Below, in pieces: positions 1 through 64,000 of a stretch of DNA of 64,000 nt (the stretch's first letter is position 1; every line of letters starts with the position of its first letter). Below the pieces are notes generated by a model. It was not told the origin of the DNA. It saw only the letters and a list, made by a program, of their open reading frames with translations, and made no database searches. This DNA is from an uncultured Gammaproteobacteria bacterium (lineage in GTDB: Bacteria > Pseudomonadota > Gammaproteobacteria > Arenicellales > JAANXG01): positions 8,915 through 72,914 of the forward strand of contig CAMYMN010000015.1 of NCBI GenBank assembly GCA_947259395.1, given 5' to 3'. A program made the translations under genes and the position numbers.

Positions 1-305
1 TCACCGGTGTGTTGGCGTTTGTCCTTGACCTTCGTCGGACGCACGCCGGCGCCGAACAAATCTGCGGCAAACACTGCATAGCCCATTTCGGCAAGCATAT
101 TGGCGCGCTTCACCTCGTAATCGGTGAGCCCATCCCAGTCATGAATTAATAACACCAACGGCGCGTTGTCGGCCGCCGATACGTAATAGCCTTCGTAGGC
201 CTGCCCACCGATGTTGTAAGTGATGGTCTCGCCGGTTGGGGCGGCGAGCGTGGTTAGTGGCTGCACCGCGATGGCGGTAATGATAGCTAAGATCCAACGA
301 CGCAT
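1..305 (-). CDS. dienelactone hydrolase-family protein, N-terminal part (gene continues beyond window start)
   Basis: Not in the ORF track because no stop lies in the window. Manual reverse translation from ATG 305..303 gives MRRWILAIITAIAVQPLTTLAAPTGETITYNIGGQAYEGYYVSAADNAPLVLLIHDWDGLTDYEVKRANMLAEMGYAVFAADLFGAGVRP. This is a signal-peptide-like N-terminus followed by the LVLLIHDW.G / GY.VFA.DLFG pattern typical of DLH-fold hydrolases. Confidence 0.6.
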   Translation of the reverse strand, partial: MRRWILAIITAIAVQPLTTLAAPTGETITYNIGGQAYEGYYVSAADNAPLVLLIHDWDGLTDYEVKRANMLAEMGYAVFAADLFGAGVRPTKVKDKRQHTG

Positions 306-389
306 AACGCTTTGTCTCCTACGTGAAAAGCGGCGCATTTTACCGGTTAAACAGTAGCAAGTCTCGATTGAGTTTCATTCGTGAACGGC

Positions 390-2576
390 TCAGGCGTTGA
401 GCACCGCCAACACACGCTCGGGGGTGAACGGCATGTGATACAGGCGCTTGCCCGTGAGGGCGTGAAACGCATTGGCGACCGCCGCACTGATGAATGGATT
501 ACCGATCTCGCCGATGCCCGTCGGGTGCGTGTCGCGTTCGAGGAACTCGACGTGGATCTCCTCCGGCGCCTCCGACATCCGTAACAGCGGGTAGTCATGG
601 AAATTGGATTGCTCTACCTTACCGTCTTTGATCGTGACACGTTCCTTCAACACACTCGACAATCCGTACACGATGCCGCTCTCGACGTTGCGCCGCGCCA
701 TGTCCGGTTGCACGATGGTGCCGCCGTCGATCACGGCCCACACCTTGTGAACGCGGAGCTTGCCGGTTTGGCGGTCGAGGGAAATCTCCACCACCCCGGC
801 GCCGAGCGAGCCGGAACGTTCGCTGACCGACAGCCCGAGCGCGCGGTCTGGTAGTCTTCTGGCCCGCCAGTCGCACAGCGTCTCGACTGCAGCGAACACA
901 TCTTGAGCCTTGGGCGTCAGCGCCATGCGCTGGTGGCGAAAGGTAAATGGGTCCATGCCTTCGGCTGCCGCCATCTCGTCGACCATCCCCTCGATGGCAA
1001 ACAGGTTGAATGGGTGCGCCACTGCGCGCCAGTGTTTCAGGCGGATGCCGTGGGCGGTACCGCGCAATTCGATGCGTTGGTTGGGAACGCGATAGTACTT
1101 GTCGAGATTGATGCCCGAATACAATAGCCGCCCGCCGTCGCCCACCACGCAGTGGCGCCAGCCGGCGATCTTGCCGCGTTGGTCCAGCGCGGCCTCGACC
1201 CGCTGAAAGCACTGCGGGCGGAACATCCCGTAGGCGAGGTCTTCTTCGCGGGTCCAGATCATCTTCACCGGGCGTTTGACGGCGCGTGCGATCAGCGCCG
1301 CTTCGACGGTGTAGTCGTTGATCGACCGGCGGCCAAACCCACCGCCCATGTAATGCTGGTGGTGTATCACCTGGCTCGGTTCGAAGCCGAGTGCCCGGGC
1401 AATTAATTGGCGCGAACGACCCGGCGCCTGGGTACCTTCCCAGATCTCCACTTGGTTGCCAGCGGCATTGAAGCGGGCGACGGCATTGAGCGGTTCCATC
1501 TGCGCGTGATAGCCGAAATCGCTCTTGAAGCTGGCTTGATATATCTTGGCCGCGTTCGCAAATGCAGTGTCGATGTCGCCGGTCTCGCCGACGGTTGTGT
1601 TGTGGGCGACCTCGTCCGCAGCAATTCGCGGATAGTTGGCGTCCAGTTCCGGTGGTGAATCGAAGCCCTCGGCGAGCACCCCCTTGGCCCAGGTGACCGT
1701 GAGTGCGTTGCGCGCCTTGAGCGCGTGCTCGAAGGTGTCGGCGACGACAGCAACGCCGCGCTCCAGCTTGACGATGTTGATGACGCCCCTCATCTTGCGG
1801 ACGGCGTCCTCGTTCCAGCGCACGGGTGCGGCGAGTTGTACTGGCGAGTGTACGGTGGTGGCGTAAACCATGCCGGGCAGCCGGACGTCGATCGCAAATT
1901 TGGCCGCGCCGTTGACCTTGTCCGGGATGTCGCGGCGCGGTACCGGTTTGCCGATGAGGCGGAACTTGCTTGGGTCTTTGAAATCGGCCGCGGGCACCTC
2001 GGGCATCGTGGCCGGCGGCTCGGCGAACATGGCCACCTCGCCATAGCTCATGCGCCGGCCGGAGGCACGGTGGACCACGACGCTGGGCTCGGTGGTCAGC
2101 TCGGCGGGATCGACGCGCCACTTCTTGGCGGCGGCCGCGAGCAACACCTTACGCACCTGGGCGCCGGCTCGGCGCATTCCGTCGTAGTACATCATCACCG
2201 CCCGGCTGCCGACGATGGCCATGCTGTGGGACAGGCTCTCGCCGCGCCGTCGCGCGTAGCCATAGATCTTGGGGTTCGCCGGCGCCCATTCGAGCACCAC
2301 CTGGTTCCAGTCGGCGTCGAGCTCTTCGGCGAGCACCACCGGCACCCCGGTCATCGAGCCCTGGCCCATCTCCGCACCGGGGGTGAGAATGGTAATCGTA
2401 TTATCTGCTGCTATGCGCACCCAAGCGCCGATCTCGTAACCGGCGGCCTTGGCCTGCACCGCGGACATCAACAGCATGCCGCTCGGCGCGAACGCGACCG
2501 CAAAGGTGAGGCGCGCGGTGCCGGCGACAAATTCGCGGCGGGTGATCTTCGAGGTGGACGTGTCGATGTCGGTCAT
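390..2576 (-). CDS. molybdopterin-binding large subunit of an aldehyde oxidase/xanthine dehydrogenase-family hydroxylase (IorB-like), Tat-exported
   Basis: 728-aa ORF. N-terminal twin-arginine motif (TRREFVAG) followed by a hydrophobic region ending AKA. Length and overall sequence are typical of IorB/membrane-bound aldehyde dehydrogenase large subunits. ATGA start/stop overlap with the upstream 2Fe-2S subunit gene at 2573-2576. Confidence 0.85.
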   Translation of the reverse strand: MTDIDTSTSKITRREFVAGTARLTFAVAFAPSGMLLMSAVQAKAAGYEIGAWVRIAADNTITILTPGAEMGQGSMTGVPVVLAEELDADWNQVVLEWAPANPKIYGYARRRGESLSHSMAIVGSRAVMMYYDGMRRAGAQVRKVLLAAAAKKWRVDPAELTTEPSVVVHRASGRRMSYGEVAMFAEPPATMPEVPAADFKDPSKFRLIGKPVPRRDIPDKVNGAAKFAIDVRLPGMVYATTVHSPVQLAAPVRWNEDAVRKMRGVINIVKLERGVAVVADTFEHALKARNALTVTWAKGVLAEGFDSPPELDANYPRIAADEVAHNTTVGETGDIDTAFANAAKIYQASFKSDFGYHAQMEPLNAVARFNAAGNQVEIWEGTQAPGRSRQLIARALGFEPSQVIHHQHYMGGGFGRRSINDYTVEAALIARAVKRPVKMIWTREEDLAYGMFRPQCFQRVEAALDQRGKIAGWRHCVVGDGGRLLYSGINLDKYYRVPNQRIELRGTAHGIRLKHWRAVAHPFNLFAIEGMVDEMAAAEGMDPFTFRHQRMALTPKAQDVFAAVETLCDWRARRLPDRALGLSVSERSGSLGAGVVEISLDRQTGKLRVHKVWAVIDGGTIVQPDMARRNVESGIVYGLSSVLKERVTIKDGKVEQSNFHDYPLLRMSEAPEEIHVEFLERDTHPTGIGEIGNPFISAAVANAFHALTGKRLYHMPFTPERVLAVLNA

Positions 2577-3031
2577 GAACTTTGCTCACTCGCGGCGCGC
2601 TGGATGGCGGCAATGATCCGCGTGTAGGTGCCGCAGCGGCACAGTACCGCGTCCATGTGGGCGACGATCTCGTCGCGTGAAGGATTCGGGTTTTGCTCGA
2701 GCAGTTCCGCTGCCTGCATGATCTGCCCCGACTGACAGTACCCGCATTGTGCGACCTGTTCGGCGACCCAGGCCTTTTGCAACCGATGGTTGGAATCTGG
2801 AGACAGGCCTTCGATGGTCGTCACCGACGTGCCTTCGACGTTAGTCAAGCGTGTCATACAGGACTTGATTGCCTTGCCGTTGACATGCACGGTGCACGCG
2901 CCGCAATGCCCGGCACCGCAACCGAATTTGGTTCCGGTGAGCTTGAGATGATCCCGGATTGCCCACAGCAGTGGCGTGTCCGGCTCGGCACTCACCGATA
3001 CCGGTTTGCCATTGATCTTGAATGCAACCAT
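2573..3031 (-). CDS. [2Fe-2S]-binding small subunit of the Mo-hydroxylase (IorA-like)
   Basis: 152 aa with both cluster signatures: FGCGAGHCGACTV, and CGYCQSG ... LCRCGTY. Strong SD (AAGGAGGA) lies 3 nt upstream of ATG 3031. Confidence 0.9.
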   Translation of the reverse strand: MVAFKINGKPVSVSAEPDTPLLWAIRDHLKLTGTKFGCGAGHCGACTVHVNGKAIKSCMTRLTNVEGTSVTTIEGLSPDSNHRLQKAWVAEQVAQCGYCQSGQIMQAAELLEQNPNPSRDEIVAHMDAVLCRCGTYTRIIAAIQRAASEQSS

Positions 3032-3053
3032 GCGTCCTCCTTACCGCGGTGAC

Positions 3054-3089
3054 GGAGACATTCTACGTGTAAAAAAACCAGAATGTCCT
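3054..3089. promoter_or_regulatory. dyad cassette A (GGAGACATTCTAC ... CAGAATGTCCT); minus strand reads AGGACA-N18-TAGAAT upstream of the hydroxylase operon
   Basis: Read directly. Arms lie at 3054-3066 and 3079-3089. The minus-strand -35-like hexamer is the complement of 3084-3089 and the -10-like TAGAAT is the complement of 3060-3065, with an 18-nt spacer. The TAGAAT ends 28 nt before ATG 3031. Confidence 0.45.
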
Positions 3090-3104
3090 ATTTTGTGTTT
3101 TTTG

Positions 3105-3881
3105 CTACTTGGTCCTTTGCGAAAGCCAGTCGGCCACCGTCTGCACCAGGGGTTCTTCGAAACCGTCAAAGAAATGATCGGCGCCGGGAATCGTCACCTG
3201 CGCGTAATCGCGGTTGCCGCCCGCCTTTGCCGCCGCGGCGCGTTCGCCCGCTGTGTCGACGACGGTCTTCAAATCGTTCTCACCGTACACGTCGAGTACC
3301 GGCAGGCGGATTTTCTCGAGCGCATCGAGGCTGTTGATCTGTGGCACTTGCTTGTTGACGCCCATGCCCACCCCGACGAAGCCCTTGATCGCCGCGTCGC
3401 CGCCGGTGGCAAGAAAATGCCGCGCCATACCGCTGCCAAGGCTATGGGTGACTAGGAAGATCGGGTCAGCACCCTGTTCCTTGAGCGCTGCAATGCCGGC
3501 ACGGACGCGGCCGGGCACTTCGTCGAGCAGCGGAATGTATTCCTGGGCCTGCGCCTCATTGGGCAGGATAGGCATCTGTAACGACAGCGTGGTCCAGCCG
3601 CGTTCCGCAAGTTGTACACGTAGCGGGTACACCACCTGTGGCCAATTCGGGTGGACGCCGATACCGTGCATGACGATGACTCCGCCTAGAGTGTCGCCCT
3701 GCGCCGGCGTCAAGATGGACAGAAATTTCTGACCGTCGGCCTTTAACCATACCGCATCCCCGTCAATGAGTTCGTCGACGATCTGGTCCGCCCAGCGTTT
3801 TTCTTTGGCTAGATCCGAGGCCAGGCCGGCGGTGGCGATGAGTATCAGTATGCCGGCCATCAGAATATGCGGTGTTTTCAT
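3105..3881 (-). CDS. exported alpha/beta-fold hydrolase
   Basis: 258 aa. Signal peptide MKTPHILMAGILILIATAGLA. Nucleophile-elbow-like VTHSLGSG and alpha/beta hydrolase-like layout (VIVMHGIG ... HSLG ... ADHFF). Confidence 0.75.
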   Translation of the reverse strand: MKTPHILMAGILILIATAGLASDLAKEKRWADQIVDELIDGDAVWLKADGQKFLSILTPAQGDTLGGVIVMHGIGVHPNWPQVVYPLRVQLAERGWTTLSLQMPILPNEAQAQEYIPLLDEVPGRVRAGIAALKEQGADPIFLVTHSLGSGMARHFLATGGDAAIKGFVGVGMGVNKQVPQINSLDALEKIRLPVLDVYGENDLKTVVDTAGERAAAAKAGGNRDYAQVTIPGADHFFDGFEEPLVQTVADWLSQRTK

Positions 3882-3905
3882 TAGTTTCTTCTCTGAGAGG
3901 TAAGT

Positions 3906-3943
3906 GGGAGATATTCTACGTTTTTAAAAACTCGCATGTCCCC
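3906..3943. promoter_or_regulatory. dyad cassette B (GGGAGATATTCTACGTTTTT / AAAAACTCGCATGTCCCC); minus strand reads GGGACA-N18-TAGAAT upstream of the alpha/beta hydrolase gene
   Basis: Read directly. The -35-like hexamer is the complement of 3937-3942 and TAGAAT is the complement of 3913-3918, with an 18-nt spacer. The TAGAAT ends 31 nt before ATG 3881. The element abuts the stop codon (3944-3946) of the upstream gene. Confidence 0.45.
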
Positions 3944-4660
3944 TTAATTTTTTACCAGCGCTTGAATGGCGGCGAACCAATGGTCGGCGATCTTTATGTT
4001 GCCGGCATCGTTCGGATGGGTGCCGTCGTAAGTATCCTGCTCGGCGTCAAATCCGGTGAATTGATCGACCAGCACGACCCGTGATACCGGGGTGTCCATA
4101 GTTGTCGCCAAACCTGAGAGCGATTGGTTGAATTGCTTGATGCGTTGGGTCACGCGCTCATGGTCCACGGGAATAATAGCCGCCAACAGAATGTGGACTC
4201 TGTGATTGTGGTGGCGTAGACGATCGATGATGTCTGCGATCTCCTGTGCGGTGTCGTCGATGTCCTGGCCGACGCCGATGTCGTTGGTTCCCAAATGCAC
4301 GAGTACGAGGTCAGGCTTTGCCCGTGCCGCCCACGTATCGATGTGCGTGAGCACATGATCTGCGCGCCAGCCCCAGTGACCTTCATGGTCAGGGTCGAAA
4401 TCTTCGGCATCTGACTCCCCACCATAACCACGCTTCATGCTACCGACGAAGTCTGCCTCGATGCCGGCCCGCTTTAGCGCCGACCATAACGGCCGCCGGT
4501 AGCTATCGCGATAGCCTTGCGTGATCGAGTCGCCCAACGGCATGATCCGCAGCGACGTTTGTTGAGCCCAAGCAACGCCAGTATCAACGAGCAGCACGCA
4601 ACCCAGTGAAAACACTACCGTTGCGTGTAAGGCATGCTTGTGAACACGTGCTCGAATCAA
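3944..4660 (-). CDS. exported SGNH/GDSL-family hydrolase (lipase/esterase-like)
   Basis: SGNH blocks are present: PLGDSITQGY, LVHLGTNDIG and DGTHPN. The ORF-track start (4774) would read through the 41-bp palindrome and overlap the divergent gene. The in-frame TTG at 4660 gives a classical signal peptide (M)IRARVHKHALHATVVFSLGCVLLVDTGVAWA. The start remains uncertain because the SD is weak. Confidence 0.75.
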   Translation of the reverse strand: MIRARVHKHALHATVVFSLGCVLLVDTGVAWAQQTSLRIMPLGDSITQGYRDSYRRPLWSALKRAGIEADFVGSMKRGYGGESDAEDFDPDHEGHWGWRADHVLTHIDTWAARAKPDLVLVHLGTNDIGVGQDIDDTAQEIADIIDRLRHHNHRVHILLAAIIPVDHERVTQRIKQFNQSLSGLATTMDTPVSRVVLVDQFTGFDAEQDTYDGTHPNDAGNIKIADHWFAAIQALVKN

Positions 4661-4684
4661 TTGATATTGCCCGCAGACCAGGAA

Positions 4685-4725
4685 AAGAGGACATTCTACT
4701 TTTATCAAAAGTAGAATGTCCTCTT
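4685..4725. promoter_or_regulatory. dyad cassette C: 41-bp perfect palindrome (19-bp arms, 3-nt centre) in a divergent intergenic gap
   Basis: AAGAGGACATTCTACTTTT-atc-AAAAGTAGAATGTCCTCTT, checked base by base. Both strands read AGGACA-N18-TAGAAT (plus strand 4688-4693 and 4712-4717). Confidence 0.5.
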
Positions 4726-4745
4726 CTCGGTCCGAGGAGCCGTCA

Positions 4746-5744
4746 ATGACCGTCAATATCGCCATGTTGGGCACCGGTAGTATTGCCGATGACGCCCTCG
4801 CCCCCGCGTTGAAGCGGGTCGCGGGCGCGAATTTGTGGAGTGTACTGAGCCGCGGCCGCGACCGCGCGCGGGCGTTCGCACGGCGTCACGGTGCGGCGGC
4901 CCCGGCCCCCGCCCATGATTCGCTCGAGACACTCCTGGCCGATCCGGATCTCGACGCGGTCATCATCGCCACCCCGGATTACCTGCATGCCACACAAGCC
5001 GTCGCCGCCGCCGGCGCGGGCAAGCATGTGCTCACCGAAAAGCCGATGGCGACCGGCGTCGAGGAGGGTGAGGCCATGGTGCGGGCCTGTGACGATGCCG
5101 GGGTCAAGCTCGCAGTCGGCTACCATCTTCGCTGGCATGCCGGTCATCGCAAGATGCTGACGCTGATACGGGCCGGCGGCGTGGGTGAGTTGCGGCACAT
5201 GCGCGCCCAGTGGACGTTTCAGGCACCCGACGCCGGCAACTGGCGCGCGCGGCGCGACACCGCGAGTTGGTGGAGCTTGTCCGGCGTCGGTACCCATTGT
5301 TTAGACCTCATCCGTTGGGTGATGGTGCCCGTGTGCGGCGAGGTCGTCTCGCTTGCGAGCACCATCAGCCGCGACGTGTGGAGCAGCCCGAATGACGAGA
5401 CTGCGGTAGTTTCCCTGCGCTTCGCGTCGGGTGCCACCGCCGAATTCTGCTCTTCGGTGTTGATCACGGCGCCCAGCCGTGCCGAGGTCTACGGCAGCGA
5501 CGGTTACATCCGTTGCGAAGATACGCTCACCCGCCGCGGTGCGGGGGCGATCGACACCCACCAGGGTATCTTGGAATTCGACGTGGCCGATCCCTACGCC
5601 GGTGAGATCCGCGACTTCGTAGCGGCTATCGAGGACCATCGGAAACCGGAGGTCGATGGCCGCGAAGGGCTGCGTAACGTTTCGTTACTCGTACAAGCGG
5701 TGGCATCGGGTGGGGCTAGATTCGACGCGCAGCAAGTTCCGTAA
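4746..5744 (+). CDS. Gfo/Idh/MocA-family NAD(P)-dependent oxidoreductase
   Basis: N-terminal Rossmann motif MTVNIAMLGTGSIA, and the EKP motif (VLTEKPMA) typical of the family. SD GAGGAG lies 6 nt upstream of ATG 4746. The ORF-track start 4716 lies inside the palindrome. Confidence 0.85.
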   Translation: MTVNIAMLGTGSIADDALAPALKRVAGANLWSVLSRGRDRARAFARRHGAAAPAPAHDSLETLLADPDLDAVIIATPDYLHATQAVAAAGAGKHVLTEKPMATGVEEGEAMVRACDDAGVKLAVGYHLRWHAGHRKMLTLIRAGGVGELRHMRAQWTFQAPDAGNWRARRDTASWWSLSGVGTHCLDLIRWVMVPVCGEVVSLASTISRDVWSSPNDETAVVSLRFASGATAEFCSSVLITAPSRAEVYGSDGYIRCEDTLTRRGAGAIDTHQGILEFDVADPYAGEIRDFVAAIEDHRKPEVDGREGLRNVSLLVQAVASGGARFDAQQVP

Positions 5745-5892
5745 ATATTTCACAATTTCTGTCCTGCACGTTTAACTGTCATCGAGCGGGCCAACGGGCA
5801 ATGTAGTACTCGCTCAGCGGATTGCACGCGATGATCGTTCCCACACGCACGACCCGCAAGCACTGAGACGAAAAACAAGATAGGAGAGCGAC

Positions 5893-6108
5893 ATGTTTGA
5901 CAACCTGGTACGCGTGTACGTTGCCGTTGGACTGATAGTGTTCGGTCTGAGGGCCGTTTTCTACGAGTTGGGTATCGCCCCATGGCTGGTCATGCTCAGT
6001 TTGGCGGTGGCTCTGATCGTGTGGGTTAGCGTCCGTCATGGGCGTGACGCCGTGAACGGATTACAGACCCGAATTGGTGTGTATCCTGTAAGGCGGCGAG
6101 CGGTCTGA
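5893..6108 (+). CDS. small hypothetical membrane protein (71 aa, two predicted TM helices)
   Basis: SD AGGAGA lies 5 nt upstream of ATG 5893. There are two hydrophobic stretches (VYVAVGLIVFGLRAVF and WLVMLSLAVALIVWVSV). It is followed by a good intrinsic terminator at 6137-6181. No recognised family. Confidence 0.45.
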   Translation: MFDNLVRVYVAVGLIVFGLRAVFYELGIAPWLVMLSLAVALIVWVSVRHGRDAVNGLQTRIGVYPVRRRAV

Positions 6109-6136
6109 CCGGTGTATTGCTCCTTGGTGCATTAAG

Positions 6137-6181
6137 GGGTCGGTGACGCTTCAGATATCTCGATCACCGGCCCATTTTTTT
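6137..6181 (+). terminator. rho-independent terminator candidate
   Basis: GGGTCGGTGA ... TCACCGGCCC forms a 10-bp stem with one G-U pair, followed by A plus a run of 7 T (6175-6181). Confidence 0.55.
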
Positions 6182-6332
6182 GTTCCTATAAATTCAACTG
6201 ATCCTTGCGCTACTGTGGGTCCTGTGGGCTAGCTACTACATACGTTTTTAGGTTCGTGACCGCGCGGGACGTCCATCGCGAAGCTGGTGAGCTGAGGCCT
6301 GACTTCGATTCGTTTTTGTAACGGTTTGAGCT

Positions 6333-6974
6333 CTACAAGAATGTGATATAGGGAAGCAGCATGCGGCTGATGGCGAAGACATTGTGGAATATCGGCAGAC
6401 CCATGATACTCAGCACCACCAGCGCCATGAGCGCCATATTACCGTAGCGGTTATTGAAATAACGGTACTGCTGGGCCATCCGGCGGGGCAAGAAATAGGG
6501 CAGGATGTAATGGCCGTCCAGGGCGCCCAGGGGAATCAAGTTGAATATCATCAATAACAGATTGATCTGCGCGAGAAAGACGAAAAAGAACCGCGGCCCC
6601 GGTTCCGCAAGACCGCTGTACCCCATGTGTAACCCCAAAACATAGATATTGATGGTGACCACCGCAACGACCAGGTTCATCGCCGGCCCGGCCGCAGATA
6701 CCAGCAAATCCGCCCACACCGATGTGAAGTTTCGCGGATTGGTGGGCACTGGTTTCGCGTAACCAAAACCGATCAGCATAACCATCAAAAGACCCATTGG
6801 ATCGATGTGCGCGATCGGATTAATAGTCAGGCGCCCCGCCTGCTCTGCGGTATCGTCACCGAATCGTTTGGCCACATAGGCATGCCCAAATTCGTGAAAC
6901 GACAACGAGATCACGAGAGCGATCAGGATCAACAGAAACAAGGCGAATTGGCCTTGGTGGAGAAGTTGGATCAT
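6333..6974 (-). CDS. site-2 protease (M50)-family integral membrane metalloprotease
   Basis: 213 aa, polytopic. HExxH motif (FHEFGHAYVA) sits in the first TM region. Second motif region NLIPLGALDGHYIL. Confidence 0.8.
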   Translation of the reverse strand: MIQLLHQGQFALFLLILIALVISLSFHEFGHAYVAKRFGDDTAEQAGRLTINPIAHIDPMGLLMVMLIGFGYAKPVPTNPRNFTSVWADLLVSAAGPAMNLVVAVVTINIYVLGLHMGYSGLAEPGPRFFFVFLAQINLLLMIFNLIPLGALDGHYILPYFLPRRMAQQYRYFNNRYGNMALMALVVLSIMGLPIFHNVFAISRMLLPYITFL

Positions 6975-7142
6975 TCAATTCGACTGCTTGTGGTTGTCAG
7001 GGGTAATTATCGGTGAATTGCCACCGATTCGAAAACCGTGATAATTGTGGTGGCAACTACCATGGGGTTGGCGCGCAATTTCGGCTAATATTAGCGAATG
7101 TTGCTGTTAGGCGTAGTTGTCGTCTGATCCCTATTTTCGAAG

Positions 7143-8027
7143 GTGTATACCATGTGGCACTTCACACGATATTGGATATTCGGCTGGCTGGTGTATGCGA
7201 GTTTTTTAACTCAGGTGCAAGCCGATGCGCTGAGCTTTGAACTCGCGGCCGCCAGCGCGGAGACCTATGGACTGCCGCACGACATCGTATTGTCGCCCGA
7301 CGGCAAGGCGCTTTACGTGGCCGACAACGCCAACGATCGCATCGTCGTATTGGACCCCGAGACATTGAAGGAACTCGGCGCGTTTGCACAGGACGAAGTC
7401 GCCGAGCCCCATGACGTTGCGTTTGACGCCACCGGGCGTTTGCTGGTCGCCGATACCGGCAACAGCCGCATCGCCATTTTCGCGGTCGATGGTGTCGGCG
7501 GACGGCTTGTCGGGTCGCTTGAGGGGCGTATTCGGCGCCCAGAGGGTGTCGCCGTGCACCCCGACGGCCGGGTGTTTGCGACGGGCGCGGCCTCGGGCAA
7601 TCTCGTGGTGTACCGCGACGGCCAGGTGGTCGGCGAAGTCGGCGGGTTTTCTTCTCCCCATGATGTGGCTTTTGATTCAAGCGGCGGCGTTTGGGTCGCC
7701 GATGCCGCCAATGATCGGTTGGTGCGCCTGAACGATGCGCTGCAGGTAAAGACGATTTTGTCCGGTCCTGCTTATGATTTCAGTGGGCCGCGGTACCTGG
7801 ACTTCGATCCCGCAGGGCGTATGTACGTGGCCGACAAATACACACATCGAATTAAAGTAATTGCCCCCGACGGTAAATTGATTCAAGTGTTGGGCGGTCC
7901 CCGTTCAGGGAAGGGTGAAGGCGTTTTTGATCGGCCGGAAGGTGTTGCAGTCCGAGGCGACGATATCTGGTTTTCCGACACCTATAACAACCGTATCGTT
8001 CGTTATAAAGTGACGGGTATGCGGTAA
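7143..8027 (+). CDS. exported NHL-repeat beta-propeller protein
   Basis: Signal-like N-terminus ending QVQADA. Repeated NHL units are present (e.g. PHDVAFDATGRLLVADTGNSRIAIF, PHDVAFDSSGGVWVADAANDRLVRL, PRYLDFDPAGRMYVADKYTHRIKVI, PEGVAVRGDDIWFSDTYNNRIVRY). Confidence 0.8.
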   Translation: MYTMWHFTRYWIFGWLVYASFLTQVQADALSFELAAASAETYGLPHDIVLSPDGKALYVADNANDRIVVLDPETLKELGAFAQDEVAEPHDVAFDATGRLLVADTGNSRIAIFAVDGVGGRLVGSLEGRIRRPEGVAVHPDGRVFATGAASGNLVVYRDGQVVGEVGGFSSPHDVAFDSSGGVWVADAANDRLVRLNDALQVKTILSGPAYDFSGPRYLDFDPAGRMYVADKYTHRIKVIAPDGKLIQVLGGPRSGKGEGVFDRPEGVAVRGDDIWFSDTYNNRIVRYKVTGMR

Positions 8028-8052
8028 TAAAGAAACATTTGTCCCAACAAAA

Positions 8053-8106
8053 GGAGACATCCTACTTTTTAAGTAACAAGTAACAGCTAAAAAAGTAGTA
8101 GTCCCC
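8053..8106. repeat. cassette-related long imperfect palindrome between convergent genes; probable bidirectional terminator
   Basis: GGAGACATCCTACTTTTT (8053-8070) pairs with AAAAAAGTAGTAGTCCCC (8089-8106). The loop contains the tandem AAGTAACA-AGTAACA. T-runs follow the stem on both strands. The left arm matches cassettes A-C (GGAGACAT[T/C]CTAC). Confidence 0.5.
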
Positions 8107-8114
8107 TGTTTTGG

Positions 8115-8519
8115 TCACACGGCTTGCGTGACCGTATCAGTCTGCCGGTGAAAATATTGATCGTAGATCAGGAGATGGTCACGGAAGGATTCGGCTAATT
8201 TCCTAGCTACCTTCGCGTTGTCGTGCGGTGCCCTACTGCGATAATAAAACATCGCCATCGTAATCTCGTCCAACAGGCGCTGATGATCTGCTTGATGCTC
8301 TTCGTATCCGTCGTAGCATCGCGCCCTCATGATTGCCTCCTCATAGGCGAAGTGCTTGGTATAGCTCGCGTATAAGTTGCCGAGTAGCTCGATCATGGTC
8401 GACTCGCGCTCGCCGAGCCGCTGGATCAGCTCAACTTGTTTACGGTGCTCGGCGTCCAGCTTCCTGATCCCTCCGTGGAACGTCGTTTCGTAGTCCAATA
8501 TCGTCATTATCAACTCCAC
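8115..8519 (-). CDS. hemerythrin-like metal-binding protein (bacteriohemerythrin family)
   Basis: 134 aa. N-terminal ...LDAEHRKQVELIQRL, then H/E/D-rich helices (HFAYEEAIM, HQADHQRLLDEI, FRDHLLIYDQYF) matching the hemerythrin His/Glu/Asp ligand pattern. Confidence 0.65.
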   Translation of the reverse strand: MELIMTILDYETTFHGGIRKLDAEHRKQVELIQRLGERESTMIELLGNLYASYTKHFAYEEAIMRARCYDGYEEHQADHQRLLDEITMAMFYYRSRAPHDNAKVARKLAESFRDHLLIYDQYFHRQTDTVTQAV

Positions 8520-8879
8520 TAAAGTTCAGTGTTTCCCTAGAAGTCGGCGTGCGACATCCGTCATCTTCGGTCGCATCAATCGATCGTCTTCGTAACCGGG
8601 TCGTCACGCCGTTCGCTCCAGCCTCCAGTAGTGGAATCTCATTCTTAAACGCTATTAATTATTGAAGTTAGACGCTATTTCTGAACTTGTCCAGTAAATA
8701 ATGACGCTAACTAGCTGTCTTTTCTGAGAAAAGACAGTATTTCCCTCGTCGGGGTTGCCGGTTCCTGAATTTAGCGGCACGTCCGCGGTGTCGCCGCGGC
8801 GGCCACGGTGCAGTAACCGGCACGCGGGCGTGCCGCTGAAGATCCCGCGCGGTGTCCGATGATGGCTCCGGTTGACGCC

Positions 8880-9518
8880 TCAAACGCGCGGCGGGAAGCG
8901 CTGTTGGAGCCCCCGCACCTGTGCCGCGCTGAGCAGCCGCGTATCGGCGCCGCGTAATAATAGAAATAGCCGGGCGGTCTCTTCCAGCTCTTCGATGGCG
9001 TATACGGCGTCGTTGAGGGTCGCGCCGGCAACCACCGGGCCGTGATTGGCCAACAGTACCGCGTGATGGCTGCCGGCGATCTCACCGACTGCCTTTGCCA
9101 GATCCGCATCACCCGGCGGGAAATAAGGGACCAGGGGGAGTCGTCCGATGCGCATCACATAGTAGGCGGTGATGGGCGGCAACACATTGTCATGATCGAC
9201 GTCTTCGAGACAACTGACCGCGACCGAATACGTGGAATGCAGGTGGACTACGGCGCCGGCCTTGGGGCGCTGTTGATACATTGCAAGGTGCAGGAACGAT
9301 TCCTTGGTTGGCCGGTCGCCGCCAACCCAGTCACCGTTGTCATCCAACTTGGCAATCCGTTCGGGGTCGATCTCCCCCATCGACGTCCCGGTAGGCGTCA
9401 TCAGCCAACCGCCGTCGATGCGGACACTGATATTGCCGGTGGATCCAAACGTGAGCCCGCGCGCAAAAAGCGAGCGTCCCAGAATGGCGATGCGGTCGCG
9501 GTTTAGTGTTTCACTCAT
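8880..9518 (-). CDS. otnC: class II aldolase/adducin-family protein, 3-oxo-tetronate 4-phosphate decarboxylase (OtnC/YgbL)-like
   Basis: From internal ATG 9518: MSETLNRDRIAILGRSLFARGLTFGSTGNISVR ... HLHSTYSVA ... LLANHGPVVAG (class II aldolase His ligands). ATGA overlap with the upstream kinase gene at 9515-9518. The ORF-track start 9617 overlaps that gene. Confidence 0.7.
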   Translation of the reverse strand: MSETLNRDRIAILGRSLFARGLTFGSTGNISVRIDGGWLMTPTGTSMGEIDPERIAKLDDNGDWVGGDRPTKESFLHLAMYQQRPKAGAVVHLHSTYSVAVSCLEDVDHDNVLPPITAYYVMRIGRLPLVPYFPPGDADLAKAVGEIAGSHHAVLLANHGPVVAGATLNDAVYAIEELEETARLFLLLRGADTRLLSAAQVRGLQQRFPPRV

Positions 9519-10789
9519 GGCAGCATACCCATTGCTTTGGTAAAGAAATCCTCGCCGCCGAAGTTTCCGGATTTGAGCGCGAGGGCGATCCGCGGCTCGC
9601 CGATGGTCTCGGTCCATGGCACGCCGGGATCGATCTCGGCGCCGATACGCAAGCTCTGCACGCTCAGCGCCGACACCACCGTTCCGGATGTTTCACCGCC
9701 GGCGACAATCAGCCGACGTACACCGCTCGCCACTAGTGCGTGGGCGAGGCGGCCAAAGGCATCCTCGATCATCTCGCCCGCCCGCCCGCGTCCGTACTGC
9801 TGCTGGATCGTCGCGACCTCGTCGGGCGCGGCGGACGTGTAAACGATAACCGGGGTGTGATTGTTGTGCCCATTCGCCCACGTGAGCGTCTCTTCTACCA
9901 CCGGGTCGCCGCTGGCGATGCGGTGTACATCGAGTTTTCGATGTGGCCAGGTCCGCTTGGCAAAGGCGATCTGCCCACGGGTGGCTTGTGAGCAGCTTCC
10001 AGCGAGAACTACTGCGCGGCCTGCCGCTCGCGGTACATCGGATTCCGCCGGTGGGCCGAGCAGGCCCCGGCGGCGAAAATTCTCAGGTAATCCGAGGGCA
10101 ACGCCGGAGCCGCCGGTGACCAGACGGTGGTCCGAGGCCGCCGCGCCGATGGTCGCGAGGTCGTTATCCGTGAGCGCATCCACGACGCCATAGGACATAC
10201 CTGCATTGCGCAGCGCCGCGAACGCCGACGCCGTAGCTCCAATTCCGGCGGCGACCGTTGCGTGGGGCACGAGACCGACGCGGCGTTGGGTCTGCGCACC
10301 CATCAATCTGATCAGGCTGGAGTCTCGCATCGGTGTCAACGGATGATGTTTCATAGATGATTCTGCAAGTAATTGATCGCCGACAAAAAGGTGGCCCTGG
10401 TAGATGGTGCGGGCATTGGTGGGAAAGGCAGGACACACCACCGTGAACTCGGCCCCAAGGGCATCCAGCAACGCGTCGGCGACGGGACCGATATTGCCGT
10501 GCGCGGTGGAGTCGAACGTCGAGCAGTACTTGAAGAAAAACTGTTGCGCTCCAAGTTCACGCAACCAGTTCAACGCCGCGAGGGAGGCGCCGATCGCATC
10601 CTCGACCGGTGCGGTTCTCGATTTCAGCGCCACCACCACAGCTTCGGCACCACCAAGGTCAACATCCGCGGGGGGCACGCCGATGGTCTGCACTGAACGC
10701 ATGCCTTGTCTCACCAAGGTGTTGGCAAGATCGGTCGCTCCGGTGAAATCATCGGCAATGCAGCCCAATAGAACGCTCATGCGAACCAT
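9515..10789 (-). CDS. otnK: four-carbon acid-sugar kinase family protein (DUF1537; OtnK/YgbK-like 3-oxo-tetronate kinase)
   Basis: About 420 aa with the characteristic N-terminus LGCIADDFTGATDLAN. Two-domain size is typical of DUF1537 kinases. Alternative start ATG 10780. Confidence 0.75.
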   Translation of the reverse strand: MVRMSVLLGCIADDFTGATDLANTLVRQGMRSVQTIGVPPADVDLGGAEAVVVALKSRTAPVEDAIGASLAALNWLRELGAQQFFFKYCSTFDSTAHGNIGPVADALLDALGAEFTVVCPAFPTNARTIYQGHLFVGDQLLAESSMKHHPLTPMRDSSLIRLMGAQTQRRVGLVPHATVAAGIGATASAFAALRNAGMSYGVVDALTDNDLATIGAAASDHRLVTGGSGVALGLPENFRRRGLLGPPAESDVPRAAGRAVVLAGSCSQATRGQIAFAKRTWPHRKLDVHRIASGDPVVEETLTWANGHNNHTPVIVYTSAAPDEVATIQQQYGRGRAGEMIEDAFGRLAHALVASGVRRLIVAGGETSGTVVSALSVQSLRIGAEIDPGVPWTETIGEPRIALALKSGNFGGEDFFTKAMGMLP

Positions 10790-10898
10790 CCGCTCAGCAT
10801 GGTGACGTCTCCGCTAGGAAGCGCGGACATAACGACATGATCGATTGCGTCGTCAATCGCAACCACCCAGCGTCGTCGCATCACACCATCGATGGAAA

Positions 10899-11813
10899 TC
10901 AAGACCCGGGACCTTCCGGCAGCGATATACCGCCCTGTCTTGCGTACACCTTGGCCACTGCTGCGTCGTCTTCCCCGCCAAGTCCGGCCGCGCTGGCTTG
11001 GTTGAACAACTCCGCGGCGATCTTGGTGATCGGTAAAGGAAAACCCGCTGCGTTGCCTTCCTCCAGGACGATGCCGAGATCCTTGACAAAAATATCCACT
11101 GCCGAACGCGGTGTGTAATCTCCGTCTAGTATATGTGGCACGCGATTGTGGAACATCCAGGACGAACCCGCACTGGCGCAGATCACCTCGTAAAGGGTGT
11201 CGGGGTCGATGCCGGACTTGATGCCGAAACTCATCGCTTCGCACGCCGTGGCGATGTGTACCCCGGCAAGCAGCTGATTGATCATTTTTATGCGCGAGCC
11301 TGCACCCGGCTCATCGCCCAAGCGGTACACTTTCGCGGCGACCGCGTCCAGCGCCGCTGACGCCCGATCGAACGCCGCGTCGGATCCCGACGCCATGATG
11401 GTCATGGCCCCTTCCAGGGCCTTGGCGGCGCCACCGGATACCGGCGCGTCCAGTGACAGACGCGCGCGTTCTTTGAGGCGTCGCCCCAGGTACTCGGCAA
11501 ACGATGGGGCCACGGTGGCGCAGGACACAATCACGGCGTCGGAGGGTGCGGTTTCCAGGGCCCCGTTTTCTCCAAACAGCACCGTGTTGGTCTGCTCGGC
11601 GTTCACGACAAAAATGAATACGACGTCTGCACCCTCGGCGGCCTCGGCGGGTGACGAACACCCGATGCCGTTCTCGCTGCGGAATCGTTGCACTATGTCA
11701 TCTCTCACGTCCACACCACGGGTCTTGAAGCCAGCGCGAATCAGCGACAGGGCCGCGCCCCAGCCCATGGATCCCAGTCCGATGACAGCGATTTTGTCGT
11801 TGGCGGTGGTCAT
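10899..11813 (-). CDS. ltnD: HIBADH-related NAD-dependent dehydrogenase (LtnD/YgbJ-like L-threonate dehydrogenase candidate)
   Basis: From ATG 11813: MTTANDKIAVIGLGSMGWGAA (Rossmann GxGxxG) plus a beta-hydroxyacid dehydrogenase body (DAPVSGG, ...GAGSRIKMINQ). The upstream ORF-track extension to 11903 has no family support. Confidence 0.75.
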   Translation of the reverse strand: MTTANDKIAVIGLGSMGWGAALSLIRAGFKTRGVDVRDDIVQRFRSENGIGCSSPAEAAEGADVVFIFVVNAEQTNTVLFGENGALETAPSDAVIVSCATVAPSFAEYLGRRLKERARLSLDAPVSGGAAKALEGAMTIMASGSDAAFDRASAALDAVAAKVYRLGDEPGAGSRIKMINQLLAGVHIATACEAMSFGIKSGIDPDTLYEVICASAGSSWMFHNRVPHILDGDYTPRSAVDIFVKDLGIVLEEGNAAGFPLPITKIAAELFNQASAAGLGGEDDAAVAKVYARQGGISLPEGPGS

Positions 11814-12003
11814 GGTCTCATGTTCCTGTTTTCGATGGTCGGTAACGCATAGGGGTCGAGCCATGGGTTCGTCCGTGGGGCTCGCGAACAGTGCATCGTG
11901 CATTTTACCAACGGTTCCAATACGGGGTCAGGCCCAGCATCTTGGGCCATGCGGCTACGCGAGACCGGCTCCCAAGTCATAACCGTGGGAGTTCGAAACT
12001 GGA

Positions 12004-12720
12004 TCAAGTCTGTTCGCACTCGAGTGCGGCACACCCCGCCACCTCGATGCCGGCAGCGGTGTGCCGCAAACGCACCGCCAACACCTCCACACCCTGTTGC
12101 GCTACAGTCTCCAGGGCGTCGCTGTAATCCGGGTCTATGTCCCAGGCCGGTTCGAAGGCTCGGCCCTCGGGACGATTGACGGCAAAAACGATCACCCCGC
12201 GCGAGCCACGCTTGACCGCTTCGCGCAACAGCGCGAGATGTTTACGTCCGCGTTCGGTGACCGCATCGGGAAATCGAACGCAGTCGCCGTCCAACAAGGT
12301 GGTGTTCTTCACCTCGACGTAGGTGTCCCGCCTCCGGCCGTCCGTGAGATGCAGGTCAAACCGCGAACGAGGAAAGCCATCGACAACGAATTGCGGTTCA
12401 GCGGTTATGCGCCGGTAGCCGTTAAGTGATGTGATTCGCCCGCTGTCGATCGCCTCAGCAATGACGCCATTGACGCGACCGGTGTGCACGCCGATCCAGC
12501 CTTGACCCATGTCCACCCGTTCCAGAGTCCAGGCAAGCTTGCGCTTGGGGTTGTTGCTGTAGCTGACTTGCACCTTGGCACCGGGCGCCCAGCAGGTCGT
12601 CATGGAGCCGGTGTTCGGGCAATGGGCGATGACGCGGCGTCCGTCGTCAAGATCGATATCGGCGAGAAAGCGTTTATAGCGCGTAAGGATGCGGCCGTTG
12701 TAAAGAGGCGGGAGGTCCAT
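12004..12720 (-). CDS. sfsA: sugar fermentation stimulation protein SfsA
   Basis: From ATG 12720: MDLPPLYNGRILTRYKRFLADIDLDDGRRVIAHCPNTGSM, a typical SfsA N-terminus. Total length is 238 aa. Confidence 0.85.
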   Translation of the reverse strand: MDLPPLYNGRILTRYKRFLADIDLDDGRRVIAHCPNTGSMTTCWAPGAKVQVSYSNNPKRKLAWTLERVDMGQGWIGVHTGRVNGVIAEAIDSGRITSLNGYRRITAEPQFVVDGFPRSRFDLHLTDGRRRDTYVEVKNTTLLDGDCVRFPDAVTERGRKHLALLREAVKRGSRGVIVFAVNRPEGRAFEPAWDIDPDYSDALETVAQQGVEVLAVRLRHTAAGIEVAGCAALECEQT

Positions 12721-12736
12721 TTGCGTTGGCAGTGCG

Positions 12737-13513
12737 TCACACAATCAACCGGCGGCGCACCAGGATAACCGCCAGGTAATAACTGATGGCGGCGTAAAAC
12801 AGCAGCACGCCAAGGTGCAGACCGGTATTGGTCAATGGTTGATCCGCCACCAGTGGTCGCACCAGCGCGACGGCGTGGGTCAAGGGCAGGACTTGCACGA
12901 AGGATTGTAAGGCCGCGGGCAGGCTATTGATGGGGTAAAACACGCCGCACAGAATGAACATCGGGGTGACCACTAGGGTGAAATAATAATTAAAGAAATC
13001 GTAACTCCTCGAGAACGCGCTCATGACGATGGCGGGGCCGGCAAAACACAAACCGATGGTGAACGCAATCGGTACCACCAGCACTGCCGTGAAGCTCAGC
13101 ACCGCGCCGAGAAGGGACGCCACCAACAGGATCGCAGTGGCGCTGATGGTGCTTTTGGTGGCGCACCACAGCATCTCGCCGGCGATGATGTCGTCCACAT
13201 CCAAGGGTGTCGCCAGCATCGACCCGTAGGTACGCTGCGGCACCATGCGGGTGTATACCGAGTACATGCCTTCGAAGCTCGCGGTGTTCATGGCCGAGGA
13301 CGCCACTATGCCGGAGGCCAGGAAGGTGAGATAGGGCAGGCCGGCCATATTGCCGATGAACATGCCCAGACCGAACCCCAAACCGAGCAGATACAGGAAT
13401 GGTTCACCGAAATTGATCAACAGGCTAGGGGTGATGAGCTTGCGCCACACCAGGACATTACGACGCCATACCTTCAGCGCCTTGGGGCGGATGCGGGGCA
13501 CACGAAGATCCAT
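12737..13513 (-). CDS. ABC-2 type transporter permease (NodJ/YadH-like)
   Basis: 258 aa with six hydrophobic segments. N-terminus ...KALKVWRRNVLVWRKL is typical of ABC-2 exporter permeases. It lies 2 nt downstream of the ATPase gene. Confidence 0.85.
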   Translation of the reverse strand: MDLRVPRIRPKALKVWRRNVLVWRKLITPSLLINFGEPFLYLLGLGFGLGMFIGNMAGLPYLTFLASGIVASSAMNTASFEGMYSVYTRMVPQRTYGSMLATPLDVDDIIAGEMLWCATKSTISATAILLVASLLGAVLSFTAVLVVPIAFTIGLCFAGPAIVMSAFSRSYDFFNYYFTLVVTPMFILCGVFYPINSLPAALQSFVQVLPLTHAVALVRPLVADQPLTNTGLHLGVLLFYAAISYYLAVILVRRRLIV

Positions 13514-13515
13514 GA

Positions 13516-14445
13516 CTACTCGCGAAGGTCGCGGCCGGTAATGTTGAGAAATACATCCTCCAGGTTTGCCGGCCGGTGTAGGAAGCTCAGCTCCGGCGTG
13601 CCCTGTAGCCGCTCGGTCAACGGTCTGGAGTCATGGGTATAGCAGTAGATCGTGTCGCCGACGGACTCGGTGCGGCAGTCGGTGCCATCACCCAGCAAAG
13701 ATTCAATACGGCCGTTGGCGCCGCGCAATTCCACCACCTCGGGTTCGACGTGTTCGCGGATCAATGTCTTGGGCGACCCGCGGGCGATAATTGCACCGTG
13801 ATCGATGATCAGCACGTCATCGCACAAGCGCTCTGCTTCTTCCATATAGTGCGTAGTCAACAGTAAGGTCTTGCCAGACTGCTTCAGATCGCGCAGCCGC
13901 GCCCAGATCATATGGCGCACCTGGGGGTCGAGACCGGTGGTGGGTTCGTCGAGGACCACGAGATCCGGATCATTGATGAGCGCCCGGGCGATCGTCAGGC
14001 GGCGCTTCATGCCCCCGGAGAGTTGATCCACGCGCGCGTCGGCGCGGTCCGTGAGGCTAACGAATTCCAGCAATTCCGTGATGCGCGTGTCCACGTCGCT
14101 GCCTTCGAGCCCGAAATAACTGGCGTAGACCCGCAGGTTCTCGGCGATGGTGAAGTCCGGATCGAGATCGTCCTCCTGGGGTACCACACCGGTACGGGCG
14201 CGCACTGCGCTGGCGTGGTCCGGCAGCGGCTGACCGAATACGGTCAACACACCGGCGGTGAGCGGGGACTGTCCGAGTATCATTTTGATGGTTGTCGTTT
14301 TGCCGGCGCCATTGGGACCGAGCAGGCCGAAGCACTGCCCCCGGGGCACGGTGAAGCTGATGCGCCGCACCACCTCTTGCGCGCCGAATCGCTTGGTCAC
14401 CCCAATGGCCTCAATGATGGCTGTCGCAGCCTGGGTCTGATTCAT
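13516..14445 (-). CDS. ABC transporter ATP-binding protein (NodI/YadG-like)
   Basis: From ATG 14445: MNQTQAATAIIEAIGVTKRFG. Walker A GPNGAGKTT, signature LSGGMKRRL, Walker B LVVLDEPT. ATGA overlap with the phosphatase gene stop at 14442-14445. The ORF-track start 14625 lies inside that gene. Confidence 0.9.
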   Translation of the reverse strand: MNQTQAATAIIEAIGVTKRFGAQEVVRRISFTVPRGQCFGLLGPNGAGKTTTIKMILGQSPLTAGVLTVFGQPLPDHASAVRARTGVVPQEDDLDPDFTIAENLRVYASYFGLEGSDVDTRITELLEFVSLTDRADARVDQLSGGMKRRLTIARALINDPDLVVLDEPTTGLDPQVRHMIWARLRDLKQSGKTLLLTTHYMEEAERLCDDVLIIDHGAIIARGSPKTLIREHVEPEVVELRGANGRIESLLGDGTDCRTESVGDTIYCYTHDSRPLTERLQGTPELSFLHRPANLEDVFLNITGRDLRE

Positions 14446-14990
14446 GCGCCGGTGGTGCGGGTCTTTGTATCGCGGTACAGGGACGCCTGTCGGATGGCCT
14501 CGATATACGGGGCGCACGGACGCTGTTCGGTGACGAATCGATAGGCCTGTTCCAGGTCCCAACCCCGGATCCAGCTCAGATAGGCGATCGCTACACCGGG
14601 CGCCCGGCCCATGCCGGCGGTGCAATGCACGTACACCCGGTGACCGACGCCAAGCAGGGCGTGCAGCTGTTCCACCGCGCCACCTAGCCGCTCGCGCAGG
14701 TCTCGGGGATCAAAGTCCCGGATTGGCCAACGGGCGATCACCAGATCCCGGGCCTGGTATTGACCGTGCACAGCGTCCCAATCCAGTCGCTGGTCGATGA
14801 AATCCTCGTCGGTTTGCAAGTTCAACACCGCGGTGATGTGTGCCCCAGATGTCAACCGATCGACGTCGACTGGGGTGCGCGGGCAGGTGCCTACGAATAG
14901 TTCGGGTTGAATGCGTGTCAGATTTATCACGATAATAGCGACGGCGTAACGCAAGGCGGCCAAGGATACCAGGGTTCGTCCTACCCGCAA
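14442..14990 (-). CDS. dual-specificity phosphatase, SEX4/LSF2 (glucan phosphatase)-like catalytic domain
   Basis: CX5R loop [20 protein letters not shown], preceded by [15 protein letters not shown]. The N-terminal part is [20 protein letters not shown]. The likely true start is GTG 14930 ((M)[13 protein letters not shown]); TTG 14990 is simply the longest ORF. Confidence 0.75.
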   Translation of the reverse strand: [182 protein letters not shown]

Positions 14991-15239
14991 TAGGCGAGCG
15001 CTCGCCGGCTAAGACAGAGTGTGATTTCATGGTGGATGACCCGTGAAGACCTTAGCCCGTGTCTTGTCACTGGCGGACGTGTTTCTTGCCGTGGGACTGA
15101 CACCGGATGTCGCGCGCATAACCGATGAGCTGTTCCGGCGCGGCATGGAAGCCATGGCGCCTCAATCTGGCACCACGAGGTTCGAAACCCTGATGCCGAT
15201 TATCGGTCTAACTAAGTAAGCAGAACAAAAAGGATCATT

Positions 15240-15464
15240 ATGATGTTTGTTAAACAACGAACAAGTGATCACCTGGTGGAAGTGCTGGAACTCGCCGACC
15301 TGTTCAATCCCAACCACGCCGAGGTATTGGGGCGGTACCACTACGGTGAGGAGGCCCAAGATCCGGAAAAATTCTCCAAATCAGACTTGATATTCCTTTC
15401 CGATGAGGAACTGCCGCGGTGTTGGATCGACGCGCACTATCGCGACAGCGAGTGGAAAAGATAA
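15240..15464 (+). CDS. small acidic hypothetical protein (74 aa)
   Basis: ORF MMFVKQRTSDHLVEVLELADLFNPNHAEVLGRYHYGEEAQDPEKF... with an AAGGA SD-like sequence 6 nt upstream. It looks like a conserved small gammaproteobacterial protein, but I cannot name the family. Confidence 0.5.
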   Translation: MMFVKQRTSDHLVEVLELADLFNPNHAEVLGRYHYGEEAQDPEKFSKSDLIFLSDEELPRCWIDAHYRDSEWKR

Positions 15465-15493
15465 GGCTAGCTCGTACGCCGGGAGGTGAAAGT

Positions 15494-16477
15494 CTATTTG
15501 GCCGTGGCCTCGAACACCTCGGTGTCGGGGTGAAAGGCGACCCAAGCGAACCAATAAGCGATGGTCGTGGGAATTTCGTTGCCCTGCCGATCGACGATGC
15601 GGCCGTTACGGTTGCGGGCGTCGAATTCGATTCTTAGTAGTTGTCCCGCGAAACGGTCATTGACTACCGAAGGCCCCTTGGACAGTTCCGCAAACGGATA
15701 CACTTTGGCCTGCTCGCCGATTTTCAGTCCCATTACCAATTCCTTGGGATGGTATTTAGGACTTTTGTTGCTGACCGGAAAAAACACCCTGGGTGTAGTC
15801 TCATACCCTGCATACGGGCTGCGGCTGTAGTCGCGGGCGTGACCGGTATCGGTCGATAACACCAGGGTGTCGGGATGACGTTCGCGCCAATCGCGCCAAG
15901 TAGTGTGTGTGAGTGCAAGCTGATCGAGACTGGCTCCCTTCATCTTACCGCTGATGGCCTTGCGCATGATCTGTGACCACAGGGATTCGGTTTCCCGGTC
16001 GTACAGGAGCACATCGCTGTTATAGAGTAGGCCCGAGACGCCGAAGCTGTGCTTTCGCCCTCCCACCTTGGCGGAAAATGCCATCCCGGTTCCGCACAAT
16101 GGACAGAAACTGACGACCACGGCCTCATCGCCGAATTTGTCATTGACGATCTCATGGTAATTGAGGATACGGATGGGGTAGGCCTTGGCGCTGCCGTTGC
16201 GGTGCATACCCAGAATTCGATCGTCGTCAGCCAGAAAATCCACGCCATCCACGGTGACGAATTTCGGCGCATCAATGGCTGGAATGCCGTCCCGCGGTGG
16301 GCCGCCGTGATGGATTTGCGCACTGGGGACCAGAGAGTCTGAGAGATCGAATCCATTGGTGCGTGATGCGGTCAGACCCGAGGGCACGAATAAAACATAG
16401 ATTGCGACGGCGGCGAGCGGATAAGCTATCACTCGACGCCAGCGCGTAGAGATTTGTGAAACGTTGAACGGATTCAT
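15494..16477 (-). CDS. DUF3179 domain-containing protein (membrane-anchored/exported)
   Basis: N-terminal TM anchor. Motifs PPRDGIPAIDAPKF, GSAKAYPIRILNYHEIVND and VVSFCPLCGTG are characteristic of DUF3179 as I recall it. Confidence 0.7.
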   Translation of the reverse strand: MNPFNVSQISTRWRRVIAYPLAAVAIYVLFVPSGLTASRTNGFDLSDSLVPSAQIHHGGPPRDGIPAIDAPKFVTVDGVDFLADDDRILGMHRNGSAKAYPIRILNYHEIVNDKFGDEAVVVSFCPLCGTGMAFSAKVGGRKHSFGVSGLLYNSDVLLYDRETESLWSQIMRKAISGKMKGASLDQLALTHTTWRDWRERHPDTLVLSTDTGHARDYSRSPYAGYETTPRVFFPVSNKSPKYHPKELVMGLKIGEQAKVYPFAELSKGPSVVNDRFAGQLLRIEFDARNRNGRIVDRQGNEIPTTIAYWFAWVAFHPDTEVFEATAK

Positions 16478-16584
16478 AGGTAATCAGACCCAGGTTAGCG
16501 GGATATGCTTACATAGACAGTGATACCACCGCGAGATTCCCTGAAACCAGGGCGCCGATGGTGTGGCGCCGCATCGCAGTTAGC

Positions 16585-16612
16585 CTTGAAATTAATCCTG
16601 TGGACCGCATAA
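16585..16612 (+). promoter_or_regulatory. sigma-32 (heat-shock) type promoter candidate upstream of lon
   Basis: CTTGAAA (16585-16591), a 13-nt spacer, then CCGCATAA (16605-12), compared with the consensus CTTGAAA-N13-15-CCCCATNT. It ends 29 nt upstream of the lon ATG. Confidence 0.4.
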
Positions 16613-16641
16613 CTGATTAATCACTATAAGATTTATCAATA

Positions 16642-19035
16642 ATGGCCAACGATTTTTCCAACCTGGAGGCAGTGGAACCTGCACCGTCAGAGGTAGGCAC
16701 GAGTCTAGCGCGTCCGTCGGACGTGTTGCCCCGCATTATCCATCTTTTACCCAATAACGCGCGCCCGTTTTTTCCCGGACAGGTCATGCCGCTGCTGCTA
16801 TCGCGTGCGCATTGGTCCGAGACCCTCAAGGCGGTGCACGACTCCCAGCAGGGTATCATTGGCGTGGTGCTGAGCAAGGAAAAAGAAGGAGAAAAAGTTA
16901 ACCGCAAAGATTTTTACAATATGGGCACGGCGTGCCGGTTGCACCAGGCGCAAGTGCACGACGACAAAATCCACGCGGTGCTCGTCGGTGAGCAGCGGTT
17001 CGAGATCGAAGATTGGATCTCGACGGATAGACCATTCCAGGCGCGAGTTCGTTATTTTCCGGAAACGGATTATAAAGACCTTCCCGAAATCAAGGCCTAC
17101 GTCACCGCCATCATTAATACCATCAAAAAGCTGCTGCCTCTTAATCCGCTGTATGGCGAAGAATTGAAGATCTTCCTGCAGAACTACCGTCCGGACGACC
17201 CTTCTCATCTCGCTGATTTCGCCGCCAGTCTCACCACTGCTACCGCTACGGAACTGCAACAGGTCCTCGAAGCCGTGCACATCCGCCCGCGCTTGGAAAA
17301 AGCATTGGTGTTATTGAATAAAGAACTCGAAGTTGCGAAAGCACAGATGGAGATTCGTCAACACGTGGAGGGTGAGATTCAGTCGCGTCAGCGCGAGATA
17401 TTCTTGCGCGAACAGCTGAAATTTATCCAGGGGGAACTGGGTATTTCCAAAGATGATCGCACCGCCGAGCTAGAGAAGTTCAAACTGCGGATCGCTGACT
17501 TGACGTTTCCGGAACACGCGCAAATGCGGGTTGACGAAGAGATGGAAAAGCTCGCGGTTTTGGAGCTGGGCTCGCCGGAATATACGGTAACCCGTAATTA
17601 TCTTGATTGGCTGACCACACTGCCTTGGAATACTTACACCGAGGACCAACTGGATCTCGATCGCGCCGCGAAGATTCTCGATCAGGACCACGAGGGCTTG
17701 GACGATGTAAAGCAGCGCATCTTGGAGTTTCTCGGGGTCGGCGCTATGAAGGGTGAAGTGGCTGGATCGATTCTGTTGTTCGTCGGGCCCCCGGGGGTAG
17801 GCAAGACGTCGTTGGGCCGCTCCATTGCCCACGCACTGGGACGAAAGTTCTACCGCTTCTCTTTGGGGGGAATGCGGGATGAAGCGGAGATCAAGGGTCA
17901 TCGGCGCACCTATATCGGTGCCATGCCGGGCAAGTTTGTCCACGCGCTGAAAGAGACCGGATCTGCCAATCCGGTGATTATGCTCGATGAGATCGACAAA
18001 ATAGGTGCGTCATTTCGCGGCGATCCGGCGTCTGCTCTGCTCGAAGTCTTGGATCCCGAGCAAAACGAAAACTTTCTGGATCATTATCTGGATGTGCGAT
18101 TCGACCTGTCCAAGGTGTTGTTTATTTGCACCGCCAATCAACTCGACACCATCCCCGGTCCATTGTTGGACCGCGTGGAAACGATTCCACTGTCCGGCTA
18201 CCTCGCGGACGAGAAAATGCTCATCGCCAAGAATCACCTGCTCCCGAGGTTATTGCAAAGAGCCGGTTTAAAAGAACGGGGACAGCTCCGCTTGGAACAG
18301 GTGGCCCTCAAAAAAATCATTGAGCAGTACGCCCGCGAGGCCGGTGTGCGGCGGCTCGAGAAGCTGTTGGGCAAGATCGTGCGCAAGGTGGTGATGAAGA
18401 TCATCAAGCACGAGGCAAAGTCAGTACGTATTCGGGCGGGCGATGTTGAAGACTATCTGGGAATGCCGGTGTTCAGAAAGGATAAACGCATGAGCGGTGT
18501 CGGTATCGTTACCGGTTTGGCATGGACGCCCATGGGCGGGGCCACCTTGAATGTGGAGGCAAGTAAGAGCCATGGGTTCAATCGCGGATTCAAGCTCACC
18601 GGTCAATTGGGGGACGTGATGCGTGAGTCGGCTGAGATTGCGTACAGTTACATCGTTTCCAACGCGAAAAATCTTGGTGCCAAGCCAGAATTTTTTGAAC
18701 GCGCCTTTATCCACGTGCACGTTCCGGCAGGGGCCACTCGAAAAGATGGTCCTAGCGCCGGTATTACCATGGCCAGTGCACTGTTGTCCCTCGCAAGAAA
18801 ACGGCGTATCAATAAGAGCGTTGCCATGACCGGTGAGTTAACACTCACCGGTCACGTATTGCCGGTGGGAGGTGTTAAGGAAAAAATTCTCGCCGCCAAA
18901 CGTGCCGGCATCAAGGAGGTTATTCTGCCGGAAGCCAACCACGGTGACTTCGCGGAACTTCCCGCTGCTATCCGCGAGGGTGTGACCGAGCACTTTGTCG
19001 AACATTACAAAGATGTGGTTTCGTTAATTTTTTAA
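16642..19035 (+). CDS. lon: ATP-dependent Lon protease (LonA type)
   Basis: 797 aa. N-terminal LON domain (LPNNARPFFPGQVMPLLL), Walker A GPPGVGKTS, Walker B IMLDEIDK, and protease Ser motif KDGPSAGITMA. Confidence 0.9.
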   Translation: MANDFSNLEAVEPAPSEVGTSLARPSDVLPRIIHLLPNNARPFFPGQVMPLLLSRAHWSETLKAVHDSQQGIIGVVLSKEKEGEKVNRKDFYNMGTACRLHQAQVHDDKIHAVLVGEQRFEIEDWISTDRPFQARVRYFPETDYKDLPEIKAYVTAIINTIKKLLPLNPLYGEELKIFLQNYRPDDPSHLADFAASLTTATATELQQVLEAVHIRPRLEKALVLLNKELEVAKAQMEIRQHVEGEIQSRQREIFLREQLKFIQGELGISKDDRTAELEKFKLRIADLTFPEHAQMRVDEEMEKLAVLELGSPEYTVTRNYLDWLTTLPWNTYTEDQLDLDRAAKILDQDHEGLDDVKQRILEFLGVGAMKGEVAGSILLFVGPPGVGKTSLGRSIAHALGRKFYRFSLGGMRDEAEIKGHRRTYIGAMPGKFVHALKETGSANPVIMLDEIDKIGASFRGDPASALLEVLDPEQNENFLDHYLDVRFDLSKVLFICTANQLDTIPGPLLDRVETIPLSGYLADEKMLIAKNHLLPRLLQRAGLKERGQLRLEQVALKKIIEQYAREAGVRRLEKLLGKIVRKVVMKIIKHEAKSVRIRAGDVEDYLGMPVFRKDKRMSGVGIVTGLAWTPMGGATLNVEASKSHGFNRGFKLTGQLGDVMRESAEIAYSYIVSNAKNLGAKPEFFERAFIHVHVPAGATRKDGPSAGITMASALLSLARKRRINKSVAMTGELTLTGHVLPVGGVKEKILAAKRAGIKEVILPEANHGDFAELPAAIREGVTEHFVEHYKDVVSLIF

Positions 19036-19152
19036 CTAGAGTATTGTCGTTATTTGCTTTTCTGTATTGACGTTTTCTTTTTGCTAAAAGCATGTTCATT
19101 TTTGAAATGAAACGGTAACATTCGCGTAACCTGGTCCTCTAAGCACATAACA

Positions 19153-19335
19153 ATGTCTCAGTTATTTCTGATTCTTTTTTTAGGCGGCCTTGTCCTGACG
19201 CAGATTGTGGATTACGTCGGTGTCTATTACCTGGACACTGTGGGATTCATCCTGATGGGTGTGGCGGCAGCCTCATATTTCATCACCCTCATTGTTAGAG
19301 CGCTGCGTAAACGGTCTAGCGCTGGTGAGCGGTAG
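19153..19335 (+). CDS. small hypothetical membrane protein (60 aa)
   Basis: Two hydrophobic helices and a basic C-terminus (RALRKRSSAGER). There is no clear SD, so support is weak. Confidence 0.3.
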   Translation: MSQLFLILFLGGLVLTQIVDYVGVYYLDTVGFILMGVAAASYFITLIVRALRKRSSAGER

Positions 19336-19504
19336 CGGTTGCGCACCAATGGGCGGCTCCAATCGGTTGACCCAAGCGCTTTGGATATGACTATACTAGT
19401 AATAGTCAACATCGAAGTCCTAGGCGTTTCCCCTGACTGATACCATAATCGCCGTTTCCGCTTTGTCGGCACGGGTTTACGCCTAGCGCCGGAGTGACGA
19501 TATC

Positions 19505-19876
19505 GTGTCAAACGGCGGAATTCCATTCAGAAATCTCATCGTACTAGTCGTCATCGCCTCGGCCGTTTACTTCTCCTGGACCGAGGGGCTGTTCAAGATC
19601 TTCACCCGCTCGCACACACAACACAACGATGTAGTTGTCTACGTCTCGAATCGTTGTGGTACGCCGTGTAACCGCCTCGTGGGTATGATTCGCGAAGAGA
19701 ATGTGCTGGTTTATGTATTGAATGTCGATGATGATGAAGAAATCGCGCAAGAGTTGAGGGAAAAGTTGGATGCCATAGGTTTTCGTCAAACCATCTATCG
19801 GCTGCCGGTCGTGGATCTTTATGGCGAGATTCTACCTGTTCCATCAATCAGGGACGTCAAACGAAGACTTCGCTAG
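19505..19876 (+). CDS. membrane-anchored glutaredoxin/thioredoxin-fold protein with atypical CGTPC motif
   Basis: GTG start. TM anchor LIVLVVIASAVYFSW, followed by a Grx-like beta-alpha-beta layout: VVVYVSNRCGTPC ... VLVYVLNVDDDEE ... RLPVVDLYGEIL (cis-Pro position). Confidence 0.5.
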   Translation: MSNGGIPFRNLIVLVVIASAVYFSWTEGLFKIFTRSHTQHNDVVVYVSNRCGTPCNRLVGMIREENVLVYVLNVDDDEEIAQELREKLDAIGFRQTIYRLPVVDLYGEILPVPSIRDVKRRLR

Positions 19877-20239
19877 GTGGCAAACCACTTCGGTGCAACA
19901 TATGGGTTAGGTTCCCACAGTTGCACGATAAGACCCCTAAAATCAGTGTTGCGACTCGTGAGTACCAGCTTGGATACACCGCGCGGCGTGCCCGTGAAGT
20001 CCATGGACGCGCCGTCCACGGTAGCGGCATTGAGATCGACGTGACTCGCAAGCAATAAGCGGTGTAATGTATTCAGCTTATGGCTACCGCGTTTGATGAC
20101 GATGGCGCGCAACACCAATATATAGGTTAGTCCATGGTCAGTGTTAGCCACTTTGGTGATATTATAGTGGGGTTGTGTGTATGTGTCAGTGACAGACCGG
20201 TAGGTTTGATTCAGGGCACCAAAATTGGGAGGAACTAGA

Positions 20240-21235
20240 ATGTCCAACGAAAAAATCAGCGTATACAAAAACTACCCACGGCAGATTTGGCCACTTTGTG
20301 CGGCAACGATCCTAACTCTGATGTTGGCGCCGGGGTCGTGGGCGCAAGACAAATTTCCATCGCAGACCATCGAGGTCGTTACCCATGCCGGGGCCGGTGG
20401 CGGTACCGACGTAACTACACGTATGGCGTTACTGCGCACCCGGCGCGTACTCAAAACAGACATGGTGGTGGTCAGCAAACGTGGTGGTGGTGGTGCTGTA
20501 GCGATGAACTACATCAACAGCCGCCCTCGTGATGGTTACGCCATCATGACTATTACACCAACCCATCTTTTGACCATTGCACGCGGCAAGTCACCGTTGA
20601 AGCTGGATGATTTGGTGGGATTGGCGCGCGCCACCGACGATCCGCAGTTGCTCATGGTCAAGGGCGATAGCAAATTCAAGACCATTCAGGAGCTGCTTGC
20701 GGAGGCGAAGCAAAAGTCATTTAAGTTTGGCGGTACCCAGGTCGGGGCCATCGACCAGATCACCGCGTTTACTTTCGCCAAGCGCGCCGGGATAAAGGAT
20801 CCCAACTATATTCCGTACAAAGGCGGCGGCGCGATCGTTACTGCGCTCATCGGTGGTGATATCGATATCGGAGTGCTCAATCTTTCGGAAGCCGAGTCGC
20901 AGATTAGCGCTGGAGAGATTCGCCCGCTGGTGGTGATGGCAAAAAAACGCATGAAGCCGCTTCCCGACGTCCCGACCACGGTGGAACTTGGTATCGATGC
21001 GGTATTTTCCACGGTACGTGGTTTCGTGACCCTGAAGGGAGTACCAAAAGATCGGGTTAAAATACTTGAAGAGAGTCTTATCAAGGCGATGAATCACAAG
21101 GTCTATCAGAGTTACCTGGAGACCGCGGGGCTGGGACCTGACAGTATCGTTGGTAGTGCGGATTGGAATACGCAGATCCAACAGCTATACAAGGATGGTG
21201 TCGCCGCGCTCAAAGATCTCGGCATGTTGAAATAA
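20240..21235 (+). CDS. tctC: tripartite tricarboxylate transporter substrate-binding protein (TctC/Bug family)
   Basis: SD GGGAGGA lies 6 nt upstream of ATG 20240. Signal peptide ...LMLAPGSWAQD. Bug-family body (GGGTDVTTR, YKGGGAIVTALIGGDID). Confidence 0.85.
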   Translation: MSNEKISVYKNYPRQIWPLCAATILTLMLAPGSWAQDKFPSQTIEVVTHAGAGGGTDVTTRMALLRTRRVLKTDMVVVSKRGGGGAVAMNYINSRPRDGYAIMTITPTHLLTIARGKSPLKLDDLVGLARATDDPQLLMVKGDSKFKTIQELLAEAKQKSFKFGGTQVGAIDQITAFTFAKRAGIKDPNYIPYKGGGAIVTALIGGDIDIGVLNLSEAESQISAGEIRPLVVMAKKRMKPLPDVPTTVELGIDAVFSTVRGFVTLKGVPKDRVKILEESLIKAMNHKVYQSYLETAGLGPDSIVGSADWNTQIQQLYKDGVAALKDLGMLK

Positions 21236-21274
21236 TCGCATCGGATCCGTAACCGAGCGGCAGGAACCGGATCG

Positions 21275-21793
21275 GTGATCGGTCGACGGCATCCATCGAC
21301 GCGCGGCGATACCGATGCCGCGTCGCCTGCAGCCGGCGGCGGCAGCTGGCTGCACAGCGACGATGCCGCCGGCGTGGCTATTCTCGTCTTTGTCGGCGTC
21401 GTTTTCGCGATCACGACAACGTTTGAGGAGGTCCCGGCAGCCCTCTCTCAAGGCATTCCACCGGAGCAGTTTCCGCGCATACTGGTTGTGGTGATCGCGT
21501 TGCTGGCGGTCATCATGATTGTCCAATCCCGTCTCCGGCGGGAAGGTCCACGCAAACGGGTGCCGGTGATGGTACTTTTCACCGCATGTTTGCTGATTGT
21601 GTTCGTGGTGTTGATCGACTGGATCGGAATGATCGCCGCGATGCTCGGGTTCTGTGTGGCGCTGCCGTTGTTGTGGGGTGAAAAACGGTTTTTGTGGGTC
21701 GGCGTGTATGCGGTGCTGTTCCCGGTCTGCATATACTTGTTGTTTTCGATGCTGCTTGGGGTCCGCCTGCCACTCGGATTGTTTATGGGCTGA
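21275..21793 (+). CDS. tctB: tripartite tricarboxylate transporter small membrane subunit (TctB family)
   Basis: Four hydrophobic segments, positioned between tctC and tctA. The start is uncertain: the first 30 or so codons are non-hydrophobic, and GTG 21374 is an alternative. Confidence 0.65.
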   Translation: MIGRRHPSTRGDTDAASPAAGGGSWLHSDDAAGVAILVFVGVVFAITTTFEEVPAALSQGIPPEQFPRILVVVIALLAVIMIVQSRLRREGPRKRVPVMVLFTACLLIVFVVLIDWIGMIAAMLGFCVALPLLWGEKRFLWVGVYAVLFPVCIYLLFSMLLGVRLPLGLFMG

Positions 21794-21802
21794 CGGCAAT
21801 AC

Positions 21803-23308
21803 ATGGATATTTTTACGACCTTGGCATCGATTCTCCTCGACCCGTATATGTTGCTGGTGATACTGGCCGGCACCGTCGGTGGCGTACTGGTCGGTGTGTT
21901 ACCGGGGCTTAGTTCAACCATGGCGACGGCATTGTTGCTGCCGTTTACGGTCACGATGGAACCGATACCGGCGATATCCCTGTTGGCTGCCCTGTATTGT
22001 GCCGGCACCTATGGCGGTTCGATCACCGCCATACTGATCAACGCGCCCGGTGCACCGCCGGCGGCGGCGACCGCGCTGGACGGCTATCCCCTGGCGGTAC
22101 GCGGCGAAGCCGGCCGCGCACTCGGTATGGCCACCGTCAGCAGCACCATCGGCGGCATATTCAGCGTCTTGGTTTTAATCGTTGCCGCGCCGTTGCTTGC
22201 TCGCATCGCCTATAAGTTCGGGGCCCCGGAATATTTCGCGCTGGCGCTGTTCGGCCTGTCGATGTTGGCGTCGATCAGCGGGAAATCCTCGGTCAAGAAT
22301 CTCATCGGCGGCGCCTTTGGTGTGTTGATCGCAACGGTGGGCGTCGATTTCACTACCGGTGTCGAGCGCTTCACGTTTGGGTTTCCGGAATTGACCGAAG
22401 GCATCCATTTTATTCCTGTGATGATCGGCTTGTTCGGGGGGTCGGAACTCTTGACACAGGCAGCATCGCTGAATGTGATTTACAAGCGGATTGCGTCGGT
22501 TGCTGTTCGCCTGCCCAGTCGCGAAGATTTTCGCAAGGTTCGCGGGGTGATCGCACGTTCGTGCGGCATCGGCACTTTCATCGGTATCCTGCCGGCGGAG
22601 GGTGGGACCGTGGCGGCCATGGTTGCCTATAACGAGGCCAAGCGCTGGTCAAAGGACAAGGCGGAATTCGGCAACGGCGCGATCGAGGGAATTGCCGGAC
22701 CCGAGGCGGCCAACAATGCAGCCACCGGCGGGGCAATGGTACCGACCCTTGCGCTGGGAATTCCCGGAAGCGCTACCACTGCCGTGATCCTCGGTGCGTT
22801 GATGGTGCATGGTTTGCGCCCCGGCCCGCACCTTTTCAACGAACAACCACACCTGCTCTACTCTATTTTTATCGCGATGTTGGTGGCAAACGTGATGTTC
22901 ATGGGGCTTGGCATGGTCGGCGCTAAAGTGTTCGCGAGGGTAACTCTAATCCCGCGCACCTTTCTGTGGCCGTCGGTGTTTGCTCTGGCGGTGGTGGGGT
23001 CCTATGCCTTGACGCAAAGCATGTTAGACGTATGGGTCATGTTGATTTTTGGGCTGTTGGGTTTTCTATTTCGGCGCTACGGGTTTTCACCGGCGCCTAT
23101 CATTATGGGACTAATCCTCGGTGAACTGGTGGAAAACTCGCTCAAGCAATCGTTGTTGATCTTTGGGCACAACTGGTTATTGTTCTTTGAACGACCAATT
23201 GTGGTTACGTTCTTCGTTCTTACGCTTGCGGGACTGTTTGGTCCGTTTCTCTATCAACACTTAGTGTCTGGGTTCACGAAAAACCGCGGAGGAACCTTGG
23301 ATGAATAA
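21803..23308 (+). CDS. tctA: tripartite tricarboxylate transporter large permease (TctA family)
   Basis: 501 aa, highly hydrophobic. TctA-like N-terminus (...GVLVGVLPGLSSTMA) and typical length. Confidence 0.9.
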   Translation: MDIFTTLASILLDPYMLLVILAGTVGGVLVGVLPGLSSTMATALLLPFTVTMEPIPAISLLAALYCAGTYGGSITAILINAPGAPPAAATALDGYPLAVRGEAGRALGMATVSSTIGGIFSVLVLIVAAPLLARIAYKFGAPEYFALALFGLSMLASISGKSSVKNLIGGAFGVLIATVGVDFTTGVERFTFGFPELTEGIHFIPVMIGLFGGSELLTQAASLNVIYKRIASVAVRLPSREDFRKVRGVIARSCGIGTFIGILPAEGGTVAAMVAYNEAKRWSKDKAEFGNGAIEGIAGPEAANNAATGGAMVPTLALGIPGSATTAVILGALMVHGLRPGPHLFNEQPHLLYSIFIAMLVANVMFMGLGMVGAKVFARVTLIPRTFLWPSVFALAVVGSYALTQSMLDVWVMLIFGLLGFLFRRYGFSPAPIIMGLILGELVENSLKQSLLIFGHNWLLFFERPIVVTFFVLTLAGLFGPFLYQHLVSGFTKNRGGTLDE

Positions 23309-23384
23309 CACGCCAGCATCGATCTATCGACACGATTTTGGCCGTCATTTAGTTAATCGTAGTCCCACTGATATGAATTAGGGA

Positions 23385-24827
23385 ATGAATATGAATTCTG
23401 CTCCGATCAAGAAATTTACTCCCGAACTCGACCCGAACCGCGGACGAGGTTTAACCAAGTATGTGGCAAGTTTTGTAGTCGAAACCAACTATGAAGCTCT
23501 TCCCGATGAGCTGATCAACCTCGGAAAGAAATCCATTCTCGATGGCCTGGGCTTGGCGTTGTCTGGATCGGTGGCAAAGAGTGGCGAGCTGGTTCGCGCT
23601 CATCTCCATTCACTGAACCTTACCGGCAATACGACGGTTATCGGCAACGAACTAGAGGTGCCGTCACGGTTCGCGGCGTTCGCTAACGGGATAGGTATAC
23701 ACGCCGACGACTATGACGATACCCAGTTGGCGGTCGGCAAGGACCGTGTTTACGGACTATTGACCCATCCCACTGCACCGGCGTTGCCCGCCGCCCTCGC
23801 CGTTGCGGAGGCCGATGGGCTCTCCGGGCGCGAGATGATGCTTGCCTATCATCTTGGCGTTGAGGTCGAGTGCAAGATTTCAGAAGCGATCTCGCCACGG
23901 CACTATCAGCACGGATTTCACTCGACGGCAACTTGCGGCACTTTTGCCGCAGCGTGTGCGGTGGCCAGGTTGCGCGATTTCAACGTCGAGACGGTGCAGC
24001 GGGCGTTGGCAATCAGCGGCAGCCAATCCGCCGGCTTGCGCGAAAATTTCGGTAGCATGACCAAGCCGTTTCACGCCGGGCGGTCGTCGGAAAGCGGCGT
24101 CATTGCCGCAGAGCTCGCGGCACTGGGTTGGTCCGCTACGGATCAGATTCTGGAGGCGCCGCGCGGGTTTTTTCAGGCCCACGGGGGCGGCTATGACGTC
24201 GCTTCCATCGAGAACAAGCTGGGTAATCCCTGGACTTTCATGAACCCGGGTGTATCCATAAAACCACACCCCTCCGGTTCGCTCACCCACCCCGGGATGA
24301 CGGAGATGTCGCGTTTGATCAGGGAGCACAAAATTACTGCGGATCAAATCGACAGCGTCGCTGTGGGCACCAATCACAATATGCCCAATGCCCTGATTCA
24401 TCACCGGCCTGTCAATGAACTCCAGGCTAAGTTCAGTATGGAGTTCTGTATGGCGATACTGTTGCTCGAGGGACGAGGAGGTCTCGCGGAATTCACCGAT
24501 GAGGTGGTTAATCGGCCCGACGTCAAGGCGATGATCGAACGGGTCCATTTTGGCGTGCACCCGGAGGCCGAGGCGGCCGGTTACGACAAAATGACCACTA
24601 TCATCGATATCAACCTAAAGGACGGCCGGACGATCTCCGGGCGTGCCGATTTCGGCAAGGGTAGCCCGCACAATCCGATGAGCTATGACGAGGTTGCCGA
24701 TAAGTTCCGTGAATGCGCGGCCTTTGCCAAGTGGCCGAATGCAAAGACTGAAGCGATCGTGAAATGCGTTCAGGATCTAGATGCAGTTTCCGACGTCAAC
24801 GAACTGACGGCGCTGCTTTCGGCCTGA
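23385..24827 (+). CDS. MmgE/PrpD-family protein (2-methylcitrate dehydratase-like fold, substrate unknown)
   Basis: 480 aa. Family-typical segments are present (ILDGLGLALSGS, GIHADDYDDT, HPTAPALPAALAVAE, SAGLRENFGSMTKPFHAGR). Confidence 0.85.
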   Translation: MNMNSAPIKKFTPELDPNRGRGLTKYVASFVVETNYEALPDELINLGKKSILDGLGLALSGSVAKSGELVRAHLHSLNLTGNTTVIGNELEVPSRFAAFANGIGIHADDYDDTQLAVGKDRVYGLLTHPTAPALPAALAVAEADGLSGREMMLAYHLGVEVECKISEAISPRHYQHGFHSTATCGTFAAACAVARLRDFNVETVQRALAISGSQSAGLRENFGSMTKPFHAGRSSESGVIAAELAALGWSATDQILEAPRGFFQAHGGGYDVASIENKLGNPWTFMNPGVSIKPHPSGSLTHPGMTEMSRLIREHKITADQIDSVAVGTNHNMPNALIHHRPVNELQAKFSMEFCMAILLLEGRGGLAEFTDEVVNRPDVKAMIERVHFGVHPEAEAAGYDKMTTIIDINLKDGRTISGRADFGKGSPHNPMSYDEVADKFRECAAFAKWPNAKTEAIVKCVQDLDAVSDVNELTALLSA

Positions 24828-24843
24828 TAATCAATATCGACAG

Positions 24844-26013
24844 TTAAAGTTTGGTGATGCCCGAGCCGCCCTCCTTTGGCGTGCCCCGTGTCTGGACGCC
24901 CCCTTCCTTGAGGTCCGCAGGGGCTTTGACCTGACTGTCTTTTAGTGCCTCGTATCTGGGTGTAAAGCCCAAGCCGGGGGCATCGGGAATCTTTACCATG
25001 TCGTTTTCCGGACCGGGAACATTGTCAAAAAAGTGTTGCCCGACTTGATGCATGCCCCAATGGAACTCGACGCGCCAACCATTCATGAGTCCCGCCATGG
25101 TGTGCATGTTGAATATCGGCCAGCCTCCACCGTTGGCGATCGGTATGTTGAACGCCTGGGCCAGATGCGCTGCCTTCTGGGTTTCCGTGTAACCGCCGTT
25201 GTAGACGCAATTGGGCTGCAGGATATCCACCGCGTGTTTCTCCACTAACTCGCGCAGCCGCCAGCGATGGCCCTCCATTTGACCCGCGGCGATGGGGATA
25301 TTGGTATGCTGCCTCAGATCGGCTAGCGCCCGGGCGTCGTTTTGATAAAGGGGTTCCTCGAACCAGCAAAGATTGCAGTCCTCCACCGCCCGACAAAGCT
25401 GGCGCGCATCGACCGGGTTGAAGCGGTAATTTGCATCGATCATGAGTTCCACGTCGTCGCCCACCGCATCGCGTACAACGCGAATTCGTTTGGCGTCCTC
25501 CTGCCAACCCCCCGGATCCACGGCAACCACCATCTTTAGCCGGGTATTGCCGTCGGCAACGAATTTCTGCGCGTACTCGACCAATTGGTCGTAATCAAAA
25601 AACGGGAAACCAAACGTAATGTAAGTCGGCGACCAGTCGCGAAACCCACCCAGAAGTTGGGCCACCGTGCGGCCCGCGTGTTTTCCATGAATGTCCCAAA
25701 GGGCAATATCGAGCGCCGATAACGCATTGGAAATGACCCCGGTGTAGGCGCGTGGGTTGAGTGACCACCAGACTTTGTGGTGAATTGCCTCCGTGTCACG
25801 CGGGTCCATATCCTTGACGATGGAAAGCAAATCGTTTTCCAGTGATGTAACCACCGCCCATGGCAGGAAAGCACCGGTGATGCCGCACCCGGTATGCCCC
25901 TCATCGGTTTCCACCTCACAGAACACAAAATGCCGGTGCTCGAGGGGTTTTTCGATCATCGGCAGAGTGACAGAGTATTGGTGAACGCTTGCCTTGATAT
26001 TCTTGATCTTCAT
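24844..26013 (-). CDS. enolase-superfamily enzyme (mandelate racemase/muconate lactonizing enzyme family)
   Basis: From ATG 26013 (SD GGAG 7 nt upstream): MKIKNIKASVHQY... Metal-ligand pattern IDANYRF / WFEEP / AAGQMEG. Length about 389 aa. Confidence 0.85.
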   Translation of the reverse strand: MKIKNIKASVHQYSVTLPMIEKPLEHRHFVFCEVETDEGHTGCGITGAFLPWAVVTSLENDLLSIVKDMDPRDTEAIHHKVWWSLNPRAYTGVISNALSALDIALWDIHGKHAGRTVAQLLGGFRDWSPTYITFGFPFFDYDQLVEYAQKFVADGNTRLKMVVAVDPGGWQEDAKRIRVVRDAVGDDVELMIDANYRFNPVDARQLCRAVEDCNLCWFEEPLYQNDARALADLRQHTNIPIAAGQMEGHRWRLRELVEKHAVDILQPNCVYNGGYTETQKAAHLAQAFNIPIANGGGWPIFNMHTMAGLMNGWRVEFHWGMHQVGQHFFDNVPGPENDMVKIPDAPGLGFTPRYEALKDSQVKAPADLKEGGVQTRGTPKEGGSGITKL

Positions 26014-26302
26014 ATATCGGCTCCAACGTGTAATGAAAGACAAAAATGCGACTCACTGCCCCCTTCCCTCGGCGCCCACACACCAGGCACACGAGCCACG
26101 ATACGTGCCCATTTTCTGCGCACAGATACGGGATGTCAAAACGGCCGGTTGGTAAAACTCTTAGCCGGTAAGTTTTTTCTTTTCGACGCCATGAAATTCG
26201 CGATGGTTCGTTGGTGTTCTACGATCCCGGCAACGATCCAAACAAACCTTACCGCGCTTTTCTAGTAAACTGGTCATTTACAAACACGACCGGAATGATG
26301 GG

Positions 26303-27118
26303 ATGGATGATTCAAATCCAGGTAAGACGAAGGCCTACAGCAATGAACGATTCTTGAACAGCCGCGATGCGCGTGCTTTGCGTATTCTCGCTGAGTATAT
26401 TGAACCCAATAGCCGCTTCGAGCATTACAATATTGACGACACCATCGTTTTCATGGGGTCCGCACGAATGGTGTCGCGGGAGCAAGCAGAGGCAGCACTG
26501 AGTGAAGCCGATGCGGCCGGGAGTGACTTGGAGTCGGCACGCAACAGACTGCGTCTATCCAAGTATTATGAGGCGGCAAAGGAATTAGGATACCGTTTGA
26601 CGATGTGGTCCAAGCAGCTACCCGATGATCATCGGCGCTTTGTGATATGTACCGGGGGGGGTCCGGGTATTATGGAGGCTGCTAATCGTGGCGCGTCTGA
26701 GGCAAAGGGGTTGAATATTGGGCTATCCATCTCTTTGCCTACGGAAGAGGTGGGTAGTGCGCACATCACCCGCGAGCTGTCTTTTCAATTCCATTATTTC
26801 TTCATGCGCAAATTCTGGTTCGCATATCTCGCCAAGGCGGTGGTATTTTTTCCAGGTGGCTTTGGCACGTTGGACGAGTTGTTTGAGATTCTGACCCTGG
26901 TGCAGACTCGCAAGATTAGAAAGCATCTGCCCTGTGTACTGTTTGGTACTGAATATTGGGATGAGATTATCAATTTCGACGCCTTGGTCCGGTACGGCAG
27001 TATCGATCCCCAGGACCTAGACTTATTGTTTCGTACCGACTCCGTGGACGAAGCCTACGATTTTTTGATACGACAACTTGGCGAGTATGGGATCAAGGAG
27101 CCTGGGGCGACACTGTGA
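26303..27118 (+). CDS. LOG-family (TIGR00730) Rossmann-fold nucleotide-binding protein
   Basis: Motifs GGGPGIMEAANRGA and PGGFGTLDELFE. Confidence 0.85.
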   Translation: MDDSNPGKTKAYSNERFLNSRDARALRILAEYIEPNSRFEHYNIDDTIVFMGSARMVSREQAEAALSEADAAGSDLESARNRLRLSKYYEAAKELGYRLTMWSKQLPDDHRRFVICTGGGPGIMEAANRGASEAKGLNIGLSISLPTEEVGSAHITRELSFQFHYFFMRKFWFAYLAKAVVFFPGGFGTLDELFEILTLVQTRKIRKHLPCVLFGTEYWDEIINFDALVRYGSIDPQDLDLLFRTDSVDEAYDFLIRQLGEYGIKEPGATL

Positions 27119-27242
27119 GGGTGTTGGTGATGCGTGCAATCACGTCAGGGGCAGGGTAGCGGATGTAATCGCGTGCCGATTTATCTGTCCAACGAGACGG
27201 TCTGACATTACGGGTGATCAAGCCGGAGGAGTGTGGAAAACC

Positions 27243-27710
27243 ATGGCGAACCATGGGATCCAACCTGGTCCCGGTACCTATGTGCTGTTCCTGGTGTGCT
27301 CGTCGGTGCGATGGACACAGGTGGGACGGCTTGGCGGGCTGCAAACCCAGCCGGGGTATTATGCGTACGTCGGCAGTGCCTTTGGGCCGGGCGGAATCTC
27401 GGCTCGTGTCGCGCACCACGCCAGGTTGTCAAGCCGACGCCACTGGCACATCGACTATCTACGGCAGTTGTCCCGGCCGGTGTCATGCTGGTATACCCAC
27501 GATCCGATTCAACGCGAACACGAGTGGGCGGCTTCGGTAGCATCGCTGCCGCTGGCGATGATTCCGCTGGTTGGATTCGGTTGCTCGGATTGCCGCTGTT
27601 GCTCGCATCTCATCTGGTTCCCCTCGCTGCCGTCCTGCCGAACGTTTCGCCACCGGGTTGTCACTGAACTGTTGGACCATGAAAAGATTTGGGAAAACTC
27701 CCTCGTCTGA
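27243..27710 (+). CDS. DUF123 domain protein (GIY-YIG/Uri-superfamily endonuclease-like)
   Basis: From ATG 27243: ...GPGTYVLFL ... GYYAYVGSAFGPGGISARVAHH ... HWHIDYL ... GFGCSDCRCCSHLIWF, matching the DUF123 signature as I recall it. The ORF-track start 27078 overlaps the LOG gene. Confidence 0.65.
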   Translation: MANHGIQPGPGTYVLFLVCSSVRWTQVGRLGGLQTQPGYYAYVGSAFGPGGISARVAHHARLSSRRHWHIDYLRQLSRPVSCWYTHDPIQREHEWAASVASLPLAMIPLVGFGCSDCRCCSHLIWFPSLPSCRTFRHRVVTELLDHEKIWENSLV

Positions 27711-27891
27711 GGAGTCGAACATTGTCATTTTCTCGACGAAACTCTGTGGGTGTTCCGCTGCATGCCGTGAACAAAGGCGGGGTGCCTGGTGAGAAATGTG
27801 GACTAGTGCTAACTTGTCTTGATGTAAATCAACGACCGTATACTAAAAACTGTCCAAACTGGGTCCAACGCGCTTAATTTGGGAGAGGTCC

Positions 27892-28347
27892 ATGACAGCA
27901 GGTTCGGTATGCACTCGCGACGTGGTGATTGCAACGCCGGAGATGTCGATTGTCGAGGTCGCGAGGCTGATGCGGGAGTATCACGTGGGAAGTCTAGTAA
28001 TCGTCGATGACAGAGCCGGTAAAAACGTCCCAGTTGGCATCGTCACCGATCGCGATCTGGTGATTGAGGTATTGGCCCAGGAGGTCGACTTGAAGAGCGT
28101 AGCCGTGGGGGATGTGATGAGTCAGATGCCGCTGACTGTGAAGGAGACGGAATCACTGTGGGATGTGATACGCCGCATGCGCGCCCAGGGCGTGCGTCGC
28201 GTGCCGGTGGTCGATAACGATGACTCGGTGATCGGAATCATCTCTGTGGATGATTTAGTCCAGCTGCTAGGCGACGAACTCAATGCTCTCGCCGGTTTAT
28301 TTGGCACCGAGCAGCGTAAGGAAGCGCATCACCGTACCCGCCCGTAA
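27892..28347 (+). CDS. CBS domain-pair protein
   Basis: 151 aa with two CBS repeats (...HVGSLVIVDD..VGIVTDRDL... and ...GVRRVPVVDNDDSVIGIISVDDL...). SD GGGAGAGG is upstream. Confidence 0.85.
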   Translation: MTAGSVCTRDVVIATPEMSIVEVARLMREYHVGSLVIVDDRAGKNVPVGIVTDRDLVIEVLAQEVDLKSVAVGDVMSQMPLTVKETESLWDVIRRMRAQGVRRVPVVDNDDSVIGIISVDDLVQLLGDELNALAGLFGTEQRKEAHHRTRP

Positions 28348-28641
28348 CCCCGGAGGCGCTCCTTACCCTATATATGGCGCCAAGCCGGCGCCGAAATAGC
28401 GCCGCCTCTATTCGTGGTCAGCACCGAAAAGGCCCACAACTTCTCTTCGAGAAAATGGAGACGTCTGAATCTCCAGATTGCTTGGCAAGAATAGACGGGG
28501 GGTGCCTTGGCGCGATATGCAGGCGAGTCCCAACATTAACAAGCGGTAATGAAATCCAGGCATTGCGTTTGTAAGGTTTGTCCTCTGGAAACGGACTTAT
28601 TGTGGTGTCGTTAACTGCGTTTGAAAACCGGAGGTGCGATC

Positions 28642-29082
28642 ATGAGTAATTCCGTTTCCCTGACCACGCAACAGATTTCCGATGCTGGCAGCCGCACCAT
28701 CGCCATGCTGCTATCCGATAATGCTCATTGGGCATTGCGCGTGGCGTTGTTGAGCGTGTTTATCTATCACAGTATCGGCAAGTTTGCCGATTTGGGTGCC
28801 TTTGCTGGCATGATGAACTTGCCCTTTGGCATTGCGTTATTGGTCGCGGTTGCCGAGTTGGGCGGCGGCCTGTTGCTGCTCGCCGGTGCGTTCACTAAAG
28901 ACTGGGTTACCCGCATCGGCGCGGCGATGTTTGTACCGGTAATGCTCGGTGCGATTATGATGGTCCACTGGCCACAGTGGAGTTTCGTGCCCTCGCCGAG
29001 TCATCCCACGGGAGGCATGGAGTTTCAAGCGGTGCTGATGTTGATTTCGCTTTATTTTGTAATACGCGGAAACAAAGCATAA
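28642..29082 (+). CDS. DoxX-family membrane protein
   Basis: ATG 28642 with SD GGAGG 8 nt upstream. Four hydrophobic helices and a DoxX-like pattern (SVFIYHSIGKF ... ELGGGLLLLAG). Confidence 0.75.
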   Translation: MSNSVSLTTQQISDAGSRTIAMLLSDNAHWALRVALLSVFIYHSIGKFADLGAFAGMMNLPFGIALLVAVAELGGGLLLLAGAFTKDWVTRIGAAMFVPVMLGAIMMVHWPQWSFVPSPSHPTGGMEFQAVLMLISLYFVIRGNKA

Positions 29083-29100
29083 CTACATGGTTTACGATGC

Positions 29101-29128
29101 AAAGGCCCGCGCAACGCGGGCCTTTTTT
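29101..29128. terminator. bidirectional rho-independent terminator between convergent DoxX gene and putA
   Basis: AAAGGCCCGCG-caa-CGCGGGCCTTTTTT forms a perfect 11-bp stem with A-run and T-run flanks. Confidence 0.75.
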
Positions 29129-29198
29129 AAACAGGATCAATGGGTACTCGGTTAGATTGGCGATAGCATCGACCAATTGAATCCACAACGAAGATGAG

Positions 29199-32100
29199 TC
29201 ATTCAATCATCGACAGCAAATCCGGGTTGCCGCCCACGGCTGCGATGTTGATGGACACTGTTCTTTCCGTGCATAAGTGTCGTAGATAGTTGGGACCACC
29301 AGCCTTGGGACCGGTGCCGGACAATCCCTCGCCGCCGAACGGTTGTACGCCAACCACAGCGCCGATCATATTGCGGTTGACGTAGACGTTGCCGACCCGG
29401 ACGCGTCGGGTAATGTACTCAATGGTCTCCTCGATGCGGCTGTGAATACCCAACGTGAGTCCGTAACCGGTAGCGTTGATCGCCTCGATGACGTTGTCGA
29501 GTTTATTCGCGGCGAAACGAATCACGTGCAAAATAGGACCAAACACTTCGTTATCGAGTAAGGACAGTGATTCGATTTCAAACATATGAGGTGGAAAATA
29601 CGTGCCGCGATCAGTCGCTGCGGACAATTCGCAACGATAAATCAAGGTTCCGTTTGCGGACAAAAATGTTACGTGTTTTTGCAACGCTATTTGTGCGTCC
29701 TCGTCGATAACCGGCCCAACATCGGTGCTCAACATTGCCGGATCTCCGATGGTCAGTTCGGCCATTGCTCCGCGCAGCATTTCGAGGGTACGCGACGCCA
29801 CGTCATCCTGGATAAACAATACCCGTAGCGCCGAACAACGTTGGCCGGCGCTGTTGAACGCTGACTGTATCGCATCCGCTACCACCTGTTCGGCCAACGC
29901 CGAGCTGTCGATGATCATTGCGTTTTGACCGCCGGTTTCGGCAATCATCGGCACGATGGGGCCTGCTTTTTTGGCGAGGGAACGCTGGATGGCCTTTGCC
30001 GTGTCCGTGGCGCCGGTAAACAAGACACCCGCGATGTCGGGATCGGCCACTAACCGGGCGCCAATAGCACCGTCACCGGGCAGCAACTGCAGCACGTCGT
30101 TCGGAATGCCGGCTCGATGCAGCAATCCTAGTGCATGAGAAGCGATCAAGGGTGTTTGCTCCGCGGGTTTGGCGATCACGCTGTTGCCGGCGGCGAGGGC
30201 GGCGGTGATCTGGCCAAGGAAAATCGCGAGCGGGAAATTCCACGGGCTGATACAGGCGAATACGCCGCGGCCGTGGAGGCTCAACTGGTTGGATTCCCCA
30301 CTTGGCCCGATCAGCGACTGTGGTGACTGCAGTTGATGGCGGGCCAGCGACGCGTAATAACGGCAGTAATCCACCGCCTCGCGCACCTCCGTCAGCGCAT
30401 CGGGTAGCGTCTTTCCGGCCTCGCGCACGCACAGGGTCATCAGCGCTGCTCGCTGCGCTTCCAAGATGTCCGCGGCGTTGTCCAAGTGTGCGGCGCGTTC
30501 ATTGGGACTCGTCGCCTGCCACGCCCAGAAGCCGCGATCTGCGACACTGACCGCACCATCGACATGGTTCGTGTCAGCCCATGCCACGGTCCCTATTTGA
30601 AGAGACTGGTCTGCCGGCGAATAAACGCCATGTATCGGCTCGCCCAAGGTCTGTCCTGCGACCATCGGCACCGTGGTCCACGTCTGCCCGTCTGCCTTTT
30701 CCATGGCAGCCTTGAGCTGCTCGAGTTCTACGGGATCGGACAGATTGAGGCCCTGAGAATTGACTCGCGACGTGCCGTAGAGGTTCACCGGCAACGGAAT
30801 TAGTGGATGCGGTGCATACTCGTTATCCCCGGCGATGTTGATGGGATCCGCAGCCACCGCCTCTACCGGCACCTCACGGTGAACGATGCGATTTACAAAT
30901 GATGTGTTGGCCCCATTCTCCAGCAGCCGGCGCACGAGATAAGGCAGCAGCTCGGCATGTCCGCCTACCGGGGCATAGATTCGGCAACGCAACTGATCCC
31001 GTTGTTGCAAAAATAAGTCATAAAGCCCGCGACCCATACCGTGTAGACGTTGAAACTCAAAGTCTTTACCGTTTGCCAGCGCCAACACCGAGCACATCGT
31101 ATGCGCATTATGGGTGGCAAATTGCGGATACAGCAGAGGTGCCGACTGCAACAACCTTTGGCTACAGGAAAGATATGAAATGTCGGTGTGTGACTTGCGG
31201 GTGAATACCGGGTAGCCTCCCAAGCCGTCTATCTGGGCCTGTTTGATCTCATTGTCCCAGTAAGCACCCTTGACCAACCGTACCGGAATTTGGCGCCGGT
31301 AGCGATCCGCTAGTCCCACGAGCCAGTTCAGCGTGGGCAGGGCGCGTTTCTGATAGGCCTGCACCGCCATGCCCAGGCCCTCCCAATCGGACAGCGCTGG
31401 ATCGCTGTAAAGTGCACGGAAGACGTCCAGTGACAACTCCAGACGGTCCGCCTCTTCGGCGTCTATGGTTACCAACAGTTCGAACTGTTTCGCCAGCCGC
31501 GCCAGTTCCAGCAGTGGCGGTGTCAGTTCCTTCAACACACGGTCCCGCTGGGCATATTCATAGCGGGGATGCAGGGCAGACAGCTTGATCGAGATCCCCG
31601 GGGCCAGCACTCCTGAACCGCACCGGTGTTTGCCGATGGCGGTAATGGCATGGGCGTAGGCATCGAAGAACCGGTGCGCATCGGGGGCGGTCATCGCCGC
31701 CTCGCCCAACATATCGTAAGAGTATAAGTAACGCTTTCTATCGGCGTGGTTACTACGCTCCAATGCCTGCTCTATGGTCTCACCGAGTACAAATTGCCGT
31801 CCAATGATTTCCATTGCCTGGGTGACGGCTACTCGCACCACCGGCTCGCCACTGCGTGCGGCAAGTCTCTTTAGTGCCGCGCCAAGATCGTTTCGCGTAT
31901 CCGGAGCCAGATTGATTAACCTCCCGGTCAGCATCAGCCCCCAGGTGGAGGCATTCACGAGTATCGATTCGCTCTTCCCGAGGTGCTCGTCCCAGTGTCC
32001 GGTGCTGAGCTTCTCACGAATCAGCCGATCGGCGGTTTCGGCGTCCGGGATACGCAGCAGCGCTTCCGCCAGGCACATCAACACGACGCCTTCTTCGCTG

Positions 32101-32348
32101 GAAAGGTCGTACTCCTGCAAGAAGGCGTCCAGGCCCTTTTGTGCGCCAGGGGTCTCGCGCAACGCCCGTACCACGGCACAGGTGTGAGCGAATATGTCGC
32201 CCCGGGTCTTCGCATCGAGGCCGGCTTGTTCCACTAGCGCTTGGGTCCAACTTGTTTCGTCCGCGAGATAGGCCTCACGAATCGCGCGGCGCAATGGGTC
32301 GGGTGGCGCAAATGGATGCTCGCTGATCATAACCTCGAGATTATGCAT
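29199..32348 (-). CDS. putA: bifunctional proline dehydrogenase / L-glutamate gamma-semialdehyde dehydrogenase PutA (short form without RHH DNA-binding domain)
   Basis: 1049 aa. N-terminal PRODH half and C-terminal ALDH half, with ETGGQNAMIID and the catalytic Cys context GQRCSALR. Confidence 0.9.
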   Translation of the reverse strand: MHNLEVMISEHPFAPPDPLRRAIREAYLADETSWTQALVEQAGLDAKTRGDIFAHTCAVVRALRETPGAQKGLDAFLQEYDLSSEEGVVLMCLAEALLRIPDAETADRLIREKLSTGHWDEHLGKSESILVNASTWGLMLTGRLINLAPDTRNDLGAALKRLAARSGEPVVRVAVTQAMEIIGRQFVLGETIEQALERSNHADRKRYLYSYDMLGEAAMTAPDAHRFFDAYAHAITAIGKHRCGSGVLAPGISIKLSALHPRYEYAQRDRVLKELTPPLLELARLAKQFELLVTIDAEEADRLELSLDVFRALYSDPALSDWEGLGMAVQAYQKRALPTLNWLVGLADRYRRQIPVRLVKGAYWDNEIKQAQIDGLGGYPVFTRKSHTDISYLSCSQRLLQSAPLLYPQFATHNAHTMCSVLALANGKDFEFQRLHGMGRGLYDLFLQQRDQLRCRIYAPVGGHAELLPYLVRRLLENGANTSFVNRIVHREVPVEAVAADPINIAGDNEYAPHPLIPLPVNLYGTSRVNSQGLNLSDPVELEQLKAAMEKADGQTWTTVPMVAGQTLGEPIHGVYSPADQSLQIGTVAWADTNHVDGAVSVADRGFWAWQATSPNERAAHLDNAADILEAQRAALMTLCVREAGKTLPDALTEVREAVDYCRYYASLARHQLQSPQSLIGPSGESNQLSLHGRGVFACISPWNFPLAIFLGQITAALAAGNSVIAKPAEQTPLIASHALGLLHRAGIPNDVLQLLPGDGAIGARLVADPDIAGVLFTGATDTAKAIQRSLAKKAGPIVPMIAETGGQNAMIIDSSALAEQVVADAIQSAFNSAGQRCSALRVLFIQDDVASRTLEMLRGAMAELTIGDPAMLSTDVGPVIDEDAQIALQKHVTFLSANGTLIYRCELSAATDRGTYFPPHMFEIESLSLLDNEVFGPILHVIRFAANKLDNVIEAINATGYGLTLGIHSRIEETIEYITRRVRVGNVYVNRNMIGAVVGVQPFGGEGLSGTGPKAGGPNYLRHLCTERTVSINIAAVGGNPDLLSMIE

Positions 32349-32408
32349 TGACGTACGGGAATGTCATCCGCTCGCCACAGAGAACGGGCGGGTTTGTCCT
32401 AAAAGCAA

Positions 32409-33473
32409 TTACTGATGGTAGGGAATACTGAGTTCGTGTACCGCATCAATCAATGACCCCACATGATCGGGGTTAATTGTCGGGGTCACGCCGTGACCGA
32501 GGTTGAACACATGGCCGCTACCGTGGCCGAATCGGTCCAAGATCGCGTGTGCCTCCTCGCGTATGCGTTCGGGTGCGGCATGTAGCACCGAGGGATCCAT
32601 ATTCCCCTGCAACGCCGCGCGGTCGCCGACCCGATGACGCGCGTCCCCAATGTCCACCGTCCAATCCAGTCCGATGGCGTCACAACCGGTGTCGGCGATG
32701 CGTTCCAACCACTGACCGCCGCCCTTGGTGAACAACACCACGGGAATCCGGGTGTCATCGATCTCACGAATCAGCCCGTCGACGATTTGTTGCATGTAGG
32801 CGAGGGAGAAATGCTCGTAAGCGCGGGCAGTCAGAAGACCACCCCAGGTGTCAAAGATCATTACCGCCTGTGCACCGGCCAAGATCTGCGCATTTAGGTA
32901 ATCGATTACACTGCGGGTGACGGTTCCGAGCAGCTGTCTGAGCGCCTGTGGGTCGTCGTAAAGCAGGGTCTTGGTGATCGCGAAATCCCGGGTGCCGCGG
33001 CCGTCCACCATGTAGCTCGCCAAGGTCCACGGACTACCGCTGAATCCGATCAGCGGCACACGGCCGTTTAGTTCACGTCGAATCAAGCGTACCGCATCCA
33101 TCACGTATCGCAGCTCGGCTTCCGGATCGGGAACCGGGAGAGCGGCGATCTCCTCGCGGCGCCGTACCGGATGTGCGAATCGTGGTCCCTCACCCTCATT
33201 AATTGTGAGTCCGAGGCCCATGGCATCGGGAATCGTCAAGATGTCGGAAAACAGGATCGCGGCATCGAGTTCGAAACGTTCCAGAGGCTGCAATGTCACT
33301 TCACAGGCCATCTCGGGTGTCTTGCACAACGTCATAAAGTCCCCGGCACGCTTTCGGGTCGCGCGATATTCGGGGAGATAACGCCCGGCTTGCCGCATGA
33401 TCCAGATTGGAGTGCGGTCTACGGGCTTTCGCAGCAAAGCGCGAAGCAAACGGTCGTTTTTTGGTTGCGCCAT
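32409..33473 (-). CDS. hemE: uroporphyrinogen decarboxylase
   Basis: 354 aa. N-terminal [18 protein letters not shown] signature. Confidence 0.95.
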
Positions 33474-33478
33474 ATTTC

Positions 33479-34186
33479 CTATTTCGTATTGATGGCTTGT
33501 TCGATCTGTTGTTGGATGGTTTCTGCAACGCCACGGGGATCGTCGGCGTCGCGAATCGGACGACCGACAACAATATAATCCGCTCCGTTCGCGAAGGCCT
33601 CGGGTGCGGTCACAACACGTTTTTGATCGTCATCGTTATCAACCGGCCGTATACCGGGAGTCACGATTAGAAACGAGTCGCCAAGCGCAGCGCGTAAACT
33701 TCTGGATTCGTACCCGGATGCCACCACACCGTCGCAGCCGTAATCCACCGCGCGACGCGCACGGGACACCACCAATTGCTCTATGTCACATTCGAAACCC
33801 AAATCATCCAGATCACCGCGGTCCAAACTGGTCAACACCGTCACCGCCAGCACCTTGACGTCGACCTTGGCTTCGGCTGCAGCACGCATGATACCGTCGT
33901 TACCATGTATGGTCGTGAAAGTAATACCACGTCCGTTGAGCTGGCGCACCGCCCGGCCCACAGTGGCAGGGACATCGAAAAACTTCAGGTCCACGAATAT
34001 TTTTTTTTCACGCGCGAGCAGCCAATCCACCAATTCAAAATAGCCGTCGGTCATGAACAATTCCAGTCCAAGTTTGAAGAACTGAACGCTGTCGCCCAAC
34101 CTCTCTACCAGGGTCTTGGCGTCATAGGTTGTGGGAACATCGAGCGCGCAGATCAGCCGTTCGCGGTGGGGAATGATTTTTACCAT
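33479..34186 (-). CDS. pyrF: orotidine 5'-phosphate decarboxylase
   Basis: 235 aa. LICALDV ... [13 protein letters not shown] (DxKxxDIP-type active site) ... VVGRPI. Confidence 0.9.
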
Positions 34187-34221
34187 CGTAGAAAGAAAAC
34201 TTAGGTAGCCGGTATCAGGTT

Positions 34222-40289
<6,068 letters not shown>

Positions 40290-40709
40290 GATCCTTCCTA
40301 CAGGATTAGGTGGTTAAGTGACAGCCGGCCTTGGCGCGGACTTCGTGCAGAAAGAACGGGGCAGAAGCGTACGCAGTATACGTTCTAGGAGTCGGGACGG
40401 TCCAATAATCCCCTACAAATTATAGGGAATAATGCCTTGGCACGCATATTACATCAGGATCCGGTAAGCTGGCGTAGGATCGGGACCAATGAATCTCTGC
40501 TTTGCGGGGACGAGCCCCCCCTGCTGCGCTTGTGCTGCGCATAGTCGCAGTGCGAGGACGAGCGTCGCACTCGAGCGAATAAAAAAGGGGTGAGTCGGTG
40601 ATTCCGATACCGTTTTTTCTGTTTTTTCTATTGAGTGCAGTCCAAGTTCAGGTGTGCCTGGACCAGCCAGGACGGGACGCCTGGGTGAGAAATGCAGGCT
40701 TAGGTGCGG

Positions 40710-41801
40710 CTAATCGGTGATCTGAAAATGCTGCAAGGTGTCGTCGAGGGTGGTGGGTGGATAGTCGTCGCAAAGGTAGGCGTGCCCGAGCTTTTTGAGC
40801 AACACCAAACGAACTGTTCCTGCGGACACCTTTTTGTCGGACTGCATCAATGACAGCAGTCGTGACCGGGTGATGGCAGCCGGGGGCGCCACCGGCAGGC
40901 CGGTCTGGGAAACTAAATCCATGACGCGTCGATAATCGGCTGTTGAGAGATCTTTGAGGTGCGACGACATAAACGCCGCCATGACCATGCCGAGCGCAAC
41001 CGCTTCGCCATGTAACCACTGTCCATACCCAAGAGCAGTCTCGATCGCGTGACCGAACGTGTGTCCAAGGTTCAATAGCGCCCGTTCACCTCGTTCGCGC
41101 TCGTCCGCGGCCACCACCTCGGCCTTGGCCTGACAGGATCGGTTGATAGCAAATGTGAGTGCCTCGGGATCCCGCACCAGCAGCTCGGGGACGTGCTGCT
41201 CCAACCAGGCGAGAAACTCAGCATCGCGGATTAATCCATACTTGATGACTTCCGCAATCCCGGCTCGCAATTCGCGATCGGCAAGCGTCGATAGTGTATC
41301 GGTGTCAGCGATCACCGCCTGGGGCTGATAAAACGCGCCGATCATGTTTTTTCCCCGCGGGTGATTTACCGCCGTCTTGCCGCCTACGGAGGAATCCACC
41401 TGTGCAAGCAAGGTAGTGGGAACCTGAATGTAGGGTACACCACGTTGATAACAAGCTGCGGCGAATCCGGCGATGTCGCCCACCACTCCCCCACCCAAAG
41501 CCAATACCGTGGTTCCGCGGTCACAACGCGCAGCCATGAGATTATCGAAGATGATCTCTAGTGTCGCTATGTTTTTGTACTGTTCACCATCCGGTAACAC
41601 GGTGACATGGACCTCTAAGCCGTTCAGCGTATTCTTGACGGCCTCTAAGTAAAGCGGCGCCACCGTCTCGTTGGTTACGATCATGACCTGGCGGCCGGCA
41701 ACGTGTGGGCGAAGCAAGTGTTTCTGCTGCAAAAGACCAGGGCCGATGTGAATCGGATAACTGCGTGAGCCCAAATCGACGTGCAGGGTCACGGCCGTCA
41801 T
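40710..41801 (-). CDS. aroB: 3-dehydroquinate synthase
   Basis: 363 aa. [14 protein letters not shown], and metal-binding HTFGHAIE ... HGEAVA. ATGA overlap with aroK. Confidence 0.95.
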
Positions 41802-42325
41802 TTCTTGGTCAGACGGCGCAGAATCTCTCGAGCGACAGTGGCTGGCGGACGGTCGTCGGCGTTAACAACCAAGTCCGCTTCCTGGCGATACATGGGCTCG
41901 CGTACCTTCATTAGTGCCTCGAGTTTCTCACGTGGATTGTGGGTTTCGAGCAATGGGCGATTCTTTGCATCGCGCGTGCGTGCAAGTTGGGTATCGACCC
42001 CGGCGTGTAGATAGACAACGGTACCACTTTTACGCAGGTTCTTTCGATTGACTTCACTCAAGATGGCACCGCCCCCTGTGGCCAGCACCAGATTTTGCCC
42101 CTTCAACAGCTCCTGTAGCATCGCCGTCTCGCGTTTACGAAAGCCGTCTTCCCCCTCGATCTCAAATATGACACTGATGGCGACCCCGGTCCGCGCCTCG
42201 ATTTCATGATCCGAGTCCACGAATTCCATCTTCAGTTGTTTGGCCAACTGCCGACCAATGGTAGTTTTCCCTACGCCCATCGGTCCAATCAATATGAGGT
42301 TACGGATCACTGGCTCAACCGCCAT
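41798..42325 (-). CDS. aroK: shikimate kinase
   Basis: 175 aa. Walker [16 protein letters not shown] and the GGG motif LATGGGAIL. Confidence 0.95.
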
Positions 42326-42440
42326 TCATGATGGCGTTCTATAACCCGACTCAGACTGAGTACCGAGCAGACGTGTCGCTGCAAAACTCCGCAGGCGTTG
42401 GTGAAAGGCAGCCGGTGCTGGCTTTCGAGGGCCCAGTTGA

Positions 42441-45104
42441 TTAACCGATATTCAAGGCCGGGCTGATGATGCGCGGCGTTAAGAAGATCAGCAGCTCGAT
42501 CCGGTTGTCGCGCACGGTCTTTCTCCGAAACATAGCACCCAATACCGGAATGTCACCTAGGATCGGCACTTTGGTAATACCACGGGCCTCATCCTGCTGG
42601 TAGATGCCGCCGATCACCGCGGTTTCGCCGTTTTCCAGTAATACCTGAGTGCGAACCTGCTTGGTGTTGATGGTGTCGGTGCCGTCGCCGACGAACGAGT
42701 CCTGAGTAATGAATACGTCCATAATGATATTGTCGTCCGGAGTTATCTGCGGCGTCACCGTGAGTCCCAACACCGCCTTCTTGGTTACCACGCTGCCTAC
42801 CCCGAGTACATTGGTGGTGAACACGCGCTCTTGACCTTGTTCAATATGCGCCTCTTTTTGGTTCGCCGTGATCAAGCGTGGGTTGGCGATGAGTTTGCCT
42901 TGGCCCTCGGCCTCCAGCGCCGACAATTCGAGGCTGATCAGATGGGCAAATCCGGTCCCGGCCTTGAAGATTTCAAACACATAAGATGCCGCCGGATCGT
43001 TGCCGATCCCCACTGCCGGTAGATTGACCGCCAGGCCGTCGGGCAGGGTCTCGAAGATGAGCCCGGGTTCATCATCGTTTAAAGAGTCGGCAATCGTTTC
43101 CGTGCCGGCGAAGGTGCCGCTGGTAATGACTTCGCCGATGTTCGAGTCCTTGATGCCCGGAAAACGCGCATCTTGCGTGAGCCGTTGAAATCCAAACCTG
43201 GCGCCAAGTTCGCGGCTAAAGTTGTCATTGGCCTCTACGATGCGGGTCTCAATCAGTACCTGGCGCACCGGCTTATCAAGTTTCGCAATCAGTTTACGTA
43301 CCTCTGCGATCTTACGGGCGGTATCCTGGATCAGAATCGAATTCGTGCGTTGGTCGACGGTGACGTTGCCGCGCGGTGACAATAACGAGTTACTTACTGT
43401 TTCGACCTGGGCAATGCTGACGCTGCCGAACAGCGACTGTTGGACGCCGGTGTCCACGGCCTTGATAGACCGCAACAGCTTAGCGATGTCATCGGCTTTG
43501 GCGTAGTTCACTTGGATCAGCTCCGAGACCAGCGGTTCCAATTCAACAACTTGTTGGTTAGCCTCGAGTTCTGCCCGCTCACGAGAGGCGATTTCGTTAG
43601 CCGGAGCGACCCACACCACGTTACCCTTTTGGCGCATGCCCAGGCCCCGGGTCTGAAGGATGATGTCCAAGGCCTGATCCCACGGCACGTCTTTTAAACG
43701 CAGTGTGAGTTCACCCTTGACGGAATCGCTGGTAACGAAGTTGAGTCCGGTAAAATCGGCGATCACTTGCAATGCGGCGCGTACACTGATCTTTTGAAAG
43801 TTGAGTGACAGCCGCTCGCCCGAGTAACCAAACTCGTCTTTTTGGACCTCTTTTTCTTCTTCAACAATCGGATTGACATTGATGGTGAACACGTTGCCGG
43901 CCTGATAGGCCAAATGTTCGTAGTTGCCTGTGGGTAGGACCACCATACGTACATGTTTACCCTGCTGAAACGTGTCAATCGACTGCACGGGGGTCGCAAA
44001 GTCGACGACATCAAGCCTGCGTTCGAGCTCAGATTTAATCTTGGCATCCAGAAAATCAACAATGATTTCGCCTGCTTCTTCGCGGATATCGATGCCAACG
44101 GTTGGATCTGACAATTCGACGATGATCTTACCGCCGCCTTCCTTGTTGCGACGAAAGTCCACGCGGTCGATATTGTGCGTCGCAGCATCGCTTCCCTTGG
44201 CAAAACGCGTGGTCTTTGGCGTCACCGTTCGGGCGATACCCGTGGCCACGCTTTCGATGATGAGTACCATGCCATCGTCGTTGATCTGGGTGTCGTAGGA
44301 TACGGGTCGTACCAGATTCAGCACGACGCGTGTGCGGTCGTCGGTTTCGACCGTGGCGATACTTTCGACAGCCCCGCTTTTCACGCTTATGACTTTACGT
44401 GGCAGGGCGCTGCGCGAGCCAAAAAAATCGAAGGCCAATCGGGCTGGTTTGTTGGTGCTGAAACTGCCGGGGGTGTCCGGACGCGATGCGGTGCGTATGT
44501 TTATCTGCACCCGTCCGCCCGGTAGCGGCGAAAATTTGATGTCTTGGATAACATTGCCGGCGGGGGGAGCGTCCGATGGTAGCGATGGGACGTCTTGACC
44601 GGGTGCCTGCGCAACCATCACCGGTTCCGGTTTTTCCGGCACCGAAGGTGTGCTCGCCGTGTCCGTGTCGTTGTGGGTCGCGGCCGGTGGCTTTACGGTG
44701 ACCGCCGGTTTGTCGCCGATCATCGGGTTGACCATAAATCCGTAGTCCGTCGCTTGTACTACCAGGGTTCCGGGTTCGCGCATTAATAAATCCACATGCA
44801 CCGCCCGCCCGTTGTCCGCGAGGTATGGAAATACGCCTTTGACTGCACCCTGACCGGTGATATCAACCGCATTGCTATTCAAGGTGGTGTCGTCGAAGCT
44901 GACCCTGAGGCGGCGGCCTCGGTCCAGGATTTCGGTGCGGTGGGAAGTCTGACCTTCCATGTCGATGCGTAAGAAAGTGGTATCAGTGCCTTGGCTCCAA
45001 CTGAGGGACCTTAGTTCCGTCGCTTGCCCTAGTAGTGGGCTCCCTGCCAGTATCAAAGTCGACAGTGCGGCAATTCGCAGCGAGGCAGTTCGAACCGTTT
45101 TCAT
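42441..45104 (-). CDS. pilQ: type IV pilus secretin PilQ (887 aa form with three AMIN-like N-terminal modules)
   Basis: From ATG 45104: signal peptide MKTVRTASLRIAALSTLILAG. AMIN-like repeats, an N0/STN region (ISVRAALQVIADFTGLNFV), and a C-terminal secretin domain (VPILGDIPVLGAMFRRK). The ORF-track start 45182 overlaps pilP. Confidence 0.9.
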   Translation of the reverse strand: MKTVRTASLRIAALSTLILAGSPLLGQATELRSLSWSQGTDTTFLRIDMEGQTSHRTEILDRGRRLRVSFDDTTLNSNAVDITGQGAVKGVFPYLADNGRAVHVDLLMREPGTLVVQATDYGFMVNPMIGDKPAVTVKPPAATHNDTDTASTPSVPEKPEPVMVAQAPGQDVPSLPSDAPPAGNVIQDIKFSPLPGGRVQINIRTASRPDTPGSFSTNKPARLAFDFFGSRSALPRKVISVKSGAVESIATVETDDRTRVVLNLVRPVSYDTQINDDGMVLIIESVATGIARTVTPKTTRFAKGSDAATHNIDRVDFRRNKEGGGKIIVELSDPTVGIDIREEAGEIIVDFLDAKIKSELERRLDVVDFATPVQSIDTFQQGKHVRMVVLPTGNYEHLAYQAGNVFTINVNPIVEEEKEVQKDEFGYSGERLSLNFQKISVRAALQVIADFTGLNFVTSDSVKGELTLRLKDVPWDQALDIILQTRGLGMRQKGNVVWVAPANEIASRERAELEANQQVVELEPLVSELIQVNYAKADDIAKLLRSIKAVDTGVQQSLFGSVSIAQVETVSNSLLSPRGNVTVDQRTNSILIQDTARKIAEVRKLIAKLDKPVRQVLIETRIVEANDNFSRELGARFGFQRLTQDARFPGIKDSNIGEVITSGTFAGTETIADSLNDDEPGLIFETLPDGLAVNLPAVGIGNDPAASYVFEIFKAGTGFAHLISLELSALEAEGQGKLIANPRLITANQKEAHIEQGQERVFTTNVLGVGSVVTKKAVLGLTVTPQITPDDNIIMDVFITQDSFVGDGTDTINTKQVRTQVLLENGETAVIGGIYQQDEARGITKVPILGDIPVLGAMFRRKTVRDNRIELLIFLTPRIISPALNIG

Positions 45105-45142
45105 AGTATTTGGTCCCAGTGGTTGAGTCTTCTTTATTCGAC

Positions 45143-45655
45143 TTATTTTACGATCGCAATAGTGGAATCCCGCTCTACCCAATTACCGCCCGGGCCTTGA
45201 ACGATTTCTTTGATATCCAATTTTTCATCGGCAACTGTCATAATTTGTCCAAAATTCTGACCGAGATAGTTTCCTTCGCCGGCTCGATGAATGGTTCCAT
45301 CGGGTGCGTGGATCACCGCCCACGATGCGTCACCGCGACTCAGTGTACCGACCATTCTCAAAGAATCTAACGGGTACTGCTCCAACGGTTCTTTTCGCCG
45401 ATCGAGATCTGGACTCAAACCGCTGCCAGCTGCCATTGGTTTGCGCTTAACCAAGTTTCCGCGAGAAAAAGGATCCGTCAAGTTCGTTGCTGTGTATGAG
45501 TAGCTCTCATACGGCCGGATACGAGGCAGTGGCTCGACACGCGGTTTTCGATCCTTATGAGCCTCTTTGACAAATCGATGCAGGTCGCGCATGTCGCCCT
45601 CGGTGCACCCGATAAGCAACATGGAAACAAACAAAACTGTGATGCAGCGAGCCAT
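45143..45655 (-). CDS. pilP: type IV pilus assembly lipoprotein PilP
   Basis: 170 aa. Lipobox MLLIGC. Sits in the pilMNOPQ operon position. Confidence 0.8.
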   Translation of the reverse strand: MARCITVLFVSMLLIGCTEGDMRDLHRFVKEAHKDRKPRVEPLPRIRPYESYSYTATNLTDPFSRGNLVKRKPMAAGSGLSPDLDRRKEPLEQYPLDSLRMVGTLSRGDASWAVIHAPDGTIHRAGEGNYLGQNFGQIMTVADEKLDIKEIVQGPGGNWVERDSTIAIVK

Positions 45656-45661
45656 ATCGGA

Positions 45662-46300
45662 TTATCTTCTTCGACGCCGTTTTTTACTCTTAATAGCTGC
45701 CTGTTTCCGCCGCTGGATCTGATCTTCGTCCAAGTAATGATAAGTCTTGGTCGTGGCCGACATCGTCAGTTTGTCTGTGCCCTTGATCGGCGTCAGGTTC
45801 AGATCACCGATGGTCACGATGCGTGGCAGCGAAGCCAGATCGCTGACAAATTCACCGAGTTGATGATAACTTCCGCTGACCGCCAGACTTATGGGCATTT
45901 CCGCGTAAAAGTCTTCTTGCCGGGTTTTTTTCGGCTTAAATGTTTGAAACTGTAATCCACGCCCGAGTCCTGCCTGGGTTATATCGATCAACAGCTCCGG
46001 CACCTCCGTTTTGTCGGGCAATTGCTTGAGCATCACGCCGAAGGTATCTTCGATCTCCTTCATTTGTTGACGGTAGGCGCCAAGGTTGATCGCCAGCGCC
46101 TTTTTCTTAAGGTAAGAATCTTTGAGCTGTGCCTCTTGGCGCTGAGCTTTCTGTAGATCGACATACTGGTCCTTAATAATAAACCAATATCCCGCCGCCA
46201 GTATCGCGATGCAAATCACCCCGGTGCCGGTTAGTTTCAACCACAGCGGCCAGGACCCAATGTCATTGATGTCAATTTCTTGTAAGTCGCTAAGTGCCAT
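45662..46300 (-). CDS. pilO: type IV pilus assembly protein PilO
   Basis: 212 aa. Single TM helix, coiled coil and PilO-like core. Operon position fits. The C-terminus is basic (KKRRRRR). Confidence 0.85.
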   Translation of the reverse strand: MALSDLQEIDINDIGSWPLWLKLTGTGVICIAILAAGYWFIIKDQYVDLQKAQRQEAQLKDSYLKKKALAINLGAYRQQMKEIEDTFGVMLKQLPDKTEVPELLIDITQAGLGRGLQFQTFKPKKTRQEDFYAEMPISLAVSGSYHQLGEFVSDLASLPRIVTIGDLNLTPIKGTDKLTMSATTKTYHYLDEDQIQRRKQAAIKSKKRRRRR

Positions 46301-46304
46301 TTAC

Positions 46305-46895
46305 CTAACCCGTTGTCTTGGCGCCGGTCTTTTGATCAAGGGAAGCCTGCTTTTTCTTTTTTTCTTCCTTTACCTGCAGTGTAAATTTGCTAATTCGCGT
46401 TTCGCCGCTCGGTGTGACGTTGATGACGTTGAGATTGGGATTTGCAAACCAGTCCGACGAGTCGAGGTTTCGCATCAGGCTTGAAACCCGAGCGTTTGAT
46501 TGAGCGAAGCCGGCGAGAGTGATGTTATTACCTTTCTTTTTTAGACTAGTTAAATAAACCCCCTTGGGTAGTTTACGTACCAAGTCATCAAAAACATGCA
46601 CGATCTGAGTTCGGTTGGACTGAAGGCTCTGAATGACTTCCATACGTGCCAATAATGCTTCTTTACGCCGTTTGATTTCGCGAATTTCCTTTATTTGTCT
46701 GTCGAGTTTAACGGTCTCTTTTTTCAAGAAATTATTCCTGTTGCCCTGGAACTCGATGAGTCCATTCATATGCCACCAGCCATAAAAAACTACTAAACCC
46801 ATTAACATCCATGCAAGACCACTCCCCGTTAGGAGTTGTCGATCCCGTTCGCGGCGACGTATCTCTCGCCATGGCAATAGGTTAATTTTGGTCAT
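46305..46895 (-). CDS. pilN: type IV pilus assembly protein PilN
   Basis: 196 aa. Conserved N-terminus MTKINLLPWREIRRRER. ATGA overlap with pilM. Confidence 0.85.
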   Translation of the reverse strand: MTKINLLPWREIRRRERDRQLLTGSGLAWMLMGLVVFYGWWHMNGLIEFQGNRNNFLKKETVKLDRQIKEIREIKRRKEALLARMEVIQSLQSNRTQIVHVFDDLVRKLPKGVYLTSLKKKGNNITLAGFAQSNARVSSLMRNLDSSDWFANPNLNVINVTPSGETRISKFTLQVKEEKKKKQASLDQKTGAKTTG

Positions 46896-47953
46896 GAATC
46901 AAAACTCCGCAACGCCAATCCGCATGCCACCATTAGTGACGAAGCGTCGCCGCTGATTAATTGTGGTTTTATACGAGAGGATAGGGACATGCTGGAAAAG
47001 GGATTGGCGATTGTTGTCGGTACATTCAATCGATCGGAAATCAGCTCGTCGATGCCTGAGATCTGTGCACAACCACCGGCAAGCAGTATCTGGTCGACAG
47101 CATTAAAAGGAGTGGAAGAATAAAAGAACTGCAGCGCACGCATTGTTTCCTGGCACATTGCCTCCATGAACGGCTGTAAAATATCGGGCTGATAATTGTC
47201 GGGTAATCCACCGACTTTCTTAGCTAGACCTGCTTCCTCATATGACAATCCATATCGCCGTTGAATTTCTTCGGTAAGCTGCCGGCCGCCAAAGGTGTGA
47301 TCACGCGTGTACACTGAGCGGTTATTGTGCATCACGTTCATGTGCGCCGTGGTGGCGCCAAAATCCAGCACCGCGATAGTCTTTTCCATGCCCCCACCAG
47401 GCATCTGCCTTGCGATCAGCGTATACGCGTTTTCCATCGCAAACGCGTCTACGTCGATGATTTCGGGCTTCAACCCGGAACGTTCGACCACCGCGATGTA
47501 ATCATCCACGATCTCCTTGCGGCAAGCAGCAAGAATGACCTCATCTTCGTTGGCGTTGGTTTCGGACGGTCCCACGACCTCGAAATCGAGATTCACCTCC
47601 TCTAGGGGGTAGGGGATATAGTGATCCGCTTCGGTCTCGATCTGGGTCTCCATATCCTGTTCTTTCAGGCCGCTGGGCATAGTGATGGTCTTGGTGATGA
47701 CATGAGATGCGGACACCGCCACTGCCACGTCTTTGGTTTTTGTCCCCGCGCGCTTGACCACGCGATCCACCGACCGACCCACCTGCTCAACGTCGGTGAT
47801 CGCGTTTTCCATCATTGCGTTCTGCGGCAACGCCTCCACCGCGTAGCGTTCGACCCGGTAATGGCCGCCACTTTTGTTCAGCTCCAGCAGCTTCACTGCG
47901 GAAGAGCTGATGTCGATTCCAATGAGATTTGGCCGCTTTTTCTGGAACAGCAA
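46892..47953 (-). CDS. pilM: type IV pilus assembly ATPase-fold protein PilM
   Basis: 353 aa. LIGIDISSSAVKLLEL actin-like fold N-terminus. TTG is the only in-frame start after the upstream stop at 48014-48016. Confidence 0.9.
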   Translation of the reverse strand: MLFQKKRPNLIGIDISSSAVKLLELNKSGGHYRVERYAVEALPQNAMMENAITDVEQVGRSVDRVVKRAGTKTKDVAVAVSASHVITKTITMPSGLKEQDMETQIETEADHYIPYPLEEVNLDFEVVGPSETNANEDEVILAACRKEIVDDYIAVVERSGLKPEIIDVDAFAMENAYTLIARQMPGGGMEKTIAVLDFGATTAHMNVMHNNRSVYTRDHTFGGRQLTEEIQRRYGLSYEEAGLAKKVGGLPDNYQPDILQPFMEAMCQETMRALQFFYSSTPFNAVDQILLAGGCAQISGIDELISDRLNVPTTIANPFSSMSLSSRIKPQLISGDASSLMVACGLALRSFDS

Positions 47954-48109
47954 GAGGATTAGCCCTTTATATCCGTTAGTTATGGGTGCAAGATGCCAAC
48001 TTACGTTAGCTAGTCAATGCAAATATAGACGATCAGATCAGGACTGACAAATGCTATCGGACGTTTTTTTGCTACCTGTAGTAAGCTTAGCCGTGATCTC
48101 AATATTGTC

Positions 48110-50539
48110 ATGTCAGCTGTGATCCGCACCCTGTTTCGCGTCATCCTTGGACTGGTAATCGGCCTCGTTGGGGTGGCGCTGGCGGCGGGGGTGGCGATCG
48201 CATTATTCACCGTGTCGCTATTGCCCGAGCTTCCAGCCGTGGAGTCCTTGAGAGATGTGCAGCTCAAGGTGCCACTGCGCGTTTTTTCTGCCGATGGAAG
48301 GCTAATGGCGGAGTACGGTGAGGAACGCCGCGAGCCAGTCAGTATAGAATCTACGCCCGCACAGTTGGTCAACGCTGTGCTCGCGGCTGAAGACGATTCC
48401 TTCTACCGTCACCCAGGTGTAGATATGACCGGCGTCGTCCGCGCCGCTTTGGCTAATCTTCGCTCCAGGGGTCACGAGCAGGGCGCTAGCACCATCACCA
48501 TGCAGGTGGCGCGGAATTATTTTTTGACCCCAGAGAAAACGTACGTACGAAAATTGAAGGAGGTCTTGTTGGCGTTCCGAATTGAGCGGGCGCTAACCAA
48601 AGACCAGATTCTGGATCTTTACATCAATAAGATTTTTCTTGGCAATCGTGCTTATGGTTTTGGTGCCGCGGCACGTGTGTATTACGGCAAATCCCTCAAC
48701 GACTTAACACTGGCGCAGATTGCCATGCTTGCCGGGTTGCCGAAGGCTCCCTCACGCGACAATCCGTTTGCCAATCCCGACAACGCCATCAAACGACGTG
48801 ACTACGTTTTACGGCGTATGCATCAACTGGGTCATATTACCAACGATGAGTTTCGGGGAGCCAGCGGTGCGGCAATCACCGCCAGCAAACACATCGCGAA
48901 GGTCGATGTGCAAGCGCCGTATGTCGCGGAGATGGCTCGTGTGCACATGCTGAGTCGATACGGAGAAGAAGCCTACTGGCGGGGCTTTAAGGTGTATACG
49001 ACGATTCGCCCCGGACTGCAGCGCATCGCCGACCGCGCACTACGTAAAGGGTTGAAACGTTACGATCAACGACACGGTTTCCGCGGACCGGTTAGTTATT
49101 ACAAATTGAGTGACTCGACCACCGTGGAAGATATGGATCGAAGGCTTAGCAAGGTTCCGCAAAGTGGCGAAGTGTTACCGGCGATAGTGATCGCGGTTGA
49201 AGACAAAAGCGCGAAGCTGTACACCCGGAGTCGTCAAATTGTAGATTTAGAGTGGTCCGGGATGTCGTGGGCCAAGCGTCATATCAATTACAATACCGTC
49301 GGACCCGAACCCGAGTCTGCGCGAGACATCATCAAGGTAGGTGACGTTGTTTACGCAGAGAAAAACGACAAAGAGAAATGGCGCCTGGTCCAGTTGCCAG
49401 AAGTTGCCGGGGCTTTGGTGTCTTTGCGGCCAGAGGATGGTGCCATATTGGCTTTGAACGGCGGATTTGATTTTTATCTGAGTAAGTTTAACCGCGCCAT
49501 TCAAGCGCAGCGTCAGCCCGGGTCTAATATAAAACCGTTCATTTACTCTGCGGCATTGGAGCATGGGTTTACTCCGGCAACGCTGGTAAGTGGCGCGCCT
49601 ATTGTAGTCCCCGATAGCAGTGACAGTACAGTATGGCGACCGGAGAACTACAGCGGTAAGTTTTTCGGACCCACTCGACTGCGCAAGGCGTTGAGTCTGT
49701 CGCTTAACCTGGTTTCGGTGCGGATTGTGCGGGCAATCGGAATCGAACCCGTAATTGATCATTTGACCAAATTCGGTTTTGAACGGAGCCGTTTGCCCAA
49801 CGGTTTATCTTTGGCTCTCGGTGCGGGGTCCATCTCACCGCTGGAGGTGGTTCGGGCCTACGCAGTATTTGCCAATGGTGGATTTCGGATAGAGCCTTAT
49901 TTTATCGACTGGGTGGAAGACCGGCACGGGAATGTGGTGGAGCAGGCAAACCCGGCAATCATCTGTCGTGCCTGTTCGCGCCCTCCGGCTACCGACAACA
50001 CTGTCGAACCTCTGTCGCGGCCACACCGGGCAAAACGAGTCCTGCGCGCGGATAATCACTTCCTCATGACAAGTATGATGCGGGATGTCATACGCACTGG
50101 AACCGGGAGGCGCGCGCTAACTCTGGGAAGAACTGACCTTGCCGGCAAGACCGGTACGACCAATGACTTTCGTGACGCCTGGTTTTCCGGTTTCAATTCG
50201 GACGTGGTGACGACGGCATGGGTCGGTTTCGATGATCCTGTGACCCTTGGTCGTGGTGAAGCCGGTTCCCGGGCGGCGTTGCCGATATGGATCGATTATA
50301 TGCGTGTCGCATTGCAGGGTTCGCAACCGCAGTCGTCGCCGGTTCCCGACAACATCGTAAGTAGATTCGTCTCCACCGAAACCGGGAAATCCACCCTGGA
50401 GTCCGACCCGCAGGCATATGAGGAGTTTTTTATGGCCGGCACGGAGCCGGCGCCAGCGGTAGCCGGTTCCCTGCAATTGGATGGTTCGTCCTCTGTGGGG
50501 AAATCACCGGCGGCGCCGGTGCCGGAGGGTTTGTTTTAG
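48110..50539 (+). CDS. mrcA: penicillin-binding protein 1A (bifunctional transglycosylase/transpeptidase)
   Basis: 809 aa. TM anchor. GT51 motifs EDDSFYRHPG and GASTITMQ. Transpeptidase motifs SNIK (SxxK) and KTGTT. Divergent from pilM, as in many gammaproteobacteria. Confidence 0.9.
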   Translation: MSAVIRTLFRVILGLVIGLVGVALAAGVAIALFTVSLLPELPAVESLRDVQLKVPLRVFSADGRLMAEYGEERREPVSIESTPAQLVNAVLAAEDDSFYRHPGVDMTGVVRAALANLRSRGHEQGASTITMQVARNYFLTPEKTYVRKLKEVLLAFRIERALTKDQILDLYINKIFLGNRAYGFGAAARVYYGKSLNDLTLAQIAMLAGLPKAPSRDNPFANPDNAIKRRDYVLRRMHQLGHITNDEFRGASGAAITASKHIAKVDVQAPYVAEMARVHMLSRYGEEAYWRGFKVYTTIRPGLQRIADRALRKGLKRYDQRHGFRGPVSYYKLSDSTTVEDMDRRLSKVPQSGEVLPAIVIAVEDKSAKLYTRSRQIVDLEWSGMSWAKRHINYNTVGPEPESARDIIKVGDVVYAEKNDKEKWRLVQLPEVAGALVSLRPEDGAILALNGGFDFYLSKFNRAIQAQRQPGSNIKPFIYSAALEHGFTPATLVSGAPIVVPDSSDSTVWRPENYSGKFFGPTRLRKALSLSLNLVSVRIVRAIGIEPVIDHLTKFGFERSRLPNGLSLALGAGSISPLEVVRAYAVFANGGFRIEPYFIDWVEDRHGNVVEQANPAIICRACSRPPATDNTVEPLSRPHRAKRVLRADNHFLMTSMMRDVIRTGTGRRALTLGRTDLAGKTGTTNDFRDAWFSGFNSDVVTTAWVGFDDPVTLGRGEAGSRAALPIWIDYMRVALQGSQPQSSPVPDNIVSRFVSTETGKSTLESDPQAYEEFFMAGTEPAPAVAGSLQLDGSSSVGKSPAAPVPEGLF

Positions 50540-50576
50540 GTGTCTCTGCGTCCTCATCCGGGATCCTTGGTGCGTT

Positions 50577-51242
50577 ATGCGGACTAGACAAATCAACGTA
50601 ACCCGTCGTTCCAGCGGCGGTAAACGGAATCGTCTCGACGAACATAAACGCCGGGCCGTCTGTGAGGAGGCCGCGCGTATCATGGCCGAGGAGTCGGTTC
50701 GCAACTACCAGATTGCGAAACACAAGGCTTGTATGCGTCTGGGATACGATCATCGACGTACCCCGTTGCCGACTAATCGGGAAATAGAGTCCGCTTTCGC
50801 TACGCGATTGAGATTGTTTCGCGGCAATTCCTTGCCTGACGAATTGCGCTGTGGTCGGCAGCGGGCCGCTGAGATTATGCGTTTATTTGCTCCGTTCCAA
50901 CCCCGGCTGGTTGGTGCGTTGCTACGCGGCAATGTGACGGATGATACGCCAATCCAACTTCATTTATTTGCAGATAATCCAGAAGAAGTTGTGGCTCATC
51001 TCGATCAAAATCAAATTCCATGCCAGACGTTCGACAAGCGAGTGCGTTTCGCGGGGAATCGATTCGTCCAGATTCCCGGTTTCCGGTTTAGTGTTGACCA
51101 TGGCATGGTCGAGCTCTTGACCTTTAACCGCAAACAATTACGGGAACCACCCATATGCCCGGTGGATCGCAAGCCGATGAAGCGTGCCAGCCTGAGCGCC
51201 GTTGAAAGACTGGTTGTGGAGCAGTTGTCAGACTTGGGTTGA
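50577..51242 (+). CDS. hypothetical protein (221 aa) with a degenerate minimal-nucleotidyltransferase-like segment
   Basis: From ATG 50577: basic N-terminus MRTRQINVTRRSSGGKRNR. The segment LVGALLRGNVTDDTPIQLHLFAD resembles the hG[GS]-x9-13-DxD NTase motif, but with Q/H in place of the Asp pair. The 3' end overlaps the topA 3' end by 15 nt. Confidence 0.5.
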   Translation: MRTRQINVTRRSSGGKRNRLDEHKRRAVCEEAARIMAEESVRNYQIAKHKACMRLGYDHRRTPLPTNREIESAFATRLRLFRGNSLPDELRCGRQRAAEIMRLFAPFQPRLVGALLRGNVTDDTPIQLHLFADNPEEVVAHLDQNQIPCQTFDKRVRFAGNRFVQIPGFRFSVDHGMVELLTFNRKQLREPPICPVDRKPMKRASLSAVERLVVEQLSDLG

Positions 51243-53561
51243 GGACTGTTTAACGGTCTTTTTCTTCTTCTTTTTCTTCTTACGACGCTCGGGCGCCGCT
51301 TTGATAAGCTCCGTGCACTGCTCTAAAGTCAGGTCTTCCGGTTCAATATTTTTCGGGATTCTGGCATTCTTTTTTCCATTGGTGATATATGGCCCGTATC
51401 TGCCACGCAGGACCTGGATGTCGGTGCCATCAAAACACTTGATGGTTCGATTGGCATCAGCGACTTTCTTCTCTGCCACTAGTTCTAGTGCGCGTTCCAG
51501 AGTAATTGTGTATGGATCGTCATCTTTAATGGCCACGAATTTATTTTCGTACCGCACATAAGGACCATAACGGCCGATATTTACTGAGATCTTTTCGCCT
51601 TCGGGGCTGACCCCCAAGTCACGCGGGAGCTTGAACAATTCAAACGCCTCTTCCAGAGTGATCGTATCCATTTTTTGTCCTGGTCGAAGGCCGGCAAACC
51701 GCGGTTTTTCCTCATCGTCTCGAGTGCCGATTTGTACGAATGGTCCAAACCGGCCCATACGCACGCTTACTGGTTTACCGCTCTTGGGGTCGGTGCCCAA
51801 CTGGCGTGCCTGGGCGACTTCCTCCCTGGACACGTGTTCTTTTTCATCGACCCGTGTCTTAAACGACTCCCAGAAATCCCGCATGATGTCGACCCAGTCC
51901 TGCTCGCCACGGGAAACGGAGTCCAATTGGTCTTCCAATCGCGCGGTGAAATTGTAGTCTACGTATTGGGAAAACTGAGTGGATAGAAAATTATTCACCA
52001 CACGGCCCATATCGGTAGCGAAAAATCTTCGGTTTTCCAAGGTGACGTATTCACGCTGTAGCAGCGTCGAAATAATAGTTGCATAGGTCGATGGACGGCC
52101 GATCCCATGCGTTTCGAGTGTCTTGACTAGACTCGCCTCCGAATAGCGTGGAGGTGGTTCGGTAAAATGTTGTTCTTTGCGAAGCTCACTGATCGCGACG
52201 CGATCGTCCTGTTTGAGCGGAGGTAGCAGCTTTTGATTGTCGTCTTTTTCTTTTATGTCATCGCTGCTTTCTTGATAAACGGTCATGAAGCCTGGTTTGC
52301 TAATTGTTGATCCGGTGGCACGGAATATGTTGCCGGACCCCGCTTCCATATCCACCGCGACGGTATCTAATACCGCATGAATCATTTGACACGCAACCGT
52401 TCGTGTCCAAATCAGCTGATATAACTTAAATTGTTCATCGCTCAGAGCACCTTTGATGCTTTCGGGGGTGCGTACGACCGAGGTTGGACGGATGGCCTCA
52501 TGGGCCTCTTGCGCATTCTTGGATTTGTTTTTGTACGCCTGGGGATTAGCCGGCAGGTTCTCATCACCATAGCGCTGGTTGATGAATTCCCGCAACTCAT
52601 TGACAGCTTCTGCAGCCAGATTTACCGAATCGGTTCGCATATAACTGATTAAACCGATGCTCGTTCCTTCGATGTCAATTCCCTCATATAGTTGTTGCGC
52701 GACGCGCATGGTCCGCTGTGTGGTGAAACCAAGTTTTCGCGCCGCTTCCTGCTGTAAGGTAGATGTGATAAACGGGGGTGAGGGATTGCGCTTACGCTGT
52801 TTCTTATCGACTTTGGTTACCAGCAGCGTACCTTGAGCATTACTGATCAATTGTTGTTGTACTTCCTCGGCGCGGGCTTCATTGGTGATCGAGAACCGCT
52901 CTAGTTTGTCACCCTTGAAATGGGTCAACTTAGCGGAAAACGCCTGCTTGTCAGCATTTAGATCTGCCTCCAGCGTCCAGTACTCCTTGGCCACAAACTT
53001 ATCGATTTCCTCTTCTCGTTCCACAATTAGGCGCAACGCGGGGCTTTGTACGCGCCCTGCCGACAGGCCGGGACTGATCTTTTTCCAAAGCAACGGCGAT
53101 AAATTAAAACCTACAAGATAATCCAACGCACGCCTTGCCTGTTGAGCATGAATTAGACTTTGGGAAAGCGCCCTGGGGTGAGACACGGCGTGTTGTATCG
53201 CGCGTTTTGTGAATTCGTAGAACTCCACCCTGTGTACTTGCTTGCCATCCAAAACACTTCGTTCCTTGAGAATCTCATACAGATGCCAAGATATCGCTTC
53301 ACCTTCGCGATCCGGATCAGTAGCCAAATACAGGGCATTCGAATTTTTTAATGCCTTTGCTATCGCATCAACGTGCTTTTTGTTGCGCTCGATTAGTTCG
53401 TAGTTCATCTCGAAGTCGTGATCGGGATTCACCGCGCCACTTTTCGGTGTCAGATCGCGAACGTGACCATACGATGCCATAGCCTGAAAATCATCACCGA
53501 GATATTTGGTGATTGTTCTGGCCTTGGCGGGTGATTCAACGACAATCAGATTTTTAGGCAT
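51228..53561 (-). CDS. topA: DNA topoisomerase I (Cys-less C-terminal repeat type, poly-Lys tail)
   Basis: From ATG 53561: MPKNLIVVESPAKA (Toprim). Active-site Tyr context ISYMRTDS. Three GR(F/Y)GP(F/Y) C-terminal repeats. Tail RRKKKKKKKK. GTG 53591 is the longer alternative start. Confidence 0.95.
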   Translation of the reverse strand: MPKNLIVVESPAKARTITKYLGDDFQAMASYGHVRDLTPKSGAVNPDHDFEMNYELIERNKKHVDAIAKALKNSNALYLATDPDREGEAISWHLYEILKERSVLDGKQVHRVEFYEFTKRAIQHAVSHPRALSQSLIHAQQARRALDYLVGFNLSPLLWKKISPGLSAGRVQSPALRLIVEREEEIDKFVAKEYWTLEADLNADKQAFSAKLTHFKGDKLERFSITNEARAEEVQQQLISNAQGTLLVTKVDKKQRKRNPSPPFITSTLQQEAARKLGFTTQRTMRVAQQLYEGIDIEGTSIGLISYMRTDSVNLAAEAVNELREFINQRYGDENLPANPQAYKNKSKNAQEAHEAIRPTSVVRTPESIKGALSDEQFKLYQLIWTRTVACQMIHAVLDTVAVDMEAGSGNIFRATGSTISKPGFMTVYQESSDDIKEKDDNQKLLPPLKQDDRVAISELRKEQHFTEPPPRYSEASLVKTLETHGIGRPSTYATIISTLLQREYVTLENRRFFATDMGRVVNNFLSTQFSQYVDYNFTARLEDQLDSVSRGEQDWVDIMRDFWESFKTRVDEKEHVSREEVAQARQLGTDPKSGKPVSVRMGRFGPFVQIGTRDDEEKPRFAGLRPGQKMDTITLEEAFELFKLPRDLGVSPEGEKISVNIGRYGPYVRYENKFVAIKDDDPYTITLERALELVAEKKVADANRTIKCFDGTDIQVLRGRYGPYITNGKKNARIPKNIEPEDLTLEQCTELIKAAPERRKKKKKKKKTVKQSSTQV

Positions 53562-53665
53562 GTCACGTTGGCTGGACTGGCCGCGTCTCACAACGGCAAT
53601 ATTTGGTACTGCTGAAAATCATAGACTGTTTTTACGCGTGGAGACAGAAATCCCCCGGGTATTTA

Positions 53666-54148
53666 TTATTGCAGTTTCGCATTAACACCATTCAAGACCA
53701 CATCCTCCATCCATGCATATATGGCTCCCTGTCCCGGCTGATTACACAACACCATCATTGTGACCCACTTAATGTGATTCAAGTCAATCTCTTCCACCTC
53801 CAACGCCATGACTCGATCGATTATCACCTCGCGGGTCGGCGCATCCAATACGCCGGACTGCTCTAAGGATAATAGAAATCCCCTTATTTCCGCGTTTAGT
53901 CGACGCATCTCTTCCGCTGCGTAATGGCGAATGGATTTTTTGCCGATACTCATCGACGGCGGATATTCAGGATCACACATATCGGAAAGGTCCTGCAACC
54001 AGTCAAAAGCCTTATTGATGTCGCGATGCTCAAAACCAGCCTGGAATAGTTCCGCAGTCAATGATTGATGATCCTGCTGCAACTCCGGCTCCTCAACCAT
54101 GTAGTTTTCGAACAAATACATAAGAACGTCTAGCACGTTTTCTTTCAT
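53666..54148 (-). CDS. smg: Smg (DUF494) protein
   Basis: 160 aa. N-terminus ...VLDVLMYLFENYM is typical of Smg. It sits in the conserved position between dprA and topA. Confidence 0.9.
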   Translation of the reverse strand: MKENVLDVLMYLFENYMVEEPELQQDHQSLTAELFQAGFEHRDINKAFDWLQDLSDMCDPEYPPSMSIGKKSIRHYAAEEMRRLNAEIRGFLLSLEQSGVLDAPTREVIIDRVMALEVEEIDLNHIKWVTMMVLCNQPGQGAIYAWMEDVVLNGVNAKLQ

Positions 54149-54157
54149 CGGTACGCC

Positions 54158-55249
54158 TTAGCGTTTGGTTTCTGGAACTCGGACATATCCTCCGCCGGCG
54201 AACGACTCGACCCACCCGTTGATTTCCATCTGTAACAGCATGGAGCAAACCGAGTCCGTCGTCAATCCACTCCGGGCAGCCAAAATATCAACGGTGACCG
54301 GTTCATAGCCCATGCATACGAGTAAATCTTCATATGGTCCCCAATCGAGTTCCGTTTGGTGATGTGAAATATTATTAGACCGATTATCCAATGGCAGCTC
54401 TTCCAGCACATGCTCCAGGCGGTCAACGAGCTTCGCACCCTGCCGAATCAGCTCGTGACATCCCCAAGACAGTGGCGACTGGATAGGCCCCGGTATCGCG
54501 AATACTTCACGGTTCTGCTCGACTGCCAGCCGCGCGGTGATCAGTGACCCGCTCCTGCGGTTTGCCTCTACCACTACCGTACCCAGCGACAGTCCACTGA
54601 TAATTCGATTCCTTTGTGGAAAGTGCTCCCGCCGCGGTGCTGTTCCAACCGCAAACTCAGAAACCAAAGCGCCACGTCCCGAGATCTGCGATGCAAGTTT
54701 ACGGTGCCGGCGAGGATAGACTTCATTCAAACCGTGGGCCGCGACGGCAATGGTGTTGCCGTGTCCGTCGATAGCACCATTATGAGCCGCGGCGTCAATA
54801 CCCAGCGCCAATCCACTGGTAACCGTGATTCCGCACCCAGCCAGACCTGACGCCAGGGTCATGGCAATGCGGCGTCCGTAGGGCGTAGCGTTGCGGCTGC
54901 CGACGATCGATACCTGTGGTGCGTTTAAAGCGTCGGCATCACCGCGAACATATAATAACAACGGCGGATCTGCGATCTGTTTGAGGAGTTTGGGAAAACG
55001 GGGATCGCTCCAGATCAGTATGTGATGGCGGGGATGATTCGCCCACTCAAGATCGCGATCGATATCGTACCGGTAACATCGCGATGTGCGAGAAGAGTTA
55101 TTCGGCCGCAGCTGCCCAGATTCAAGTACGCCCTTAGGGGTGTGGAATCGGCGCAGTAGCGCGTGCTTGGTCTTCAGGCCAACACCTAAGATATGGTGCA
55201 ATTGTATCCATGGCCTCAAGCGTTCTGTTGATCGCTCATCCTTGAGCAT
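54158..55249 (-). CDS. dprA: DNA-processing protein DprA (Smf)
   Basis: 363 aa. Rossmann-like core GLALGIDAAAHNGAI...TIAVAAHGLNEVYPRRHRKLA and a C-terminal winged-helix-like region. Confidence 0.9.
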   Translation of the reverse strand: MLKDERSTERLRPWIQLHHILGVGLKTKHALLRRFHTPKGVLESGQLRPNNSSRTSRCYRYDIDRDLEWANHPRHHILIWSDPRFPKLLKQIADPPLLLYVRGDADALNAPQVSIVGSRNATPYGRRIAMTLASGLAGCGITVTSGLALGIDAAAHNGAIDGHGNTIAVAAHGLNEVYPRRHRKLASQISGRGALVSEFAVGTAPRREHFPQRNRIISGLSLGTVVVEANRRSGSLITARLAVEQNREVFAIPGPIQSPLSWGCHELIRQGAKLVDRLEHVLEELPLDNRSNNISHHQTELDWGPYEDLLVCMGYEPVTVDILAARSGLTTDSVCSMLLQMEINGWVESFAGGGYVRVPETKR

Positions 55250-55282
55250 GTTGAGTCTCCTCCCCGATCTAAAGTGAAGCCG

Positions 55283-56317
55283 TTATGGAGTCTCCACCAC
55301 GTCGAGCACGTGTATCGGTCGCACGGCTTTCATTACCAACGCGTAACTTACCTTTTCGAACGCGCGAAATACCATCAGCAGGCCCGATTCCTCCTTCGGG
55401 ATTCTGAATGTCTCGCGGGTCACCGGATCATGCGCCAGTCCGGCGTCACGCAGAATGCGCAACACATGGCCCGGTTCAACGTTCTCCCGCGTGCCAATAC
55501 TTATCACTACCACTGACAGAGGACCGACTTCCGCGACCCCCCCTGGCGCGTCAATGATGAAACCACTCACGTCATACTCCGGCGCGCTCGGGGTAAAGTA
55601 GGGTAAACCGATGTCATCCGGGGCCGGAATCACTCGATCGCCGGGACTAACTTCGCCGTGGGATCGGACTACCTCCATCCTGGCGGTCTCGCCTGGCGTG
55701 AGCATCCGTGCGTCACCCACATGGGTCGCTTGCTGTCCTAGAAATTCACCGGTCACGGGTTCGATGAATCTTTTCCCAGCCCTGAGGATACGATAGAACT
55801 TGGCGTCGCTCTCTGGCAGTCCGCGGGCGTACAGTACGCTGTACGCACCCATCGCGATCTTGCCATCCGAACCAATCGCTACATGGCCGGCATCCCTCAA
55901 TCCATCTTTTTGGACGATCAAAGGTGAGCTCAAGAACGGCTGGATGGCGCTGGGTGGGATGGTGGGAATGGCTGCCTCCAGCGGTTCTGCATAGATGGCT
56001 GGTGACAGTTTGACCACCTTGCGACGCAGGACCTTTAACTCTGGCGAACCGTCCACCATATTCATAACCAGCACGTCGCCTGGGTAGATGAGGTGTGGAT
56101 TCTTTATCGCGGTGTTTCGCTGCCAGATTTCGGGCCAGCGCCAGGGATCTTTTAAAAATCGCGCTGCGATTTCCCACAATGTGTCGCCCTGCTGCACGGT
56201 ATAGCGTTTCGGGTGGTCGGGCCGAAGTTCAGGTAAGTGGGTGGCCGCCCAACTGGAAATACACGACGTGAGCAGGAAAACGAACACGACGCGCGGGATG
56301 TAAGCACGATAAGCCAT
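55283..56317 (-). CDS. LysM peptidoglycan-binding protein, TsaP-like (type IV pilus secretin-associated protein family)
   Basis: Signal peptide, then a LysM domain (YTVQQGDTLWEIAARFLKDPWRWPEIW). It occupies the dprA-def intergenic position, the same as the TsaP homologue (PA0020) in Pseudomonas as I recall it. Confidence 0.75.
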   Translation of the reverse strand: MAYRAYIPRVVFVFLLTSCISSWAATHLPELRPDHPKRYTVQQGDTLWEIAARFLKDPWRWPEIWQRNTAIKNPHLIYPGDVLVMNMVDGSPELKVLRRKVVKLSPAIYAEPLEAAIPTIPPSAIQPFLSSPLIVQKDGLRDAGHVAIGSDGKIAMGAYSVLYARGLPESDAKFYRILRAGKRFIEPVTGEFLGQQATHVGDARMLTPGETARMEVVRSHGEVSPGDRVIPAPDDIGLPYFTPSAPEYDVSGFIIDAPGGVAEVGPLSVVVISIGTRENVEPGHVLRILRDAGLAHDPVTRETFRIPKEESGLLMVFRAFEKVSYALVMKAVRPIHVLDVVETP

Positions 56318-56496
56318 GGCGGTTTTATACTTTGGGTGGTGTAATGACGGGTATCATTTTGTATTGAAACAGGCGCCTAGTGCGAGTCTAGCCGATCTAT
56401 GTGGTAACGCCAATGTAAAACGTCTTTTTATTCAGTATCATCCAGAAAAATAGTAGAATATCCATTAAGTTACAACACCTCGCGAATCATTCTTGC

Positions 56497-57033
56497 ATGG
56501 CTGTGTTAGATATTTTGGTTTACCCGGATCCGCGGTTACGTGACATAGCGGAGCCTGTTGTTCGCGTGGATGACAACACCCGCAAGCTGGTGGACGACAT
56601 GGCGGAGACGATGTACGAGGCCCCGGGTATCGGGCTGGCCGCGATACAAGTGGGCGTCCCGAAGCGCGTGATCATCATCGATCTTTCTAAGGACCAAAGT
56701 GAATTGCAGGTGTTCATAAACCCGCAGATCGTTGAGCGCGACGGTACTCAGGAGATCGAAGAGGGTTGCCTATCGGTACCTGATGTGTTCGCGCCGGTGC
56801 AGCGTGCCGAGGCGATATTGGTCAGGGCGCTGAACCGTGACGGTGATCGATTTGAAATGCGCGCCGAAGGGCTTTTGAGTGTCTGCATCCAACATGAGAT
56901 TGATCACCTCGACGGGAAGGTCTTCGTAGATTATTTATCGCGCCTTAAGCAGGAGCGTATTCGCAAGCGCCTGCAGAAACAAACCAAACGGGCCGTGCAT
57001 CCGGCACCGGCACGGGACGCCGTGACACTTTAA
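56497..57033 (+). CDS. def: peptide deformylase
   Basis: Motifs [17 protein letters not shown] and QHEIDHLDG. Confidence 0.95.
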
Positions 57034-57075
57034 CACGGCGCTTTCACTCATACTGTTTTTCGGATTCTGATACGC

Positions 57076-58017
57076 ATGACGCTGCGAGTGGTCTTCGCCG
57101 GCACTCCCGAGTTTTCAATTCCGTGTTTGCGCGCGCTCCTCGATCACGAATTCGACGTGGTGGCTATATTGACACAGCCTGATCGACCCGCTGGTAGGGG
57201 TCGACGGATGACACCATCACCGGTCAAACAGCTGGCAGCGCAACGGGGTATACGGGTGTACCAGCCCGTCACCTTGAAAGGGCAAGCTCCACTGCTTCAA
57301 TCCATGGATTGTAACGTGATGATCGTAGTCGCTTACGGTTTGTTGTTGCCGATGGAAATACTCACAGTGCCTGCATTGGGCTGTGTAAACGTGCATGCCT
57401 CTCTACTACCGCGTTGGCGCGGGGCGGCACCGATCCCGCGCGCCATCGAGGCGGGTGACGCAGTGACCGGCGTAACCATCATGCTGATGGAGCAAGGATT
57501 GGATACCGGACCGATCCTGTCCGTGCGTGAGACGCCAATCAGCGATGACGACACTACGGGGACGGTTCACGATCGTCTGGCGCAGCTTGGTGCGGATTTG
57601 TTGATCGACACTTTGCCACGCTGGGAAAACAAAGAGATCGAACCAGTACCCCAGGATTCAACTCGGGCAACGCTGGCGCCGAAATTAAAAAAACATGAAA
57701 GCGGCATTGACTGGCACCGTTTAACGCTAGAGACTCGGCGCAAGATCAAGGCACTCAATCCATGGCCGGTGGCGCAAACTCGACTGCGAGGACAGCGCAT
57801 CCGACTTTGGGATGCTGTTGTCGGAGATAGGCGGGTTGACGAAACACCTGGCACCATTACGCATATTGACGAACAGGGGATCTCGGTGCAATGCGGTGAC
57901 GGTAATTTGGTCATTACGGAGTTGCAGCGCGAAGGTGGGAGCCGTCTTGGCGCGGCGGACTTTGTCAACGGATTCCCGATGGACATCGGTGAGCGTTTTG
58001 ATGATGTCTATGACTAA
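57076..58017 (+). CDS. fmt: methionyl-tRNA formyltransferase
   Basis: 313 aa. MTLRVVFAGTPEF and HASLLPRWRGAAPI. Confidence 0.95.
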   Translation: MTLRVVFAGTPEFSIPCLRALLDHEFDVVAILTQPDRPAGRGRRMTPSPVKQLAAQRGIRVYQPVTLKGQAPLLQSMDCNVMIVVAYGLLLPMEILTVPALGCVNVHASLLPRWRGAAPIPRAIEAGDAVTGVTIMLMEQGLDTGPILSVRETPISDDDTTGTVHDRLAQLGADLLIDTLPRWENKEIEPVPQDSTRATLAPKLKKHESGIDWHRLTLETRRKIKALNPWPVAQTRLRGQRIRLWDAVVGDRRVDETPGTITHIDEQGISVQCGDGNLVITELQREGGSRLGAADFVNGFPMDIGERFDDVYD

Positions 58018-59359
58018 TAGCGCACTTGTTAAGGCAGAGAGCCAGCCGGCACCCGCACAACTACGCCTGTGGGCAGCCCGCACGGCTGGTGTGGTGATCG
58101 ACGGTGGCCGATCGAGCGACGATGCAATCTCCGAAGTTTCGTTCACGAATTCCTGCTCTGGCCGTGATCAGGCCTTGGTCAAGGAGATGGCGATGGGCGT
58201 TATACGCTGGTATTGGACACTGGAGGAAATCTTGCAACGATTACTCAAGACGCGTATCCGCAACAAAGATCGAGATATTTTCTTTTTGCTGATGATCGGT
58301 GTGTATCAGCTCAAGTTCATGCGTATACCAGCCCACGCCGCGGTTGACGCCACGGTTCAGGCCTGTGAGCCGGCAGCAAAGCCTTGGGCCAAGCGCCTGG
58401 TCAATGGCGTATTACGAAATTACGCACGCCACTCGACGGATATCGATCGACAGCTTACCAGCGATGCGGCCCGTTTCGCGCATCCGGATTGGATACGCGC
58501 GCGTGTGGTTGCCGCATGGCCACAACAGTGGAAACTGATTCTTGATGCCAATAATGCCCGTGCACCAATGTGTCTACGGGTCAATGTTGGCCGCATTGGG
58601 CGACATGACTATCTTGCTGAGTTACAAAAAGCCGGGATTGGAGCAGTTATCGATCCCCACGTGGCGACCGGATTGATAGTACATAAACCAGTGGCAGTGG
58701 AATCGCTGCCCGGGTTCTTCAAAGGATGGGCCTCGGTGCAGGATACGGCGGCGCAACTCGTGGTACCGGCACTCAACTTACAGCCGGGTCACCGCGTGTT
58801 GGATGCATGCGCGTCGCCGGGAGGTAAGACTGCGCACATGCTAGAGTCGCAGCCTGAGCTGTCGGAAATAATTGCTGTCGACATCGACGGTGAGCGTGTT
58901 AAACGTCTACGCCAGACGCTCGACCGGCTGCAACTTACCGCGCAGTGCATCGCGGCGGATGTTACCCAAGTAGATGCTTGGTGGGATGGTGCGCCCTTCG
59001 ACCGAGTGTTGATCGATGCGCCGTGCAGCGGATCCGGGGTCATACGGCGCCATCCGGATATTAAGCATAATCGACAACCCGCGGATGTGGATGCTTTGTG
59101 CGAAGTCCAGGCACGCTTGTTGGAGTCACTGTGGCCGCTGGTAGCCCCCGGAGGCAGCCTTATGTACGTGACGTGTTCGGTGTTTGCGGAGGAAAATCAA
59201 GAACAGATCTGCGCATTCCTGGATCGCCATTCGGAGGCGATTGTTGAATCGCTAACCATGCAGGCGGGAGTCGACTGCGGGGTGGGCCGGCAGACTCTGC
59301 CGGGCATCCACGATATGGATGGTTTTTTCTTTTCTATGCTAAAACGCATTAGCGACTGA
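58010..59359 (+). CDS. rsmB: 16S rRNA (cytosine967-C5)-methyltransferase RsmB
   Basis: NusB-like N-terminal domain. SAM motif DACASPGGKT. Catalytic Cys motifs DAPCSGSG and YVTCS. Start chosen at ATG 58010 (58001 and 58004 are also possible). The ORF-track start 57812 lies inside fmt. Confidence 0.9.
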   Translation: MTNSALVKAESQPAPAQLRLWAARTAGVVIDGGRSSDDAISEVSFTNSCSGRDQALVKEMAMGVIRWYWTLEEILQRLLKTRIRNKDRDIFFLLMIGVYQLKFMRIPAHAAVDATVQACEPAAKPWAKRLVNGVLRNYARHSTDIDRQLTSDAARFAHPDWIRARVVAAWPQQWKLILDANNARAPMCLRVNVGRIGRHDYLAELQKAGIGAVIDPHVATGLIVHKPVAVESLPGFFKGWASVQDTAAQLVVPALNLQPGHRVLDACASPGGKTAHMLESQPELSEIIAVDIDGERVKRLRQTLDRLQLTAQCIAADVTQVDAWWDGAPFDRVLIDAPCSGSGVIRRHPDIKHNRQPADVDALCEVQARLLESLWPLVAPGGSLMYVTCSVFAEENQEQICAFLDRHSEAIVESLTMQAGVDCGVGRQTLPGIHDMDGFFFSMLKRISD

Positions 59360-59373
59360 GCCGAGAACTACAG

Positions 59374-59961
59374 ATGATGCGCAAACTGTTGGCGGTCACG
59401 TTCCTTGATTGCAGGGATTGTATCCTCGGCGTGTGTGTCGCGTTGGCGCTGATGTTGGGGATAGTTCCGGTTGCATTTGCCGAGTTCGCGGTGCGCAAGG
59501 TGGAAATCGAAAATGTTGAAGACCGACTGTTGGTATCGGCTGACGTAGATCTCGGCCTTACCAAAGAGGTCGAGGATGCGGTGAATAATGGCGTACCTTT
59601 GGAACTTTTGACAGAGTTTCGAATAATCCGAAGTGGTTTGCTGTGGGATGCAGATATCGATGAAATGAAAACCCGATCACGGTTGCGGTATCATGCGTTG
59701 TCGGATCATTACATCGTCGAAACCTCCACGTCTGAGGGCATTGAAATGTTTCGTTCAGTGGACGACGCGCTCAGGCGTATCGGCAGGTTACGAAATATCA
59801 CCCTTACGTTACCAAAGTCGCGCGCGAAAAGTAGCCATCAACTGGCGGTACGTAGCCGTCTGGATATTGACGCGTTGCCCGGTCCACTACGGCCAATGGC
59901 TTTTCTATCGTCGAATTGGCGCTTGAATAGCGACTGGACACACTGGAAGATCCTCCCGTGA
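59374..59961 (+). CDS. DUF4390 domain protein
   Basis: 195 aa, signal/anchor then a DUF4390-like body (...VSADVDLGLTKEVEDAVNNGVPL ... LRYHALSDHYIV). GTGA overlap with the downstream kinase gene. Confidence 0.7.
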   Translation: MMRKLLAVTFLDCRDCILGVCVALALMLGIVPVAFAEFAVRKVEIENVEDRLLVSADVDLGLTKEVEDAVNNGVPLELLTEFRIIRSGLLWDADIDEMKTRSRLRYHALSDHYIVETSTSEGIEMFRSVDDALRRIGRLRNITLTLPKSRAKSSHQLAVRSRLDIDALPGPLRPMAFLSSNWRLNSDWTHWKILP

Positions 59962-62177
59962 TTCGCTCGTTATTCAGCACCTTATCTGTGGTGATTCTTT
60001 TGTTGGTGTTGGTGCTGGCGTTGCTGTTGCTGACGTCGGCGGCACAACATGCTGACATCTCCGGCGAATTCTATTCAACCTTACTCATGGTCAATGTATT
60101 GGGTATTGTTGTGTTGGCGGGGTTGATCACCGCCAATGTATGGCACCTGTATCGCCAGTTCAGGGCGCAAGCGCTGGGCTCGCGGTTGACGATGCGTTTG
60201 TTGGGAATGTTTGTTTTGTTGGCTGGCATTCCGTTGGCTGTTGTTTACTATTTCTCGGTTCAGTTTCTGAGCAAAGGTGTGGATAGTTGGTTTGACGTTC
60301 GCGTCGAGCAGGCGATCGGCGATGCCTTGTTACTGGGTCGTACTACCTTGGAAGTGCTCAAGCAAGATGTGGTTGACGACGTTTCAGAGGGAGCGGCAAG
60401 CGTAACTGAATCCTCGGGTTCATTGGAGATTATCCGGTTGCTCGACGAGTTGCGCGAACGCGGCGGATATTCCGAGGTCAGCCTGTATACGTTAACCGGT
60501 AGTATTGTTGCGTCTAGCAGCCAAGACCCTAAATCGTTGGTACCGGACACACCGGATGAACGCATGCTAACAAGGGTACAAAAGCGAGAGCCGTACGCCA
60601 GCCTGGAGCCGATATCCGAAAACGCGCAACAACTGCGTATCGTGGTGCCTGTTCTGCCAACCGAGGTCGGCAAACCAATTCGCGCGTTGCAAGCACTCAA
60701 ACCGCTGCCGCTACGGTATGCAAACCTGTCGGAGCGGATAGAATCGGCGTCAACCCAGTATAAGCAGATGGTCTTTTCACGGGGGCCTTTGAAGTTCAGC
60801 CTGATCCTTACCTTGACGTTGATTACCTTGGCCGCCTTGCTCCTGTCAGTATGGGCAGCGATATACATTTCCCGACTGGTTTCCGCGCCGCTACGTGACT
60901 TGGCTGAGGGTACGCGAGCGGTGGCACGGGGCAACTACAACAAAGAACTACCGGTGACCAGCAGCGACGAGTTTGGAGTACTGGTCAAGTCTTTCAACGA
61001 GATGACGCAACGGATCAACGAGGCGCAGAACACAGCGCGTCGGAGTCAACGTGAAGCGGAAGAACAACGTACGTATTTGGAGACCGTCTTGGCGCACCTG
61101 TCTTCCGGTGTGTTGTCGTTTGATACGAACCTGAATTTGCTGACGCAGAACACCACGGCGAGCCAGATTCTCGGAATCACATTCGCGGAAGATGATGATC
61201 GCTCGGTAACTGCCATCAAGAAAAAGTACCCGCGTTTCGAGTCTTTGTTTGCGGTGATCGATGACTCCATGAATAAAGGTCTGGAGGAATGGCAACATCC
61301 GGTCACGCTGTTCGGTACCCGCGGCCGTCAGGTATTAATAGTGCGGGGGACTAAACTGCCTGGGAAGCGAGGCGGGTACGTTGTAGTGTTTGATGATGTG
61401 ACCGACTTGATACAAGCGCAACGTGATGCGGCGTGGGGCGAAGTAGCAAGGAGGCTGGCACATGAGATCAAGAATCCGCTTACCCCGATTCAGTTGTCGG
61501 TGGAGCGCATCCGACAAAAGTACTCGAAGAAGTTGTCCGCCGAGGATTATGAGACCTTGGAGCGGGCAACGCGCACCATCGCGCAACAGGTCGAGTCCAT
61601 GAAGAACATGGTCAACGCCTTCTCAAACTATGCGCAGCCAGTGCAAATGAAGCTGAAGCCCGTTCGCTTGAACCAGCTCGTCCAGGATGTAACGGAACTG
61701 CATCGGCGTGCAGACAGTCCGATAAAGATGATCTTTGATTTGGACGAAGATCTTCCAGAATTGATGGCCGACAGCGATCGGCTTCGGCAGGTGCTGAATA
61801 ATCTTCTGATCAACGCCAAAGATGTGCTCGCACAAACATTACATCCGGAAATTCACATATCGACCCTGAGTGTTCGCGAAAGAGATGGTGCTTATATTCG
61901 GCTCACCGTCGCAGACAATGGACCCGGTGTCCCCAAGGACATCATGGAGCGATTGTTTGAACCTTATGTCAGCACCAAAGAAAAGGGAACCGGTTTAGGT
62001 CTGGCGATCGTGAAGCGTATCGTAGAGGAACATGGCGGGGCGTTGTGGGCGGAGAATCGGGGGGGTGGCGGGGCGTGCGTTACTATACAACTGCCACAAG
62101 TAATGCGGCGCGATAATGTCACCGACCCTCATCTTAGGATTAACCTCGCGTCCAAGGCTGAAGAGAAAATAGCGTGA
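59958..62177 (+). CDS. NtrY-like sensor histidine kinase (TM-HAMP-PAS-HisKA-HATPase)
   Basis: 739 aa. N-terminal TM segments. H-box HEIKNPLTPIQ, N-box NLLINAKD, G-boxes DNGPGV and GTGLGLAIV. Confidence 0.85.
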   Translation: MIRSLFSTLSVVILLLVLVLALLLLTSAAQHADISGEFYSTLLMVNVLGIVVLAGLITANVWHLYRQFRAQALGSRLTMRLLGMFVLLAGIPLAVVYYFSVQFLSKGVDSWFDVRVEQAIGDALLLGRTTLEVLKQDVVDDVSEGAASVTESSGSLEIIRLLDELRERGGYSEVSLYTLTGSIVASSSQDPKSLVPDTPDERMLTRVQKREPYASLEPISENAQQLRIVVPVLPTEVGKPIRALQALKPLPLRYANLSERIESASTQYKQMVFSRGPLKFSLILTLTLITLAALLLSVWAAIYISRLVSAPLRDLAEGTRAVARGNYNKELPVTSSDEFGVLVKSFNEMTQRINEAQNTARRSQREAEEQRTYLETVLAHLSSGVLSFDTNLNLLTQNTTASQILGITFAEDDDRSVTAIKKKYPRFESLFAVIDDSMNKGLEEWQHPVTLFGTRGRQVLIVRGTKLPGKRGGYVVVFDDVTDLIQAQRDAAWGEVARRLAHEIKNPLTPIQLSVERIRQKYSKKLSAEDYETLERATRTIAQQVESMKNMVNAFSNYAQPVQMKLKPVRLNQLVQDVTELHRRADSPIKMIFDLDEDLPELMADSDRLRQVLNNLLINAKDVLAQTLHPEIHISTLSVRERDGAYIRLTVADNGPGVPKDIMERLFEPYVSTKEKGTGLGLAIVKRIVEEHGGALWAENRGGGGACVTIQLPQVMRRDNVTDPHLRINLASKAEEKIA

Positions 62178-63544
62178 CCGGTCAGACAATTTTAGTTGTT
62201 GATGATGAGCCTGATATTCGCGAGATAGTCCGCGACATACTCGAGGATGAAGAGTATTCGGTGCTGACCGCAGACAGTGCAGAAGATGCGCGCCAGTTGC
62301 ACCAAAACCGCCATCCTGATTTGGTGTTGCTGGACATATGGATGCCAGGCACCGACGGCATTTCGCTGTTAAAGGAGTGGTCGCGTGTCCAAGATTTGGA
62401 TGTTCCGGTGATCATGATTTCGGGGCACGGTAATGTGGAAACCGCGGTGGAGGCGATCCGCTATGGGGCATACGATTTCCTTGAAAAACCGCTGTCCACG
62501 GCCAAGCTGCTGGTTACGGTCGAACGTGCCTTGCAGAACGACCGCCTGCGCAAGGAAAACGTGCGCTTGCGAGGCCGATTGGAGCCGGTGGCAACCCTGG
62601 TAGGCGACAGCGAGGTATTGCAGGCTCTGCGCGAACAGATGGCGAGAGTGGCGAGCACCGACAGTTGGGTTTTGATCACCGGTGAACCGGGCAGTGGCAA
62701 GGAAGTAGTGGCCAGGAGCCTGCACAATCAAAGTCCTCGCTGTGAGGCGGAATTCGTGCATGTCAGCTTGGCGGCGATTCCGACTCAAAGCATCCCGGTT
62801 CAGTTGTTCGGCACCGAAGAACATGGAATCACCTCGCCGGGGCGCTTCGAGCAGGCCAAGGGCGGCACATTGTTTCTGGACGAAGTTGGTGACCTGGACC
62901 TGGATACTCAAGCGAAGTTACTGAACGCCTTGGAAGAAAGTCGGTTCTTAAGAGTCGGAGGACAGCAGTATGTTGATGTCGATGTCCGCATCATTGCCGC
63001 AACCAATCAGGATTTGGAAAAAGCGGTGTCCGATGGCCGTTTCCGTGAAGATCTGTATTACCGTCTCAATGTGGTGCCGATACATGTGCCACCGTTACGC
63101 GAACATGTGGAAGATGTCCCACAACTCGTCGATTTCTATCTTGGGTGGATGGTGGAAAAGGAGCAGTTACCATATCGTCGCTTTGCCACTGATGCGCTTA
63201 ATATTCTGCGTAACTATCATTGGCCGGGTAATGTCCGTGAGTTGAAGAACCTAATTCAACGAGTACTGATTCTCAATCGTGGTGAGGAAGTTAAATCTGA
63301 TGAAATAGAGGCTGCGTTGAGCGACGCGGCAAGTGGTGCCGTCAAGCAGTTTCCAACGTCAGTGTTTGATATGGATCTCCGTGAAGCCAGAGAGCAGTTT
63401 GAAAAGTCTTATTTGGAATATCACCTGCAACGTGTAGGTGGTAATGTTAGCGATTTGGCGCAGTTCGCTGGTATGGAACGTACTCACTTGTACCGAAAGC
63501 TGAAGACGTTTGGCATCGACCCCAAGACCGTGAAAGGTGCCTGA
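62174..63544 (+). CDS. NtrX-like response regulator (REC-AAA+-Fis HTH) lacking the GAFTGA sigma-54 contact motif
   Basis: REC domain (DLVLLDIWMPGTDG). Walker A GEPGSGKE. The position of GAFTGA reads LFGTEEHGITSPGR. C-terminal HTH SDLAQFAGMERTHLYRKLK. GTGA overlap with the kinase gene. Confidence 0.85.
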   Translation: MTGQTILVVDDEPDIREIVRDILEDEEYSVLTADSAEDARQLHQNRHPDLVLLDIWMPGTDGISLLKEWSRVQDLDVPVIMISGHGNVETAVEAIRYGAYDFLEKPLSTAKLLVTVERALQNDRLRKENVRLRGRLEPVATLVGDSEVLQALREQMARVASTDSWVLITGEPGSGKEVVARSLHNQSPRCEAEFVHVSLAAIPTQSIPVQLFGTEEHGITSPGRFEQAKGGTLFLDEVGDLDLDTQAKLLNALEESRFLRVGGQQYVDVDVRIIAATNQDLEKAVSDGRFREDLYYRLNVVPIHVPPLREHVEDVPQLVDFYLGWMVEKEQLPYRRFATDALNILRNYHWPGNVRELKNLIQRVLILNRGEEVKSDEIEAALSDAASGAVKQFPTSVFDMDLREAREQFEKSYLEYHLQRVGGNVSDLAQFAGMERTHLYRKLKTFGIDPKTVKGA

Positions 63545-63592
63545 CGGCGGGCACAGAATTTATAACAACGACTCGGTTCACTAATTGAGGTT

Positions 63593-64000
63593 ATGAAGAT
63601 CGTAATTCTTGGAGCTGGCCAGGTGGGCGCGTCCAGTGCCGAGATCCTGGCCAGCGAGGCCAATGACATTACGCTTGTTGATCTCGATGATCGGTACCTG
63701 CGGAAATTGCAGGATCGTATGGATATTCGCACCGTCGTTGGAAATGCAGCATCTCCAACAGTACTCGAGGAGGCCGGTACCGAGGATGCCGAGTTGTTGT
63801 TAGCGGTAACCAATAGTGATGAGACCAACATGGTAGCGTGTCAGGTCGCTGCCTGTAAGTTCGCCACACCGACAAAGATTGCAAGAATCCGCACTAATGA
63901 CTATCTCCGTTGCGAGGAGCTATTTGGTCCCGACGGTTTGCCGATCGATGTCATCATCAGTCCGGAGGAGGTGGTCACCGAACATATTCTGCGTTTGATC
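63593..64000 (+). CDS. trkA: Trk potassium uptake system NAD-binding protein TrkA, N-terminal part (runs off window end)
   Basis: Not in the ORF track (no stop in window). Manual translation from ATG 63593 (SD GAGG upstream) gives MKIVILGAGQVGASSAEILASEANDITLVDLD ... AVTNSDETNMVACQVA. Confidence 0.9.
   Translation, partial: MKIVILGAGQVGASSAEILASEANDITLVDLDDRYLRKLQDRMDIRTVVGNAASPTVLEEAGTEDAELLLAVTNSDETNMVACQVAACKFATPTKIARIRTNDYLRCEELFGPDGLPIDVIISPEEVVTEHILRLI

Follow-up and report, generated by a model that had tools for sequence, protein, structure and literature searches.

The palindromic copies of the window (the whole stretch of DNA analysed, 64,000 nucleotides long) are probably members of a REP/TIR-type, RAYT-linked repeat family, represented there by five copies (A to E, the last one decayed), with A, B, C and E co-opted as promoters of neighbouring genes. 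A motif that had gone unrecognised is now placed in the REP/TIR-RAYT class. The locus would also offer a small and testable case of a selfish repeat turned into promoters, kept on the gene-facing strand and decaying on the other one.

Palindromic copies and their gene neighborhood

Three cassettes had been described by the sequence-only reading, at 3054-3089 (A), 3906-3943 (B) and 4685-4725 (C), and direct reading of the letters agreed with them. All three were real, but the family was incomplete, copies D (8053-8106) and E (330-365) having been missed. Copy A (minus strand) displayed AGGACA, 18 nt and TAGAAT, with 28 nt between its end and the start of the Fer2/MoCoBD operon (ATG 3031); its arms were only partially complementary (TTCTAC vs CCAGAA). 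Copy B (minus strand) displayed GGGACA, 18 nt and TAGAAT, and left 31 nt to the start of the DUF3530 hydrolase gene (ATG 3881); on its other side it abutted the SGNH hydrolase stop codon (3944-3946). Copy C, at its full extent (4682-4728), was a near-perfect palindrome with 22-nt arms and a 3-nt center, harboring GGACA-18 nt-TAGAAT on each strand, at 28 nt from the plus-strand ATG (4746) and at 32 nt from the proposed minus-strand TTG (4660). These four distances to start codons were recounted and came out as previously given.

Copy D consisted of GGAGACATCCTAC, a 29-nt loop and GTAGTAGTCCCC, with AAAA on its upstream side and TGTTTT on its downstream side; the convergent genes around it encoded NHL-repeat and hemerythrin proteins. 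It showed no promoter geometry, and its position, where the 3' ends of these two genes meet, resembles that of an ordinary REP or terminator-like element. Copy E (330-365, minus strand) was a degenerate form, GAGACT(TGCTAC)-...-GGTAAAATGCGCCGC, in the following intergenic gap along the gene chain. Its -35-like GAGACT (plus-strand positions 360-365) and -10-like TAAAAT (337-342) were 17 nt apart, TAAAAT standing 31 nt before the ATG at 305 (minus). An A-rich tract on the minus strand (3090-3104, GCAAAAAACACAAAAT) lay directly upstream of the -35-like hexamer of copy A; it is possibly UP-element-like, and on the plus strand it forms the T-tract following the copy A hairpin. This tract was kept in sister genomes.

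The hairpin of copy C was very stable (-28.5/-31.8 kcal/mol, z = -8.9/-10.4), followed by those of copy D (-15.6/-20.7 kcal/mol, z = -3.2/-4.1) and copy A (z = -2.9/-2.2), while the hairpin of copy B was largely decayed (folding z about -1) and none was left in copy E (z > 0). All five copies were intergenic, in three tandem gaps, one divergent and one convergent gap. The motif GGACA-N18-TAGAAT, carried by the minus strand in A, B and C and by the plus strand in C, matched four times in the window vs 0.00 expected (100 dinucleotide shuffles), and a simple sigma-70 scan flagged these four sites at 9/12 with an 18-nt spacer. A relaxed two-arm search returned six window sites vs about one per shuffle, five of them being copies A to E; the sixth, at 30232, looks like chance. 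Chance as the origin of the cassettes was ruled out by these comparisons with shuffles, for the exact motif as well as for the relaxed search. Single arms with up to two mismatches were found 14 times in the window vs 12.4 expected, and inverted DUS/USS pairs acting as terminators were rejected because single arms were not over-represented there.

Pfam bore out the identities proposed for the flanking genes. The hydroxylase genes downstream of copy A (390-3031, minus) encoded Fer2 (2573-3031) and MoCoBD (390-2576) proteins, and the alpha/beta hydrolase gene between copies B and A (3105-3881, minus) was assigned to DUF3530 by Pfam and by homologues. The GDSL/SGNH hydrolase gene (3944-4660, minus) had an uncertain start, for which TTG 4660 was proposed; the AATTGAT context of this codon was conserved in two sister genomes (L209 and L211). 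Across copy C, and divergent from the SGNH gene, a GFO/IDH/MocA oxidoreductase gene was encoded on the plus strand (4746-5744). The claim that transcription factor genes were missing within tens of kilobases was roughly right: among 30 open reading frames scanned with Pfam, no classical regulator gene was found within about 25 kb, PutA (with a DNA-binding domain) being encoded at 29-32 kb and NtrY/NtrX at 60-63.5 kb.

The repeat family in public genomes

An exact scan for GACATTCTAC-N4-34-GTAGAATGTC in a 596-Gb collection of public genomes returned at least 120 loci, with about 17 chance matches estimated under the assumption of equiprobable bases. This wider search recovered many further copies, mostly downstream of genes. 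The family consensus was (A/T-tract)GGGGACATTCTAC-loop-GTAGAATGTCCCC(A/T-tract), and the hairpins were built on GGGGACATTC stems. Within the family, the arms were separated by 4 to about 55 nt, and in the lineage studied here by a fixed 11 nt. Among the matches listed, 68 loci displayed the GGG/CCC-flanked form with internal T/A tracts, in Planctomycetota, Woeseiaceae and other Gammaproteobacteria, and Hydrogenedentota. Several copies per MAG were often found among these listed matches, with identical loops in both orientations (for instance 13 loci in VGYL01 and eight copies in six loci in CAYYOX01). Placements among the listed matches were convergent (16), tandem (25), divergent (3) or 'genic' (20), the last ones being probably spurious open reading frames of a crude gene caller. 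Many of the listed copies began 4-25 nt past a stop codon, and the T-tract was missing from about half of the listed gammaproteobacterial ones. The genes beside copies in other genomes had no relation to one another.

Stem pairs 10-13 covaried (CTAC/GTAG, CTGC/GCAG, CTGG/CCAG, CCTA/TAGG, CCTG/CAGG, CTTA/TAAG), and G.U pairs were nearly absent from the stems; this compensation without G.U pairs marks a DNA-level palindrome. Rfam covariance models gave sub-threshold miRNA-hairpin matches only, on palindrome C, and the sole bacterial match to the arm sequences in the literature was an unrelated Thermotoga promoter table. No copies were found in 80 metagenome loci (403 kb) around DUF3530 homologues 47-62% identical to the one of the window, nor any other palindrome at their equivalent gaps; the family is therefore patchy.

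The 10-nt arms GACATTCTAC/GTAGAATGTC also bracket the promoter and start codon of TIGR03433 padR genes in Acidobacteriota, Gemmatimonadota and Myxococcota, in the form TTGACATTCTAC-N-GTAGAATGTCAA. No PadR gene was found near the GGG-flanked copies (0/68 among the matches listed), and a PadR operator was rejected for the window copies, as no PadR signature was found in the window or in these 68 loci. A literature search on TIGR03433/ADOP found nothing useful. The architecture, or a protein reading it, might be common to the mobile repeat and to the TIGR03433 PadR family; the overlap of the 10-nt core with PadR gene promoters in Acidobacteriota is left unexplained by the repeat reading.

A transposase flanked by the hairpins

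In three loci ascertained by the motif (L046, L096 and L086), the hairpins bracketed a Y1 transposase gene, whose product scored 57 bits against Pfam Y1_Tnp and 80.5 bits, for a cut-off of 80, against NCBIfam NF047646 (REP-associated tyrosine transposase). The reverse approach, starting from the transposase protein, gave 6291 homologues, and GGGGACATTC hairpins were present in all seven further distinct loci examined. Taken over both approaches, all ten loci had a hairpin 30-70 nt upstream of the transposase start and nine of them had one at the stop codon or overlapping it, and in one locus (L205) two arms bracketed the transposase gene like TIRs. Since hairpins flank a RAYT/TIRYT-type Y1 (HUH) gene in all ten loci examined, we class the family among REP/TIR-type repeats that have a cognate transposase. 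The protein (208-242 aa) harbored NHFH, WQ, RYVERNP (the Y..NP motif) and a conserved C-terminal tail. Repeat core and transposase were common to Gammaproteobacteria and Planctomycetota, with 55-64% protein identity, and the gammaproteobacterial gene occupied one syntenic position inside an MSHA-like pilus cluster.

The arm variant was specific to each genome, and common to the RAYT-flanking copies and to distant copies within that genome, giving indirect support to a mobilization step. No RAYT gene was found within the 64-kb window; the transposase link for this organism thus rests on the sequence family. Many RAYT-bearing contigs were only about 1 kb long, and repeats were located at rearrangement junctions between sister genomes, a hint that metagenome assemblies may be interrupted by the repeats near the RAYT gene.

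Conservation in sister genomes and probable promoter reuse

Three sister genomes (L209, L210 and L211), with 86-90% protein identity and 24-32% divergence at fourfold sites, allowed alignment of the orthologous intergenic regions. Copies A, B, C and E were found at the same gaps, with sense-strand hexamers and a 17-18 nt spacing kept. Orthologues of copy A occurred in the same gap of L209 and L210, with hexamers and the 18-nt spacing retained, and those of copy B in the same two genomes. In L211, a divergent SoxYZ was inserted upstream of the DUF3530 gene, yet copy B stayed attached to that gene, where it was the only promoter-like site in a 140-nt region. Equivalents of copy C with both arms intact preceded the SGNH gene in L209 and L211, and the gap orthologous to that of copy E held a clear copy in L210 (GCGGACATTCTACcttctaaaagGTAGAATGCGCCGC). 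The gene neighboring copy D differed in L211.

Invariant positions accounted for 22/24 in the hexamers and 24/36 in the spacer, and for 59% of neutral fourfold sites (Fisher p = 0.03, in a small and non-independent sample), the spacer drifting at about the neutral rate. In tandem gaps, the sense -10 element was intact in 9/9 copies vs 1/9 for the antisense one, while both -10 elements were kept in 4/4 copies in divergent gaps. Hairpin complementarity had decayed in tandem gaps, and arm changes in A and B were uncompensated. The outer half-sites and their spacing were conserved, as were the intergenic gaps as a whole (89% mean column identity). This pattern suggests that A, B, C and E were reused as promoters; D is not promoter-like. 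The promoter reading has its weak points, the -35 element scoring only 4/6 and an 18-nt spacer being among the longest usually seen. Recombination of two arm variants (CTGG and CTAC, both existing elsewhere), rather than selective decay, could have produced the asymmetry of copy A, and the genes could be co-transcribed from copy C alone.

Proposed origin and alternative explanations

In the scenario we propose, a Y1 (HUH) enzyme of the RAYT/TIRYT class would recognize the hairpin in single-stranded form and copy it to new intergenic sites, by analogy with characterized REP-RAYT systems such as E. coli TnpA-REP and with IS200/IS605 enzymes. The 11-nt A/T loop of this lineage would set GGGACA and TAGAAT 18 bp apart on both strands, that is, in sigma-70 geometry, and copies landing 28-32 nt upstream of start codons would then have been co-opted as hydrolase, hydroxylase and oxidoreductase promoters, as the conservation pattern points to. 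A promoter-carrying palindromic repeat that had spread locally had been one of the two options raised beforehand; the repeat stood, and the promoter part is favored for A, B, C and E, but the spread is not local and the promoter geometry is not family-wide, belonging instead to the 11-nt-loop form found in this lineage. A bolder version, to which we give limited credence, would make the family itself a portable, symmetric and bidirectional promoter, each arm combining a -35-like GGGACA with the reverse complement of the -10 element TAGAAT. If true, each short-loop insertion would give promoters both ways, and the host would trim them to the needed direction.

The main competitor, which we hold to be rather unlikely, is that the copies are inert REP/TIR remnants, the SGNH-DUF3530-Fer2/MoCoBD-hydrolase chain being transcribed otherwise or as one unit and the hexamers being accidents of A/T-rich sequence. 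Family membership and the RAYT link would hold regardless, family members elsewhere are mostly outside promoter positions, in gaps as short as 62-85 nt any insert necessarily ends up about 30 nt from the following start codon, and at such a modest divergence between sisters persistence alone proves little. Against inertness stand the better conservation of the hexamers relative to spacer and neutral sites, the retention of the sense but not the antisense -10 element in tandem gaps where divergent gaps kept both, and the copy kept by the L211 DUF3530 gene as its sole promoter-like site.

Two further explanations would give the palindromes a role of their own, at the DNA or at the RNA level. Operators of a dimeric transcription factor co-regulating the enzyme cluster, with GGGACAT and ATGTCCC as half-sites, would account for the dyad symmetry, for the conserved outer half-sites and spacing in sister genomes, and for a resemblance to autoregulation where the same 10-nt arms stand at TIGR03433 PadR-family genes elsewhere. 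This regulon reading, the other option raised from the sequence, gained no support and is improbable: no regulator gene is near the cassettes and no PadR gene near any of the 68 listed family loci, the distance between arms varies within the family, and decay in one arm's inner half goes uncompensated. Moreover, copies flank a transposase gene in every locus examined for it, their neighboring genes in other genomes are mutually unrelated, and copy D is placed between convergent genes. RNA hairpins, as intrinsic (possibly bidirectional) terminators or 3'-end stabilizers of upstream transcripts, are slightly more improbable still. The family form aaaaGGGG...CCCCtttt does resemble a bidirectional terminator, many copies follow a stop codon closely, convergent gaps are common, and copy D combines a terminator layout with a stable hairpin. 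However, B and E no longer fold, the arms of A and B changed without compensation, G.U pairs are nearly absent from the family, about half of the listed gammaproteobacterial copies are without a T-tract, and copy C stands in a divergent gap. The terminator reading was rejected for A and B, as their T-tracts are on the plus strand and the genes on the minus strand; a terminator scan of the window reported none of the copies. Mobile repeats, some of them probably reused as promoters, are the explanation that we retain.

Comparison with known systems

PadR-family operators are of the ATGT-N8-ACAT type. The copies described here share with them a palindrome with ACAT...ATGT, but have their half-sites in the opposite order, at a long and variable distance. 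Correia elements of Neisseria are MITEs of about 100-150 bp, with a DDE-type mechanism, TA target sites and demonstrated promoter activity. The likeness lies in non-autonomous inverted repeats whose ends supply outward sigma-70-like elements to neighboring genes, whereas the copies here are Y1-linked hairpins of 35-55 bp with a putative promoter activity.

Parallels are also found in REP/REPIN-RAYT systems (PMC3733652, PMC3116915, PMC5581495), such as REP/BIME with TnpA-REP in E. coli and the REPINs of Pseudomonas, which are also short imperfect palindromes with many intergenic copies. As in the family elsewhere, those copies are mostly placed between convergent or same-direction genes, and in both cases copies lie on either side of a lone Y1/HUH transposase gene (10/10 loci of other genomes for the present family). 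In REP hairpins, one end carries a GTAG (or CGTC) tetranucleotide as an unpaired tag (PMC3733652). The present family, unlike REPs, is without such a tag, GTAG being paired inside the stem and replaced elsewhere by GCAG, CCAG, TAGG, CAGG or TAAG. Classical REPs are also species- or genus-specific, while the family core and its transposase span Gammaproteobacteria and Planctomycetota.

The family also resembles the TIRYT/TIRtron repeats (Di Nocera et al. 2013, PMC3733652), which were equated with TnpA-REP subclass 2.1 (Quentin et al. 2018, PMC6006769). Signatures of this subclass are NH[YF]H or NHVH, W[EQ], Y..NP, a C-terminal tail and a median length of about 238 aa (Table 1 in PMC6006769), and the family transposase agrees with it in motifs, tail and length, the tentative assignment being made by motif reading and not by subclass HMMs. 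The TIR consensus of TIRYT, GGGG[AT][CG]A[CG] (PMC3733652), is matched at 7/8 positions by the family arms, which begin with GGGGACAT and have T instead of C/G at the last position. In the present family, each flank usually forms a full hairpin, equivalent to a close TIR dimer, and many dispersed copies of this hairpin occur. Subclass 2.1 was listed as 'REP: no' (Table 1 in PMC6006769); the GGGGACATTC-stem hairpins provide a concrete repeat family for this transposase group, listed so far with terminal inverted repeats only or with no REPs.

Copies of the hairpin repeat in the window

Direct reading of positions 2700-5100 bore out the coordinates and sequences of the three dyad-symmetric, promoter-like cassettes described in the sequence-only reading, here called copies A (3054-3089), B (3906-3943) and C (4685-4725). 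GGACA, 18 nt and TAGAAT were found, as that reading claimed, on the minus strand of all three and also on the plus strand of C, with four matches in the window versus 0.00 in 100 shuffles; the same four sites scored 9/12 in a promoter consensus scan. Our own count on the sequence reproduced the spacing between -10-like hexamer and start codon (28, 31, 32 and 28 nt), and Pfam agreed with the proposed flanking genes (Fer2 and MoCoBD, DUF3530 hydrolase, GDSL/SGNH hydrolase and GFO/IDH/MocA oxidoreductase).

Two further copies were present. Copy D (8053-8106; GGAGACATCCTAC, a 29-nt loop and GTAGTAGTCCCC) was flanked by the 3' ends of two convergent genes, one for an NHL-repeat protein and one for a hemerythrin; given this context, its 36-nt hexamer distance and its damaged hexamers, it is not a promoter. 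Copy E (330-365), in the next gap along the same minus-strand gene chain, was decayed and was recognized because a sister genome has a clear copy at the orthologous gap. Hairpin stability (folding with z-scores) ranged from very stable in C (-28.5/-31.8 kcal/mol, z about -9 to -10) through D (z about -3 to -4) and A (about -2 to -3) to none, B being not significant and E not folding.

A solitary arm (AAAAATAGTAGAATATCC, 56450-56466), without a partner arm, was located in the divergent gap that precedes the gene starting at 56497, with 36 nt between the end of its TAGAAT and the ATG of that gene; it could be what is left of a copy, or a chance match. The remaining window displayed ordinary chromosomal gammaproteobacterial content, including PutA (29199-32348), a glutamate-synthase-like pair (34222-40289), pilMNOPQ with an AMIN-domain secretin (42441-47953), PBP1a (48110-50539), TopA (51228-53591) and NtrY/NtrX (59958-63544).

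Distribution of the motif in public genomes

An exact scan for GACATTCTAC-N4-34-GTAGAATGTC, using one genome per species, returned at least 120 loci, with about 17 chance hits expected in the whole collection (an estimate for equiprobable bases). Of the earlier suggestion of a palindromic repeat that had spread locally, the repeat thus stood, while the local confinement did not. Scan counts are lower bounds, and phylum proportions among the matches listed are not quantitative.

The 127 matches listed fell into two groups. Group 1 (68 loci among these matches; Planctomycetota, Woeseiaceae and other Gammaproteobacteria, Hydrogenedentota and one MAG labelled Rhodospirillaceae) had arms extended to aaaaGGGGACATTCTACtttt...aaaaGTAGAATGTCCCCtttt, several copies per MAG, identical loops in both orientations and palindromic inner extensions varying with compensation; the window copies are members of this group. 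Among the matches listed, group 1 gaps were convergent in 16 cases, tandem in 25 and divergent in only 3, with copies often 4-25 nt past a stop codon, gene calls for these statistics coming from our own crude ORF selection. Group 2 (52 loci among the matches listed; Acidobacteriota, Gemmatimonadota and Myxococcota) carried TT/AA flanks (TTGACATTCTAC) and differed from group 1 in genomic context.

Variant arms GGGACAGTATAC, GGGACAGTTTAC and GGGACAGTCTAC, which may constitute a second sub-family of the repeat, adjoined genes in the same genomes (sister-genome contigs L209 at 2845, L210 at 4899 and L211 at 7359; scan loci L042 at 2016-2115 and L012 at 1060).

A second setting of the same arms: PadR gene promoters

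The same 10-nt arms (TTGACATTCTAC ... GTAGAATGTCAA) occurred in Acidobacteriota, Gemmatimonadota and Myxococcota on either side of the promoter of TIGR03433 PadR-family genes (NCBIfam, 139-155 bits vs a cut-off of 101.8). A PadR signature was found in 41 of the 52 group 2 loci among the matches listed (L003, L004, L006, L014, L016-L018, L021, L027, L031, L047, L083 and others). In the cases read by eye, the left arm supplied TTGACA, a -10-like hexamer followed 17-18 nt downstream, and the right arm contained the ATG that serves as start codon, implying that the transcripts are leaderless. Between PadR paralogues the flanks (X-core-X') co-varied, and the arrangement is probably a PadR autoregulatory operator. 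Genes for secreted proteins of about 280 aa (MSRKxHSF...) in Acidobacteriota (L019, L022, L032, L056, L057, L069, L092, L094, L120) showed the same arrangement, with TTGACA-N18-TATATA upstream and the palindrome's own ATG as the start; this family had no NCBIfam match, and its gene may be a PadR target. The sigma-70-like hexamers held by both the PadR arrangement and the transposase-linked repeat may make convergence on a shared core easier.

The group 1 repeat flanks a Y1/HUH transposase gene

One protein was met twice among group 1 neighbour genes because a repeat copy lies on each side of its gene: a Y1/HUH transposase matching Pfam Y1_Tnp and NCBIfam NF047646, 'REP-associated tyrosine transposase' (RAYT; 80.5 bits vs a cut-off of 80). 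A motif search identified three loci, spread over two phyla, that carry it with flanking hairpins (L046 and L096, gammaproteobacterial; L086, Planctomycetaceae). A protein-first search, carried out to remove ascertainment by motif, returned 6291 homologues at E <= 1e-20, the named ones belonging to Woeseiaceae, Xanthomonadales, Gammaproteobacteria and Planctomycetota. Eight homologue-bearing contigs were fetched, L202 duplicating L201, and GGGGACATTC...GAATGTCCCC hairpins adjoined the transposase gene in all seven distinct loci. Over both searches (three motif-first and seven protein-first loci), a hairpin stood 30-70 nt upstream of the transposase start in 10/10 and at or over its stop codon in 9/10.

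The stem base GGGGACATTC was invariant, while the pairs next to it changed with compensation (CTAC/GTAG, CTGC/GCAG, CTGG/CCAG, CCTA/TAGG, CCTG/CAGG, CTTA/TAAG), the variant usually being common to copies within one genome. G.U pairs made up only 0-3% of pairs 1-16 in 92 distinct hairpins, which favours a palindrome in the DNA over a structure in the RNA. Transposase identity was 55-64% between Planctomycetota and Gammaproteobacteria and 59-81% within the latter, so repeat and enzyme appear to travel or persist together across phyla.

All six gammaproteobacterial loci with readable flanking genes (L201, L203, L204, L206, L207, L208) had the transposase gene at one and the same place in an MSHA-like pilus cluster (around 10001-10729), between a large CBM96/Laminin_G protein and PilM. 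A further hairpin directly followed the first pilin (N_methyl) gene in all but L206, and ATTAAAGATTTAGCC(C) was conserved after the RAYT-distal hairpin in seven gammaproteobacterial loci (L046 at about 7830-7845, L096, L201, L203, L204, L206, L207). L096 (695-847) and L046 (1944-2027) contained another short palindrome, GGGGACAGTCCCC (TGC) GGGGACAGTCCC, in arrays; it looks like the hairpin's stem base closed on itself, possibly a related type of repeat.

Conservation in sister genomes and probable reuse as promoters

TopA assigned the window to a gammaproteobacterium with its nearest named relatives in Arenicellales (73-74% identity), and other, closer relatives reached 90-93%. Three sister contigs (DUF3530 hydrolase 86-90% identical) kept the gene chain SGNH, DUF3530, Fer2/MoCoBD, hydrolase and held copies at the gaps matching A, B, C and E, so the conservation in relatives on which the earlier reading had staked its motif was found. 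More distant relatives (47-62% identity, 403 kb) contained no copy, which dates the arrival of the elements in these gaps to the close clade's ancestor.

Fourfold-degenerate sites differed pairwise by 24-32%, with 59% invariant across three genomes. The 18-nt spacers of A and B, constant in length across sister genomes, were near this neutral rate (24/36 positions invariant), and the -35-like and -10-like hexamers were invariant at 22/24 positions (Fisher p = 0.03; small sample). In tandem gaps the -10 towards the downstream gene was intact in 9/9 copies and the backward-facing one in 1/9, while in divergent-gene gaps both were kept in 4/4 (raw p = 0.007, from copies that are not independent). 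Copy A had an identical gene-proximal arm, GTAGAATGTCTCC, in all three genomes, and a distal arm that drifted without compensation (TTCTGG, TGCTGG, TGCAGG); what is kept is therefore not the hairpin. In L211, the copy stayed on the 5' side of DUF3530 despite the insertion of SoxYZ between this gene and SGNH. Judged from these sequence patterns, copies A, B, C and E were probably co-opted as promoters, with a weak -35 and a small sample.

That the copies are inert repeats of the same origin is possible, if doubtful, and leaves the strand-specific conservation less well explained. Operators of a dimeric regulator, the regulon that was one of two proposals of the sequence-only reading, would account for the dyad symmetry but are disfavoured by the lack of a regulator near the cassettes, the variable arm spacing of the family and the transposase link, and are very unlikely. 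An RNA terminator or stabilizer, which could still apply to D, is likewise very unlikely: B and E no longer fold, the changes are uncompensated, and the reading fails for A and B, where the T-tracts come after the hairpin on the other strand from the genes.

Gene order in the sister genomes differed exactly at repeat sites (compare window 3882-4745). In L209, a 6.6-kb block (2619-9258; TRAP transporter DctPQM, PEP mutase, 2-hydroxyacid dehydrogenase) lay between a half copy by the oxidoreductase and a full copy by the SGNH gene. In L211, SoxYZ was inserted between the SGNH and DUF3530 genes (6363-8382), bordered by arm fragments (GTGTCCCCATTTTA, twice). This suggests that the repeats mediate rearrangements.

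Relation to known REP systems

No report of the repeat sequence was found in the literature. Classical REPs are defined by an unpaired GTAG tag, whereas the present element has none; on both grounds it was assigned to the REP/TIR-RAYT kind and not to GTAG-REPs. Its group 1 gap distribution is the same as that reported for REPs by Di Nocera et al. (PMC3733652), and the fixed position of the transposase in the pilus cluster corresponds to the single-copy, vertically inherited behaviour described for RAYTs (PMC5581495). The transposase (208-242 aa; NHFH, WQ, RYVERNP and a conserved C-terminal tail) fits the motifs of TnpA-REP subclass 2.1 of Quentin et al. (PMC6006769), who treat it as equivalent to the 'TIRYT' of Di Nocera et al. 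The inverted repeats flanking TIRYTs share GGGG[AT][CG]A[CG] (PMC3733652), and the arms described here, which begin GGGGACAT, agree with that consensus at 7/8 positions.
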